DNA from: Bugula neritina
Taxonomy: Eukaryota > Animalia > Bryozoa
Length of the DNA: 64,000 nucleotides
Direction of reading: 5' to 3'
Assembly: GCA_964035545.1 (NCBI GenBank)
Contig: OZ037769.1
Location: 9,009,929 to 9,073,928 of the forward strand
Positions 1-64,000 of the stretch are shown here, in pieces; position 1 is the first letter of the stretch; each line of letters starts with the position of its first letter. The notes under the pieces were generated by a model, which saw nothing but the letters and a program-made list of their open reading frames with translations, ran no database searches and had not been told where the DNA came from. The translations under genes and the position numbers were made by a program.

Positions 1-2650
1 ATCAATAGTGGTAAAATATTCTAAACTATCAAATTCTATTAAATTAGAACGTGATTGGACTTGGGAATAATAGAATATATAGTGCTGACTGTTGCTTTGC
101 TTTAAATGCTTACTTCAAACACCTTAGTAATAACAGGAAGAAACATTATTTAATAAATAGTTATGTTTTATAAAATTTATTGAAATTGAAAAAGTTAATT
201 GTACACTTGGAAATACAATAAATGAAGTAAAAGGAAAATGTGTCAAGTTACACAACATAAAATGACAAAAAATTTGTCAAGAGAAGTGGTTAAATTTGTA
301 AAATGAAAAAATTTGCACAAAAATTTAAAAAGCTAGTATTATTGTTATAAATAGATAAGTTTATATACCATATTGGTAAGTTGGATATTAAAGTTTCTGA
401 AGATATTGGTCCAAGAAATCTGCAACTCTATTACATTCATCTTCATCCTCATTGAAAGCTTGAGGGAACTCAGTAAAGCTAACAGAACTAGGCAAGAGAA
501 CATTGTTGATCACACTTTCACTGTCTATACTATTTTCTAACTCCTGTATGATATAATAGTAATATTCCTCTTGGGCATTATCAATACAACTCTGTTCACC
601 AAAATAATCAGTAAAGTTCTGTTCTTCAAGATAGTTGATAAAGTTCTCTATTTCAGAGCTAATCTCATTGTTATATTCCATCTGACCATTCTCTTCAGAA
701 CCTTCACCTTGATCTTCATTGACTTCACTTTGATTATCAATACCTTGTGGTTCATCATCATCTAGTGATTCGGAGGATGAGAGCACATGGGTGCACAACC
801 CTTCTTCTGGATGCATTTTTAAATATTGATTTCGGAATTTGGATTTAGGCAGCAGTTTTATGTTGTCTATTGTTTTACAAATTGCCAACCGTTTTCTTAA
901 ACTTCTGTCCTTTTTCTTCAGCACTTTCAAATTCTCTTTTCCAAGTTTTACCAACTGTTTTCTTTTCTTTGAAATCCTCTGGTCAATGCAAGCACATGCA
1001 TTGCTACCATCTGCGCAACTTCTTCTAACAATAACCCTCATAGTAGTGTCTGAAGTAAGATGAATTACAATAATGTATTTGATAGTTGCAGAAACTCTGA
1101 CAACGTTTTATGCTGAACAAGAAGTAAGTTGAGTAAATTGTATTGTATGCTACTCCTGTCAAGAATTATTTAAAACAGTCAAAGAGGATCTGTTCTCTAC
1201 CATATTACCCCTGGCTAATTAAATCCAGATTTTGCTTTCTTATTTTCTTCAGAATATAATGTACATTAGATTGAAAATAAAACTTTTATGTAATAAAAAA
1301 CTCACACTTTACTTATAAAACCAAAAATTTCATCATAATAACTTGAGCAATATCATACAAAGATGTGCTAAACTTAAATAATTGCATTTCTTGTAAGAGT
1401 TTTAAAAGCTAAATATTTGTTATATCACACATACCTGTACAAGAATGATAATTGTAGTTTCAGTCAGAAATCTTAATCAAATGAGTTTCTTCAACCAAGT
1501 GAGACTGAGAAATCTAAAAGTTGAAGCTTCTTGTTAAAACTGAGAATACAATTTACTTCTAACAGAGCAAAATGTAGAATGATTCAACATGAACTGCTGG
1601 AACAGCTATAGGTATTTATATTGAGTAATTCCAAAGCTATCCTATTGTGTGAGAGCTGTGGTAGCCAAAGAAATTGTATATTTAACCCGTCTTAAAGCTT
1701 AATAATTGCTGTATAGCGTTCTAAGATATGTTATTAACAATAATTGTCATGCTCAGAAGTAATAAGGTGAGAGATAGATGAGCTTAAATTTAATATTCTG
1801 TAAAAACTGTATAAGTATTTAATTGTAAAAATTTAAGAAAATCTTATATTATAGTAGTACATTGCTCTATCTGATTGTTACAAATACTAAAAATATACTA
1901 TTGAATATTAAATTACATGTAATTAGTAGTTTAAACATATAATATGTTTTTAATATGATTAGTCATTTTTGGAATCCATAAAAATAGTTGATTTCACAAA
2001 TACCAGAATTGAAAGATTTTCACATCAGCAATATGCTTGAATTTGGAATTGAACCTCAATAACTGTCGTCATAAAACAGCTCATATTAATACTGAAGGTA
2101 AAAGAATATTATATCATTGTGATTTAACCAGTTGCAGAATTTATATGCAAAATTTAAATATCTTCAAAAACTCATGATTTAAGAAGAAACAATAATTTTA
2201 GAGAAACTAAAATAGCAAAGACTGAAGTTGAAAAGATACATGCTTTAGTTGTTTACAATATAAAGCTTTTAGTGTTGATTTCATGCGTGCAAAATGCATG
2301 ATAGCAAATAATAGATTTTGTAATTTTCACAGACATTATTAAATAATGACTTGTAATTGTTTTGCAAACTAACATAACGATTTGCATAATTAGTAGATTT
2401 ATATGAATAGCTGTAAGCTTCTGTTTGAATACTATCATTTCTTCCTATTGCTTATTTGTTTTCTGCTTTGTTGTTTATTATATATGAAACAAGTCTCTTT
2501 TACAAAAATGTCTTGTCTTGCAGTAATATTACTTTTTTGATAAATAATAAATTTATTGGATTGAGGATGTATCAGCTGCATGCCATGTATGACAAATAGA
2601 GTAGCATCCATAAATAACAACTTGCACTGTTGTGTTTATCTATTTTAATT
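1..2650. repeat. Left arm of large inverted duplication (partner about 4980-8154)
   Basis: 1-2000 is the reverse complement of about 6070-8154, and 2010-2650 of about 4980-5620 (e.g. gtagcatccataaataacaa at 2601 vs ttgttatttatggatgctac at 5015). The arm runs off the window start. Confidence 0.9.
388..1041 (-). CDS. SERTA-domain-like protein, 217 aa, single coding exon, acidic C-terminus
   Basis: RKQLVKLGKENLKVLKKKDRSLRKRLAICKTIDNIK resembles the SERTA helix pair. It is followed by a D/E-rich region and a terminal FLDQYLQKL motif like the SERTAD LDxxxxxL tail. Two paralogues lie nearby. Confidence 0.6.
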   Translation of the reverse strand: MRVIVRRSCADGSNACACIDQRISKKRKQLVKLGKENLKVLKKKDRSLRKRLAICKTIDNIKLLPKSKFRNQYLKMHPEEGLCTHVLSSSESLDDDEPQGIDNQSEVNEDQGEGSEENGQMEYNNEISSEIENFINYLEEQNFTDYFGEQSCIDNAQEEYYYYIIQELENSIDSESVINNVLLPSSVSFTEFPQAFNEDEDECNRVADFLDQYLQKL

Positions 2651-3070
2651 GTACTGATTACTATCAACCTCCAATCTCATACATTATGAGTCTAAATAAT
2701 TATACTCTTTTCTACTAAAAAATATGAAATTATGCTTTGCCGGTTTCTGTGTGCAAGAAAGAAAGATTGGCTAACTCTTACAAATAAGTTTATTCTCAAA
2801 ATGAACAGATTGAGTCATCTGTTAAATTACAATTTATATTTTTCAACCTATTATTGTAAATGACTACAACTCTACAGCCATATACCAGTTGCATAATATA
2901 TGAACAAAAGCTTCTCAAAACATAGCATAGAAACACAAGACTAGGAAAATACAGATGAATACATTTAGAAAGAAATGGAAAGAAAATTTGCAATGTAAAC
3001 TTCAGTTACATGCCAACGTTGTGGACAGTTGAATCTACCGTATCTGCATATATCAGTTCAGGTTGATAGC

Positions 3071-3610
3071 TCACAGAGTAATTAAATAATCTAACATAGA
3101 AAGTATGGCTTCATCATTTTCAGCTTCATCCTCTACTGGTGTATGAGTTGTCTCCACAACACTGGGTGTGTCTTGGAACACCGTATCCATGGTGACATCA
3201 CTAACATCATTGGTATTCTCTTCTGTGTTAGGTTGGTTATTGTAGTCATAACTCTCAAGATTGTCACTTTCCTCAGCTTTATTTCCACTTTGACCTTGCC
3301 TTCTAACCCCATCATTTCGGCCATTTTGTACTCTAATTTCTTCACCATTGTATGAAGAATTCGAAGGAAATGCATGAGAACACAATCCTTCTTCTGGACA
3401 CATTTTTAAAAACTGCTTTCTAAATCGAGATTTGGACAAGAAGTGAATTCTGCAGAGAGTGTTACGAAGAATCAATTGCTTCTGCAAGTTTTGATCTTTG
3501 GCATTGAGCTCTTTTAGATTTTCCTTTCCTAGTTCGAACCACTGCTTTCGTCTTTTCTCTATCTTTCTCTTGATGCAGTTTTCTCTATTTCTTCTAATTC
3601 TAACCCTCAT
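3071..3610 (-). CDS. Divergent SERTA-domain-like paralogue (start probably MRVRIRR at 3610)
   Basis: RKQWFELGKENLKELNAKDQNLQKQLILRNTLCRIH fits the SERTA pattern best of the three. It shares KSxFRxQxLKMxPEEGLCxH with 388-1041, has an acidic tail and ends MLDYLITL. Confidence 0.6.
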   Translation of the reverse strand: MRVRIRRNRENCIKRKIEKRRKQWFELGKENLKELNAKDQNLQKQLILRNTLCRIHFLSKSRFRKQFLKMCPEEGLCSHAFPSNSSYNGEEIRVQNGRNDGVRRQGQSGNKAEESDNLESYDYNNQPNTEENTNDVSDVTMDTVFQDTPSVVETTHTPVEDEAENDEAILSMLDYLITL

Positions 3611-4979
3611 TTTTGTGTCTATAAAATAATTATGCAATTTTTAATTTCAAGAAGGTTTATTGCTACAGTTTGACATTCTTGAAAAATGGGAATATTCCCA
3701 GAACAAAATAAAATAACTTTATGAAAAAAAATACCATTTGCACTGTTTTGTTAATAGTTTATTTAGAAAAAATTCATCATTTTATGTATATGGAAAGTTT
3801 AACAACAAACCTAATTTTAAAATCAATGAAACTCAAAAAAAAATAAATGCAAACCACTTTCAAAGCCAGTGCCTTGAATGCTTTTATTTCAATACTTTAT
3901 TGGTTTATTTAGCATTCTTACCTTGTCAGTAACAGTCACTGTATCCAATCAGGTATAATATTTTAGATTCAAATTGAGTCCTTTTTACCAACTCTGACTG
4001 AGTATGTTCTGTATAGAGTGAAAGCACAACCTGCCTCTACCACAATGCAAATGCAAGTGATGATGGTAGTAAAGCTCCTACAACCTTTTGGTTTATCAGT
4101 TGAAGCTGAGTTCAAGCTTTTCTATTGTGTTTACTTAAATAGCTATATTCATAAAATAGCTTTTTTTATCTTGTAATCTTTCATTTTAATTGTTATAAAA
4201 AGCTAATTGAATTCCATTTTCTCCAAGCAATAATGGTAATTCTGTTTCAACTAGCTTTCCTTAATTGATCACAAACAATACTGTAATATGACATTTTCAA
4301 ATAATCCATTTTCATCTAAGTTTTAGTACGCCACATTATATATTATTTTTATAGCCTGTCATACCTTACTTTAAACTTAGTTACATTATATACGTGTAAT
4401 ACAATAGTCTACATATAAACACCATATATTTGACTTTGCTGCGTTTAATAAAATTGAAAGCAGGTGCTTTATTTAAATAAATTTAAGAAGCTTCAACGTT
4501 GGTAAACAAATAGCACTACTATAATGTCTAAACTAAAAAATCCAGGTGATCTAAAACGTATTTGTTTGAAAACTTACAGATTTTCAAAAGAGTAAAATAC
4601 TATTTCAAATTGGAAATAATTATTTGCTCTGCCTAAAAAAGTTTAGCTGGTGCTATATTGCTTATGAACACACTTGCAAGACCTTCATTGGCTTTCATAC
4701 TACTTTATACAATATAATTGGATTAAAAATTTCTCAAATTATTTTTAAGACATGGTAATCTCATTTGTGCAAAAAAACTCAGAATCTAATATTTCCCACG
4801 GTTATGTTGTAAATGAATGACCAGACCGCTACTTTAAATAAAGTGAATAATTGTGGTAGCATGCAGTTATGTTTTCTAAAATACATTACAATTGATTGCT
4901 GATTGCACAGATTTAAATACAATAAATGAAGTAAAAAGAAAGATGTGTGATGGGGTATCATGCAGTAGGCCCTACCACT

Positions 4980-7900
4980 AAAATAGATAATAGATAAACA
5001 CAAAACAGTGCAGGTTGTTATTTATGGATGCTACTCTGTTTGTCACACATGGCATGCAGCTGATACATCCTCAATCCAATAAATTTTATATTTATGAAAA
5101 AGTAATATTACTGCAAGACAAGACATTTTTGTAAAAGTAAACTTGTTTTATATACTGTATAATAAATAACAAAGCATAAAACAAATAAACAAAAAGAAGA
5201 AATAAGAATATTCACTCAAATGTTTACAGCTATTCATGTAACTCTACTAGCTATATTGCAGATCATTATGTTAGTTTGCAAAAAATTACAATGCTCATTG
5301 AAATGTGGTATTCAAGTATGAGATAATTGCAGAATAATTTATTTGCCACCATTTTCACACATAAAATCAACACTAAAAGCTTTATATTGTGAACAACTGA
5401 AGAATGTATCTTTTCAACTTTAGTCTTTGCTATTTTAGTCTTTCTGAAATTGTTGTTTCTTCTTAGTTAAGTTTTTGAAGATATTTAAATTTTTCAGATG
5501 AATTCTGCAACTAGTTGAATCGCAATAATAAAACATTTTTTCACCATCAGTTTTGATATGAGCCGTTTTTATGTTCAATTCCAAAGTCAAGCATATTGTT
5601 GACGAGGAAATGTTTCATCTCTTTTTGAAGGTGTCATTCCAAATAGACTCCTCCCTGTTAAAAAATATTTGTTTAATTTGGAACAATATATATTTCGTTT
5701 GAAATTTATGTGAATATTATTGAACTATATACATGTATATTTACATAAACTTGGATTAATTGTTTGTTATTTAGCGCATAAATAAATTTCTGCATTAACT
5801 TATTAATTTTACATTTTCTATACTGCTTGTTCTTTGGAAAGACATTCGTTAATAAGTTTCTATTAAAGGTATAAATGTCTATTATTAAATTTATTGTTTT
5901 ACTTTTTTGTCCCATGCAAATCTGTGAAAATTGAAATATTATTCCAGATAATTCATATTAGCTATTATTTGATATTTAGTAATTAATATATGTAGGTATA
6001 TTATTATATATATATACCAAAATACAAAACAGCGTCTAAATGAGAACTGCAGCCTATATCTGGGATGAAACCCTTTTGGAGTCAATTACTTTTTCTAGAT
6101 TCCGAAAGGATGAATCATGTTGAAAATTTATTGTATGTTTAAACATCTAATTACATCTAATTTAATATTCAGTAGGCCTAATATATATTTTTAGGATTTG
6201 TAACAATCAGATAGAGCAGAATATTGTACTAGAGTGTGTACACTACTATAATATAAGATTTTCTTAGATTTTTACAATTAAATACTTTTGCAGTAATTAC
6301 AGAATATTAAATTTAAGCTCATTTATCTCTCACCTTATTACTTCTGAGCATGGAAATTATTGTTAGTAACATATCTTAGAACTCTATACAGCAATTATTA
6401 AGCTTTAAGACGGGTTAAATATACAATTTCTTTGGCTACCAGAAAGCTCTCACACAATAGGAAAGCTATAGAATTATTCAATATAATTACCTATAGCTGT
6501 TCCAGCAGTTCATGTCAAGTCATTCTACATTTAGCTCTGTTAGAAGTAAGTTGTATTCTCAGTTTCAACAAGAAGCTTCAACTTTTAGATTTCTCAGTCT
6601 CACTTGGTTGAAGAAACTCATTCGATTAAGATTTCTGACTGAAACTACAATTACTATTTCTGTTCAGGTATATGTGTGATATAACAAATATTTAGCTTTT
6701 AAAACTCTTACAAGAAATGCAATTATTTAGGTTAAGCAGTTATTATGATAAAATCTTTAGTTTAAGCAAAATGTGAGTTTGTAATTACATAAAAGTTTTA
6801 TTTTCAATTTAATTTACATTATATTTCGAAGAAAATAAGAAAGCAAAATCTGGATTTAATTAGTCAGGGTAATATGGTAGAGAACATATCCTCTTTGACT
6901 GTTTTAAATAACTCTTGATAAGAGTAGCATACAATACTACTTACTTCTTGTTCAGCATAAAACATTGTCAGAGTTTCTGCAACTATCAAATACATTATTG
7001 TAATTCTTCTTACTTCAGACACCACTATGAGGGTTATTATTAGAAGAAGTTGGGCAGATGGTAGCAGTGCGTGTGCTTGCATTGACCAGAGGATTGCAGA
7101 GAAAAGAAAACAGTTGGTAAAACTTGGAAAAGAGAATTTGAAAGTGCTGAAGAAAAAGGACAGAAGTTTAGGAAAACGGTTGGCAATTTGTGAAACAATA
7201 AACAACATAAAACTGCTGCCTAAATCCAAATTTCGAAATCAATATTTAAAAATGCACCCAGAAGAAGGGTTGTGCACCCATGTGCTCCCATCTTCCGAAT
7301 CAATTGATAACAATGAATCACAGGGTATTGATGATGAAGGTGAAGTGAATGAAGATCAAGGTGAAGGTTCTGAAGAGAATGGTCAGATGGAATATAACAG
7401 TGAGATTAGCTCTGAAATAGAGAGCTTTATTAACTATCTTGAAGAACAGAACTTTACTGATTATTTTGGTGAACAGAGTTGTATTGATAATGCCCAAGAA
7501 GAATATTACTATAATATCATACAGGAGTTGGAAAATAGTATAGACAGTGAAAGTGTGATCAACAATGTTCTCTTGCCTAGTTCTGTTAGCTTCACTGAGT
7601 TCCCTTAAGATTTCAATGAGAATGAAGATGAATGTAACAGAGCTGCAGATGTCTTGGACCAATATCTTCAGAAACTTTAATATCTAACTTACTAATATAT
7701 AAACTTATCTATTTATAACACGAATACTAGCTTTTTAAATTTCTGTGTAAATTTTTTCATTTTACAAATTTAACCACTTCTCTTGACAAATTTTTTTGTC
7801 TCTCTATGTTGTGTAACTTGACACATTATCCTTTTACTTCATTTATTGTATTTCCAAGTGTACAATTAATTCTTTCAATTTTAATAAAATTTAGAAAAAA

Positions 7901-8154
7901 TGTCTATAAAATAAATAATATTTCTTCTTGTTATTACTGCTATGTTTGAAGTAAGCATTTGAAGCAAAGCAACAACCAGCACTATATTACTCTGTTATCT
8001 CCAGATTTAATCACAATCTAACTTAATTTATGTATTACCAGTCACTAAAGAATAAAAGAAACGCAAAACACTGATTAAGTTGATTTATAGTAGTTCAAAA
8101 TACATTTAATGTAGAATAGAATTTGATATTTTAGAATATTTCACTGCAATTGAT
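4980..8154. repeat. Right arm of large inverted duplication, with about 450 bp extra sequence at 5620-6070
   Basis: Reverse-complement match to 1-2650. Confidence 0.9.
7027..7680 (+). pseudogene. SERTA-like inverted duplicate truncated by CAA>TAA at 7606-7608 (ancestral stop at 7678-7680)
   Basis: Near-identical to 388-1041. The homologous C-terminal codons (DFNENEDECNRAADVLDQYLQKL) continue in frame after the premature stop. Confidence 0.7.
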
Positions 8155-11100
8155 AATGTCAAGAACTAATTATTAGTTTTGTAATTTTGTGAACAATGAT
8201 TAAATTATTAAATGACCAAGTCACAGGTTTTTAAAATTGTATTTCTTTTTAAATATTATTGGGCAAAATAATAACAATATGTGCAAGTAACTAGCAATAA
8301 GTTAACTGATATATGTATCTAATTATATAAGTTTTTTATAATAAACCAAAATTCAAACACTTGAAGTATTGCAGTAACCTAATATCAAATGTTTACCAGC
8401 TAAAAAATTTACTATATCTAAATTATATTAAATTAAAATATAATATGTTATATTTCCATGTAAACTGCCATTTTATTCTCATATAACACACTCTATAGCC
8501 TGTGCTCCATCTAGTTTGATTTGCAAGAGTAGAAAATAAAAAAGTTAATGATTATCTTTTTCCAGCTAATTGGTCTTTCCACTTTCGTCTCCCTGAGTAT
8601 CCAGTCTATCTGTAAACATAACGGTACTTAATAAGCAGATGTATTATTTTAGTATATATTTCATTACAAAACAAAATTTAACACACATACAATTAATGCA
8701 AGTAATTAAGTTATAGTATGACTACTATAGTATAACTACTATGCAATATGATTGTGTGACTTTAACTGTTAGCATACAAACATATTTACTTACAAAAAAC
8801 TGCCTTGCAGTCACTGAAAATATGCCATCAATTTGAAAATTGGTACCGAGCATATCTTTCTCAAAGTTAATGTTTCTAGACTGTTGTATTTCATAACTCT
8901 GTCTTGCAAACTATTTTCTGTTTATTGGTAGATTAATGCAAATATTACTGATTATACTTCTCACACATGAAACTCTTGACTGTTCATTTTCGTCATTTAC
9001 TGCGGAATTGAAACTTGTCTTATTACCTTGACTATTAGATTGAGCTTCTCTTTCACATTGTACTTTATTGAGCTTTGGATGAAATTGAGGTCAAGTCTTT
9101 CATATACACCGCTGAGTTCGTCAGTTTGAACGGAACTCACAGGATATCATCCACTTTAGATATCCATATGGTATACTGAAAAATTAATCATGAATTATAT
9201 TGTAATTCTTGCTCTGTAATCTATGAACTACTAATTTATTCTTACAAAATATGGTTTCAAATCTTGCAACCTGAAAATATTAAATCATGTATTGTTCCTA
9301 TCTCTAGGCAGCTAACCAACCTAGGAGTGGTATTGTGACAGTACACAGTGTACTCACCAAATATGTGTGTATCCTGTTTTATACTTTATATAATGTTATA
9401 CAAAGTTGTGCTGAAGTTTTTCATACATAATATGTATGAAACACTTCAGTACAACTATGTGTGACATTATATAAATCTGTCTAGTTTGCTGAGATAAAAA
9501 GGCTCGTTGCTTAGGCTTGAAAAATGTAAACAAATAATCCATAAATTATTCCTGACTTGCTTACTTTAAAATTGAATTGACTGTCTTAAAAACGCCAAGG
9601 TTTTTGAATATCAATATCTGAAGTTCTATTTGCACTAGAGACTTCAAATAAATTGCAAAATGATTGCAAGGATATGATGCTCTGTAACTCCGTACTAATA
9701 ACTCAGTTTTAAAAATCTGACATACGTTCCCTGTTTTGTGGTGGGTGGTCACATATTTAACTTTAGAGTAACTCTCTCTTTTTTTCCTTAATTATAGACT
9801 TTGTCTGATTCCTCTTTCATTCACTGAAAATGAAAACAAAAATAATGATTTATAATTATGGTACTGCAATTTCTAAGTTGCTCTGATTTTTGTACAAAGA
9901 CCTACTCTAAAGAATTTAACGGTTACTGCCTAAAACTTCCAACTCATAAATACCTTGTTTTCTATAAAAAGGCATATGATATATCTATCTAAGAGTAGTA
10001 CTAGTAATATACATTATTACACACAGTTTACTTACCTATGAGTAGTATTACACTATTAGTACACAGCCATTACAAACACAAGTCAATTTAATTGGCAGCA
10101 AAGAAAAAAAATATAAAAACTTCCATAATTTTGCAAATTTATGTAATCAACTTTGTTGTAGCAAATTTGTTCAACACAAACTTTTTTGACTGGCAATTAC
10201 GAGTAAAATCTGAATACGTTGTGTCAGCATCATGTTATCAATGATTGTCTTGCTTAATGTAATGATATTCTTTAACATTTACTGCAGATATATTTTACAT
10301 CATGTTTTATTTTATAGTGTATTGTTCAACACAGTGCTATTTAGTGGAACTATACAAATGTTTAATTCAAGAGAAGACAACTCTAGTTTCCTTTCAAACT
10401 AATAACTGCTCATGCAAAATACAGAAAAAAATAGTTTACAGAGTTAAATATATCGGCCTAATACAATACAGTAAAACATATTATATGCATATGATATGCA
10501 GATATATTATACTGTCATGCAGGCAATATTCAAATATAAAACAGAAAAAAGAAAGTCATCTGGTGGTTTTTTTTCAAAAATATATGTTTATGTTATGTAC
10601 TGATATCAAAAGTCCAGCTTTTGATATTCAAGCATAAATCAGTTTATTCTGATGTCTGGAATACTATAAATAATTGTATACAATAATAATGCATATTCAG
10701 TATTCCATTAACATCTCCTTTGCATTTATTTGACAATACTCAACAACAACAAAAAACAAACTAAAAACTGATGTGATTAGCAATATGATATTGTAGTTCA
10801 ATGTCTTGAGTCATAAGTAGTATAATAGTTTAGTGTAGTTCATATTGCTCATATTTAGCTAGAGTTTTTGTTTGCTTTGACTGTTGCAATTCAACTGCAG
10901 CCGGTTCAGCGGTTGTATTACTTTCTGTAGGAATTGATGCTATAACAATATCTGATTGAACTAGTTTCTCTTGAACAGGATGACTGGCTACTGGGTCATT
11001 GGTGCCTGTTGGTCTATTGATTGTAGCCATTGGCTGACTAGCTTCCACATCACTCAAAGGGTGCAACTCTACTCTGTATCTTTTTTGAGACTAAGAAGGA

Positions 11101-11199
11101 TTAGTCCGAGAGCTGCTCTACCACTCTTCCCTGCTACCATTTGTTTTTCTGTGACACAAAGTCTCTCAGAAGCACTGGCGAGCCAATAGTCAATTTTTT

Positions 11200-11645
11200 T
11201 AGATCTTCAGCTGATCTATTGTAGCTCTTCTGTGTAATTTTTCTTTGCTGTAGAACACTGTTTTCTGGAGTGACTGACACCTGTAGGAAGAATAGATCTT
11301 GTAGAATGCCACAACATCCTCCGAAATGGTGATGATATCATCTCTAAAGTTAGGGTATTTCTGTACTCTAGCAAAGCCAAATAGAAGTAATCTGCTTCTT
11401 TCATCAGCTTTTTGATTATCTCAAGACAGTGCCATTGCCATTAGACTGTTGATGTCCAAAAGATGAGGTTGTATGTCTAATACCCCATTTCGTGCTAAAT
11501 CGAGCACATTCAGCTGAGGTGACTTGTGGTCCACTCTCTGACTGAGGCTAGTGAGGAATCCCTGTATGAGTAGTACAACTTCAATTCTTCTGAAAATTGA
11601 CTCAGTTTTTGAGGCCATTCTGAAGTTATCAGATATTGCGGCTGT
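11200..11645 (-). mobile_element. Decayed Ty3/Gypsy (K02A2.6-like) integrase relic
   Basis: Frameshifted fragments EWPQKLSQFSEELKLYYSYRD, EWGIRHTTSSFGHQQSNG and YLALLEYRNT..SSP.R....TRSILP are typical of this pol family. Confidence 0.65.
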
Positions 11646-11647
11646 AT

Positions 11648-11845
11648 CATGATATAATATGATATAATATAATATGATATAATATAATACAATATAATAT
11701 AATATAATATAATATAATATGATATAATATAATACAATATAATATAATATAATATAATATGGTATTATAGGATATAATGCAATATAATATGGTATAATAG
11801 GATATAATATGATATAATGTAATATGATATGATATAATATGATAT
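11648..11845. repeat. (ATATA/ATGAT)n pentanucleotide microsatellite
   Basis: Direct reading. Confidence 0.95.
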
Positions 11846-11969
11846 AGTACGATACATAGGCATATCACAGAAAGACGGCTACATCTACCCCTGGCTAGAC
11901 AGGTTTCTCTCATGCTCTCACTCTAAATTCAATAAGCTTGGTCAGGACAGCTATGGGAGCCTGTTCAGG

Positions 11970-12105
11970 TATGTCTGTATGTCTTTCTGTCTGTTTCTCT
12001 GTCAGTTTGTCTCTATGTGTATGTTTTTCTGTTTGTCTGCCTCTTTGTCTGTGTGTCTCTCTGCATTGTCTGGGTGTGTGTGTCTGTGTGTGTGTCTGTT
12101 TGTCC
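11970..12105. repeat. (TC/TG)-rich microsatellite
   Basis: Direct reading. Confidence 0.85.
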
Positions 12106-13214
12106 GCTAAATCGTGTTTTGAAAGTCTTATGGAAATAAGTTAAAAGTTTGAAGATACTGCAAGTTTGCAGGTTGCTTTTATAATGTAATTGCGTTGACG
12201 TTGACACGTGACCTTGGCACCACCCGGTGACCTTTATAGCCATTCATCTGCAGGTACAACACCGACACACAGTACTTGCTAGACTGGAATATAGACAGGT
12301 GTTTCAGGGGATCCATACAGGTGGTTGATGGCTGTTTCACTATTCTAGTTAGATTCTTCACCAGCAGGTAAGGAGGACTGGTCGCGGGTAATCTAGGAGA
12401 TTATAGTTCTGAGACTACATGCAGCGTGTTATATAGGTTATGGCATTAGAGTAGTGACTCCATTATACTCAGCTTGTCAATGATTTGTTCAACTAGTCTC
12501 CATTCAGGATTCTTACAACATGGCCTGTGATAAAAGGTAATAACTTGTCAGGAGTTGTCTTTCTTACAGGGAATACCCGTGTGACTCAGTAGCCATGTTG
12601 AACTTGGCTCTCCCCTACTGTGGATGTCCCAGAGTTCACACCAGAGAAATATATGTCCTCCCAGCTTCTCCTCACTCTGTGTATGAGGTTACTTCTCATA
12701 GACAACGAACTGTTCACCAGCACCTCTGCACAGGTAGCCTCATGCAGTATTTCATAGTGTAACTTCAGTACTCTGTAGTGTAGCCTCAGTACTCTATAGC
12801 CTCAGTACTCTGTAGTGTAGCCTCAGTACTCTGTAGCCTCAGTAATTGTGCCAGGAAGAAAATCCTGGCTGTTTGCCAAAATTTGAAGGAAAGATATGTT
12901 AGCTTTTTGCAGCTTGTTTAGCTATTTGTTAGCTTTTTGTTATGTTATTTTTGAATGTATTATAAGTGTTAGTAGTTCACTTGCCAGGAAGACGCTATAA
13001 AGAGCTGATGTTTGTAAGTAGAATTATAATCTTGAAGTTTTATGCTTTTGTTGAAGTTATAAATTGAAGGTTACTTATGTATGTATTTTTGTGCAGGATG
13101 TAGCTATTTTTTGATATTCTGATAGAGTACAAGACAAAGAGTGAAAAATAAATTCGAAGATTAAGAAATCTTTGCTCCATGCTTGTTGCTAGCCAACTCG
13201 ATAAGTCATTTCTG

Positions 13215-13465
13215 GCACAGTACTCTATAGCCTCAGTACTCTGTAGTGTAGCCTTAGTATTCCGTAGTGTAGCCACAGTACTCTGTAGTGTAGCCACAGT
13301 ACTCTGTAGTGTAACCTCAGTACTCTGTAGTGTAGCCTTAGTATTCCGTAGTGTAGCCACAGTACTCTGTAGTGTAACCTCAGTACTCTGTAGTGTAGCC
13401 TTAGTACTCTGTAGTGTAGCCTCAGTACTCTGTAATGTAGCTTTAGTACTCTGTAGTGTAGCCTT
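13215..13465. repeat. 21-bp minisatellite CAGTACTCTGTAGTGTAGCCT, about 12 copies; shorter array at 12755-12845
   Basis: Direct reading. It explains the repetitive ORFs at 13040-13507, 13179-13481 and 13225-13473. Confidence 0.95.
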
Positions 13466-14149
13466 AATATCATTAGTGTAACCTTCGTATCCTAAAGTGT
13501 GTGACATGTAATATAGGGTGAAGGTGTGCGCGTCCCTTACTATACACTCTCTACTCTCCAGTTACAGCAACAGATCCGACAGAACCGGTCCCCAAAAGAT
13601 GTCCTCGTTACTGCCCATTCCCGGACTCAGCTCTACCTCTCTGAACACCTCTCTACCGTCAACCCTGAACTCACCATACAAATCTTCTCTGGTAGGTTCT
13701 AACTCTATACAGTACATATATTATTATTGTATTGTATCACATATGCACCAACAAACTGATTATTTTTTATAGTCCTTTGGTTGTTTCAACTTATTAAAAC
13801 TTGCGAAGGTTTTGTATCTGAGTGAAATAGGAAGTGGTGTAATACCAGAATCAAACTAACTGTGTGTCAGCGTATAGATACTGCCGTCTTCTCTATTTGT
13901 CACAACGTGCTGTCGTACCTGTCTCCGTGGCTACTCAACGTCCAACTTGTCAACTCGCAGATCTCCGACAGCTCCTTCCTTCCTCCCACCTCTGGCAGCG
14001 ACATTCTACCTTTTACAGACAAAAGTTCCGGCACTCAAATGTCAAGTTCAATGCTGACAGGAAGAGGGTGGGGCTCTCTGCAGTCCAACAAGATAGTGCT
14101 GACTAATCTGATGTATGTCTCTGTTAGAGTGAGGGCTGCCAGTGAGTGC

Positions 14150-14400
14150 TGTCATATATGTATAGTACTAGAAAGCATATTAGCTGATACATCGTATAGG
14201 TATAGCAATATGAAGTGTATTAGCTGATACATCATATATGTATAGTGATATAAAGCATATTAGCTGATATATCATAAAGGTATGGTAATATAAAGCATAT
14301 TAGCTGATATATCATAAATGTATAGCAATATAAAGTGTATTAGCTGGCATATCATATATGTTTAGTAATATAAAGCAACTTAACTGACATATTATATACA
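14150..14400. repeat. 40-bp degenerate tandem repeat (TAGCTGATACATCATATATGTATAG...), about 6 copies
   Basis: tagctg recurs at 14181, 14221, 14261, 14301 and 14341. Confidence 0.9.
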
Positions 14401-14960
14401 TGTATAGAAATATACCTAAAATATATCAGTTAACTTATTATAATGCAATGTCAGTTATATTTTGTCTGCAAATAATGGCCAGACTGTTAGAAAACTAATG
14501 TCTCCAGTTAAAGTTAGTTACAGAGGTCATTGATAGAGTCGTATTTCAGTGTTTTATCAGCGCATGTAGAGAACAATAGAAAGTGTATTCTTTCTCCTCT
14601 GGTATTTGGTTTAGCTTTAACAGTCCTGGAAAAATTAAAAAGTAGAATTACAATACGAGTATGAATATAGCACCAATTATTATATTGTGTATAAAAAAAT
14701 AATGTTACCAGCTAAAGTTTAGATGTTTCTAGAAAGTTCTCGAAGTGTTGTGTGCAGTTTAACATCTGAGAGCTGATTGGGTTTTGATTAAAAGGTAACT
14801 GACGATTTTCACTTTTACTATAACTTTTTTTAAAGGAGGCAGTAACACGATGTTGTTTTGGCGTAATTATAAATTTGGTATTAGTTACTCATATTTCGGT
14901 CCCACCACAATTTTCATAATTTTCTGAGTAAAGCTACGTAATGCTAGAAACACTACTCAC

Positions 14961-17900
14961 GGCTGTCTGAATGTCTGAAACTCAACCGCTGAGTATTCTG
15001 TCTCGTGAACAACCAGTCTCTCTCTCAGTTTGTCTCTTAGTTTATCAGGAACTTCCTTAGTGACTACAGAGAAGGTCTTGTCAGTTGGCCAATAGACTGT
15101 CAGCTCATTATTCTTACACATATACCAAAGTTGTATCTCAGAAGACATGTTGCAGTCTAAACAAAATGTAAAATCATAAAAGTTCAGTTTTTGGTGTTGA
15201 TTGCATAATTTGAAATAAAAGGTTTGAGTTCTATAGACCTACCATTAGCACAAACAAGTTGAAGTTTTCTGCTTGGGCGACGCAAAGCCGGTGTCAACAG
15301 AATTCTGTTGAATGCGTTTCCCACAAGACGACAAGAAACATCATATCTACTCACAAACATCAGTCTTCTTACTATTGGCGACTCTGTATATAAACATAAA
15401 CAAAGTATACAACATAGAATATACAATATAGAATAGTTGTCTATAGTGCAAATAGATAGCCTTTTACTATGCTGTGAATAATTCTGGGTCATAGCTCTGA
15501 TGTCACATCCTAATTTCTGCTGTTCACGCTATGAATGATGAACGCATATCGCTCTGTAGCAATTTTTTAAATAATAATAATTACACGTCATTACCCCTAA
15601 CTGCAGTACCATAACACCCTCTATTTTAGAAAACATCTAAAACTGTTGCCTTTAGGCTGTCCTCTTCTCAGATATGTTTGTTTGATTTAGCTGTGAACAA
15701 GCAACTTAATATGAAAGTTAAGAAAAAGAATTTTTACTGAAGTCTATTAAAAGTATATGACTCACTCAAAACATTGATATTGTAGACAGAACACTGTTTG
15801 AGAAACTTGTGACTTCCTTCAGAAAGATATGCTGCATAGGAACACCCTGGTAGGGTTTATGTAGTTGTGTTATGTCCTGGATCCAAGTATACAGTCGTGT
15901 GATGTGACCAACAAACATCTGAAATCATTTGTGAAATGAAACATAAATATTTACTCATAAATTAGTCATTGAATAAACTCACTTAGATCAGTTACAGCAG
16001 AATAGCATATAAAACCATTTATAATGTAGTAGTGATGTTGCAGGTGATGCAATATGCAGACATATAAATGAAGCTCTGTTAGATTCAAAATTAATTAGTA
16101 TAGTATTTGATCTAGCTGATATCACCTAAAAATATTGACATATTAAGTTATAAAATCCCAATTAAATCCAGGATTGCATATTATCTTTGTCAGTAAATTG
16201 TCTGCCAAACGTTGGAGTTGTCTCCAACTTCTCTGGTTGTCAGCAATGTCAGCACAATATTCTCAGTAAAAAGATATACTTACCAGTCACCTTGTAGATA
16301 CCATCTGCGGCTCCAACATACACAGCCTCTCCTACTTTCAGTACAGACCTTGACCAGGCTGGTAATTGGGAGCTGTTTGTACAGGATGTCTCTCCATCAA
16401 AACACACAGGACCTACTTCTTTACTATTAAAGTCTAATAGTCTGAATACATTATTAGACGCATCAGCAACAAGATACGTGTTGTTCCCAACTCTTGTTAT
16501 TCCTGAAGGATAATTAAACCTGGATGTATTGAAACTTCCATCAACATAACCACCAAATGTTGAACCTGTTACCTTAATGTTCTCAACAGATTCATTCTTA
16601 TCCCAACTGACTTGAGATATATAATGTTGATTGCTTACTAGTAACTTGTTGTCAGCCCAAGCTATATATGTAGGGTAATTGAAACCTGAGTTAATAACAG
16701 TACTCATTTCTCCCGTCTGAAGGTCTACAGATCTCAGTGCATGGTTATATTGATCAGTAACTAACAATTTGTTTGGATTTCGAGCATCTATCAGAATACT
16801 ATGAGGGTAGTTTAGTCTACCAGTACCTACTCCACCCTCAACATACCCTGGCATATCACAGGTCACTGCTAAGGTAAACATGCTGCCATCTACTCTGTTT
16901 AACATCTTAATACAATGATGGGAATAAGCTGCTACAGCTACATTAGTTTCGTTTATTTGTTTGAACCCTTTAAAGGCACTATATAGAGTAGTTGCCAGAG
17001 TTGTAGTAGTTTTCCCATCTGTAGTTTGAAGGTTTTCCCAGCTACTAAACATAATACTCCCATCATCTCTGTACAGGTCTAGCTCCATATAGAATACGGC
17101 ATTATCAGTGTTATGAAAAAGTTCCGATTTGTTGAGTGAAGCACTAAAAAATTGACCAAAACTGTTTTAAAAACTAATAAATATTCAATCATTTGATTAG
17201 AACTGAGAGAATAGTATAATCAAACTAAATTCCTGCAGGAAATTTAGTTTTTACTTGTATGGCTTTGTTGTCATTTGTATACATATTTTACTATTTTCCA
17301 GCAGCACTGCTGCGACACATGTCACTATATTAAATTTAGTGAAATAAAAATTGTCACATCAACCCAAAATACTGTATTTTGATACCTGAGTAATTCTACC
17401 TGGTAGAACAGTTTATATTTTTATGAATTTGTAATCCACATCTGAATTTAGTTTTCAAACCTCTAATCAACAATGCTAGTAGTAATATACATTTTATACA
17501 GAATTATAGAGTATTTTTTCTCTACTGTTATTATTGCATGTTCATGTAATAATATATCTTTACTCAATCTACATAATATTCAACATTTACTGACTATATA
17601 ACACAAATACTGTAATAGATGAATAATTGCATTATACAGTACACATTCTTACTGTATAATAAAAGTTACCTTGGATAAGGACCAGACGTACTTTCTACCA
17701 GCTGGATGATTAGTATCAGAAATAAACTCTGAAACATAAAATATACACATTATTATACTGTGCAGTTAGATTCAATGCGATTTTAAAGTAAATACTTTTT
17801 AATATATAATTGATTATGTTGACTATTAGTGTGAGTGATTAGATTATCTAGTAGAAGTATAATTCTAGTATTTCTTGCTGGAAACTGCTTGCTCAATTAA

Positions 17901-19024
17901 ATAGTTGTCATTCATAAAACTAGTATTTAATTAAAATGCTTAAAAGTGACTTTTTATATTGTCTGTTTCATTTAGGATAAAAAGCTAATATGTTTGCATT
18001 TCTATAAAATTTGAATTTACAAAAATTCATGCTGAATCCAAAAATAAGCTCAAAAGTTATGTTGGCAGTCAGCAGCCATTAAAGTTATACGCCACTGCAC
18101 AATAACTAAATGCTAAATATGAACATTTTGCTAGAGAAATATAAATATGCATACTAATATTCTACATTTAAACACAACGTTCCGTATATTAGTTTGTTTT
18201 ATCCAGCCTAGTTTAGCATAAAATTTGGTATGTTGCAATGTGTTGTGACCGTTAAATAGTGGCATCACATTAGAAACAACAACCTACAGTAACTTACAGG
18301 TTTAGATAGATATCAAGCAGCATGAGATTATTATGCTGAACTTGGTTAAATGATGATACATACAATAATATGTTAGATGCTGCCTTAAGTTTAATTGCAG
18401 CTGCCAGTACATATATGCTGCATACCTTACCCAGTTTCCCTATAATACATTATTATTGACACTAAATTATCAATATTATTATTATAAATATATCATATAT
18501 TTTATGTTTTCATAGTTAATAACCCAGTTGAAAACTTGTAACACACCTGGTTTTTTCAAGAACTGTTAAAGTTGTCTTTCAAAATTAGTGCAGTGCAAGA
18601 ACATTCTATTTACACTATAATGTTCTTGGATGCAGTAAAATATTGCTGAGTAAGTTACAGAAAAAAATTAACCTTCGCTTTACAGTAACACTTAGACAAC
18701 ATTCTGGCAAAAATAATCTAAGTTGGAAAATCTAATCTGATGGAAGAAAACCATTATTAATTTTAAAAAAGAGGGAGACTGTAAGTGTGCAAAAACGTTC
18801 TTTATAAAATTTGTTATAAAGAAACACAATTTATCAAAATGATGTTTAGAATACAGGCAGATGACACTTAAGACAATAAAGATTACTGTGAGTTTATCTA
18901 AGGTAGAACAACAATTAGTAATGTATAGCTTTCTATCTCTATATTATATATTAATATAATGTGGATAATAAGTTATGTTATGTATTCAGATACTCACAAT
19001 AAAGCATAAATACTGTCCCATCAT
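14961..19024 (-). CDS. Spliced secreted NHL-repeat (beta-propeller) protein gene, probably truncated or pseudogenised downstream; exons 19024-18998, 17728-17670, 17143-16284, 15918-15766, 15156-14961
   Basis: GT-AG junctions join in phase to give the signal peptide MMGQYLCFI|SLFLILIIQLVESTS, followed by NHL motifs GYVEG...RLNYPHSI and GYVDG...RFNYPSGI..YLVADASNNVFRLLD. The 153-nt exon 15918-15766 contains an in-frame TAA. Confidence 0.75.
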
Positions 19025-19230
19025 CTCCTTCAGTTATTTCTGTTGATTCCACTCAATGTCAAAATAAGGAGGATATGTTTCTCTATATACTTTCAATATA
19101 TGATAAGTTTGAGCTAGAAACCAGTTGGGTCCCAAATTACTAAAATCAAGGCATTATAAATGTGACAAAGACAAACAAAACAGATGTATCAAAGGTAGGT
19201 AATATGACCCCAATATCTAATTACGATTTA

Positions 19231-19574
19231 GCCTAGGGCCACACGGTGCGTATTTTTGCATGCGAAAATTGAAATCACAAGTAGCAAAGGTGTCCACTGT
19301 GCGCGTTGAGAAAACATTCGCACTTGTCGCTCTGGATTTTCAACGCAAGTGCGAATCGTCTCTGTCGTCGTCACCTAATTGGCTGGTAGTTATTCAGCGA
19401 GCCCAATTTCTTTGTTTTAGAGCTACATTCCAGTAAATTGCGTTTTATTGAAAGCGAGTGCGATTTAAAAATGAATGCTTTATTTATCACGCATCACTGA
19501 CGCTACAGTGGACACCTTTGCTACTTGTGATTTCAATTTTCGCATGCGAAAATACGCACCGTGTGGCCCTAGGC
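19231..19574. mobile_element. PIF/Harbinger (Tourist-like) MITE, 344 bp
   Basis: 70-bp near-perfect TIRs (19231-19300 and 19505-19574, GCCTAGGGCCACACGG...), flanked by TTA on both sides. Confidence 0.85.
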
Positions 19575-19877
19575 TTAGTTGAATGTCTGTTGGCTGTCTG
19601 CAGCATGTCAAGTATTCCTGGTTTGGTAATGATGTGACATCTGGAAGTAAATATTTAAATGGGCACAAATTTATTTATTGATTTTATTTATTTTACTAGT
19701 TGGTTACAGGTTAGCTAAATTTAGATGCTGTTACTATTTTAGGTAAAAATAAGAACTAAGCTACAACCTCTGATGCCAAGTATATGTTATGTAGAAAGTG
19801 AGAAAGGAATTTGTGTTGTGATTGAATTACATACACTGATAGAAGACAGACTCTCTGTCAGATTTCTGGATATAAAA

Positions 19878-20832
19878 GTAATCACCATACAGTGTAATGT
19901 AATCAGGGGAGATAATGTGAAAGAGTAATCACTACACAGTGTAATGTAATCAGGGAGATAATGTGAAAGAGTAATCACTATACAGTGTAATGTAATCAGG
20001 GGAGATAATGTGAAAGAGTAATCACTATACAGTGTAATGTAATCAGGGAGATAATGTGAAAGAGTAATCACTATATACAGTGTAATGTAATCAGGGAGAT
20101 AATGTGAAAGAGTAATCACTATACGGTGTAATGTAATCAGGGAGATAATGTGAAAGAGTAATCACTATACGGTGTAATGTAATCAGGGAGATAATGTGAA
20201 AGAGTAATCACTATACGGTGTAATGTAATCAGGGGAGATAATGTGAAAGAATAGTCACTATACAGTGTAATGTAATCAGGGAGATAATGTGAAAGAGTAA
20301 TCACTATATACAGTGTAATGTAATCAGGGGAGATAATGTGAAAGATTAACCACTATACAGTGTAATGTAATCAGGGAGATAATGTGAAAGAATAACCACT
20401 ATACAGTGTAATGTAATCAGGGAGATAATGTGAAAGAGTAATCACTATACAGTGTAATGTAATCAGGGGAGATAATGTGAAAAACTAATCAACATATATA
20501 GTATAATGTAATCAGGGAGATAATGTGAAAGAGTAGGCACTATACAATGTAATATAATCAGGGGAGATAATGTGAAAGAGTAGTCACTATACAGTGTAAT
20601 GTAATCAGGGGAGATAATGTGAAAGAATAGTCACTATACAGTGTAATGTAATCAGGGGAGATAATGTGAAAGAGTAATCACTATACAGTGTAATGTAATC
20701 AGGGGAGATAATGTGAAAGAGTAATCACTATACAGTGTAATGTAATCAGGGAGATAATGTGAAAGAGTAATCACTATACAGTGTAATGTAATCAGGGAGA
20801 TAATGTGAAAGAGTAATCACTATACAGTGTAA
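19878..20832. repeat. 46-48 bp minisatellite GTAATCACTATACAGTGTAATGTAATCAGGGAGATAATGTGAAAGA, about 20 copies
   Basis: Head-to-tail units with no unique spacers (e.g. 19925 and 19971). Confidence 0.97.
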
Positions 20833-23774
20833 GAGTTTCAACCTTACTAAAAGTATGTTATTCTTTCCATTTTCTCCTACTTTGTATCCAAAGTTATGCA
20901 ATCTTACAAGGATGTTTCTACAGTTTATACAGTTTGTAATTTTGATAACAATATATGCTGAATACTATTCACAGGAATGACTGCTTCGAAACTTAATTTA
21001 ATCAAAGAACTTGGATTATCACTGTGTATATATACTGTTTCAATTATTAAGGTGAAGGTGTCAAATATTTATTCAATCATGAACAGGTGTAAATAATTTG
21101 ATTCAATTTAAATCTAAAACATTTCGATAATTATCAGAATGTGTCACAGCTGAGACTTGTTAGAAGAACACGCTACAATATTTTAATAGAAATATACTGT
21201 GTATAACAACTACAATAATATGTTATTCAAAGTTCTTTAGCTATTTGTTAAGTTATATAGTCTCTTATGTATATAATATGGCTATGTGTGTGCAATATGT
21301 TGTATAATGGAATTTAATGTGGTAAGAAAGTTTCTGATCAAAAGATAACATAAATATTGTCTACTGTATCTGAAATATCTGCAGTAAACCAGTTCAAACA
21401 GGATTCATGTCATGTGACAGACATAGCCTGTGCTCTATCGTCTTATCAAAGAAAATTATTCAGTCCGTAGGCTTCATTTTTATGTTTTTCTCAGACTCTT
21501 TATTGGTTTTGATGATAGAAACCAATAGTATATTGTGCTGCAAGTTCTAATAAAATAGAAAATGCAAACCTTCAAATTTTGTTTTTGTATTACTCAAAAA
21601 CAATCGGTAATTTGAGTTCGTCATATTGTTTAAATTTCTGTCATACAGAATAACATTGTTGTGTTATGTATTATGTAAGCCATTAACTGTTAAAGCAAGG
21701 CTAAGTCTCTTTCTAATGTCTTCAGCACCAACACCTAAGCCTAATTTTCTACCAAGTTTCTCAACTCTCCAAAGATAATCTCTTTCATCTTTATCACAAA
21801 CTTGTAACACAGTTACAAACCTCAGATGTTTTAAAATAGAAGTTATCAGCTGGATATCATGATGACCTCTAACTACGTCTAATATGCTTGCTCATAACCT
21901 GCATTATAATTGTTTCTTAAATCAAAACCAGGTAATTGTGGTGCAGCCCTACCATCACAGCCAATTGCACTCAAAAAAGCTAATATAGCTTAGTTATACC
22001 TTTGAATTTGTCTACTATCTGACACACCATCTGTACTTTTTTTACCTAAATTCAATGAAGTAAATTTCACTGTAATCTCAATTTGAGCTAACCAAGCATT
22101 CCAAGATTCTGTTATATCACTATTAGATACTGTTTATTTGGAGCTTTAGAAAAAAATTAAATCCATTATTTGTATTCAAAGTACTAGGATTATTACCACT
22201 TGAATATCTTTTAAACTGAATGACTTGTATGGCACAATAAGCAACTACTATATAATTTATTATCAAATATTGCAGATGATACTACCTTAGCAGTTACTTT
22301 TGTAATACACCTCTCTGCTACTCTACTATTGATCACAAACACTGTAAATCACTAACAGTAACACTCTCAATGACACTTCAACTCACTTTCCAGCCAAAAT
22401 TGATTCATTAACACAAACACTGAATCGCAAACACTGCTCTGTCCACAATGTCCAGCACTAACACAGCAAATATCTACAATTATCACTGTCACAGGTAATA
22501 ACTGTGAATTACCAACACTACTGCTGTCACAGTCAAAAACCATGAATCACTATATAATCACTATCACTGCCACTACCTGTGAATCATGAGCGCTTCGCTA
22601 GCTGCACTGCACTACACTAAACTGTACTTTATACTAAACTGCACTACACTGCACTTGTACGTATTACACTGCCTCAGTGGCAAGTGTATTAGCACTCAAA
22701 ATACTTCTCTAAATACTAGCAATTGTAAAACCACTTCTAGCGAATAATAAATTAAAAATGCTTATCTATGTTTTATAGATGTGTAATAGATATAAAGGAT
22801 AGAAAGAATTGTGTTATGTATTATGTATAAGTTACTCACCAACTAGTGAAGTTCTAAGTGGTCATTAGCTTATGGTTATCTACATTCTAGGCTGGTTATA
22901 GCCATAAAACTTAATAGATATATGGATATATATATGCAGTGTATCTACTACCCTATACAACTATATTAGCCGTGGAGAACTTCCGGTCAATAAGTGGTAA
23001 TGGTCCTCTTATTGGATAATATTAAAATGATAGCCAACCCACCCAGAGGCAATATCACAACAAGTAAATGATTGGCTGTAGTTAACAATCCAACTGAATT
23101 TGATTGGTCAGATAACAATCATAACAACTAAAACAAGTGGTGGATACAGTTAGGGGTGATACTATTAATGCTGCTTCTAGAAGCAATTCGTGTTCTAAAA
23201 CAATTTTTTTCATCTAAAATATCAAGAGCTGTGAATAACAATAGTTGAATATTTTGTTTTTGATAGAAAAATCCTAACAAATGCCATTCTGACAGTTTGA
23301 TTTAAATCCTCTCCTTTCAGAATTTGGTCTAAGGAAGAGCTTTTACCATTGTAGCTATTACACAAGAATTTAGTTTTATAAATAAACTAAAAAAAAATTG
23401 TCTTCTCACTATATAAAAATATTATAAATCTATCATCTTCAATATTCATATAGTGTAGTTGTCTTCTCACACTACATAAGCTGTTATATAATATGTATTA
23501 CTTACATGATTCAAACACTGTTGCAAAGCATTATTATTTTAGCACTTTGATTTGTTCATAAACTATTATGAAATCACAAGCTATTGCATAAATAATATAG
23601 TAGATGCAGTTGTGAGAAAATATTAAAAATGTAGAGAAATAATTTGCAAAATATCAATATAAATGTTAACTAACCCAGCTTAACAATTTTTCCAGCCCGG
23701 GACTTTGCCTATTAATTGCTGCTTCAGATTGAATTTGTGCTGATAATACAACGTGTCCGCTTGTAGGAAAAAAT

Positions 23775-23913
23775 TGAAATAGACCTGCAAGGTTCTTATT
23801 GGGTTTGTATACAAACCCAATAAGAATCTTGCAGGTCTATTTCAGATTTTTTTGATAAAAATAAAATTGTCCGATAAGCTGTCAAAAGTGTGCTATACTT
23901 TTGACAGCTTATC
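23775..23913. repeat. Two adjacent hairpins: 70-bp near-perfect palindrome (23775-23844) and 17-bp stem (23873-23913)
   Basis: TGAAATAGACCTGCAAG...GTTTGTATACAAAC...CTTGCAGGTCTATTTCA; GATAAGCTGTCAAAAGT-7nt-ACTTTTGACAGCTTATC. Confidence 0.9.
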
Positions 23914-23954
23914 TATATGTGTATATATACACATATTATTGATGCATGCATATT

Positions 23955-23962
23955 ATACATAC

Positions 23963-24031
<69 letters not shown>

Positions 24032-24061
24032 AATCTGTGGACAGCAGATTATATATATGTA

Positions 24062-24149
<88 letters not shown>

Positions 24150-24196
24150 CATATATATATACATATATATACATATATATATACATATATATATAC

Positions 24197-24271
<75 letters not shown>
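23955..24271. repeat. (TA)n microsatellite
   Basis: Direct reading. Confidence 0.98.
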
Positions 24272-24274
<3 letters not shown>

Positions 24275-24277
24275 AAT

Positions 24278-24322
24278 CTGTGGACAGCAGCTGTTTCGGG
24301 GTTTGTCCCCTCATCAGCACAG
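24278..24322 (-). ncRNA. Minimal type I hammerhead ribozyme (Penelope-like element type)
   Basis: Minus strand reads CUGUG-CUGAUGA-GGGG(ACAAA)CCCC-GAAA-CAG(CUG)CUG-UC-CACAG: complete catalytic core, stems I/II/III and a GUC cleavage triplet. Confidence 0.85.
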
Positions 24323-24424
24323 AACAGAGTACCATGGCCCACACCTTCGCAATAGTAGAAACTTATAGTTTTACTAAAGCATATTTAAAAGGTGTGTAAA
24401 CCCAAGCCAGAGTGCTCAAGTGAC

Positions 24425-24907
<483 letters not shown>

Positions 24908-25299
24908 CCAGTACATTGCATGTATTTACTCTTTTATTACTTCATTATATGCTTTTGTAGTTTCTCTTCCCAATTGAAAGGGGATTGTTATGTTACTTAA
25001 AGCGTTCAGTTGTAGCACGCAATATAATTTTCCTGAAATGTTGGACATATGTGAAAAAGAAATATTGCGCAACTGGTTTTTTATTACTCATTATCTTGTT
25101 TCAAAAAAGTCAATTTAAAGGTAATAAGTTGAAATCAAGGCAAAAATATGACTGATAAAATATCAACAGTTCCGGAAGATGAAAATTTTCACAGCAGCAA
25201 ATTTTTAAATGCATGAATATTATATCTTGATATTGAGGTTGGCATCAAACTAAAATTTAAACATTATCACCCTGCTATACTGATGCTTTTATTTGCTTT

Positions 25300-25495
25300 G
25301 GTTATGCTTTATAAAATGTTATTTGGAGTTATGCTCTACAATGTGCTATTTGGAGTTATGAACTATAATGTGCTATTTGGAGTTATGCTCTATTATTTGC
25401 TATTCGGAGTTATGCTCTACATGCCATTTGAGGTTATGCCTTATAGGCTATTCAGAGCTATGCTCTATATATAGCCATTTGGAGTTATGATTTAT
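25300..25495. repeat. Degenerate ~27-bp tandem repeat (GCTATTTGGAGTTATGCTCTA...)
   Basis: Direct reading. Confidence 0.8.
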
Positions 25496-26636
25496 ATATT
25501 ATTTGTTATACAATATTTTTAATGTAAACTTTCAGTTATGCTATACCTGACCATCATCAGTACTAACATGATTTATCTTTAACATTCACTATCATGCATG
25601 AGCTGTCATTACAAACTACTGCTATAATATGGTGAAACACCATCAACTATTAGTTTTTATGAGCCATTCTTTTGTAGATTGAAATGATCTATTTCAATCT
25701 ACAAGCTTCGTTGTTTTAACTGTTCCTGCTGTACTATTATCATGTGTCAAAACTGCGTCATAATTACATTTCGGAATTTCCCATTTCCAAGAGTTAACTC
25801 ACGATTCTAAATCTTTTTTGAGATGTTTTTATAACTAAACTTGATGTGAAAATACATATGAATTCAAATTACAGTTTAAATTTATTGAGTAAATTCTTCA
25901 AACACAAAAGCTAGAAAATAAGATTTATTCTATATAAGATTATACAATATGATTTAAAAGTATATTAAAAGTTAGCACTTTTGTTAAATGCATCAACAAA
26001 AAGTTGCTTAGAAAAAGATATTTATTATTAAGTTAAAACATGCAGCCATAGTTTGAAAAATTTCAACTTTTCAAAAACTTTAAAATGTTGTAAACAAAAG
26101 CACAAATACTGCTTATATTGAAAATCTTAAAAACATCTGCAACCATAAATTAAAGTATAAAAATAACATTTTAGTATAATTTATTTAATTCAACTAGAAA
26201 AAGATTCTGCCATGCCAAGTAATGCTTGTACGTGTGTTAATGGTCTTTCCTATCTAAAGATACAATTGAGTCACATGCATATGTAACTGTTTTATAGTGT
26301 CAAAACAGACACGTATAGCTACGCACTGAGTAGCGTCTTATCAGGATGATACTAATAGTAGTTGAATTCTTCATTGCCAGAAGTAGTAGCTGTGACCCCA
26401 GCTAGGGAGGCTACCGGGTGCTAGGCCTTGCCCAAAGGCCACCCGTGTTTTCTGTTAGGGTTTTCTCCCTTAGCCTTCAGCTATATTTATAACTTAATGC
26501 ACAAGGCAACGGGTGGTGCACTTGAAGATGACCATTTAGTGCCCTCCATCACTTTCTTTTACCAATTCAAACATATATATTACGCTATGCATAATTATAT
26601 TCATACGTTTTATTATATTATTACATTATAATGTTA

Positions 26637-27290
26637 TTATACTATATTGTAAAATAAATTTTTTTTTAATAATGGTAATTCAAAACGTTTTCTTGCTAAT
26701 TTCGCTTTTTCCAGTTGAACATCTGCATACTCTTCTCCGTGGATGGAGCGTTTGGTAAGGTCATATAAGGGTACTTTTCCTTCTTCAAATATTGAAAAAC
26801 ATTCAGCCTTACAGCTATGTTTAAACACCTCATCATAACCAGCTACTATATTTATATTGTATAGAGCTGCACACTTTGTCAACCACTCGGCACATGAGGT
26901 GATGCTGTAACGATTACCAGCACACGGAATATAATACGAGTATATGACGTACAAACGGTCCGATCTCAGCTTATGACCTTGCGATAACCACATCAGCTCC
27001 GTGTGAACTGTATCCCCATCTTTTACATCATGAACTAATAATCTAATGAACTGTTGTACAGATTTGTCACATTCAGAGAACTTTTTGTTAAAGAAAACTT
27101 CTGAATTACGTAATACAATTAGTTGACCATTATCACAGACCTCACATTCTCCAACCACCATTACTTGTTTCACGCCATGTCTTCTTTGTTGAACTCCAAA
27201 TTTTTTTAATATCTGTAATATGTTGACGATACTATTATGATGGAATAAGTTCCACTCATTAATTTGCTGCTTTAACGTTGCTACTTCCAT
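26637..27290 (-). CDS. Putative AID/APOBEC-like zinc-dependent cytidine deaminase (217 aa from MEVAT; ORF open to 27431)
   Basis: HTE motif (TVHTELMWL), then hydrophobic strand plus YSYYIPC, a second Cys (SCAEWL), and an IVAGYDEVF strand. This is the HxE...PC..C architecture of the AID/APOBEC fold. Intronless ORF. Confidence 0.6.
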   Translation of the reverse strand: MEVATLKQQINEWNLFHHNSIVNILQILKKFGVQQRRHGVKQVMVVGECEVCDNGQLIVLRNSEVFFNKKFSECDKSVQQFIRLLVHDVKDGDTVHTELMWLSQGHKLRSDRLYVIYSYYIPCAGNRYSITSCAEWLTKCAALYNINIVAGYDEVFKHSCKAECFSIFEEGKVPLYDLTKRSIHGEEYADVQLEKAKLARKRFELPLLKKNLFYNIV

Positions 27291-28596
27291 GATAGATGAA
27301 AGTAAATTACTATACCATTTGGTATAACTTAAGTATATATGTATAAACGAGTTACTATTCAAAATTTTGCTCAGGTTTTCCAAGCAGTATTGGGCCATCA
27401 TCACTAGAATATCATTATGGTGCAACTCCATGCCGTGGTTTAATTCATGTGTATTTTCTGAAGATAATTTCCCTTCTTGGGTTTTCCCCTAATGAACTGA
27501 GTTAGTGATTATAATTCACAGCAACTACCTGCACGTATGTGTGGAACTGTGTTCATCTCTTTTAACTATTAGAAGTCAAGTTGAATGTATCTTCATCAAC
27601 TTGATTATAAACTCTATTGGACCCATTGTATCTAATGTACTATACAGGGGTTAGAAGGCAATTCAACTTAATTAGCCAATCACATCAACATTGTTATACC
27701 TATAATTAGCTGTGAGGTAATGCTCTTTTTATTCCATGTTTCCATGACTCATTTGGAAAATTGATTTGTTCAATGAGTACAAGATACCATATAGCCTCAC
27801 ATGTAGGCCAGTATATTATGTTTATTTTTCTTATTTAAACAGCAAATAATGCAAACAATAGTTTCTAGCTAGTGCAGCAATATAATAGGAATATATTATA
27901 AGGAATTTTTTCTTTTTTCACTAGCCAGCAGCAAAGAAAGTTTGCTATTTCATCAATGAGTTATAGGATAACAGTTACCTCAGAAAGAAATTTATATATA
28001 TTAGCTAAAGAAAGGCAATTCCTGCTGCTCCCTGGTTTCAATCTGCCAGAAATCAGAAGGAAGGAATTGTGTTTTCATAGAAAGTGATTTATATTTCACA
28101 GCTGTAATTCTTTTGTTGTATTATCAATAAGTTTGAATAGCTACAAACAATAGCAGAGTGTGCTAATCTTTCTGATTTCTGTGAAACAGTTGTAAAGGTT
28201 AAAGTGAGCAACCAACATACAATTTTTCAACTACAGTGGGAAAGCTGATTTATTTCAGCCTAACTCTACTAACATGTGCAGCTGTAGAGATTAGTCTAGA
28301 CTCTAGAAGCTGATATACCAATGTACTGTTATATGAAAGTGTGTAGCATAGACTTGTTATTAATGGCACTGGTGCAACTATAAATCCTCATTAGTTGTGC
28401 AAAGATATTTTATCTAATCAAAATATTATAAAATTGTTACTATTTACAAATGTTTATTATTATTATAGTTATCAGCGCTATGCATATACCATAAATCTAA
28501 TTATTACTGTTCTTAAAGCACTAATGATTTTGTTATTAAAATACCATGATAGCGCATTTTTTGCTGTTATTATAACAAATTGTATAATTATTAGTA

Positions 28597-29880
28597 GGGG
28601 TAACGGGGGGGGGGGGGGGGGGGGGGGCACAACGGGCCGAATTTTGCATTTGTTGCTCCCATTCGTCTGTTTTTTAAGTTACTAGTTCAATAATCTCTAG
28701 TCTTAATGCTACATCTGTTGTCTATTACAGGTACCAGTTTGTTGTTTTTATCTCTTTCACAACTTTCAGAATAATGAAATTTTCATGATGAAAAAATTGG
28801 CCCATTGTGCCGGGGTACAATGGGCCACTGGGTGGGACACAACAAATATATTGAAATTTTTTGTATTTTGTTATATCTGATCTTTTTTTATTTAATTCAT
28901 GTTTTAGCTGTACAGTTTGTGCCACTACGGATAGCAGAGGAAGGAAAAATCAAACGCACGTCACTCGGTTCTGCAGTGCCATTATCATTACTGTTTAAAA
29001 CTAAAAATGTTTTGTTATTTTCACTTCAGAGCAACACTTATTAAAAAAAGACTTTACTAAAATGTACTACAAAATTCTGAGTGAACTTTTTTCAATGAAC
29101 TGTAGCTATGGTGCATGCATGGCTGAGGTTTGTGACTGGAGTACGGAAGGGAGAGGGGGAGCAAATGAGCAAATCACAATTTATTTCAGTCAAATGCATG
29201 TATATTCCCTCAATGGTGTAATATATAATGATTATCATGACTATCTACTAGTAGCAACAGCAGAGTGTTTTGTATTATGTATAAAATGGCAAAGCTTTAA
29301 CCTCACTAGATGTATGTATTAGGGGAGCTTCAACTTGTAGTTTTGTAGTCTTACCATGATGTCTTTGATATTTTACAAAAAGATCAGAAATGGCTATATT
29401 TATAGATTTTAGTAACAGTTCAACCAACTTTTTGGGCAAACAAACTAAAAACAGTGATCAGGGTGCAATAATCAGGTGGCCCATTGTGCCCCGGTCAGCG
29501 TGGCCCATTGTGCCCCGTGTGGCCAAATTGAAAATAAATGTGCCTCAAGGAAAATTTATTTCAGTGTTTGCTGTTATACTAGTTAAGCATTGTAGAGACA
29601 AGCAATGGCAACAATATTAGTAAAATATAGGCTTCTTGCCTTTTAGTGTAAAAAGTTATAAGGCTTCAACGACATCCTAAAAAATTTACAAAAAGTAGGT
29701 GAAAACAGTTTTTTACTCGCCTTTTCAACACGTATGTTCCGCAAGTGTTGAAACTACAGAGGCTGAATAATTATGTCAATATCTTTTTATGAAAAAAAAA
29801 TTACAACTCCAAGTCAAAAAGTTCTCTCACAATTCGGCCGGCTTTTTGTACCCCTATGACCGTTGTGCCCCCGTTACCCC
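28597..29880. mobile_element. Non-autonomous DNA transposon, Tc1/mariner-pogo-like (TA target duplication)
   Basis: TA|GGGGTAACGGGGG..CACAACGG at the left end and CCGTTGTGCCCCCGTTACCCC|TA at the right; internal GGCCCATTGTGCC repeats at 28799, 29478 and 29502; no transposase ORF. Confidence 0.8.
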
Positions 29881-30367
29881 TATATCATTTCAATAATTGT
29901 TTTTGTTTTCAAAAATACGAAGAACTAAAACTTAAGCATACATATAACAACATATCAGTGCCAGTATATTCAATCATTATGTTGGGGAAAGGCATTGCAT
30001 TACTTATATAGCGTACACAGTGTTGTTCAACCGTGCATTTTCAGGCTTTTTCTTGTCAGAAGTAAACATAAAAAAATATCCCATATCAAATATCTAACAT
30101 GAAACATCTTGTAGTGTAGCAAAAACAGTTGGGGAAGATTTGGGGATGACTTGAAAAGACTTGTAGAAGACTTGAGTTGTTGGCCTCAACTTGAACTACT
30201 AGATGAGTATTCTATGCTTCTGTGCATATTGTTGTATTTATGTTATATTGTATTGTATTACATAACTCAGCCGCATTCACAGTGCCAATGTTAGTGATGG
30301 TACATTCTATACTTTGTTAGTTGGTTGATAGCAAGTCATGCAGTGCAACAATCAAAAATAAACAAGT

Positions 30368-31817
30368 TCTGCAAACAACTGGCTTTATAGAATGACTCAC
30401 TGTTTTCTCAGATGTATGCAAATGCATCTAAAAGCAGTTGCGCTAGCAAAAATATACTGCTGTGAAATAGCACTGCAGGTGAGTTTTCTGTTTTAATATA
30501 AAAACTGTTAATTGACAAGCAATGTAATCAACTAATTTAAGAAGTTGCAGCAATGACGCATCTCGAGAGCATGTAAACTATGAAGCCTCGAATTGCATAC
30601 TGTAGGCGCATAGTCAAACTTTAAAACTAGGGCAAATTTTACACTCGCTAAGATCTCTGTTTGTTGGAGGGGAAGGTAGGGAGGAGGAGAAGGTGAAAAC
30701 ATCTTGATTTATCAAAAAGAAGGGTGTAAAATGCAAAGGTATTCGAGCATCACTGGTATTTCCATAATAACTGCAAGGCAGAAACTCTTGCTGACAGACA
30801 ATCAAAAAGAAAAACTTTTTCAAATAACCAAACCAATATTAACCTGTGTCTGCTTTGTATAAACACCAAGAACAGAAATTTGGGAAAGATAACTCCCACC
30901 TACACCTATCTTGCAACCGGTGCTGGTGCAAAGAAATTGAGGGGTTATGTTTCATAGTCATATATTCAGCTAGTTCTTCTGACTAGGAAAAAATAACATT
31001 GCTGAAAAAGTTGAAAATGTGAAGCACTGTAGAATTATGGTAAATTATATTATGCATATGATATTATTTATTTGTCAAGATATTATTATATTCTATTCTA
31101 CTCAGTAGTACCAACAATGAATAAATCTCAACAATGATTAATAGTAATATGCATTGTCAATTTTCACAAAGTAGCAGTCTTCAGTCAGCCCTCTCTAGTT
31201 CAAGATGGGCATCACTATACAAACAAGGGTTAAGAAATTTAATGAGTCATGTCAGTTAACCAGCACAAGAAGTCTACAAAGTTTGGTGGCAGACATTTGC
31301 ATTTGACATTAGGACTAAAGTGCTCACTACATGGAGATTTCAACTTCACTTTTTTTGAACTTGTTTTGGATGTATTTGTCACATCTGGCTTACTCACTCT
31401 GGTAGGTTTATTTCATTAACTTTCTAAACTGATATTCCTAACTTTCTTAAGAATTTGTAGTGATATTACCAAATATCACTTGCACGGCAACCTGCCAATA
31501 CAGTTAACGCAGTAAATAAGCACTGGTGTCTTTGATACAGGAATCAAATTTTGCACAAAAAACTTTTTCAAGTCTCTAAAGGCATGCCCATGATAAGTTT
31601 GGAGATATTATTCAAAACTGTAAAAACTTCCATGCAAATTAAAAGTGGACAATTGCTGCAAACACCAGCTCTTTTAAATAGAACGGCTCATTTATTTCTC
31701 AGTTGTATGCAAATGCATTTAAAATCAGTTATTGCTCTAGTAAGATGTAATACTGTAAAATGGCGCTGCAAGTGAGCTTTTCATTTTAATATGAAAACTG
31801 TTGATTGACAAGCAATG
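30368..31817 (+). repeat. Diverged ~155-bp direct repeat (30368-30525 and 31657-31817)
   Basis: Both copies read TTCTCAG.TGTATGCAAATGCAT...CTGCA.GTGAG.TTT....TTTTAATAT.AAAACTGTT.ATTGACAAGCAATG. Confidence 0.75.
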
Positions 31818-33571
31818 TTATGTTATGACTGTTGGTCTAAACTTAGTCCTACCTTTTAAGAAATTTAGTGTTACTACATCCATTACTATTAGTATTAGTA
31901 TTACTTCTAGTTGAATGCTTTTTACTGAGTTGAGTTCACCAACAGTAACGCTGTCATTATCATTATATTCATATTGTTAGAAAATTTAATACATACATAC
32001 ATGTAAATATAATTATAAATTACTAACATACTATTAGTAGTGCTTAGTCTTTTAATCCTCCTCAGTACTGGCACTTGTAGGTATATATTAAATTTCCTCA
32101 AACTTCAAGACTGAAGTATTGCCATTGCTAAGAGTTTATTAGTATTGCTTGTTACCGTTATTAATAGGCAATAGTATTGCTCACAAGATTTATTCGGTTT
32201 GGTTTTCACTTTTGTTGATGTTTGTGTTAATGAAGATGCAATCTCTTCAGGAGCAATTATACACACTCCTGCTAGTGCTTTTCACAAACGCTCAAATAAT
32301 GACACCAAAATGGTGCACCATAAGGAATCTTTTCTTTAATAAATGATGTTTCAAGTCATTCTGTTATTCCAATCTATTTTTGAATCAACATTGTTCTCAT
32401 TTTAGTTGGTGCAATAGCTAGTGAAAGTACACCCACCCCCCCCCCCCCAGTACCCCCTGCTAAACTTAATCCAATAGATTATGGTCAGGAACGGCAACTC
32501 CAAGTCATGCCTCATTTCTATGCGGCGCCATGCTAGTGACCACGGGCGACACCGCCGGAATCTTGTGTCGTCCAATCAGGATTGACTCCATGTATATAGG
32601 TAACGCCTTCCAGCGCGCACAGCCAGTCTCGGACAGTGCTAGTAGCTACTAGGTTAACCATATGTAATTGCTCTGACTATTGTTATATATTTCTCTTTTA
32701 TTGTATACTGATTTTATCGTGCGTAATTAATTCAATACAGTTCTCGTTCCATGATCAACTTGTTCGGTTCTTCACATAACCTCACAGTGGATATGCAGTG
32801 ATTACCAGCACACAATAACACCCAATCTAGTAGTGCGCAAAACTACAACATAATTACCAAGTTGTAGCATAATTCTAAATACATGTAAAGCTATTATTAG
32901 CAACTCACATTTGCATACATAAAATAGGATTTATAGAATGAAATTTAGTTTAAAGTGTACTAGGTAATAGATTTTATTTGTAAAGAATTCAACATCACAC
33001 ATGCACATTTTAATATATATAGAGTGCACTCTCTCCTGAATTTATATGTACCAGACAAAACCAGCCTGTGTTCTGTTTTACAATGGTGTTTTGTTAATCA
33101 ACTTCAAGTTGCATGGAAAATATATTGCATTTAATTTTAATATCATATTTGAAATGTATGTCTCCTGTTTCTGATTAAGAATAAGCAAGTTTAAATATAT
33201 ATTTTTAATAACATATTGTAGTGAGTCATGCAATGTACTGATATGAGAATCGTCTGCTCTCCGTTCTGGGAATACTAAGGCCCCTATGAAGTAACCTATC
33301 AGCAGCACCGGAAGATATGCTTCCGACTCATGTGACAGTTTCCGGGCAATTAACATTGATCACGTTGTTGTGAGCGAGGGCTTGAAGTAGAAACATGTGT
33401 TAGTAGTTGACTTATGTATAGGATAATTTGATGTAATGTTTGCTTTATATTGTATTGTGGATAATAAACATAATTACTCGACAGCTACCCTAGTAATTAA
33501 TTGCTAGTAGAATAGCCAACTAAATACGCAAGTAGAAAACTCACGCACAGTAATTGCACGAATTACTACAG

Positions 33572-33589
33572 TGGCGGCAGCGGTGGGAT
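33572..33589 (+). promoter_or_regulatory. Primer-binding site, tRNA-Leu type
   Basis: TGGCGGCAGCGGTGGGAT, one mismatch from the complement of the tRNA-Leu 3' end (AUCCCACCGCUGCCACCA). Confidence 0.75.
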
Positions 33590-33605
33590 CTTGTGTATAA
33601 CAGTC

Positions 33606-34504
33606 ATGGCAGAAGACGGCGCGGAGCTACCCATTCCGCTGAATGAGGGTGAGGAAGATAATGTTGATATACCTGTGGAACCAGTAGTGTTAGAAGAAGT
33701 GAGAATTCCTAGAGAGCCTGGTGAAGGCAGATACCGGCTGAAGGCGCCCACCTTCACAGGTAGTTGCACGGTGGCCACCAAGGGTGGCGTTGCTCAAACT
33801 CAGGATGGCGCTGACGGACAAGGCTAAGCCATATGGAGCGGGACCTGACATAGACGGGATCTTTGCTTCTCTGTGGGCCCATTTTGGTATCTCCCCCATA
33901 GATGCGCGGGCCCGCCTACAAAGGCTGCGGCGTGATCCTCACACGTCGCTACAGGAGCACGCTGCCACGGTGTACCCGCTGGCGCAGATCACGTTCCGCG
34001 ATCTGCCTCAAGTACACCGTGAGAGGTATACTTATGATGCCTTCGTACAGTCCATCAACGACTTGGGGCTCCACCATCAGTTCCAAGCGAGGGGAGTCAC
34101 CACGGTCGAGGATGCACTTGCGGTGGGAGAAGCCTACCTCATGGCGACTCATATGCACCGCAATCGCGTGGTCTCCCGCCAGGTGGCCACGGAGCACACT
34201 ACTGCTCATACTGAACCAAATGGGGAACCCTCCGCGGTGGCTAATGTGAACCAGATGTCACTAGCATCGAAAGTCGCACAAATGACTGACATGCTAGATA
34301 AACTGGTCGCCACATTAGCTCCCCCAAGCCAGGTAGATACCGCCGTGAGCCTTGCAGGCCGCAGGTACAATCACCAGGCATGGGGCATAACTTCTGCTGG
34401 GGATGCGGAAGGCCAGGACATTTTCAAAAGAACTGCCCTCAACTCCAACAAGGGTTAAACTACCACGGCCCGCAGATGTTCCCACCTCCTGCGGGCCGCC
34501 GGTA
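33606..34504 (+). pseudogene. gag: Gypsy gag, frameshifted
   Basis: KAPTFTG start, capsid-like RLQRLRRDPHTSLQEHA and CCHC knuckle CWGCGRPGHFQKNC (34395-34436) lie in different frames. A G-TTA-AAC -1 slippery site at 34454-34460 leads into the pol frame. Confidence 0.75.
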
Positions 34505-36688
34505 AACCACCCAGGGAGGACCGCGAGTCTGCCGCCCCGCTGGGCGCCGCGCGGAGATGCTGTGAAGTGGCGACCCCCACGGCAAGTAGGCTACTCAAGC
34601 CACTCGCCACCTGGGTCCTCTATGCCACTCCAACACGGATCCGGCAGACGGTTGATCTCAGAGCCTGTGAGGGAAACGGTACAGGCGCCGCAAGGCGTAC
34701 CGCCCCAACCTCAGCAGCTGGTCAATAGTCGTCGCCAACCGTGGACCCCTCGACCCACAGCGAGGGAGGTGCAACCACGGCACACACAGCTGCAGCCGCA
34801 CGGAAGTAGCTACTTCCTGCCAGGAAAGCTAGCTGGCAAGCCTGCCAACTTCCTTCTGGACTCGGGCTGCACCACCAACCTCCTTAGCCGTCAATTCTTT
34901 GACACCCTCAGCGCTAAGGTCAAGGACGGGTTGGCACGGTATGAGGGGGATCATGGCACCCTGGCAGACGGGTCGTGCATTCCCTTCTACGGCATTATTG
35001 AGCTGACTGGTTACATCCGTAACCAGGCCATCCAAGAGACGTTTATCGTCGGACAGCTCAACGAGGATGCTATCCTCGGGATGCCATTCTTACAACGACA
35101 CGGATGTCGCATCGATTTCAGTAAATCTGCGATGATCATGGGCGATAGGGAGCTCACTTGTGTCGATAAGTTTGGTCGTCCTCTAGCGGGAGGAGTGCAG
35201 GTAGTACGGAGCTGTACGATACCAGGCCACTCCCGGGCTACCGTCCGCTGCAAAGTAGACGGTGGCCAAACCTCTAGGTTGGGAGTTGTCAAAAGCACGC
35301 ACTCAAGAATCCAACTTGCCCATAGCTTTAGCTGGCTTACGGGACAAGGAGAGATCTCAGTGCAGTGCGTCAACCCCTCCTCAGAGACGGTAGATCTACC
35401 ACCCAGGTCCATGCTGGGCCGCTTCCATCCTGTCCAGGAGGAAGCCATTGGGCTGTCGTTGGGAGCTACGACGGAAGGTCCTCAGCAGAGCCCGTCTCCA
35501 GGGCGGAGGACCGTCCCAACCCACGCCTCCCATATTCCAGGGACGCGTGGCGACACAGGCAACAGAAAGCGCCAGGTTATGGCTATGTTGCCACGCAGGT
35601 ACAGTGGAGCGCCCCGCAACACAGACCACGACGCCCGCCTGAATAGAGTAAGCCGTCGTGAGGTACCACGGGCGGCGGAGACCGCCCCTACTCATCAGCC
35701 CACGAGGAGGTTGGGCTCGAAGGAGAGGAGCAGAGTTCCCCCACGGAACTCGGGCCAACTCCAACAGAGGGCTGACACGCCCCCAAGGGCCGTCCAGAGC
35801 CTCCACGCCAAACCTGTATGGGCTGGTAACGTTAGGGAGCTGCCAAAACTCCAGGAAAGCCTTCCTGGGGTGGTAGCCGACGTGTACCGAGCGAAACAGG
35901 AAGGGCGACGACTCAGTGGTAGACAACGGCGACAGGGATGCGCCGAGCTACGGCTGTACTGTCAACGTTGGAACTCCCTGCGGGTCGGGCCAGATGGTCT
36001 GCTGACCATGACTTTGGCCGCCAACAGCAGACAACCAGCCAGGAAGAGGATCGTCTGCCCAGCTGCCATCCGCCGGGAGTTGATACAGGACACCCACGAG
36101 CAGACTCATGGAGGAATCCAGGGGGTGGTCACCAAGCTACAACTCCGGTGGTACTGGCCCAACGTGGAGCGGGACATCCGGCGCAGAGTGAGACGGTGCG
36201 AAGTCTTCCAGACCAACCAGCATAGCCGTCTCCCTGGTGAAGCGGGGCGGCAGACGCATTGTGCGAGAAGGTCTTGGCAAGCGGAGACTGTCGTCCTGGC
36301 CGGAAACACCCCCATGACACCTCAGGAAGACTTGGCGAGGCGAAAAAGGCCACTTCCGTCCTTGAAAGTGTGCCCACCGCCCCCAACGTCAAGCCTGCCA
36401 TCACCACCACTTCCGGAACCGAAAACGGGCCCGAAAGTGCAAAAACCCCCCGTGGGAGGGGCTCTGTACGGAGATACCAACGTAGGAACAACCGTCACAA
36501 ACAGGCTGGAAAAATCACCCGTGAGACATAACAATCCACGGGTGAGCACACCGCCTCCCACAGTGACGACGCCTCCAGGACCACACACTAGGCAACCCCC
36601 AGCGTGTCTCGGAGACTTCGTGCGTGACCGCGTTACAAGCGGCAGTTATGAAGGTCTAGTGAGGTCTCGCATGGGAAAAAATATATAA
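34403..36688 (+). CDS. pol: Truncated pol ORF: aspartic protease plus integrase H2C2 zinc-binding region
   Basis: LLDSGCTTN and AILGMPFL (retropepsin); HEQTHGG...WYWPNVERDIRRRVRRC (IN zinc finger, last Cys lost); no YxDD or DDE core. Confidence 0.8.
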   Translation: MRKARTFSKELPSTPTRVKLPRPADVPTSCGPPVNHPGRTASLPPRWAPRGDAVKWRPPRQVGYSSHSPPGSSMPLQHGSGRRLISEPVRETVQAPQGVPPQPQQLVNSRRQPWTPRPTAREVQPRHTQLQPHGSSYFLPGKLAGKPANFLLDSGCTTNLLSRQFFDTLSAKVKDGLARYEGDHGTLADGSCIPFYGIIELTGYIRNQAIQETFIVGQLNEDAILGMPFLQRHGCRIDFSKSAMIMGDRELTCVDKFGRPLAGGVQVVRSCTIPGHSRATVRCKVDGGQTSRLGVVKSTHSRIQLAHSFSWLTGQGEISVQCVNPSSETVDLPPRSMLGRFHPVQEEAIGLSLGATTEGPQQSPSPGRRTVPTHASHIPGTRGDTGNRKRQVMAMLPRRYSGAPRNTDHDARLNRVSRREVPRAAETAPTHQPTRRLGSKERSRVPPRNSGQLQQRADTPPRAVQSLHAKPVWAGNVRELPKLQESLPGVVADVYRAKQEGRRLSGRQRRQGCAELRLYCQRWNSLRVGPDGLLTMTLAANSRQPARKRIVCPAAIRRELIQDTHEQTHGGIQGVVTKLQLRWYWPNVERDIRRRVRRCEVFQTNQHSRLPGEAGRQTHCARRSWQAETVVLAGNTPMTPQEDLARRKRPLPSLKVCPPPPTSSLPSPPLPEPKTGPKVQKPPVGGALYGDTNVGTTVTNRLEKSPVRHNNPRVSTPPPTVTTPPGPHTRQPPACLGDFVRDRVTSGSYEGLVRSRMGKNI

Positions 36689-36909
36689 AAATATATATAT
36701 ATAAAAATATATATGTAAATATAAATATATATATATAAATATATATCATAATAATATATTATATATTATTATATTATATATGTATAACAATATTATATAT
36801 AATATATAATATATATATTTATATATAATAATAATCTATTATATATTATTATATTATAAATTTTATTATATATATATGTGTATATATATATGTGTATATA
36901 TATATATAA

Positions 36910-36946
<37 letters not shown>

Positions 36947-36980
36947 TGTATAAATGTAAATATATATACACGCACGCACA

Positions 36981-37068
<88 letters not shown>

Positions 37069-37072
37069 CACA
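36680..37072. repeat. (TA)n followed by (CACG)n/(CA)n microsatellites
   Basis: Direct reading. Confidence 0.97.
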
Positions 37073-37742
37073 TGTATTATGCATGCCAAATATTTACTAC
37101 AAATTTCAAAATTAGCATAACTAAGTAGACGTATTACTGTGCCTATTTGCATCCAATTTACTAGTCTTACATTTATAGCAATTGTAACGTATTTTGTGTA
37201 AAATGGTTATTGCAAGCATTATTCAATTCATATTCACATTGTAATCACAGCAAAACCTATATGCATTGAAATATGTTTAAAAACTCTACCAATAAAAAAA
37301 AACTAAAAAAAATGGACACAGAAAATAAAAAAAAATAAAATCACAAAAGTGGCAAAATTTTTCCTCTATAACTTATATAAACTCGCGGTACCAGTAGCGG
37401 CATAATGATTTTTCATGGTTTAAAGTCAACACTCCTAAATATACCACACTGCACGCGGGGAACTACTAATTTTAATAGTATTATTATTATTGCTGTGGCC
37501 TGCGAGTTTGTTACTTGAACTCCAAGCTTTATCAGGTAACTTCAAAAATTGTTCAATATTGGTCTTGAAATGATGCATAGTCTAATTGAAAGTATAATTG
37601 TAAGATATCCCTTCAAATTTTTTATTTTATATTTAGAATAATTATAAAAAAGTGATACTAATACTAATAGTAAATGTAATACTAATACTAACAGTAATAG
37701 TAATACTTATAGTTATACTTATACTTATGGTTATACTAATAC

Positions 37743-38381
37743 TGTTATAACGGGAACTTGTGGTATCCCGCTACAACTTACTGTACAGCTGTTACTAATA
37801 TGGCTAAGCCTTAGTGATTTACTATAACAGTATTATATGCATATACTTTATGGTAATTACCTTGTAGATTGTTGGTGACTCCTCTCGTTCCTGGTACGTC
37901 TACCTGAAGCTGGGTCTTACAGAGGAGTGACTTCAGATAGCTGTTGGGTGTAGCAAGATACTTCTTGCCGGTTAGCTCCACGTCAGCTGCTTCAGGATAG
38001 GTTGAAGTATTACAAGGGTGGCTGTAATACTTAGGTTTCCTGCCGGTTGGTCCACGTCAGCTGCTTCAGGATAGGCTACTGCGTTTACAAGGGTGGCTGC
38101 ATTTCCATATAAGGATAGAGCCAAGAAGCTGCAGGATCAGGGTGTTTGACGTATAGGAACTGACTTCAAAGCGAAAATGTAATTATAATTGTAACGAAAT
38201 TAGTACATGTTACAGACAGTAGGAAACAGATGGGCTATTGTGATGGCATTAGTTCTCTCTAATCCGTATAACAATGAAAAGTTAATATCAATGTGGGGTT
38301 TAGCTGGGCGTTAGGAAATGAGAATGTAGAATGACTCAGTGGGAAATGAATAAACCTAAAGTCCATAATTCCACTACAACA
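37743..38381 (-). repeat. 3' LTR of copy A
   Basis: Matches 44489-45127. Confidence 0.95.
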
Positions 38382-39593
38382 TTTCTCCCGACGAAAAAGA
38401 AAGCATAGCTCCTGCTATGTGTCTGTAGTACTTACAATGTAGTTCGAAATTATGATAAGGTTCTACTTACGAAATTGGGGTGTGGAGGTGAGTCAGTAAG
38501 TGATTCGTCTGAGTAAGTTGGTATTAATCAGAGCGTTCTACTTATTACTTACTAGGACTATTACTAACTAGGATGAGGAAATGGTATGAATGTTAAATTG
38601 CTCCGAATAGTTGTTGCGGCAGATATAATTATTATTAATAAAGTTCGAGTGGCTAGAATGCGGGGTTGTGTCATTGTGTGATTACCGGTAAGTTGGCGCG
38701 ATCCTCAACTATAACTCTACGTACAAGCCACGCTACTCTGTTGACACCACTTTAACTCAATATTTCCATAACCTCAGTTTTCGATATCAGTATGTCTTCC
38801 AGTACGGTAAGTTGGATAATACTAATTAATTCTACGTTTTTATCATTGTGTGGATTCAGTTAGTATATCTGTGATGTGAATATGTACGTAGCTTCAGTGG
38901 TAGTACTAGTAGTAGGCGTAGTATTTCGTTGTAATCAACTTCAAGTTTTTTAAGTTTTACTTCAAACCTATCAAATTAACTTCAGTAATTTAAAGTTCTT
39001 AGTCTAGATGTGACGATGTAACCCAAATTAAGTGTAATTTTCTCGTTCGATTTTTTGAGATATCATTCAAAAGTGATAAATTCAATAAAGTGATAAACTG
39101 TCAGTCCAGTGTCGTTTGACTATAGGTATTAGTTTAGAGTAAGACTAAAGTGTGTGTTTGCTGACCGAATTACCCACTTACAACAGTTATAGTGCTGCTA
39201 CTAGTTGTGGTGTCAATACTTATAGATACTATGTCAATATGTCTGGTCAGTAGTTGAGTAGTATTGGCATTATAAAATTTTAATGATAAGAGTAAAGTTG
39301 TACTTGGTAACAATAGTCATTGGACTTAATGGTGGGTGTTGTCAATTAGTAAACATGTTGCTATTGAATTGTCTAGCCGTTTTTGTAGTTACTTATACTG
39401 GCATAAATCCATCTTTATCTGGTTAATGTTAAAATAAGTAAATAATAATGAAAAAAAAATAATAATAAAAAAAACTTTCACTAGTAGGAGTACTAATTGT
39501 GGGTATTTCGGTCTCAGTGTTTTGTTTATGGTTATATATAATTGATCTAGTGGACCACTGGTATCCACTGCTAGCTGTTAAGCTGCTCACCCA

Positions 39594-40542
39594 ATGAAAA
39601 GAAAAGGGAATGGCTCCTGCCATTCGTTATTCTATTTATTCCTGAAGGGGTTAGTAAGCATTGGGGTGGATTTGTTAGTATCAGCAGACTGTTATATGTT
39701 AGTATCTAACTAGGGGGGGGGGGGGTTGATATGTGCATCCGCTAGGCTATCGCTTATAATGACTTGAATGGATCCTTGCCCTTCAGATCTGCCCAATGCA
39801 CTGCAACTGTTGGAGAGGCAGGGTGTTGGAGTGCTTTAGCAGTACCTCCACGCTTCACAGCACGGTGGCGGAGTTACAACAAACCACGACTGATCTACCC
39901 GTCACGTGGGGTTAGTAATTGGACTTATCGTCTAGCTCAAAGCAGTAGCAGTATAGGGTCGGTCATCGTAGCCATATCAATCCAATTGCCTTTCTGAGTA
40001 AGCATGCCTAGTTTATATGCCACTTTATGCTACAGGGTCTAATGTAACTGAACTCAATTTAACTGAGTTGTTCTCAGCTCAGGAGGACCAAGATGGGGTC
40101 CTCATAATAAGTATTATAGGGCTAGGCACGCTGTTGCTAATGGCAGTGCTCAGCATGTTTGCTTGTCGCTATGGCGCCCGTAGATACATAGAATATAGAA
40201 CCACCCCACAAAGCTAACATTACTAACGTCCCTATAATATACGTATAAATATATATATTTTTGTTTTTGTTTTTTTTTTTTCATTTACTTCATTTTCATT
40301 CACTACTTATATGTATATATTATATGTAAATATGTTTTTGTCATTGTATATCTATATACCAGTTAATAATATGTTAATAATAAATCTAACTACCATTTAG
40401 CTCACATAATCATGTGTTTGTTTTATATTCTCTTTTAGGATACACTGGCCTAGTGGCCGGAATAGTATTAGGGGCCTTGGCCCTAGCCTTAATAGTTTAT
40501 ATATTCTGCTGTTGTAGGCCCGCTTGCAGGGCGAGAGACTGA
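39594..40542 (+). CDS. Antisense spliced small membrane-protein gene in copy A: exons 39594-39653, 39787-39910, then 40036-40217 or 40439-40542
   Basis: GT-AG junctions are in phase: MKRKGNGSCHSLFYLFLKGL|ICPMHCNCWRGRVLECFSST...VTW|GSNVTELNLT...TM...PQS* or |GYTGLVAGIVLGALALALIVYIFCCCRP... Differences from copy B are mainly synonymous. Confidence 0.6.
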
Positions 40543-40852
40543 GTAGTTAGTTTTGTGTTCGTTTTTCTTTTTCTTTTAATAAAGGTAAAATAGTGTAAAT
40601 CTAATCAGCTACCAATTGTATTCGTTTATTTCAATTTGCACTAGTCTTGTTAATGTAATCAACTTGTAAATAGAGGCTGTAGAGTGCGATTAGGATTAGA
40701 GTTGAGCCTTACTAAAACGATGGAATACTAGATAATCAAAATATAGTAGTAAATATGATATGCACTTTAAAAAAAAACAAGCCCAACTCGAACAGTCCGT
40801 CACGTTGAGTGTTTAGTCTTTTATCATGCAACGGTATTATGGTAAGTCTAGT

Positions 40853-43387
40853 CTATAGTCTGTAAGTGAATTGCGCCTCCCTCTTTTGCTTTGGTCTGCG
40901 CCTTAGACCGTATCGTTTATTGTTGCGAGTTGGTGGTGGTGGTGGCTTTATTCTTTCAGCTTCCTCAGTATTGTTATTCTGAGGCTCTTGGATACTAGTT
41001 CCTTCTCGGTTACCATTACTATGTGCAATGTCTGTGTCGGTTCCATTATGGTGTGCATGTTCATCATTATGTGCCTCAATTCCTGTTGTAGGTTGACGGT
41101 CAGTCTCTTGGCAGTCAGTTTCTCGGCAGTCTTCTTCACTAGACGGTCTGTCAGAGTGAAAATTGTCCGATTCTGGAGCTGAAGTTTCAACCTCCTCAGA
41201 ACCTGAGTCTTGGGCCGCAGGTGAGTCTAGCTCAATTGATAGTTCAGATGTGGGTCCTCTAACTATGCTGCACTGATTCTTCGAGAAGAATTGCTTCTTG
41301 CAGCAGTGCTTGTACACTGCTTCAACCTTGTTGTGTGTAGTGAAGACACCATTTCCACCCTTAAGCTCACCCGCGTCACAGTGTTTAGAGGTAACCATGT
41401 CGATGCACTCTCCCCGCGTGATATGCCGGTTCTCTATGTGAGCATTACGGACTTTCACATTGGTGAAGAGAGACATTAACGTGGTGACCACCGACTTGAA
41501 CTTCTTGCATTGGTATGCTGGTGACTCCCATTCTATTGTGTTGGGTTTGTATACCATGATTTTTGTCTGTTGGGGCTGTCGCGAGGGGTCAGTCTTGTCA
41601 TGTCCGGGGCAGGTGTAGTTAGTGTTCAGTCGGAACAAGTGGGGTTGGTCAGTATGGTGTGAGCCGCATACCATGGGGTTTTTTGCTTCTACCGGGGTCG
41701 CTCCACAGCCAAGGAAACAGCTTAGCAAGCATAGCATTGCTAGTTGTACCGCATCCATGACTGAGAGTTTTCTGCCACCTCTTCTACTTTTGGCCTTCGG
41801 TCCTTTTGCCTTGGGAGTTAGTTCTACGGCGTTGACGTGTTCCTGGCCTGGATCTTGATTTAGGAACTGGAATGCAAACTCGTCAGGACCGAGGTCGCTG
41901 ACGACGTTTACATTAGAGCATTTGCTCCCATAATGCCGGTTCCCGCAAGACTTGCAGGGCCAAGGATTTTGTCCACGCCCATTGCCGTAGTTCTGACCTG
42001 TGTGATTGTTATTGTGTCTGTGTGAAGATTGGTGGTTGTATGACCCTCTTTGTTGGTTAAAAGGGGTTTGGTGTTGGTTAAAAGGAGCCTGATGTTGGTT
42101 GTGGGTGCCTTGGTTATAGTAGCGCTGTGGTTGATTGTAACCACCTCTTCTGTTGCCTCGGTTACCACCGCGTCCTCTACCACGGTATCGGTTGGACTGG
42201 TAGTTATTGCTCCTGTAACTTTTCTCCTCTTGCTCCTTGGATCTTATTGACTGAGCTTTTATAAGCTCAGCCAGACCGTCTATCTGCTTTTGCAGAGGAG
42301 CTATGAGTTCTGCTTGGCTCCGGTTATAATTAATTTCCGCGACTATTTCTGACTCTATGAAATTTATTTTTTGAGTCTTGAGTGCCCCATCTACCGCTTC
42401 CAGCTTCTTTGCTTCCTCCAAGGTCTGCTGCAGGGTGAGTTCACCCTTCAGAAGGATATCCCTCTGATGGGCTTCGTTCAGCCCTGCAATGAATACGTTC
42501 GTCAACACCTTGTCTCTATATTCCTCCGGCATATCCAGGAATGCCGACTGGCCTTGAGAGACTACTTCTGTGAAGAATTCTCCAACAGTTTTCTTCCCCT
42601 GTGACAGTTTCCAGAGGCTCTTCCCTAGCAGTGGGTTGCTTCTCTGGAACATTGTAGCCAGTTTGGGTTTAAGTGCAGTGTAGCTGGTGGCACAGCCGGG
42701 CGCCTGTTTCACTACCTTTCGGTACGTTTGCCAAGCTGAGCCAGTGAGCTTGGCAGGTATAGCGAGGGCTAGTTGTTCGTTGTCATATCGATGGGGGGCC
42801 ATTAGAACTTCCCATCTCTCTATAAAATTCTCCCAGGACTCAGTAGAGTCACCGGAGAAGGATGGCAGGCTATCCAAGTTGGGTGCCACACTTGCTATGA
42901 TCTGCGTTTGGAATGGATTGGCGGTTGGTATGTTGGTAGAGGGTATGCCGCGTGGAGGTCGTGTTTGGGTTGAATAAGTTTGTAGTGTTGGGGTCATATG
43001 AGCTTGAGTTGACAAGCCATAGTTTGTCATTGTAAGGCTGGGTGTAGGGCCTGTTGAAGTGTTGCTGTTGATACAGTCACGTCGTAGCTCTGGAGATAAT
43101 GAGTTCCAAAACTTCACTATCTCTTCCTTCGAGGTGGGTGTGTAAATTGTGTTTTTGGGTCTTGTGCCCGTATCGCTCGATGTCGTGGTCGAGCTGGTTA
43201 TAGTGGTTGTCGCGGTTAGTGGAGTGTCAGTATTGTCAGATAGTGTAGTAGGGGTTGAGGTGGTTATGGGAGGTTGTGTGGTAGTGTCGGAGCTCAATGT
43301 GGTAGGGGCAGACGAGGTTGCTTCTCCTGGGGTAGCCATTTGTCTAGTTCTAGTTACACTCCGTGTCACCCGCCTGTTACTACTCAT
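40853..43387 (-). CDS. gag: Intact 844-aa Gag - signal - partial Env fused in frame to the C-terminal tail of Pol
   Basis: Capsid-like LPSFSGDSTESWENFIERW and LSQGKKTVGEFF, knuckle CKSCGNRHYGSKC, hydrophobic AVQLAMLCLLSCFLGCGA, Cys-rich Env N-terminus, then GPTSELS matching the end of copy B pol. Confidence 0.9.
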   Translation of the reverse strand: MSSNRRVTRSVTRTRQMATPGEATSSAPTTLSSDTTTQPPITTSTPTTLSDNTDTPLTATTTITSSTTTSSDTGTRPKNTIYTPTSKEEIVKFWNSLSPELRRDCINSNTSTGPTPSLTMTNYGLSTQAHMTPTLQTYSTQTRPPRGIPSTNIPTANPFQTQIIASVAPNLDSLPSFSGDSTESWENFIERWEVLMAPHRYDNEQLALAIPAKLTGSAWQTYRKVVKQAPGCATSYTALKPKLATMFQRSNPLLGKSLWKLSQGKKTVGEFFTEVVSQGQSAFLDMPEEYRDKVLTNVFIAGLNEAHQRDILLKGELTLQQTLEEAKKLEAVDGALKTQKINFIESEIVAEINYNRSQAELIAPLQKQIDGLAELIKAQSIRSKEQEEKSYRSNNYQSNRYRGRGRGGNRGNRRGGYNQPQRYYNQGTHNQHQAPFNQHQTPFNQQRGSYNHQSSHRHNNNHTGQNYGNGRGQNPWPCKSCGNRHYGSKCSNVNVVSDLGPDEFAFQFLNQDPGQEHVNAVELTPKAKGPKAKSRRGGRKLSVMDAVQLAMLCLLSCFLGCGATPVEAKNPMVCGSHHTDQPHLFRLNTNYTCPGHDKTDPSRQPQQTKIMVYKPNTIEWESPAYQCKKFKSVVTTLMSLFTNVKVRNAHIENRHITRGECIDMVTSKHCDAGELKGGNGVFTTHNKVEAVYKHCCKKQFFSKNQCSIVRGPTSELSIELDSPAAQDSGSEEVETSAPESDNFHSDRPSSEEDCRETDCQETDRQPTTGIEAHNDEHAHHNGTDTDIAHSNGNREGTSIQEPQNNNTEEAERIKPPPPPTRNNKRYGLRRRPKQKREAQFTYRL

Positions 43388-44488
43388 ACAATGTGTGTGT
43401 TTGTTTATTATTGGCTTATTTTGTTTTCTGTAAATTATTAGGGCAGGTATATTTAGTTAGTTTGTTTTCTAATCACCGTTTTAATTAGTACTGTATTTAG
43501 TTATTTGTGTTTAATAATAAGTTGGAACAGTGGAACAGTAGAAGGATGTAAATAGTACCACTATGACTATCCTTTTGGTAGTTTGTAACTACCTTGTGAA
43601 TGTGGAAATTAGGTTAATTATGTCGGTTCTTGTTTCCTTTCTTAATTAGGCAATTATTCTTAAATTAGATTAGATATAAGATAAATCTCCTGTTTTTTAT
43701 TTTTTATGAAATTAATTATTACAATTTGAACGTTAGGTATATGGTTGTAGCAGCTATCGAAGTTTCTTGATACTTATTTCTAGTTGGATAATTCAGTTTA
43801 GGTTTTATAACTTAGCTTATATATCTAAGGTTGTAAATTATTATACTTGAACTTAATTTTTAAATTAGCGGTACCTCCTATCTAGATATTGGACGTGTGT
43901 TAGCCTTGGGGTAGTTCTATATTGTGTTTATAAACTTACCCTGACTGGTTACGTTGTGGGTTGGGGTTAGCACTCACCAGTCTCCGTGGGGTGCGATTGT
44001 TCCCTTGACGAGTTTGTGATGATTTATAATTAATTGTTTAAAGATACTGATTTCTGTAACAGCAAAAGTAGTGTTAATAACACAGCAACAAGTAATATTG
44101 AAGCTTATAAAAAGGGAGTTGAGTCTTGGAATTCAAAATTGACAGTACTTAATATATATTGTTTGGTATTAGATACCGGGACTCTAGGTCAACCACTAAA
44201 ATTTTTAATTGTATTTCTATAGCGCTTGTTTGAGTGTATTGCTTTAATTTATGTGTCGTGGGACCAGTACTGTATTTGATATGTTCAATTATTAATTAGG
44301 CCTATTATAGACTCTAAACTCTACCTTTAGTTAAAAATAGCTTGTCCTCAAGCTTGTGTGAGCCCCTGATACAATAGCTCGGCAGTAATAGCTACCTAAG
44401 CCAAGTATAACTGAGTGGTTAATCTCAGTGATCAGCAAATAAATGCTTTGCAATACGAGAGGGGGACCGAAATGGTACCTCCACCAAA

Positions 44489-45127
44489 TGTTATAACGCG
44501 AACTTGTGGTATCCCGCTACAACTTACTGTACAGCTGTTACTAATATGGCTAAGCCTTAGTGATTTACTATAACAGTATTATATGCATATACTTTATGGT
44601 AATTACCTTGTAGATTGTTGGTGACTCCTCTCGTTCCTGGTACGTCTACCTGAAGCTGGGTCTTACAGAGGAGTGACTTCAGATAGCTGTTGGGTGTAGC
44701 AAGATACTTCTTGCCGGTTAGCTCCACGTCAGCTGCTTCAGGATAGGTTGAAGTATTACAAGGGTGGCTGTAATACTTAGGTTTCCTGCCGGTTGGTCCA
44801 CGTCAGCTGCTTCAGGATAGGCTACTGCGTTTACAAGGGTGGCTGCATTTCCATATAAGGATAGAGCCAAGAAGCTGCAGGATCAGGGTGTTTGACGTAT
44901 AGGAACTGACTTCAAAGCGAAAATGTAATTATAATTGTAACGAAATTAGTACATGTTACAGACAGTAGGAAACAGATGGGCTATTGTGATGGCATTAGTT
45001 CTCTCTAATCCGTATAACAATGAAAAGTTAATATCAATGTGGGGTTTAGCTGGGCGTTAGGAAATGAGAATGTAGAATGACTCAGTGGGAAATGAATAAA
45101 CCTAAAGTCCATAATTCCACTACAACA
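44489..45127 (-). repeat. 5' LTR of copy A
   Basis: Followed on the minus strand by the PBS TGGTGGAGGTACC. Confidence 0.95.
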
Positions 45128-45516
45128 ATACTAATAGTAAATGTAATACTAATACTAATAGTAATAGTAATAGTGACTAATAGTAATACTAATACTAATA
45201 ATAATACTGATAGTATTAGTAATTGTTATTGTATTTGTAATAAACTTGACATAATGATTAAGTTTAACATTATGATTATTTGCATTATAATAATAATTAT
45301 AATTATTATTATCATCATTATGATTATCGTTATACTCATTGATTATCATTATGATTGTCACCTATCACTAAATTATATCAGTATTACTATGATTATGAGT
45401 ATCAGTATGACTATCACTATGAGACATGATGATGATTATGAGTATGACTATCAGCATCACTATAAAATATGAATATGATTATAAAATAAATATATTATTG
45501 CAGTTACTGTTAGTAT
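45128..45516. repeat. Low-complexity (TAA/TAC/TAT/GAT) spacer between the two head-to-head elements
   Basis: Direct reading; similar sequence flanks copy A on the left (37655-37742). Confidence 0.85.
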
Positions 45517-46147
45517 TGTTGTAGTGGAATTATGGACTTTAGACTTGTTTAATTCTCATTCTACATTCTCATTTCCTAACGCCCAGCTACACTCCACATT
45601 AAGATTAACTTTCCATTGTTATACAGATTAGAGAGAATTAATGTCATCACACTAGCCAAGCTGTCTCCTACTGTCTGTAACATGTACTAATTTCGTTACA
45701 ATTATAATTACATTTTCGCTTTGAAGTCAGTTCCTATACGTCAAACACCCTGATCCTGCAGCTTCGTGGCTTTATCCTTATATGGAGATGCAGCCACCCT
45801 TGTAAAGGCAGTAACCTATCCTGAGATAGCTGACGTGGACCAACCGGCAGGAAGCCTAAGTATTACAGCCACTCTTGTAATACTGCAACCTATCCTGAAG
45901 CAGCTGACGTGGAGCTAACCGGCAAGAAGTATCTTGCTATACCCAACAGCTATCTGAAGTCACTTCTCTGTAAGACCCAGCTTCAGGTAGACGTACCAGG
46001 AACGAGAGGAGTCATCAACAATCTACAATGTAATTACCATAAAGTATATGCATATAATACTGTTATAGTAAATCACTAAGGCTTAGCCATATTAGTAACA
46101 GCTGTACAGTAAGTTGTAGCGGGATACCACAAGTTCCCGTTATAACA
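45517..46147 (+). repeat. 5' LTR of copy B
   Basis: TGTTGTAG...TTATAACA. Confidence 0.95.
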
Positions 46148-46149
46148 TT

Positions 46150-46162
46150 TGGTGGAGGTACC
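46150..46162 (+). promoter_or_regulatory. Primer-binding site, tRNA-Ala-like
   Basis: TGGTGGAGGTACC, 2 nt after the LTR; resembles the complement of the tRNA-Ala 3' end (..CUCCACCA). Confidence 0.6.
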
Positions 46163-47224
46163 ATTTCGGTCTCCCCTCTCGTATTGCAAAGCATTTATTT
46201 GCTGATCACTGAGGTTAACCACTCAGTTATACTTGGCTTAGGTAACTATTACTGCCGAGCTATTGTATCAGGGGCTCACACAAGCTTGAGGACAAGCTAT
46301 TTTTTTAACTAAAGGTGGAGTTTAGAGTCCATAATAGGCCTAAATAATAATTGAACATATCAAATACAGTACTGGTCCCACGACACATAAATTAAGGCAA
46401 TACACTTGAATAAGCGCTATAGAAATACAATTAAAAATTCTAGTGGTTGACCTGGAGTCCCGGTATCTAATACCAAACAATATATATTAAGTACTGTCAA
46501 TTTTGAATTCCAAGACTCAACTCCCTTTCTATAAGCTTCAATATTACTTGTTGCTGTGTTATTAACACTACTTTTGCTGTTACAGAAATCAGTACCTTTA
46601 AACAATTAATTATAAATCATCACAAACTCGGCAAAGGGAACAATCGCACCCCACGGAGACTGGTGAGTGCTAACCTCAACCCACAACATAACCAGTCAGG
46701 GTAAGTTTATAAACACAATATAGAACTACCCCAAGGCTAACATACGTCCAATATCTAGATAGGAGGTACCATTAATTTAAAAATTAAGTTCAAGTATAAT
46801 AACTATAATAATTTACAACCTCAGATATATAAGCTAAGTTATAAAACCTAAACTGAATTATCCAGTTAGAAATAAATATTGAGAAACTTTAATAGCCGCT
46901 GCAACCATATACCTAACATCCAAATTGTAATAATTAATTTCATAAAAAATAAAAACAGGAGATTTATCTTATATTTATTTTAATTAAAGAATAATTGCCT
47001 AATTAAGAAAGGAAACAAGAACCAACATAATTAATCTAATTTCCACATTCACAAGGTAGTTACAAACTACCAAAAAGATAGTCATAGTGGTATAATTTAC
47101 ATCCTTCTACTGAAACAGAAGGCTCACTCTGTTCCAACTTATTATTAAACTAACTGAGTACACCTGCCATAATAATTTATAAAAAACAAAATAAGCCAAT
47201 AATAAACAAACACACACACATTGT

Positions 47225-48934
47225 ATGAGTAGTAACAGGCGAGTGACACGGAGCGTAACTAGACAAATGGCTACCTCAGGAGAAGCAACCTCATCTGCCC
47301 CTACCGCATTGAGCTCCTCTTCCGACATTACCACACAACCTCCCATAACCACCTCAACTTCAACTACACTACCTGACTATACTGACACCCCACTAACCGC
47401 GACAACCACTATAACCAACTCGACCACGACATCAAGCGATACGGGCACAAGACCCTAAAACACAATATACACACCCACCTCGAAGGAAGAGATAGTGAAG
47501 TTCTGGAACTCACTATCTCCAGAGCTACGACGGGACTGTATAAACAGCAATAGTCCAACAGGCCCTACACCCAGCCTTACGATGACCAACTATGGCTTGT
47601 CAACTCAAGCTCATATAACCCCAACACTACAAGCTTATTCAACCCAACCACGACCTCCACGCGGCATACCCTCTACCAACATAGGCCTACCAACCGCCAA
47701 TCCGTTCCAAACGCAGATAATGGCAAGCGTGGCACCCAACTTGGATAGCCTGCCATCCTTCTCCGGCGACTCTACTGAGTCCTGGGAGAATTTTATAGAG
47801 AGATGGGAAGTCCTGATGGCTCCCCATCGATATGACAACGAACAACTAGCTCTCGTCATACCTGCCAAGCTCACTGGCTCAGCTTGGCAAACGTACCGAA
47901 AGGTAGTGAAACAGGCGCCCGGCTGTGCCACCAGCTACACTGCACTTAAACCCAAACTGGCTACGATGTTCCAGAGAAGCAACCCACTGCTAGGGAAGAG
48001 CCTCTGGAAACTGTCACAGGGGAAGAAAACTGTTGGATAATTCTTCACAGAAGTAGTCTCTCAAGGCCAGTCGGCATTCCTGGATATGCCGGAGGAATAT
48101 AGAGACAAGGTGTTGACGAACGTATTCATTGCAGGGCTGAACGAAGCCCATCAGAGGGATATCCTTCTGAAGGGTGAACTCACCCTGCAGCAGACCTTGG
48201 AGGAAGCAAAGAAGCTGAAAGCGGTAGATGGGGCACTCAAGACTCAAAAAATAAATTTCATAGAGTCAGAAATAGTCGCGGAAATTAATTACACCCGGAG
48301 CCAAGCAGAACTCATAGCTCCTCTGCAAAAGCAGATAGACGGTCTGGCTGAGCTTATAAAAGCTCAGTCAATAAGATCCAAGGAGCAAGATGAGAAAAGT
48401 TATCGGAGCAATAACTACCAGCCCAACCGATACCGTGGTAGAGGACGCGGTGGTAACCAAGGCAACAGAAGAGGTGGTTACAACCAACCACAGCGCTACT
48501 ATAACCAAGGCACCCACAACCAACATCAGGCCCCTTTTAACCAACACCAAGCCCCTTTTAACCAACAAAGAGGGTCATATAACCACCAATCTTCGCACAG
48601 ACACAATAACAATCGCACAGGTCAGAACTACAGCAATGGGCGTGGACAAAATCCTTGGCCCTGCAAGTCTTGCGGGAACCGGCATTATGGGAGCAAATGC
48701 TCTAATGTAAACGTCGTCAGCGACCTCGGTCCTGAAGAGTTTGCATTCCAGTTCCTAAATCAAGATCCAGGCCAGGAACACGTCAATGCCGTAGAACTAA
48801 CTCCCAAAGCAAAAGGACCGAAAGCCAAAAGTAGAAGAGGTGGCAAAAAACTCTCAGTCATGGATGCAGTACAACTGGCAATGCTATGCTTGCTAAGCTG
48901 TTTCCTTGGCTGTGGAGCGACCCCGGTAGAAGCT
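47225..48934 (+). pseudogene. gag: gag of copy B plus internal signal peptide
   Basis: Colinear with the copy A ORF, but with nonsense changes AAA>TAA (47456) and GAA>TAA (48038). Confidence 0.9.
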
Positions 48935-50864
48935 AAAAACCCCATGGTATGCGGCTCACACCATACTGACCAACCCCACTTGTTCCGACTGAACACTAAC
49001 TACACCTGCCCCGGACATGACAAGACTGACCCCACGCGACAGCCCCAACAGACAAAAATCATGGTATACAAACCCAACACAATAGAATGGGAGTCACCAG
49101 CATACCAATGCAAGAAGTTCAAATCGGTAGTCACCACGTTAGTGTCTCTTCACCGACGTGAAAGTCCGTAATGCTCACATAGAGAACCGGCCTATCACGC
49201 GGGGAGAGTGCATCGACATGGTTGCCTCTAAACACTGTGACGCGGGTGAGCTTAAGGGCGGAGATGGTGTCTTCACTACGCGCAACAAGGTTGAAGCAGT
49301 GTACAAGCACTGCTGCAAGAAGCAATTCTTCTCGAAGAATCAGTGCAGCATAGTTAGAGCGACCGTGTACAAAAGGCATGAGGATAAGGAATTCGAGTCC
49401 ACTGCAGGTGACGTTCGTCATTGCAAATATGACGAAGGAAGCTGCAAATTGGACGACGGTTCCATCCTCATATGGGAACCACGGAAGCAGACCCACTGCA
49501 AACATACGGAGTGGTACATGGAGGAAGGCACCTTCTTCGACAACCACTTCGTCAGTAGTGACCACTCGATGGCCTTGACGTTCGCCCGATATGGAATCTA
49601 CTCGACGAAGGACTGCCACGGCAAGAACACGTCGATGTCGGACCAAGGGCTGATGTTAAGGTTCATGACGCCACTCCACAATGTTACCATACTTAACAAC
49701 GTCACAGCCACATATCAAGTTGGAGGCTCATATGCGTCTACAATAAACGCAGTAGCGCAAGCTCTAGCGTTAGAACAAATCACCACCGCACAAAAACTAT
49801 TCTGGACCTCATACTACTATTCGTGTCACAACACTGCCCAAACCATTAACCTCATCACTCTCTTACTTGAACGACATCCCACAACAGCAGCAAGACACAT
49901 GTTGCAATTGAGTAACGTGGTCGCGAAAGCCGGCCCTGGCTACTTAGAGGTGTACCCCTGCACCGAGTTGGAAAGAACTTCTTACCAACTACTGAAAATG
50001 AAACACAACAACTGCACCAACTACTTGCCGATACAAATATCTATAGCTGGTCTTGAATCCATTGGATATCTGGACCCTGTAAATAACATAATACACCCTG
50101 ACTCATACAATGTAGACTGCACCCACAGAGAGGAAGTTCCTGTGAAATTGGACGGTATTATTTACCTATATTCATGGAACGAATCTCTAAAACTGGCCCC
50201 AAACACTACAATTCTATCCTTGCCAAACATCAAATTAGGAGCTACTCCCTTGGAATCACACGAAAATATCTTCAGTCGCGCACATAGACTAAATTGGGCT
50301 GATTTTAGCCATCACCACTCCTTAAATGCTATCCTTTCAACACTCAACCGCCAAACACAGGTGTTGAAAGCCGTTGGAGTTGTTAGCTTTCCACACTATA
50401 CACTAGACAAAAATAGAATAGAGACCCAAGAAGGCATACTGGGTAATTCATATTTCTCCTTCTTGTTCGGAGGTCATGTAGCCTCAGTATATGAATTGTG
50501 GACCATGCTAGCAAATCTCATCGTGGCGATTGCTTCAATCGTCTTTATTTCCAAGAAATTATACTATCATCTATGCATCAAATACATCTGCAAAAGGCGT
50601 GGCAGAATCGTAGTAGATGCTGTGGACATTGTAGAACAAAGTACAACACACCAACCAACAGCAGAGGAAACTACGACAGCCACGGAATTACATTCTTTAA
50701 TAACCCCCACTCATTCCCAAGTAGAAAGTACAACCCCCATTTCTACTATTAACTCAAACACCCCATCAGCAAGGTTATACCCTGCGCTTGAGAATATAAC
50801 CGAAACAGATGACATCGCTTGGCCTTCTTGGACCAAGCAAGCCAGGCAAGAGTCTTCACAATGA
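48935..50864 (+). CDS. env: Envelope glycoprotein, class III (gB/chuvirus-G-like) candidate; 2-nt deletion near 49150 in this copy
   Basis: Cys-rich ectodomain (AYQC, ECIDMV..KHC, GDVRHCKYDEGSCKLDDGSILIWEP, YPC, NCTNYLP), several N-x-S/T sequons, TM LWTMLANLIVAIASIVFI, and an S/T-rich cytoplasmic tail. Confidence 0.8.
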
Positions 50865-53800
50865 CTAGCCACGCCGTCGCCGAAAACCGCTGCCCAAGTA
50901 TTGGGAATTCTGGATAGTCGCACCTGTCAGACAACAACAATAAGGGCAGAGGTAAACGGCAAGAGGTGTACCGCGTTAGCAGACGCTGGCGCATCCATAA
51001 GTATTGTGAACTCAAATATCGCTGCCAACTTAGGGTTGGCACTACAACCACACAAGATTAAGGCAAGGGGTGTTACCAACAGCTCCTTAGACATTCTCGG
51101 GAAATCGGACGTAGTGATTACAATAGGAAAAGACACAAGAGTAGAACATTCACTCTTTGTGGCCAATGCAATTACTCACGACGTCATTTTAGGGTCTGAT
51201 TTTCTAGCAAAACTGGGAGAAGTCACCTACGATTTCCAGAGGTGCACATTGGGTTTCAATCAACGGAAGATACCCATGGGACCGGAAGCCATAAACAACG
51301 TAGCACGGACGGCATATAGCGTGGACATACCGCCTCTGTCAGAGATGGCAGTGGTGGCCACCATCACAAGTCCATCCTTGGACGGTGCCACCTGCTATTT
51401 TGAAGGCAACAAATTACCACAAAAGGTAATGGTAGGAAAATCAATTGACAGGGTAGTCAAGAGACGCATTTGGGTGCCAATAATGAATTGCACTAAGACT
51501 CCCATAACTATTCCAGAAGACACGATCGTGGGTAACGTGGAACAGGTGGAAGAAAATCTGGAACTACTCAAGGTCAACTCCCCAAAAGAAAAATCGAAGA
51601 CTCTATCCAAACCTAGCTCAAGTCTGAAACTGGAGGACACCACATTGGATCTACACCAGTTTCAGAAGCTACGAGGGCTGGTGGACGAGTTTCAAGATAT
51701 CATTTGAGAAGGAGTCACTGACCTTGGACGTACTGATATAGTACAGCCCGTGGTGGAAACAACCCCCAGTACGCACCCGATACGAAGCCGACCATACGTC
51801 ATTCCAGTAGGTATTAGGTCGGAAGTAAAAGCACAACTGGATGAAATGCAAGAAGCCGGGCTGATCACACCCAGCGCTGGCAATTGGACCTCACCAGTTG
51901 TGTTGGTCAAGAAGAAAGATGGGAGGTGGAGATTCTGCGTAGATTACCGGAAACTGAACTCCGTGACGATTAAGCAGTCTATGGCAATATCGAGCATAGA
52001 GAACGCTGTTGAAATCATGCACAACAAGAAGTACTTCAGCAGCATCGATCTATGTTCCGGTTTCTTCCAAGTAGCACTGCACGAGTCGTCTCAGGAGAAA
52101 TCAGGGTTCATAACGCCATTCGGCTGTTATGAATTTAAGGTAATGCCACAAGGAATGTCGGGCTCACCTGCGACTTTCACTCGCCTCGCATTAGCCATCA
52201 TGGCCGACCTGATAAGTGAGGGCAGCAGTTGCGTCTACCTAGACGACTGGCTGATGACATCAACCACGTTTGAGACCCATTTGCAACTACTCAGGACAGT
52301 GTTTTCCAGGCTCCGTTACGCTGGACTAAAGTTCAGACTGAGTAAAAGCCAGCTATGTCAGAAGGAGATCCTATACCTGGGACACATATTGTCGAGCAAA
52401 GGTATAGCAGTTGCACCTCACAATACCGAAAAGATCAAAAATTTCCCCACTCCGCGGAACAAAACGGAAGTCAAGAGACTTCTTGGTCTTTTCGGGTATT
52501 ACAGGTCATTCATAAAAAACTTCGCGCGGATCGCGACTCCTATTATTAAACTCACGTTCAAGGACGCCGAGTTTGTCTGGTCGGTAGAATGTCAGAGGGC
52601 TTCGGAAGAGCTGAGAACCAGAATCACCACAGCACCAATTCTGGTTTTTCCTGACATTAAAAGCCCATTTATCTTAACGACTGGTGCATCGGCAACTGCG
52701 ATTGGGGCTGTCCTGTCTCAGCTCCGAGACAATAAGGAACACCCCATATCGTTCTACTCTCGTACGCTAACAGCCGCCGAGAGGAAATGGGACGCCTGCC
52801 AGCAGGAGCTCTTCGCTATAGTGTGCGCTGTCAAACACTACAGGCAGTATCTGATGAATGTCAAATTCAGATTGATCACAGATAACGCTGCCTGTACGTA
52901 CATGATGAAGAAACCAGACTTGTCTCCCCGCCTTGCCAGATGGGCAATACAACTGGCCGACTATGACTTTGAGGTCATACACCAGGCGGGCAAACAGAAC
53001 GTGGTGGCCGACGCTCTGTCACGAGCAGAGATTCTTGCTGTAGAATCCTGCCCTATCGACGAACAGGCAAGAAATCAGCAGAAGAGAGACTACTTCTTAG
53101 GGCCAGTACTTCTGTACCTGGAGAAGGGGAAGTTTCCGGAAGACGCCTCCAAGGCGAAAGCGAATCAGATAGTTGCGGACAGCAAACAATTCAAGATAAT
53201 TGACGGGCTCGTGTACCGTAACTATCAAGACAAAGCACTTCTGGCTATCCCCTCAAGTCAGCGTCACCTCCTGATGTACGCTATGCATGACAGCATATCG
53301 GCTATGCATCCAGGAATGACTAAGACTATGCTCCGGTTGAAACAACACTACTGGTTCCCGAAGATGCACCAGGCAGTCGAAAAATATATCTCAGAATGCC
53401 ACTCATGTCAGCAGAGGAAGAACCCGAAAGTTCAGACTCGGGTCCCTCTGGCAACAAGGATAGCGACAGAGCCATTCCACACGCTATCCATGGACTTCCT
53501 CGGTCCGTTCGTGCAGAGTGCTGATGGAATGAAATACGTTCTGGTATTTACCGACCATTTTACAAAATGGTGCGAAATGATCTGCACTGCTGACCAATCA
53601 GCAGCAACAGTCGCTCGCGTCTATGTTGAGCAGATCTTTTGCAAATTCGGGGCCGCATCAGTACTACTCTCGGACAGGGCCAAGTCTTTCATGGGTTCAG
53701 TTATGGTTGAAGTGAACAAACTTCTCAAAACTGACTCCAAATTTAGTGTACCGTACTCGCCAGCATCCAACGGACAAGTGGAGATATACAACAAAACCAT

Positions 53801-54728
53801 CGCCAATATGTTGTCCCACTTCGTCGACCCAGGCACCCATCGCGATTGGGACAGATACATCCCGTTCTGTCAACTGGCGCACAATTCATCAGTACACACC
53901 ACCACCACCACGACACCAAGTATGCTCTTATTCTGCAGAGAAATGCGAATGCCATACGAGCTGACCAAACCTCGCCCACCTGTTGTGGAAGACGACGTCC
54001 CGTACGTTACGAAGTTGCTCAACAGAATGCAAGAGGTTTGGGACACAGCCAGACAGTTGATAGGAAAGGGCAAAGAAAGGCAGAAGAGATACGACAAGAA
54101 AGCACACCCCACAGATCTCAGAGTGGGAGATATAGTGTTGTACTATAATAAAAGGGCGTACAAAAACAAGACTGCTAAATTAATAAAGCGATGGCAGGGC
54201 ATGTACATAATAAAACATATAACCGATACAACTGCTGCCATACAACTATTCAACGAGCCAGATCAGGCACCATTTAGGGTGCATTTGAACCTAATGAAAA
54301 GGTACAAGGGACCTCTAGTTAGAGGACCCACATCTGAACTATCAATTGAGCTAGAGTCACCTGCGACCCAAGGCTCAGGTTCTGAGGAGGTTGAAACTTC
54401 AGCTCCAGAAACGGACAATTTTTACTCTGACAGACTGTCTAGTGAAGAAGACTGCCGAGAAACTGACTGCCAAGAGACTGACTGTCAACCTACAACAGAA
54501 ATTGAGGCACATAATGATGAACATGCACGCCATAATGAAACCGACACAGACATTGTATATAGTAATGATAACCAAGAAGGAACTAGTATCCAAGAGCCTC
54601 AGAACAACAATACTGAGGAAGCTGAAAGAATAAAGCCACCACCACCACCAACTCGCAACAATAAACGATACGGTCTAAGGCGCAGACCAAAGCAAAAGAG
54701 GGAGGCGCAATTCACTTACAGACTATAG
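50865..54728 (+). CDS. pol: Pol (PR-RT-RNase H-IN), in frame with env; one internal TGA at 51705-51707
   Basis: ALADAGAS/VILGSDFL (PR); WRFCVDYRKLN, MPQG, YLDD (RT); TGAS..ELFA..TDN (RH, first Asp is Gly); H-H-CHSC, SMDFLGP, LSDRA, GQVE (IN). Ty3/Gypsy domain order. Confidence 0.95.
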
Positions 54729-55029
54729 ACTAGACTTACCATAATACCGTTGCATGATAAAAGACTGAACACTCACTGTGACGGACTATTCTAGTTAGGC
54801 TTGCTTTTTTTTAAAGTATATATCATATTTACTACTATATTTTGATTATCTAGTATTTCATCGATTTAGTAAGGCTCAACTCTAATCCTAATTGCACTCT
54901 ACAGCCTCTATTTACCAGTTGATCACATTAGCAAGACTAGTTCAACTTGAAATAAACGAATACAATTGGTGGCTGATTAGATTTACACTATTTTACCTTT
55001 ATTTAAAAAAAAAAAAACACAAAACAAAC

Positions 55030-55970
55030 AAACTACTGAGTTGTCTCTCGCCCTACGAGCGGGCCTACAACAGCAAAATATATAAGCTAATAAGGCTAGG
55101 GCCAAGGCCCCTAATACTATCCCAGCCACTAGGCCAGTGTATCCTAAAAAAAAATAAAAAACAAACACATGATTATGTGAGCTAAGTGGTAGTTAGATTT
55201 ATTGTTAACATATTATTAGCTGGTGTATAGATATACAATGACAAAAACATATTTACATATAATATATACATATAAGTAGTGAATAAAAATAAAGTAAATG
55301 AAAAAAATATATATATATATATACATATATTATAAGGACGTTAGTAATGTTAGCTTTGTGGGGTGGTTCTATATTCTATATATCGACGAGCGCCATAGCG
55401 ACAAGCAAACATGCTGAGCACTGCCATTAGCAACAGCGCGCCTAGCCCTATAATACTTATTATGAGGACCCTATCTTGGTCCTCCTGAGCTGAGAACAAC
55501 TCAGTTAAATTGAGTTCAGTAACGTTAGACCCTGTAGCATAAAGTGGCATATAAACTAGGCATGCTTACTCAGAAAGGCAATTTGATTGATATGGCTACG
55601 ATGACCGACCCTATACTGCTACTGCTTTGAGCTAGACGATAAGTCCAATTACTAACCCCACGTGACGGGTAGATCGGTTGTAGTTTCTTGTAATTCCACA
55701 GCCGTACTGTGAAGCGTGGAGGTACTACTAAAGCACTCCAACACCCTCCCTCTCCAACAGTTGCAGTGCATTGGGCAGATCTGAAGGGCAAGGATCCATT
55801 CAAGTCATTATAAGCAATAGCCTAGTGAATGCATATATCAACCCCCCCCCCTAGTTAGTTACTAACATATAACAGTCTGCTGATACTAACAAATCTACCC
55901 CAATGCTTACTAACCCCTTGATGAGTAAATAGAATAACGAATGGCAGGAGCCATTCCCTTTTCTTTTCAT
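55030..55970 (-). CDS. Antisense spliced small membrane-protein gene in copy B: exons 55970-55911, 55780-55657, then 55531-55350 or about 55143-55030
   Basis: Same exon lengths (60, 124 and 182 nt) and splice sites as in copy A. Confidence 0.6.
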
Positions 55971-57169
55971 TGGGTGAACAGCTTAACAGCTAGCAGTGGG
56001 TACCAGTGGTCCATTAGATCAATTATATATAACCATAAACAAAACACTGAGACCAAAATACCTACAATTAGCACTCCTACTAGTTAACGTTTTTTTATTT
56101 TTTCACTATTATTTACTTATTTCAACACTAACCAGATAAAGATAGATCTATGCGTGTATAAGTAACTACAAAAACGGCTAGACAATTCATTAGCAACACG
56201 TTTACCAATTGACAACAGCCATCATTAAGTCCAATGATTATTATTACCAAGTACAACTTTACTCTTATCATTAAAATTCTATAACGCCAATACTACTCAA
56301 CCAGACATATTGACATAGTATCTATTAGTATTGACACAACTACTACTAGTAGCAGCACTATAACTGTTGTAAGTGGGTAATTCGGTCAGCAAACACACAC
56401 TTTAGTCTTACTTTAAACTAATACCTATAGTCACACGATACTGTACTGACAGTTAGTGAGTTTATCACTTTATTGAATTTATCACTTTTGAATGATATCT
56501 CAAAAATCGAACGAGAAATTACACTTAATTTGGGTTATATCGTCACATCTAGACTAAGAACTTTAAATTACTGAAGTTAATTCGATAAGTTTGAAGTAAA
56601 ACTTGAAGTCGATCACAACGAAATACTACGCCTACTACTACTATACTACTACAACTACTACTGAAGCTACGTACATATTCACATCACAGATATACCAACT
56701 GAACCCACACAATGATAAAAACGTAGAATTAATTAGTATTATCCAACTTACCGTACTGGAAGACATACTGATACGGAAAACTGAGGTTTATGGAAATATT
56801 GAGTTAAAGTTGTGTCAACAGAGTAGCGTGGCTTGTATGTAGAGTTATAGTAGAGGATCGCGCCAACTTACCGGTAATCACACAACCTCGCATTCTAGCC
56901 ACTCGAACTTTATTAATATTAATTAGATCTGCCGCAACAAATATTCGGAGCAATTTAACATTCATACCATTTCCTCATCCTAGTTAGTAATAGTCCTAGT
57001 AAGTAATAAGTAGAACGCTCTGATTAATACCAACTCACTCAGACGAATCACTTACTGACTCACCTCCATACCCCAATTCCGTAAGTAGAACCTTATCATA
57101 ATCTCGACCTACGTTATAAGTACTTCAGACACATAGCAGGAGCTATGCCTTCTTTTTCGTCGGGAGAAA

Positions 57170-57806
57170 TGTTGTAGTGGAATTATGGACTTTAGGTTTA
57201 TTCAATTCCACTGAGTCATTCTACATTCTCATTTCCTAACGCCCAGCTAAACCCCACATTGATATTAACTTTCCATTGTTATACGGATTAGAGAGAACTA
57301 ATGCCATCACAAAGCCCATCTGTTTCCTACTGTCTGTAACATGTACTAATTTCGTTACAATTGTAATTACATTTTCGCTTTGAAGTCAGTTCCTTTACGT
57401 CAAACACCCTGATCCTGCAGCTTCGTGGCTCTATCCTTATATAGAAATGCAGCCACCCTTGTAAATGCAGTAGCCTATCCTGAAGCAACTGACGTGGACC
57501 AACCGGCAGGAAACCTAAGTATTACAGCCACCCTTGTAATACTTCAACCTATCCTGAAGCAGCTGGCGTGGAGCTAACCGGCAAGAAGTATCTTGCTACA
57601 CCCAACAGCTATCTGATTTCACTTCTCTGTAAGACCCAGCTTCAGGTAGACGTACCCGGAACGAGAGGAGTCATCAACAATCTACAAGGTAATTACCATA
57701 AAGTATATGCATATAATACTGTTATAGTAAATCACTAAGGCTTAGCCATATTAGTAACAGCTGTACAGTAAGTTGTAGCGGGATACCACAAGTTCCCGTT
57801 ATAACA
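57170..57806 (+). repeat. 3' LTR of copy B
   Basis: Preceded by GGGAGAAA; TG...CA ends. Confidence 0.95.
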
Positions 57807-58821
57807 TACTCTCTCCCTCCAAAACCTAATGCTTTTGAGCAATGGCTATTATGCTCTTGGGGTCATCATGGGTAAGTATTAAACAAAAAACTTTAGTGCA
57901 CTGCTACATTCACAACTACACCTATATTATTAAGGATAATGTAGCGTTTGCTGATGCATTCTTATTTGCATCAAATGGTTGAAGATTTTTAAATAAATGA
58001 CATCTGATTTTAGGTCTTTCGCTGATGCAAGCTTGGCCCACGTTTTGTATGATAAACTCTGTAGAAGGAGATGAGCCCTATTTGGTACAATTAAGGCAGG
58101 GGCTTAAATTTACAGGAGTCTTACAGGTTAGTAAAGTTATGAAGTTTAAAATGTTCGACTTAGCCATGTAACTTCTACTAAGTTTAAAATGAATTTCAGG
58201 CTATCAAAACCTGCAATATTTGTTTCAGTTAATGAACAAAGTCCCTCATGTGCTGAAGCATATGACTGAAATTTCAGCACCGCCGGCTCTGAATATCACA
58301 AGATTTGTGGCATTATTTAAGGTAAAATTTGCCCCAGAAGGCAGCTCAAAAAGCCGAACACAACGGAAAGCGTACAGCAGATTTGTGAAATACCTAAGAG
58401 AAGCTTGGGGTAACTTTATTTATTTTATTATATTCCAGTTTTTTTTACTTAATTACATTAAAATATATTTCTGGTAACTTTTGTTTTGTTGCAATACTAG
58501 ATCAAGTAAATTGAATATTTTTCTTGAAAATCAATGCAAAATAGTTTTATTTGCAGGAGGCGAAGAGCTAATGAAAAAGTTACGCTTGAAAAAATCCTAA
58601 AGTTCACGACTGGTGCCTACGCGGAACCATTCTTAGGATTTTCGTTAAAGCCATCAATTGTTTTTGTAGAAGCAGACGCTCTTTTTCCTCTAGTAAAAAG
58701 TAGCACATGTGCAAACATTCTTTTTCTTCCGTATAATATGAACAAAAATCATTATGCTGATGAAGAAACATATGAGAAATATGATATTAGTTTTTTAAAC
58801 AAATATTTTGGTAATATGTAG
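57807..58821 (+). pseudogene. 3' exons of a HECT-like (G2E3-type) ubiquitin-ligase-domain gene, 5' part cut off by the LTR
   Basis: Short GT-AG exons give YYALGVIMG|LSLMQ..QLRQGL..GVLQ|..FAPEGS..FVKYLRE|VTLEKILKFTTGAYAEPFLGF...STCANILFLP...FG, the HECT C-lobe signature including the catalytic Cys. Confidence 0.7.
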
Positions 58822-60824
58822 TAGCTCTCTGTCACAGAATAGATAAGAGCAACCTTTTAGTTCTAGCTGCTATACCAATGATGCATTGTAATTGTATATG
58901 AATTCAGTCCCAGTAAAATAAATCATCGCATAATTGGGCTAGAATCAAATTTCAAAAACCATGTTGTAGATACCTTTCTTACTCAATGCGATTTTTTTGG
59001 AATTTCCAATGTTCTATATTTTGGCAAAGCTACAGAAAAAAACTAACCAATTTTTGCAAAACAACTACTTTTATTATGATTATTCTTTTGTAAATGCTTA
59101 TTTCTTTTACTCATGTATAATTGGACCAAAACATAGACATTCTTCAAATGCTACCATACTTGGGCTCTCTCTTGCTAACCTTGTAGTTAGGATGAGCCAG
59201 TAGTTTAGCATACAGCAAAAACCCACACTGATAATAGTTCACAAAACTACAACACTAGTGAATGCCATTGAATAAACCTAGTAAATGTCATTAAATGATG
59301 CTAGTAATTTTAAATAATTGAAACAGGTAAACTAATACTAGTAACTAGTAAACCTTATTGAATGATGCTAGTAAATCTCAATAAATTGTGCTTAATCTGG
59401 TTGTTGGTTGCTGTGGGTAGGCCTAAAGCAGAAACTGAGTCGCGGCATTCCCAAGGGATAAAATTTTACTTAGGAGACTGGAGACAGTTGGTATTCAGCA
59501 TTTGTAGTGTGAACAGCGAAAAGAAGGAAGTTGAAACTTTGCGCGAGCAGCTCAAAAAACGTGTTCACAGCTCAGTTTGGATCGTAGTCTGACAGTGCCA
59601 TTAGCTTTCAATAGTTTCAACATATTAGTTACCTCTGTTATCTCAAAATATTCAATGGGAAACAGGCTACACAAATTTTACTGTAATACTGTAGTGAATT
59701 TTGCCAGTTCACTATTACTATGTGTGGGTCTACTTAATCAAAGCCACTGCACCAGGTTGTTTACGATAAGATACTTTATTATTTACACAAATACAAGAAG
59801 GTTATTTACTGCTAGCATGAATAGAAAACGATTACATAATTAGTGAGCTTTAATACACAACTACTCTAAATGAAGTCCCAAGCTGCTCTGCCGGCTAGCT
59901 ACTCAGCGCACTGCAACTACGAGTAGCTAGCTCCACCTGCTATCAATTAGTGTGACTGTCCTGATTGGTGGTTACTAGTGGTGCCACTGCTGTCCATAGC
60001 TACACTCCGACAGTGTCGAACTCACAAGATAATAAACAATATAAAGTGGACCTTTTCGATTAATACAATAATAATTGCACCACTAAAATCTACCACAATA
60101 CTGTGGCAAATGGTCATCTAATATATATATGACAACTGTTACAATTATAAATAAGTAGAGTCGATAATCTAGAAACTTGACAAAATTTATTTAAGGCTTT
60201 TACTTGAATACTGCATTTAAGTTGGCAAAAATTACATGGGATAAATTAGAGAAACTATTTCTTAGCTACAACAAACATTTTCGATAAGAGTAAAATGAAT
60301 GTTCCAGATGCTCAATAGTTGTAATGGACACAGGTGCGGCCCTATATAGCTAATGTGATGGTTTGTTGGCAATTGTTCAACCTCATGCTAAATTATGATA
60401 AGTGACCTCATGCCCACAGTGCAATAGCATAAAGGAACTGAGACTAGATGATCAGATGATATTTTGCTGGGGATGACCTTAACTATGCTGTGGTGCGTAA
60501 AACTCAGAGGTGTACATGGGATTACATCAATTTTTGTAAAAGCATGCATTTTGCAGTTGACCTTTTTTTTTATATAAGTTATAATAAAGTTTTAAAGTTA
60601 GTACACATACTTGATTGGCTGAGGTAGACAACAGGTTTGTTTTTAATTATTATTTTGTTTTCCCAGTAAATCAGTTATTTATTGTTAAAATAATGCCCTG
60701 GAAATTATTACCGCCTATAATTCATTCAGCTTTATTAGGATAATTATACATGGTAAATAAAAACAGCATAAACTACAATTATAATGAACATGATAATCAT
60801 TATGCTATTACAATAATAAATATC

Positions 60825-62302
60825 TTATCTCTGTAAAATAATTTTTTGCAAATATAATTTAACTTGGTCATATAATTTTTGTCCAGCTGCACCGTCATCA
60901 ACATGAACATTAAATGAGTTTAAAAAGTTATCATCTTCATTCACATCCATAATTGGGGCATGTATAGGCACAATTGTTGGAATGTCAGGAAGTTCACTGT
61001 TGACAGTTTCAAGAGTTGTACAAATGAGTGCTCTTAGCAACAAGCTGAAGAGGCATGACGTTTCCTTCTGTTCTAATTGGGTGATTATTATGACACGCTT
61101 TCAAATTATCTAAAACCTGATTAATCCTGAGTATGTAAACAAAGTGCAAGGCTGCAATACAAATTGGGTAGTCAATGTTTAGCTTTCCATTTCTTTCTAA
61201 AGCATAAAAAATTCTGGCATATCTTGCACAGATGTGAGTGTTAATTCCCTATTAAATCGTTCAACTCTTTGATTGTGAACTGATGATCCAAAAATAACAG
61301 GATTTTTATTAATATCGTTTTTCAGTCCTTGCATTGTTTTCCATACAAGCTGGTTTTTACCACCATAATCTGTTCACACTTTAGCTGGAACATATCCAAC
61401 TTCTTCACAAGCCATTACAAAATATTCATACACCGTAGTGGAACGGTTGTTATTGCTACATTTTAAGAGTGTACATAGCCTGGAATGTCCATCGATTGCA
61501 CAGTGAAAGACTATTCCCCAACGAATAAGCTTGTGATTCCCATCAATATGCCAGCAGTAGTGAGGAAAAGGACTGTTATAGCATCTTCGAAAACTTCGAT
61601 GCTTGGTTTTTTCTCTTCTTTCCACTAATCCACTTGCATCAATTCGCTTTATAGAATTTCTAATTCTTTGTCTCGGTATGTGGTAGCTGCATAAAGAATA
61701 AAAAGCATTATAAAACAAAGGTCTTCGGTTTGCAAATCGGAAAAAAAATTCCAACATGAAGATACAACAACTGTAGTGTTAAATCATTTGCTTGTGACAA
61801 AGCAAATATGAATATTATAAATTGTTATAGTTTTGAAGGTAACTATCTGCAGGCAATAAAAGTGTTCTATAAAAAACTAATGGGTTACCTACATATATTT
61901 AGCAGTCATAACTACATTTGATTCTACAAAACTCATTAATAATAATTTATCCACTGTCAAGGCTCAATCGAAAGCTTATAGTTATAGAGTTTTCAAAAAT
62001 TAAAGCAAAACTATCAGAAGACAGATATTTCGTGCATACCCTTTAGATTTGAGGTACCCAATCATCAACCGTTCACCAGCAAATGGTAAAGACATTTTAG
62101 CTTCTGTGAGGAAATTATCAATTTCCGCATCAGGAAGTGTTAGATGAGTAAGTCTTGGAATGTTGCTTTCTTTCATCTCCCTTTTTAAAGTATTTCTAGC
62201 TACACCAGTTTCTTCAGCTATTTTTGTTATGGTGCATCCTACAGCCGACTTTGAGCGAATGAATTCTGAATCAAGTAGCGTTTTTGGTCTACCTCTTAGC
62301 AT
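60825..62302 (-). mobile_element. Decayed integrase-core (IS3EU-like) DDE transposase gene with intron 61687-62039
   Basis: HTH MLRGRPK..GVARNTLKR, GERLMIGYL|G, WHIDGNHKLIRWGIVFHCAIDGHSR, KV*TDYGGKN (CGA>TGA), GSSVHNQRVER, NNHPIRTEGN; frameshift near 61200. Confidence 0.8.
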
Positions 62303-64000
62303 AATCAGCTGTAAAGTATAAAAAACATCCTGAAAATCTAACTGCAGATCAATCTTATGCAAATTATTAAATATCGCTATTCCTACAACTATAGCTACAA
62401 TAGCTAAAAAGAGCTTGAAAAAAAGGACAATAAGTCCTATTGAAACATATTAAACAAAATTATGCTTGATTTCTTAGACTGATGATTATAATATTCATGC
62501 TCACCTTTAGAAATGTTAATAAATATCTGTAAACTTCTTTGCAAGCTAAAAATCTAACTGATACACTTTGCTGCTCTGGAATGGCTAAGTGAATGCATTT
62601 ATTTATCAATCTTTGTGTTATTGTAATTATCGCACAAGTCCAGCTATAGTGACCTGTAAAAACAAGATTTTAGTGTCAATTATCATCAGGTTCGTTAATA
62701 GAAATTAGATTCCATTTTTACAACTTTGATGCAAAATGAGATTTTTAAGTCAAACTTTTTAACCAATGTAAATCCGGGAATATATACTGAGAACGGTTAA
62801 TGCTATTGAGAATGTATGCTGAGTTCTGAAGGGTAATGCAAAAACAAAAAGCTCAAAAATAGAAATAATGGACCGGCAAAAAATCAATGACCAAATTAAA
62901 TATACATATAAGGCCAAGCATATATACAATAAAAGCAATAGGTTTTATTTTATTTACATTTAGGAGCAGCAGTGGAAAAATTGAGATAGACTAAGCTTAT
63001 GCATTTTGTTGTTAAATTTTGGTTTGGGGCCAGGGTTGAAGTTTTAGAGACTAACTTTTTATGCTACATTGTATCCTGGCTAAGTGTGTATATCTGTTTT
63101 ACTCATTATGTGAAAAGTTAATGCACTTATTGTCTTAGTCATCATTTTGAGTGCAATATGTGCTTGATTGTAAAGGGGTCAGCTAGTTGTTATAGTGAGT
63201 GCGGTCAGGGCCGAATACAACATTTTATTCTTTCACATACACGCAATCCACCTTGTTAAACTTACTAGAATGGTCATGAGGATCAAAACCAGTAAAACTT
63301 TTATGTGAAAAGTGACAAAACAAGTGTTGAACATAAAATAAAAACTGGTGATTCATCGCTGTTGAAATATGTGACAACACAAATGCAGCGGTGGATGTAT
63401 GCTTAGTGAGGCAATGTCTGTAAAGTTTTATAATGGCTTTTGCAAATGATAATTGGGCTGAATGAGATATTATTAACAGCGGGTTGAATTGCTCTGGAGT
63501 TACCCTTGTGGCTATGGACAAAGTGGCAGCAAAGTGTCAATAAACAAACTAATGGAACTAAATTTATGAAATTTTATTATTATCAAGAACACTATACACA
63601 CAGGTTTTTATCACAACATTTGTTGACAAATTATGAGTTTGCAAACTAAAATTACTTACAACCCCACAGACCTAATACAGTCTGACATATTTAGTTAAAA
63701 CTTAGCCATAAAGTACTGGGTAACTTATTGAAACCCCCCCCCTGCCCATAGCACAGAATAGCTGATGATATAAGGCCATAAATTGCAAAACAAACGACCT
63801 CATCCATGCTGTGAGTGTGAAAGTTTAAATTTTTTCTCCAATTTTTGCAAAATCCCAATCAAAAATATTTTAATGATAATTCTAATACAGAAGTTAGATA
63901 TAATTTCAACAAGATTCAAAATAGCAAAAAACACAATGTTTTGTTGTTACAACATTAATCATAATGACTGTACTTTATACCAAACTGAACTAAAAGAGTC

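Follow-up and report, generated by a model that had tools for sequence, protein, structure and literature searches.

How an LTR retroelement with env between gag and pol makes its enzymes and packages them into particles is the question raised by a locus of Bugula neritina. The window analysed is a 64,000-nucleotide stretch of DNA (GCA_964035545.1 OZ037769.1:9009929-9073928), and all positions are counted from its first letter. The window contains two head-to-head copies of one LTR element, copy B on the plus strand (45517-57806) and copy A on the minus strand (37743..45127). Copy B, whose features all lie on the plus strand, contains the gag-env-pol region (47225..54728). Its 5′ LTR (45517..46147; 631 nt with TG...CA ends) and its 3′ LTR (57170..57806) are identical at 595 of 630 aligned bases. 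A primer-binding-site-like sequence that starts with TGG directly follows the 5′ LTR (46150..46167), and a short purine run is located upstream of the 3′ LTR. The flanks of copy B do not form a target-site duplication. Copy A is a young, internally deleted derivative with a 4-bp target-site duplication and LTRs that are identical at 638 of 639 bases. The internal deletion has removed most of env and pol, and at its joint, marked by a 9-nt microhomology, the N-terminal part of Env runs directly into the final ∼130 Pol residues. The resulting copy A ORF (40853-43456, minus strand; 867 codons) has no internal stop and encodes, in this order, Gag, a basic patch, a hydrophobic segment, ∼135 residues of a Cys-rich ectodomain and the Pol end.

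In copy B, all domains are present in the order Gag, Env, protease (PR), RT, RNase H (RH) and integrase (IN). The gag region (47225..48807) encodes a capsid, an RGG-rich region and a Cys/His knuckle-like motif; it matches PF03732 below the Pfam cut-off and is 94% identical to the open frame of copy A over the aligned part. A single frame from 49143 to 54728 carries the Env ectodomain, TM, tail, PR, RT, RNase H and IN. Within this frame, the aspartic protease and a spacer occupy positions 50865..51704, and domain matches place RT, RNase H, integrase and an acidic C-terminal tail at 51708..54728, a region that is open in relatives. The solved structure most similar to the RT-RNase H region is Ty3 RT (E 7e-76, compared with 5e-42 for the next family), and paired TG...CA LTRs, a PBS, a purine tract and the PR-RT-RH-IN order are present as features of Ty3/gypsy elements (Metaviridae). 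Copy B is interrupted by two stops in gag (47456-58 and 48038-40), a frameshift within 49143-49171, a stop at 50862-64 and a copy-specific stop upstream of RT (51705-07). The breaks other than 50862-64 fall where copy A or relatives stay open. Copy B is a decayed Ty3/gypsy element with env between gag and pol. The initial annotation of this DNA had proposed the same gene order, which is borne out by the domain order in copy B and the Gag-Env join in copy A. Its description of copy A Gag running through the basic patch and hydrophobic segment into the Cys-rich ectodomain without a stop agrees with the 867-codon ORF, and its description of copy B with Env and PR-RT-RH-IN in the same frame agrees with the frame from 49143 to 54728. 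The single open gag-env-pol frame that it also proposed does not exist in the window; no open frame spans 47225-54728, and copy B has four stops and a frameshift in this region.

Env is preceded by a predicted internal signal peptide (48808..48934), which consists of a basic patch, a hydrophobic segment and a small-residue region and is presumably cleaved. In both copy A and copy B, no hydropathy peak other than the predicted signal segment precedes Env. An equivalent segment is found in 10 of the 10 families displayed, all of which keep the basic n-region. The hydrophobicity of the predicted signal is 1.6-2.0 as a 19-residue mean, with relatives P0004 and P0005 below the 1.6 threshold. The Env ectodomain (48935..50477) leads into a membrane anchor identified by hydropathy (50478..50564) and a cytosolic tail (50565..50861). 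Six N-glycosylation sequons and 16 Cys residues are found in the first 490 residues of the frame that starts at 49143. Gag-Env contains two membrane segments in the hydropathy profile, one at the Gag/Env border after the basic patch and one at the end of Env, and with these two membrane crossings (signal and TM) the Env tail and Pol would be cytosolic. Hydropathy supports a Gag-Env polyprotein in which a signal-like segment lies internally and a single TM region follows. To this extent the polyprotein proposed earlier, with its internal signal, TM and cytosolic Pol, is retained, but a plain single ORF is not supported, as an in-frame TGA in a readthrough context lies between Env and Pol in this family.

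Profile comparison and structure modelling identify the middle domain as a fusion protein of class III (gB or nyami-chuvirus-like). A profile of 83 Env relatives matches herpesvirus gB with an E value of 2e-16. The Env structure model built from 83 sequences has a pLDDT of 82.6 (a 5-sequence model with a pLDDT of 38 was set aside) and is matched by Foldseek to gB and nyami/chu glycoproteins with E values of 1e-9 to 1e-15 at low TM-scores of 0.2-0.3. Atlas assigns Env to Monjiviricetes_fusion at 0.95. PF24664 is above the cut-off in relative P0006, and the Env pieces from the window alone have no Pfam fusion-protein match.

The Env frame of copy B ends at an in-frame stop with the sequence CAA-TGA-CTA (50859..50867), which conservation and context predict to be a programmed readthrough site. 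The DNA context of the junction was collected from ten metagenome loci of four families, with the window as a fifth family. CAA-TGA-C(T/A)A is located directly before the protease frame in the window and in all ten loci. In nine of these loci, Env extends to the TGA and is followed by a stop-free Pol in the same frame, and the tenth (L006) has an env frameshift; the complete Pol frames contain 1289-1312 codons. The stop at 50862-64, which the initial annotation had passed over, therefore does not represent decay, because the same stop and context recur in 10 of 10 related loci. The five families exhibit 43-63% identity in Env and 59-87% in RT. Two of them, L001 and L003, are close kin (87% RT identity), and the families thus count as approximately four independent lineages rather than five.

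The junction context is rare elsewhere. Five representative sequences contain 1923 stop triplets when all frames are counted; six of these lie in a CAA-TGA-C(T/A)A context, and five of the six are the junctions, leaving only one among the remaining 1918. When 63 bases of the five families are stacked without gaps, conservation is confined to CAATGAC-A, apart from one stray column, although CAA makes up only 116 of 271 Gln codons. The context is UGA-CUA (type II) in three families and UGA-CAR-YYA, the type I 3′ context of TMV, in two; UGA-CUA and stop-CAR-YYA are both named as readthrough contexts in the compared parts of the literature (PMC13517186, PMC11166343). Terminal Pol stops are TAA or TAG in all five families. 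A 3′ RNA structure after the TGA that is shared across the five families was not found; a stable 3′ stem-loop is predicted in only two of them (z -3.5 and -3.1), and other sequence windows reach similar values. Contigs from four sequencing runs over 50400-52000 represent many diverged copies. None of the 40 differences listed, out of 434, falls on 50859-50867, and in two of the runs contigs follow the sequence as far as 50867 and differ from there on; this comparison weakly supports conservation of the TGA site. Together, the conserved leaky context and the open in-frame downstream ORF mark the TGA as a predicted site of programmed readthrough. The Tca2 case, in the part of that study compared here, shows that the local context of a UGA separating two ORFs does not necessarily drive readthrough (PMC2194720).

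Two candidate explanations that involve decoding of TGA as Trp were rejected. A host code with TGA as Trp does not fit a single in-frame TGA per family, at one place in ∼2,500 codons. A TGA-as-Trp gene-calling artefact in the continuous relatives does not fit either, as Q-W-L/Q is present between Env and PR in none of 26.

The distribution of the stop was analysed in protein relatives. Of the nine long relatives found first, seven stop a short distance past the Env tail, another stops at the TM, and the ninth, P0003, is continuous. P0003 (2602 aa) is the closest relative of the window by RT (75%) yet has no stop at the junction, and a Meloidogyne protein is likewise a continuous Gag-Env-Pol ORF. 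A profile search of a protein library yielded 742 matches, of which the best 150 were listed. Among 159 Env-matching proteins examined, at least 43 run on into PR or RT, at least 24 end 40-170 residues past the TM, and 92 are unclassed. After removal of one duplicate fragment, 13 of 23 stop-ended Env proteins end in Gln, compared with a 5% background. The other 10 lack a terminal Gln in this comparison of protein ends, and some of them are probably truncated. Members of a protein cluster share one end, with 10 of the 10 listed ending at 1341 aa. In a quick Env tree (58 rows, midpoint root), a group of 15 rows has an SH-aLRT value of 94 (96 for its inner 13 rows) and comprises 11 Gln-ended proteins, three other stop-ended proteins and the continuous P0003; most rows outside the group are continuous. 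On the simplest reading, a continuous ancestor would have gained the leaky stop in the 15-row clade and lost it again in the P0003 line. An LTR pair was not found in related loci L003, L005 and L006, and a search of viral contigs for relatives returned none.

The Env tail of copy B contains a LYPAL late-domain-like motif at 50775-50789. PPxY, P(T/S)AP and YPXnL are the three classes of retroviral late domains, and LYPAL is the late domain of MLV, as described in the consulted part of PMC8402826. All 13 tails with an anchor motif contain PPxY, P(T/S)AP or YPxL, with 22 motifs in total, whereas 10,000 shuffles gave 0.8 on average and never more than 6. Two further proteins lack the anchor motif; by eye, one has late-domain-like motifs and the other has none. 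Such motifs number 17 in 777 tail residues, whereas the 10,728 residues upstream contain 6 and five Pol frames contain none, and 10 of 26 continuous relatives carry one in the Env-PR linker. YPxL also fits the YxxPhi sorting motif, and YPxL in the tails could be a sorting signal instead of a late domain.

The protease contains a D-A-G-A motif at about 50982, and D-A-G replaces D-T/S-G in six of the six clade families with Pol sequence. A T/S-to-A change inactivates the HIV-1 and PEG10 proteases and disables dimer formation, as reported in the compared part of PMC7212762, and any protease-release step is therefore uncertain. Given this disabling effect elsewhere, the protease might dimerise with the help of clustering on Env or might work otherwise. 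Motifs of the form (V/I)-N/A/S-x-(V/I) are found repeatedly, namely downstream of the capsid, the knuckle and the TM and upstream of the signal, and we read them as putative, loosely defined protease sites.

We consider it likely that a minority of ribosomes read through the conserved in-frame UGA that follows the Env tail. Gag-Env would then be the predominant product, and Pol would arise solely as a C-terminal extension of the cytosolic tail of Env. Gag would be made in the cytosol, and the basic patch and hydrophobic segment would act as an internal signal cut by signal peptidase. Cleavage would leave Gag membrane-anchored and Env a type I protein, with Gag separate from Env-Pol. Most ribosomes would stop at the UGA and yield Gag and Env at 1:1, and a few percent would read through it and append PR-RT-RH-IN. 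The leaky stop would restore a high Gag:Pol ratio, which a plain Gag-Env-Pol ORF lacks. Because signal cleavage would separate Gag from Env-Pol, Pol would enter particles on Env, and packaging would proceed via Env rather than Gag. PPxY, P(T/S)AP and YPxL in the Env tail would recruit ESCRT for budding, which is the job of Gag in retroviruses. By cutting at (V/I)-N-A-(V/I)-like sites, the protease would later release Gag from the membrane anchor and detach Pol from the Env tail. The tethering of Pol to the Env tail, put forward in the initial annotation, is kept as a predicted topology but is limited to the predicted readthrough fraction. A broader proposal, which we regard as possible and hold tentatively, is that in a clade of animal retroelements the control and assembly functions of Gag have moved onto Env, namely Pol dose, Pol packaging, ESCRT budding and a cluster-activated protease. 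As part of this tentative proposal, a protease without the dimer-locking Thr/Ser might become active only once its subunits are brought together by Env trimers within the particle.

Packaging through Env could be bypassed if readthrough is real but a fraction of Gag-Env-Pol skips the signal, stays in the cytosol and co-assembles through Gag. The moderate hydrophobicity of the signal makes incomplete translocation possible, but such a route would require the cytosol to tolerate an unfolded 500-residue Cys-rich domain together with its TM, and every family displayed retains the basic n-region; we consider it unlikely. Readthrough itself would be dispensable if Pol were produced from a spliced or subgenomic RNA, by joining of gag to pol or from an internal promoter, and the UGA merely ended Gag-Env. 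A Gag-Pol product of splicing would package Pol in the usual way, a YAG is found within 15 bases after the stop in five of five families, and Tca2 has a minor promoter at its UGA junction according to the part of PMC2194720 compared. However, the phases of the first YAG are inconsistent (1, 2, 0, 1 and 1), no pyrimidine tract precedes it (6-9 of 15), and no splice-like joint ends near 50865 among the joints listed for contigs over 50400-52000. No in-frame Met is present ahead of the protease motif in four of five families. A separate pol RNA would also leave unexplained the frame conservation in five of five families and the CAA-UGA-C(U/A)A island, and production of Pol from a separate RNA is quite unlikely. 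A plain continuous Gag-Env-Pol ORF as the active form, with the copy B TGA as decay, is strongly disfavoured and very improbable: copy B has four other breaks, and P0003 and many distant relatives are continuous (at least 43 of the 159 Env-matching proteins reaching PR or RT), but the same stop and context occur in 10 of 10 loci of four other families, nine of these loci have no other break in the available part, cluster members share a protein end (as in the 10 of 10 listed at 1341 aa), and the 40 differences listed, out of 434, all spare 50859-50867.

The initial annotation had left open whether the layout was already catalogued, and a literature check found that the gag-env-pol order itself is already published. 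Chary and Hayashi (PMC13524379) describe GAG-ENV-POL 'ancient errantiviruses' of the HSV/gB type in Bryozoa, Nematoda and Platyhelminthes, which, in the portions compared, share gene order, a Ty3/gypsy Pol and a gB-type Env with the window. The window Env and the bryozoan Cpal_errantivirus_6 (PMC13524379) are identical at 85 of 175 positions in an ungapped part counted by eye. In the main text compared, PMC13524379 does not mention readthrough, frameshift, polyprotein, late domain, ESCRT or budding and is silent on how Pol is expressed, its figures and most supplements lying outside the comparison; its preprint, to the extent compared, mentions neither readthrough nor late domains. Env before pol is also a feature of nematode non-canonical ERVs (Sacco et al. 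2022, as cited in the compared part of PMC13524379). A literature search of works other than Sacco et al. 2022 did not find env/pol readthrough, Env-tail late domains or a D-A-G protease, and the expression strategy of this new element family, env/pol readthrough, is apparently undescribed. The conserved env/pol recoding site offers a concrete, testable answer to how gag-env-pol elements make and package their enzymes. If true, enveloped reverse-transcribing particles could be built in a second way, in which the glycoprotein, rather than Gag, carries the enzymes and the budding signals. For annotators, a stop after Env in these elements is no sign of decay.

A Meloidogyne hapla protein contains a zinc knuckle, signal, Env, TM, PR, RT and IN zinc finger in one ORF, but it differs from the window in its D-T-G protease and the lack of an env/pol stop, and its RT identity is only 36%. 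The nematode NERVs reportedly have one continuous gag-env-pro-pol ORF with no stop, which is not matched by the window or by any of the 10 loci with their in-frame TGA. Known readthrough comparators are MLV gag-UAG-pol, SIRE1 pol/env, Tca2, alphavirus UGA-CUA and TMV CAA-UAG-CAA-UUA. In the sources compared, known leaky stops set the ratio of structural protein to enzyme, and the contexts found here match their types I and II. Some alphaviruses replace the UGA by a sense codon, similar to the stop-less P0003. Known readthrough sites are located at gag/pol or pol/env junctions, whereas the predicted site of the window lies at env/pol, behind a transmembrane anchor. Likewise, retroviral late domains reside in Gag, whereas the motifs of the window family reside in the Env cytosolic tail, where all three retroviral motif classes, including LYPAL, appear in changing combinations.

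Copies A and B of the gag-env-pol element form a head-to-head pair, with copy A, the internally deleted copy, at 37743-45127 (-) and copy B, the decayed element, at 45517-57806 (+), separated by a 390-bp spacing and surrounded by AT-rich simple repeats. The 3' LTR of copy B shows ~98% identity to the copy A LTRs, compared with 94% to its own 5' LTR, and no target-site duplication was found at copy B. These two features raise the possibility that copy B arose by recombination or is a chimera produced during assembly of the contig.

The deletion in copy A preserves the reading frame of its ORF (40853-43456, -). This young copy therefore encodes Gag, the predicted internal signal peptide and a short Env piece, followed by an acidic tail, and its product does not contain the membrane anchor. 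Copy A may represent a mobilised non-autonomous form. Pol of copy B is followed by an AT-rich stretch of ~2.4 kb that extends to the 3' LTR (54729-57169, +), and the 5' leader of copy B spans ~1.1 kb. Both stretches are also present in copy A, and neither contains an ORF of more than 100 codons.

An unrelated, GC-rich gypsy-like element is located at 33742-36688 (+). It contains a gag-like ORF, a protease and an integrase zinc finger; its 765-codon frame yielded no reverse transcriptase or RNase H match, and the element is probably internally deleted or non-autonomous. Elsewhere in the window, three ORFs of one kind (370-1129, 3071-3640 and 6939-7698; 189-239 codons) encode an acidic protein with no Pfam match. 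Two of them make up a large inverted repeat that encloses the third. A 305-codon NHL-repeat-like ORF at 16249-17166 (-), whose weak Pfam match barely exceeds the cut-off, is probably a host exon.

In the related protein P0010, a loosely defined, (V/I)-N-A-(V/I)-like candidate protease-site motif occurs in several tandem repeats (residues 557-670) upstream of the internal signal. The protease motif itself reads D-A-G in all six families of the clade, namely the window element (50982), the metagenome loci L001, L003, L005 and L007, and the continuous Gag-Env-Pol protein P0003. D-T-G or D-S-G is found in 45 of the 48 protease matches of the wider set. A T/S-to-A change, as in D-A-G, is described in PMC7212762 as abolishing the activity of the HIV-1 and PEG10 proteases.

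Follow-up and report, generated by a model that had tools for sequence, protein, structure and literature searches.

A gag-env-pol element of the Ty3/gypsy type

The window, a stretch of 64,000 nucleotides from Bugula neritina, contains an LTR retrotransposon of the Ty3/gypsy group (Metaviridae) with the gene order gag-env-pol and a herpes-gB-like Env. The element has two direct LTRs with TG...CA ends and Pfam domains in the order protease, reverse transcriptase (RT), RNase H, integrase, and the best PDB match of its Pol is Ty3 Gag-Pol (E 3e-102; best PDB hits Ty3 7q5b and 4ol8). No target-site duplication is evident at the window copy; one of 4 bp was recognized by eye around a sister copy. 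The following features were assigned.

45517..46147, forward strand: 5' LTR with TG...CA ends and a TGG primer-binding-site-like stretch behind it; self-BLAST alignment with the 3' LTR at 93% identity
47459..48859, forward strand: gag part of the frame shared with Env, interrupted in this copy by a stop at 48038; weak Retrotrans_gag match (E 0.009)
48860..48934, forward strand: hydrophobic segment, predicted signal or anchor, leading from Gag to the Env ectodomain; hydropathy scan of P0001, P0010, P0013 and P0014
48935..50492, forward strand: Env ectodomain, predicted class III fusogen fold (gB- or nyamivirus G-like); the frame of this copy is broken near 49143
50493..50560, forward strand: predicted Env transmembrane helix; model of P0001 and hydropathy scan
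50775..50789, forward strand: LYPAL in the Env tail, resembling a YPxL late domain; [LIV]YPxL in 18 of the 22 tails examined
50859..50867, forward strand: conserved stop cassette CAA TGA CTA, the main finding; cross-copy and cross-family comparison
50865..51704, forward strand: aspartic protease and linker; Pfam gag-asp_proteas, E 1.7e-9
50879..50960, forward strand: predicted long stem-loop on the 3' side of the stop, at a distance of 14 nt; putative stimulator
51708..54728, forward strand: RT, RNase H and integrase; Pfam; same frame as Env and protease, with a private stop at 51705 in this copy
57170..57806, forward strand: 3' LTR; self-BLAST, LTR ends read

A sister copy places the true start of the gag frame further upstream than 47459. 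Gag and Env form one frame of 1,138-1,405 codons in six related loci (L001-L003 and L007-L009); the Retrotrans_gag domain exceeds its cut-off in L001 and L009 and matches more weakly in L003 and L007. The Env model of an intact relative (P0001), predicted with moderate confidence (mean pLDDT 60.6), matches the glycoprotein G of Midway nyavirus (E 2e-26) and gB of CMV (E 3e-19) in Foldseek, and the Env of L009 contains the Pfam domain Monjiviricetes_fusion (E 8e-10). The Env fragment of the window itself has no informative Pfam match. The predicted architecture, a class III gB-like Env with a signal or transmembrane segment on one side and a transmembrane segment on the other, matches that of the gB-type errantiviruses. 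GAG-ENV-POL errantiviruses with an HSV/gB-type Env are known from Bryozoa, Nematoda, and Platyhelminthes (Chary and Hayashi, eLife, PMC13524379), and, as described there, they share with the present element a Ty3/gypsy Pol, a gB-type Env between gag and pol, and LTRs. The Env is also collinear with the ectodomains of Cryptosula errantivirus_4, _5, and _6 (PMC13524379, supplement 2) and has many motifs in common with them, as judged by eye rather than computed. A relative of 50% identity clusters with proteins annotated in Bugula neritina; no relative was found in viral_contigs (alignment scans with Env and Pol) or genome_contigs (scan with Env).

A conserved stop codon between Env and protease

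The sequence-only reading had drawn attention to a CAA-TGA-CTAG between env and pol, followed directly by the protease frame. Both observations hold: CAA TGA CTA GCC occupies positions 50859-50870 (TGA at 50862-50864), and an Env frame of 573 codons is followed by the TGA and a protease frame of 280 codons that starts at 50865 in the frame of Env. Also correct is the lack of an ATG ahead of the catalytic Asp: there is none in any frame between the stop and this residue, which is codon 40 of the protease frame (50982) and lies within ALADAGA, a motif invariant in five families; the first in-frame Met of the window copy is codon 138. Elsewhere the copy is decayed: nonsense codons interrupt it at 48038 and 51705, its frame is broken near 49143, and it cannot itself make the full product. 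None of these other sites has the context of the TGA, as had been stated, and intact relatives are open at the positions of the copy's other internal stops.

The TGA is present at the same place in 10 of 10 distant loci (L001-L010), and no alternative letter is listed at 50859-50867 for the sister copies, represented by contigs of four runs. The earlier claim of a leaky stop thus survived the search for copies with a sense codon at this position. CAA-TGA-C(T/A)A marks the Env/protease border in the window copy and all ten related loci, and the DNA evidence covers five families in all; the names of the ten contigs are alike, and one host may be the source of all of them. Across these families, whose Env proteins are 42-62% and whose protease regions are 36-82% identical, eight of the nine columns from -3 to +6 are invariant, compared with 2 of 84 flanking columns; the stop context is conserved far beyond chance. 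The TGA is the sole stop between Env and Pol in nine of the ten loci, the exception (L010) having a frame break within Env, and the near-complete relatives L002, L003, L004, and L009 have a single TGA as their only internal stop over 2,029-2,486 codons. The terminal stops of Pol are TAG or TAA and have no common context.

These results bear on the possibility that the TGA is a nonsense mutation which arose by chance in a single decayed copy, the frame being otherwise continuous. The further breaks in the window copy would agree with such an origin, as would the distant relatives that are continuous across the Env/protease border, but stop and context are kept in the sister copies and in 10 of 10 loci, and these loci have an open frame where the copy has its other internal stops. 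The conservation across loci and five families refutes a private mutation and leaves a chance origin with practically no probability.

Not all of the motif initially proposed is conserved. TGA-CTA is shared by the window, L001-L003, and the sister copies, but the G at +7 is not, this base often being A in sister copies and T or C in the other families; the conserved motif is CAA-TGA-C(T/A)A rather than TGA-CTAG. Three families have UGA-CUA behind CAA, and two have UGA-CAA-YCA. The latter context, realized as CAA TCA or CAA CCA, is found in L004-L010 and is absent from the window (CTA GCC). UGA-CUA (type II) and stop-CAR-YYA (type I) are published classes of viral readthrough signals, and AA at -2/-1 is reported to be stimulatory (PMC3159437); both family contexts fit these classes and have AA at -2/-1. 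UGA-CUA is the context at the nsP3/nsP4 border of alphaviruses, and the 3' context of L004-L010 is that of tobamoviruses. By contrast to the elements described here, these viruses have another kind of genome, type I signals normally contain UAG, and the 3' stem-loop of type II signals is only partly supported in the present case.

Alternative routes to Pol

The context and its variation also bear on other ways in which Pol could be made. Foamy viruses express Pol from a spliced RNA. Similarly, gag or a leader might be joined to an acceptor just past the TGA, so that env is skipped and the TGA is the ordinary stop of Env. An AG is located at most 15 nt behind the stop in every family, the CTAG of the window resembles an acceptor, and splicing would spare Pol its passage behind a membrane protein. 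However, the G of CTAG is replaced by A in several sister copies, and the first AG is in phase 1, 2, 0, 1, and 1 in the five families, differing even between L001 and L003, whose protease regions are 82% identical. Splicing would leave the CAA, the TGA, the C at +4, the A at +6, and the common frame all unexplained, and no gag-to-stop joint is found among the joints listed (15 more are unlisted), although contigs provide a weak test. We consider splicing very unlikely.

A new start of Pol, whether by stop-restart at the AUG within CA-AUG-A or by initiation at a non-AUG codon on RNA from an internal promoter, is highly improbable. In some RNA viruses, stop-restart sites have an AUG that overlaps the stop, and the invariant CAATGA provides such an AUG; moreover, a weak promoter has been reported at the gag-pol junction of Tca2 (PMC2194720). 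The overlapping AUG, however, lies in the -1 frame and not in that of Pol, and the frames that it opens are short, closing 11 to 173 nt past the stop; restart at this codon was rejected on these grounds. No family has an in-frame AUG ahead of the protease domain. The catalytic Asp precedes any in-frame Met in four of the five families. The exception is L004-L007, with a first Met six codons before the Asp, which is too late for the protease domain because the Pfam domain already begins at codon 25. The conserved C(T/A)A would again be unexplained.

That the stop is UGA in all five families would also be compatible with its recoding by other means: A-to-I editing to a Trp codon, insertion of selenocysteine, or a host code in which UGA is a sense codon. 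This is extremely improbable. UGA is not a general sense codon, because TGG occurs 25-36 times in intact relatives against a single TGA, which eliminates the deviant code; the stop sits in a variable linker and not at a catalytic position. In the case of editing, a 5' G makes a poor neighbour for A-to-I conversion, and no A-to-G change is listed at 50864 in run X10, whose identity as RNA is a guess.

RNA structure downstream of the stop

The hairpin CCCAA-GTA-TTGGG, which the sequence-only reading had noticed downstream of the stop, is present as a sequence at 50893-50905 but does not stand out from chance as a structure. Its pairs have a probability of 0.0 in the fold of 50865-50964, 5-bp hairpins of this kind occur about once per 100 nt of the coding part (73 in all), and other copies alter both arms (50894 and 50903); it was therefore rejected. 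The region from +4 to +103 has a folding z of -3.2 in the window and -2.7 in L004, but windows elsewhere reach similar values, and there is no structure in L003 and L008. Natural variants of the long stem-loop are mixed, with one compensatory pair and several breaks. A 3' structure is not general across the families.

Origin of the stop

In an Env tree (FastTree, midpoint root) of 62 of the 162 Env-matching sequences, kept for their coverage of the transmembrane region while 100 were dropped, 22 proteins form a clade (support 0.976) in which none is fused to a protease. Among its 21 full-length Env proteins, 18 have a C-terminal Gln and the other three have His, Asn, or Arg; for clade members without DNA, this is no more than the last residue ahead of a predicted end, and such an end may coincide with that of a contig. 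In the sister clade (support 0.991), all five proteins are continuous from Env into protease. Because the former clade is never and the latter always fused, a single gain of the stop is probable, in a lineage with relatives that run from Env into protease without interruption; the outer branches of the tree are weakly supported.

Proposed readthrough at the env-pol border

The frame, its single stop, the conserved context, and the intact domains on both sides are directly established. Judging from these sequences, the Pol of the element is very probably made by programmed UGA readthrough, with gag, env, and pol forming one frame that contains one conserved UGA; the conservation of stop and context supports the initial reading of the stop as leaky rather than as a private mutation. 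Ribosomes would read through the UGA for a small part of the time, releasing mostly Gag-Env and, in the minority, Gag-Env-Pol, and the enzymes would be held at a low level compared with capsid and envelope, in the manner of gag-pol borders. The UGA would be decoded by a near-cognate tRNA, aided by the CAA ahead of it, by the CUA or CAA-YCA that follows and, in some families, perhaps further by a 3' stem-loop. A caveat comes from Tca2, where 300 nt around the UGA of gag gave no readthrough in a yeast reporter (PMC2194720); an in-frame UGA is thus no guarantee of simple leakiness.

Hydropathy suggests that the chain would cross the membrane twice, first at the signal segment and then at the Env anchor, and therefore that Gag and the Env tail with the attached Pol would both be cytoplasmic. 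The wider scenario is tentative, its likelihood falling somewhat short of even: a continuous Gag-Env-Pol may have become regulated by readthrough through the gain of a leaky UGA and since have switched between two classic viral motifs, in one lineage of animal Ty3/gypsy elements. In this scenario, signal peptidase would cut Gag from Env, and Pol would therefore enter the budding particle on the cytoplasmic tail of Env, where an ESCRT-type motif lies next to it, whereas retroviruses and the other LTR elements known carry Pol on Gag.

Comparison with other retroelements

Nematode endogenous retroviruses (NERV; Sacco et al. 2022) reportedly have one continuous ORF without a stop, whereas a conserved stop splits the frame here. 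The two have in common an RNA-virus-like glycoprotein and the order gag-env-pro-pol (order as cited in PMC13524379). A precedent for the stop itself is found in fission yeast, where Tj1 and Tosmo have GAA-TGA-CT at the gag-pol border and transposition of Tj1 reportedly requires the stop (bioRxiv 10.1101/2022.12.06.519325). Tj1, Tosmo1-3, and Tcry1 share with the present elements a conserved xAA-TGA-CT right before the protease, which is read there as programmed readthrough, and a single-ORF ancestor has been proposed for them as well (same source). In these elements, however, the stop is located behind Gag and there is no Env, whereas here it lies behind a predicted membrane-anchored Env and is followed in two families by CAA-YCA.

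An in-frame stop also sets the ratio of structural to downstream products at the gag-pol UAG of MLV and the pol-env border of the soybean element SIRE1 (PMC2194720). Unlike the present element, Moloney MLV has a UAG and a pseudoknot after gag and makes its Env separately; in SIRE1, a copia element, Env is the readthrough product, whereas here Env is upstream and Pol would be the readthrough product. The gag-env-pol order is published and readthrough is known at gag-pol borders, but a readthrough stop positioned behind Env was not found in print. No readthrough stop between env and pol was encountered in the literature searched, although one could be mentioned in Repbase notes, in papers behind subscription, in figures, or in four other supplements to PMC13524379. 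The main text of PMC13524379 contains no occurrence of readthrough, read-through, frameshift, fused, single ORF, or splic-, no account of how the gB-type errantiviruses express Pol was encountered there, and a 2026 review of readthrough in animal viruses (PMC13517186) contains no occurrence of "retrotransposon".

Among animal retroelements, this would be a further probable example of programmed readthrough, and its location after a membrane protein would be new. The clade offers an answer to how gag-env-pol elements may avoid making one set of enzymes for each capsid and envelope subunit, and its one conserved leaky stop, set against the continuous frame of the sister clade, provides a natural comparison. 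The presence of both UGA-CUA and CAR-YYA in a single lineage makes the equivalence of the two contexts testable with short reporters. Gene callers split such elements, and copies with the stop should not be counted as dead.

Layout of the element and the stop in sister copies

Within the AT-rich, repeat-rich DNA of the window lies a 12.3-kb Ty3/gypsy element, whose LTRs have TG...CA ends and are 93% identical to each other:

45517-46147, + strand, 5' LTR
57170-57806, + strand, 3' LTR

Its frames follow the order gag, env, protease, RT, RNase H and integrase, and Ty3 is the nearest solved structure to Pol (E 3e-102). Two internal stops (48038, 51705) and a break of frame near 49143 mark the copy as decayed, which raises the question of whether the TGA at the Env/protease border is one more lesion. 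As the sequence-only reading had described, Env closes at this TGA (CAA TGA CTA GCC, 50859-50870) and the protease frame continues directly in phase; the catalytic Asp lies 40 codons past the TGA, and none of the three frames has an ATG before it.

Contigs of four sequencing runs, aligned to 50790-50960, comprise 24 pieces. The stop is covered by 13 of these, which differ from the window by up to 19 letters in 171; in six of them it lies well inside the piece ends. No other letter is listed at 50859-50867, as against 21 variable places elsewhere; runs X2 and X6 contribute nearly identical variants that may not be independent. The G of CTAG (50868) is replaced by A in several pieces. In one variant, 12 nt are missing ahead of the stop without loss of frame, which may be the reason that two Env-related database proteins, P0001 and P0004, terminate four residues sooner, yet in Gln.

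Conservation across distant element families

Scanning metagenomes with the Env alignment yielded ten loci, which fall into four families by junction sequence.

Families of metagenome loci and the context of their stops
L001 and L002: UGA-CUA, as in the window
L003: UGA-CUA
L004-L007: UGA-CAA-UCA
L008-L010: UGA-CAA-CCA

All ten loci read CAA TGA C(T/A)A. In nine, the Gag-Env frame closes at a single TGA and the Pol frame resumes in phase; the tenth (L010) has a frame break within Env and the same junction. The TGA is the sole internal stop in L002 (2,431 codons), L003 (2,486), L004 (2,029) and L009 (2,471), and the stops that terminate Pol are TAG or TAA, with no common context. Across the five families including the window, Env is 42-62% identical and the protease region 36-82%; in a stop-anchored alignment, 8 of 9 columns (-3 to +6) are invariant, compared with 2 of 84 flanking columns. 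The ten loci may derive from one host, so that this breadth applies to element families, not to hosts. A private mutation in a decayed copy is refuted by the presence of the same stop and context in the sister copies and in all ten loci, none of which carries a sense codon here.

According to PMC3159437, UGA-CUA is the type II and CAR-YYA the type I viral readthrough context, and readthrough is reportedly stimulated by AA at -2/-1. A lineage that shifts between two known motifs with the stop kept in frame points to selection for leaky termination and is otherwise hard to explain. At the UGA, most ribosomes would terminate and release Gag-Env, and the minority that incorporate an amino acid there would continue through Pol.

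Against a spliced route to Pol, with an acceptor just past the stop, the AG there falls in different phases from family to family and has a polymorphic G. Restart at the AUG within CAAUGA would be in the wrong frame and open only short ORFs, and a sense reading of UGA is rejected by the count of one TGA versus 25-36 TGG. A caution comes from Tca2: no readthrough of its gag UGA was seen with a reporter in yeast (PMC2194720).

RNA structure behind the stop

Programmed readthrough, as first proposed, is supported, with two corrections: CAA TGA C(T/A)A is kept among copies and relatives but the final G of CTAG is not, and the small CCCAA-GTA-TTGGG hairpin has a pair probability of 0.0, varies in both arms among sister pieces and belongs to a type that recurs about every 100 nt along the element. 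A longer stem-loop is predicted at 50879-50960 (z -3.2 vs 60 shuffles); L004 has a comparable prediction (z -2.7), and L001 shows a signal only over 200 nt (z -2.9). Such z values are also reached by other stretches of sequence, and L003 and L008 gave no such signal behind the stop. Nine paired places of the 50879-50960 stem vary among sister copies: one pair is changed on both sides and still paired, four keep pairing on their own, three break the pair outright, and one more breaks it unless its partner also changes, in a count that may miss changes of the partner base close to the ends of contigs. The stem-loop is a possible 3' stimulator of readthrough.

Identity of Env and origin of the stop

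P0001, an intact natural relative 91% identical to the window Env, has a fold predicted with moderate confidence (mean pLDDT 60.6); the model resembles nyamivirus or rhabdo-like glycoproteins (E 2e-26) and herpesvirus gB (E 3e-19). Hydropathy picks out two segments, one separating Gag from the ectodomain and one following the ectodomain, and all eight glycosylation sequons of P0001 lie between them, suggesting that Gag and the Env tail are both cytoplasmic, with Pol hanging on the tail. If signal peptidase were to cut Gag from Env, Pol would be carried by Env, not Gag.

Against 1.84 billion representatives, a profile search returned 928 proteins at E up to 0.001, of which 150 were listed. In a tree of the 62 among 162 Env-matching sequences that cover the TM region, the window falls within a clade of 22 (support 0.976). 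Among the matches listed, none of the 22 continues into the protease. Gln is the last residue in 19, one of them a short piece (18 of 21 full-length; 15 of 18 when the window family's four near-identical members count once), and the other three end in His, Asn or Arg. In the sister clade (support 0.991), Env runs straight into the protease in 5 of 5, 23-32 residues behind the same LYPxL-like motif; by a motif test, 18 of the other 35 proteins are also continuous. The simplest reading of these gene-caller products, on a midpoint-rooted tree of one gene, would be that the ancestor was continuous and the stop was gained once.

[LIV]YPxL occurs in 18 of the 22 Env tails (window 50775-50789) and PPxY in six, 2-38 residues before the end. 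Such motifs resemble ESCRT late domains in the literature extracts consulted and would fit budding.

Aspartic proteases usually carry Asp-Thr/Ser-Gly at the active site. All five families (window, L002, L003, L004, L009) have ALADAGA (Asp-Ala-Gly; window 50973-50993), and the continuous relatives mostly DSG or DTG.

Relation to known elements

Chary and Hayashi describe the same gene order and Env type in nematodes, bryozoans and flatworms (PMC13524379, in part); three bryozoan Env domains in its supplement look collinear with the window Env by eye, and proteins annotated in Bugula neritina form a cluster with a relative whose Env is 50% identical. The main text of PMC13524379 lacks "readthrough", "read-through", "frameshift" and "fused". 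In the consulted parts of the sources, readthrough precedes pol in MLV and Tca2 (PMC2194720) and, with a GAA-TGA-CT context, in fission-yeast Tj1/Tosmo (bioRxiv 10.1101/2022.12.06.519325), and leads from pol into env in SIRE1 (PMC2194720). A search of literature mostly outside subscription journals found no publication describing a readthrough stop at the env-pol border. The stop is read as a familiar recoding device in a new position within a gene order described only recently.

Other copies and features of the window

The LTRs of the window copy differ by 7%, its 3' LTR is 97% identical to the LTRs of the second copy at 37743-45127, and no target-site duplication is evident flanking 45517 and 57806; the copy may be old or a recombinant. 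A contig of run X1 joins 50857 to 54722 and lacks pol entirely, the gap opening shortly ahead of the conserved stop and closing at the pol end; keeping Gag-Env with an in-frame stop, the contig is a candidate Gag-Env-only, non-autonomous derivative. Further features are:

46148-47150, leader of about 1 kb or more, and 54729-57169, about 2.4 kb before the 3' LTR: non-coding, common to the second copy (37743-45127) at 93-95%, neither stretch with an ORF of 100 codons
37743-45127, - strand: second copy of the same element, LTRs 99.8% identical; its interior is deleted between early env and the pol end, leaving a single 867-codon frame without the junction
33500-36700, + strand: GC-rich, with gag-like, protease-like (LLDSG) and integrase zinc-finger-like ORFs and no evident RT; judged by eye another, degenerate LTR element
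77-1858, 3071-3640 and 6242-7987: inverted duplication with paralogous acidic ORFs of 190-240 codons, a third, diverged copy sitting between the arms
16249-17166, - strand: 305-codon ORF whose repeats resemble an NHL beta-propeller by eye

What the first reader, a model, noticed from the sequence alone, without database searches (positions are those of the whole stretch)
48935..50570. Env resembles a class III viral fusogen rather than the baculovirus-F-type env of insect errantiviruses
Seen: the Cys spacing and motifs (ITRGECIDMV..KHC..G.L, GDVRHCKYDEGSC.LDDGS.LIW, PTTAARHML...VVAK.GPG.LEVYPC, C..YLPI). Inference from recalled patterns: these resemble chuvirus/mononegaviral G and herpes-gB-like envelopes captured by some invertebrate LTR elements. 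This suggests capture from an RNA virus and possible infectivity.
Basis: inference. Interest (0 to 1): 0.7.

Follow-up and report, generated by a model that had tools for sequence, protein, structure and literature searches.

The report
Herpes-like envelope retrotransposon with leaky stop
This is a decayed copy of a retrovirus-like jumping gene, likely from a bryozoan, whose envelope protein is predicted to fold like the herpesvirus fusion protein gB (a layout already published), and whose intact relatives likely make their copying enzymes by reading through a conserved stop codon at the end of the envelope gene, a step not found in the papers searched.

Summary
The motifs are real and the class III call holds: a family profile hits herpesvirus gB (15 of 16 PDB hits, best 4e-15), predicted models match gB first, and among viral models Nyamiviridae G ranks highest, at only 14-19% identity. 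The env sits between gag and pol in a Ty3/gypsy LTR element and is 49% identical (by eye) to a published bryozoan GAG-ENV-POL gB-type errantivirus. That layout is known (PMC13524379), and this scan met it before on other DNA. Recent capture from an RNA virus is unsupported, and this copy is broken (three internal stops, one frame break).

Not found in print: gag and env are one frame in relatives; env ends in CAA-UGA-CUA, a known readthrough context, followed in frame by a Pol with no Met before the protease active site. The 9-mer is identical in three diverged lineages, two of them with saturated synonymous sites, and 9 of 12 rows of the clade end in Gln. The Env tail carries late-domain-like motifs (10 of 11; shuffles 0.7). 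Likely mechanism: one Gag-Env polyprotein, with Pol added by readthrough onto Env's cytoplasmic tail. Untested at the bench.

The parts
45517..46147 (+). 5' LTR of copy A (TG...CA)
   Evidence: 93.3% identical to the 3' LTR
46150..46162 (+). primer-binding site, TGG-starting, 2 nt after the LTR; complementary to a tRNA end ...CUCCACCA (Ala-like, recalled)
   Evidence: same site in copy B; this PBS has 0 occurrences in the element table of PMC13524379
47225..48850 (+). gag (about 542 codons), in frame with env; in-frame stops at 47456-47458 and 48038-48040 in this copy
   Evidence: Retrotrans_gag E 0.0093 here and 1.4e-4 in copy B, where the frame is open
48851..48934 (+). internal hydrophobic segment after a basic stretch: predicted signal anchor / signal peptide joining Gag to Env
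   Evidence: hydropathy 1.99; same segment in L001, L003, P0011; cleavage is inferred
48935..50495 (+). Env ectodomain, class III (gB-type); reading frame broken within 49143-49171
   Evidence: six N-glycosylation sequons in the second frame, no furin site
50496..50552 (+). transmembrane anchor of Env
   Evidence: hydropathy 2.17; helix in both models
50553..50861 (+). Env cytoplasmic tail (103 aa) with LYPAL at 50775 (late-domain-like or YxxL sorting motif)
50859..50867 (+). CAA-TGA-CTA: env stop codon in a readthrough-type context
   Evidence: identical in L001, L002, L003; no substitution in it among the 40 rows shown of 50 for sister contigs, one contig with a 1-nt gap at 50867
50865..54728 (+). 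pol, same frame as env: protease, RT (YLDD), RNase H, integrase; in-frame stop at 51705-51707 in this copy, RNase H motif degenerate (motif recalled)
   Evidence: frame continuous in L001 and L003
57162..57169 (+). polypurine tract GGGAGAAA
57170..57806 (+). 3' LTR of copy A
37743..45127 (-). copy B: young, internally deleted sister element, head to head with copy A; open Gag-signal-Env(N-half) frame joined in frame to the end of pol
   Evidence: LTRs 99.8% identical, GTAT target duplication; junction at a 9-nt microhomology; ORF 40853-43456

Best explanation
The region is the env gene of a decayed Ty3/gypsy LTR element with the order gag-env-pol; its Env is predicted to be a gB-type class III fusogen, and intact family members likely translate one Gag-Env polyprotein and likely add Pol by occasional readthrough of the UGA at the end of Env's cytoplasmic tail. 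Shown: gene order, one open Gag-Env frame in relatives, two hydrophobic segments, the conserved CAA-UGA-CUA with Pol in frame behind it. Inferred: the internal hydrophobic segment sends Env into the ER and is cut by signal peptidase, leaving Gag in the cytosol at 1:1 with Env; readthrough yields a minority Env-Pol fusion that tethers the enzymes to the budding membrane until the protease frees them; late-domain-like motifs in the tail recruit ESCRT; the particles would pass between cells of the same animal. This copy can make neither Env nor Pol.
For: Fold: profile vs PDB 15 of 16 hits gB, best 4.3e-15; Foldseek best gB 4.9e-21; all 13 chains with Z>=5 of 48,161 are class III; the window's own frame gives gB Z 9.1, rmsd 13.9, 329 aligned. 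Group: 85 of 175 residues and 9 of 9 Cys shared, gap-free, with Bryozoa Cpal_errantivirus_6 (counted by eye). One frame: copy B, P0010, P0011, L001-L003. Readthrough: 9-mer identical in the window, L001/L002 and L003, Env 42-44% identical; synonymous sites saturated between L001 and L003 (pS 0.83 env, 0.76 pol); first Met at codon 67-138, protease DAG at 40-41; clade of 12 rows (SH-aLRT 96) all stop after the tail, 9 ending in Gln, while many outer rows run on into protease; UGA-CUA(G) is a tested readthrough context (PMC3159437, PMC4132726). Tail motifs 10 of 11, shuffle mean 0.72, max 5. Env under purifying selection, pN 0.25 vs pS 0.83.
Against: DNA at the junction was seen for only three lineages (L001 and L002 are one element; L004 ends before the junction). 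3 of the 12 clade rows end in His, Arg or Asn, and 6 of 39 other membrane-anchored rows also end in Gln. The tree is the quick one, without bootstrap. A 3' stem-loop in the window (z -3.4) is absent in L001/L003 and sister variants break it in 7 of 18 changes. TM-scores to gB are only 0.31-0.39 for postfusion forms and pTM 0.42-0.51. The tail motifs were chosen after seeing them, rows are related, and YPxL is also a YxxL sorting signal. The host is inferred, not shown (one search gave no names). No readthrough, fusion or particle was measured.
Confidence: 0.72

Rival explanations
1. Same element and same class III Env, but Pol comes from a spliced message (as in foamy viruses, recalled) or from non-AUG initiation; the stop is a true stop.
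For: A CTAG (possible acceptor) lies at 50865-50868 in the window; contigs drop rare splice forms, so cannot exclude one.
Against: L001-L003 have CTAT, not AG, at that place while keeping CAA-TGA-CTA and the frame; none of the 15 joints shown (8 not shown) has GT..AG ends; splicing would not need the codons on both sides of the stop to stay fixed.
Confidence: 0.15
2. One reading: env was captured from a chuvirus or mononegavirus, recently enough to name the donor, and made the element infectious.
For: Best viral models are Nyamiviridae G (9e-29, 1e-28); relatives hit Pfam Monjiviricetes_fusion, some above its cut-off.
Against: 10-19% identity to any viral G; 431 relatives, many fused to gag, protease or RT; no relative found in viral contigs; PMC13524379 section 10 argues for an ancient origin; the direction of transfer was not tested.
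Confidence: 0.1
3. The env stop is ordinary decay or an assembly error in a once continuous gag-env-pol frame.
For: Copy A has three other in-frame stops; 18 distant relatives run from Env into protease without a stop.
Against: The stop and its context recur in relatives whose two long frames are otherwise open, and all 12 clade rows end after the tail.
Confidence: 0.03

Closest known systems
Bryozoan GAG-ENV-POL, HSV/gB-type errantiviruses, cysteine type C2b (Chary and Hayashi, eLife 2026, PMC13524379); nearest row seen Cpal_errantivirus_6
   Same: gene order, Ty3/gypsy pol, LTRs, gB-type Env; 85 of 175 residues and 9 of 9 Cys in domains I-II (by eye)
   Different: another family (about half the residues differ; PBS not in their table); this copy is broken; the paper's text says nothing on readthrough, polyprotein, splicing or late domains
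Nematode endogenous retroviruses, NERVs (Sacco et al. 2022; not held, known only from its citation in PMC13524379 and from recall)
   Same: env placed before pol; Env like nyamivirus G (recalled)
   Different: recalled as one continuous gag-env-pro-pol frame; here a conserved stop separates env from pol
Herpesvirus gB and Nyamiviridae G (class III fusogens)
   Same: predicted fold, long central helix, Cys register in the C-terminal half, C-terminal anchor
   Different: 12-19% identity; shorter; made as part of a Gag fusion; no furin site
Type II stop-codon readthrough (alphavirus UGA-CUA; mammalian UGA-CUAG), PMC3159437 and PMC4132726
   Same: UGA followed by CUA (CUAG in the window), polymerase in frame downstream
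   Different: lies behind a membrane protein's cytoplasmic tail in a retroelement; no conserved 3' stem-loop could be shown
Gammaretrovirus gag-pol readthrough and SIRE1 pol-env readthrough (both recalled)
   Same: a leaky stop sets the ratio of structural protein to the downstream product
   Different: those use UAG and other gene orders; neither hangs Pol on Env

Membership tests
Class III viral fusion proteins (gB type) | overall fold matches gB / rhabdovirus G / GP64 | tested here: met
   (gB Z 12.4, rmsd 11.3, 437 aligned; all 13 chains with Z>=5 class III)
Class III viral fusion proteins (gB type) | long central helix followed by beta-rich crown domain | tested here: met
   helix 293-339 in the P0001 model; PRV gB domain IV Z 8.7, rmsd 3.7, 165 aligned
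Class III viral fusion proteins (gB type) | signal peptide and C-terminal transmembrane anchor | tested here: met
   hydropathy peaks at 48851-48907 and 50496-50552; no dedicated signal-peptide predictor was available
Class III viral fusion proteins (gB type) | two hydrophobic fusion loops at the tip of domain I | tested here: inconclusive
   a hairpin tip with conserved aromatic residues and a Tyr-Cys-Cys loop are candidates; not mapped by superposition
Class III viral fusion proteins (gB type) | trimer that fuses membranes | not testable with these tools
   no trimer fold was run; fusion needs the bench
F-type (baculovirus F-like) errantivirus Env | furin site followed by a hydrophobic fusion peptide | tested here: not met
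   no R-x-K/R-R in the window frame or in P0001; no internal hydropathy peak
F-type (baculovirus F-like) errantivirus Env | class I fold | tested here: inconclusive
   a family not listed is not excluded; every strong match is class III
GAG-ENV-POL gB-type Ty3/gypsy errantivirus (bryozoan C2b) | order gag-env-pol between LTRs, with PBS | tested here: met
GAG-ENV-POL gB-type Ty3/gypsy errantivirus (bryozoan C2b) | Ty3/gypsy pol, protease-RT-RNase H-integrase | tested here: met
   domain order and Pfam families; no RT tree against named references was built
GAG-ENV-POL gB-type Ty3/gypsy errantivirus (bryozoan C2b) | C2b cysteine pattern in domains I-II | tested here: met
   9 of 9 Cys in register with Cpal_errantivirus_6 over 175 gap-free residues, by eye; the defining figure could not be seen
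GAG-ENV-POL gB-type Ty3/gypsy errantivirus (bryozoan C2b) | bryozoan host | tested here: inconclusive
   inferred from Env similarity; a flanking gene gave only unnamed relatives
GAG-ENV-POL gB-type Ty3/gypsy errantivirus (bryozoan C2b) | intact reading frames | tested here: not met
   copy A has three internal stops and a frame break; copy B is deleted. This marks the copies as decayed, not as non-members
BEL/Pao elements with chuvirus-like glycoprotein | BEL/Pao-type gag and pol | tested here: not met
   only Ty3/gypsy-type Pfam families at E<=1; assignment of these families to Ty3/gypsy is recalled
Type II readthrough signal | UGA followed by CUA or CGG, with the dependent gene in frame | tested here: met
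Type II readthrough signal | 3' RNA structure | tested here: inconclusive
   window z -3.4 but no better than 5 of 62 other windows of the element; L001, L003 not stable; sister changes do not spare it
Type II readthrough signal | measured readthrough | not testable with these tools
   needs reporter, proteomics or ribosome profiling

The most novel reading that the evidence does not exclude
A clade of animal retroelements assembles like a membrane-polyprotein virus: Gag, a gB-type fusogen and the enzymes come from one message, the Env cytoplasmic tail rather than Gag carries the ESCRT late domains, and Pol is loaded into particles as a readthrough extension of Env, with the leaky stop gained in this clade from ancestors that had one continuous frame.
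Probability: 0.4. Interest if true: 0.72.

Novelty: new variant of a known kind. Interest (0 to 1): 0.48.

Why it matters
The class III envelope by itself is one more member of a published group. What could matter is how the odd gag-env-pol order is expressed: PMC13524379 catalogues the order without a mechanism. A conserved UGA-CUA between Env's tail and Pol would set the enzyme dose, explain how Pol reaches the particle when it is not fused to Gag, and add a new place for readthrough in retroelements. Late-domain-like motifs kept in the tail, swapping among YPxL, P(T/S)AP and PPxY, suggest selection for budding, which bears on the open question of whether these invertebrate Env proteins serve cell-to-cell spread.

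Tried and rejected
Single-sequence searches of the window's env found nothing useful: Pfam only a spurious TraP hit, PDB 0 hits. No class I or class II fusogen appeared in the listed rows of the fold searches; absence from a list is not exclusion. A conserved 3' stem-loop stimulator was tested and not supported: 7 of 18 natural changes break pairs against 16 of 73 possible transitions, and 5 of 62 windows of the element fold as well. The env frame break as a programmed frameshift was rejected, since copy B, P0001, P0003, P0007, P0010, P0011 and L001-L003 are open there. Viral contigs: 55 pattern matches, no relative. No genome is held for the window, so copy number is unknown. Host naming by a flanking NHL-repeat gene gave 34 mostly unnamed relatives. 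Expression: contigs from four RNA-labelled runs (one on record as RNA) cover 29-30 of 30 bins, but contigs may hold DNA, so transcription is not shown. No tRNA gene in the window to test the PBS. No trimer prediction was run. Sacco et al. 2022 is not held.

Full report
Observation. The N-terminal part of the protein is in another frame (48041-49171), continuous with gag; the frames overlap at 49143-49171, where the gene is broken.

The element. Env lies between gag and pol. Copy A runs from an LTR at 45517-46147 through a primer-binding site, gag (ATG 47225), env, protease, RT, RNase H and integrase (to 54728), a polypurine tract and an LTR at 57170-57806. It has in-frame stops at 47456-47458, 48038-48040 and 51705-51707, the env frame break, and a degenerate RNase H motif (motif recalled), so it can make neither Env nor Pol. 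Copy B (37743-45127, minus strand) faces it head to head, has LTRs 99.8% identical and a GTAT duplication, keeps one open frame from Gag into the first part of Env, and has lost the rest of env and most of pol at a 9-nt microhomology. No genome is held for the window.

Class of the fusogen. The single sequence finds no informative Pfam family and no PDB chain, but has 431 relatives at E<=0.001. A profile of 117 of the 155 proteins then held matches 16 PDB sequences at E<=10, of which 15 are herpesvirus gB (best EBV gB, 4.3e-15), in both the N- and C-terminal parts. A model of P0001, a natural unbroken relative 91% identical to the window's frame (pLDDT 77, pTM 0.51), gives gB in every listed Foldseek row (best 4.9e-21; TM about 0.3-0.4). 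Against 48,161 chains, all 13 with Z>=5 are class III: gB (12.4, rmsd 11.3, 437 aligned), Chandipura G (8.2), thogotovirus Gp, GP64 (6.0), rabies G. The window's own frame, which lacks the N-terminal strands, gives gB Z 9.1 and class III in the top eight rows, then generic helices. Among predicted viral structures the top hits for P0001 are Beihai rhabdo-like virus 3 and Midway nyavirus G, both Nyamiviridae; for the window model an unclassified ribovirus leads, then the same two; chuvirus-like G first appears at rank 8-9. Identities are 10-19%. There is no furin site.

What is known. PMC13524379 (read: abstract, section 5 part 1 of 2, section 6, section 10, passages; supplement file 2 part 1 of 34, file 3 part 1 of 114, and term searches; figures not visible) reports gB-type Env in Ty3/gypsy elements across invertebrates, the order GAG-ENV-POL in Nematoda, Bryozoa and Platyhelminthes, and argues for an ancient origin and not a recent capture. 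In its supplement, the bryozoan row Cpal_errantivirus_6 shares 85 of 175 residues and 9 of 9 cysteines with the window's frame without a gap (counted by eye). The host is thus likely a bryozoan; a flanking gene gave no names. Two earlier notes of this scan describe the same layout on other DNA and reach the same paper; I checked the paper, not their windows; no note matched this sequence. Capture from a nameable RNA virus is not supported, and its direction was not tested.

How Pol is likely made. The protease frame starts directly after the env TGA, in the same frame. A metagenome scan gave 4 loci from 177 pattern matches. In L001, L002 (one element) and L003 a Gag-Env frame of 1,141-1,206 codons ends in CAA-TGA-CTA and is followed in frame by 1,140-1,306 open codons of Pol; L004 ends before the junction. 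The window has the same 9-mer, the longest invariant block in a 238-column alignment; it occurs once in each of the three loci, and 3 times in the 64 kb window against 1.0 expected. Env identity to these loci is 42-44%, and synonymous sites between L001 and L003 are saturated (pS 0.83 in env, 0.76 in pol; pN 0.25 and 0.08), so the fixed codons are not simple inheritance, and env is under purifying selection. No Met precedes the protease motif at codon 40-41 in any of the three (first Met 67, 67, 138). Among sister contigs in four runs none of the 40 substitution rows shown (10 not shown) falls in the 9-mer, 12-nt shorter variants end just before it, a diverged variant matches up to its last base and goes on in frame (read by eye), and one contig has a 1-nt gap at 50867. 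At protein level, 13 of 24 relatives that end 60-150 residues after the anchor end in Gln (three are near-copies of the window), against 6 of 39 other anchored rows and 5% Gln overall. In a quick tree of 51 rows (no bootstrap; rows kept only if they span the ectodomain to the anchor) the window sits in a 12-row clade (SH-aLRT 96) whose members all stop after the tail, 9 in Gln and 3 otherwise; 18 more distant proteins run on into a protease motif. UGA-CUA is the Type II readthrough context of alphaviruses, and UGA-CUAG gives readthrough in four mammalian genes (passages of PMC3159437 and PMC4132726). Against this: a 3' stem-loop, common in that type, is predicted only for the window and is not spared by variation. 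Contigs of RNA-labelled runs bridge the junction and show no GT..AG joint among 15 shown, but they cannot prove transcription or exclude rare splicing.

The tail. YPxL, P(T/S)AP or PPxY occur in 10 of 11 clade tails (near-copies dropped; shuffle mean 0.72, maximum 5 in 2,000) and 15 of 44 other tails (mean 2.2, maximum 9); two members lacking YPxL have P(T/S)AP; 3 of 6 Gag parts hold such a motif. These are the three retroviral late-domain types, normally in Gag (passages of PMC8952333). The motifs were picked after seeing them, the rows are related, and YPxL also fits a YxxL sorting signal (recalled).

Mechanism. Shown: order, single Gag-Env frame, two hydrophobic segments, fixed stop context, in-frame Pol, tail motifs. 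Inferred: the ribosome makes cytosolic Gag, the basic-then-hydrophobic segment threads Env into the ER and is cut, the anchor returns the chain to the cytosol, most ribosomes stop and a few read on into Pol. Gag and Env are then equimolar, Pol rides into the particle on Env's tail, ESCRT is recruited by the tail, and the fusogen lets particles enter neighbouring, perhaps germline, cells as in Drosophila errantiviruses (PMC13524379). I put 0.95 on the class III and group assignment, about 0.75 on readthrough, and about 0.5 on the late-domain role.

Novelty. The envelope type and gene order are published. Readthrough, polyprotein, splicing and late domain have 0 occurrences in the main text of PMC13524379, and four library searches listed no paper on them for these elements (listings only). 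The library lacks most subscription papers, including Sacco et al. 2022 (recalled as describing one continuous frame), and I could not see the figures or most supplement rows, where such a remark may stand. Verdict: new variant of a known kind, interest 0.48.

Noticed in passing
window 45517-57806: Copy A's LTRs are 93.3% identical, its 3' LTR is closer to copy B's 5' LTR (97.3%), and its flanks (GTAT, TACT) do not form a target duplication: likely a recombinant of two insertions, or an assembly chimera.
   Followed up: partly
window 37743-45127 (-): Copy B is young (1 LTR difference in 639) yet lacks about 4,965 nt of env and pol, lost at a 9-nt microhomology, and keeps gag open; it implies a recently active helper element.
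   Followed up: partly
window 45128-45516 and 37641-37742: Both copies sit in AT-rich TAGTAT/ATACTA-type simple repeats, both 5' flanks ending TTAGTAT; possible target preference.
   Followed up: no
window 54729-57161: A 2.4 kb stretch between pol and the 3' LTR without a long ORF, kept in both copies.
   Followed up: no
window 33742-36688 (+): An unrelated retroelement remnant (GC 59%) with protease and integrase zinc finger in one 765-aa frame but no RT hit.
   Followed up: partly
window 77-1858 and 6242-7987: A large inverted duplication (87-94%) holding 215-239 aa acidic ORFs with no Pfam hit; a more distant copy at 3071-3640.
   Followed up: no
window 16249-17166 (-): NHL-repeat gene of an expanded family; 27 relatives at 39-72% identity, all unnamed.
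   Followed up: partly
P0124; P0052, P0059, P0065, P0069, P0088: One Env relative carries C-terminal SPRY domains; five form a clade with tails of 550-700 residues and no protease motif.
   Followed up: no
fold search: Entomopoxvirus proteins listed as uncharacterized (Q9YVZ3, W6JPK9, A0A916KPE9) match the model as well as viral G proteins do.
   Followed up: no
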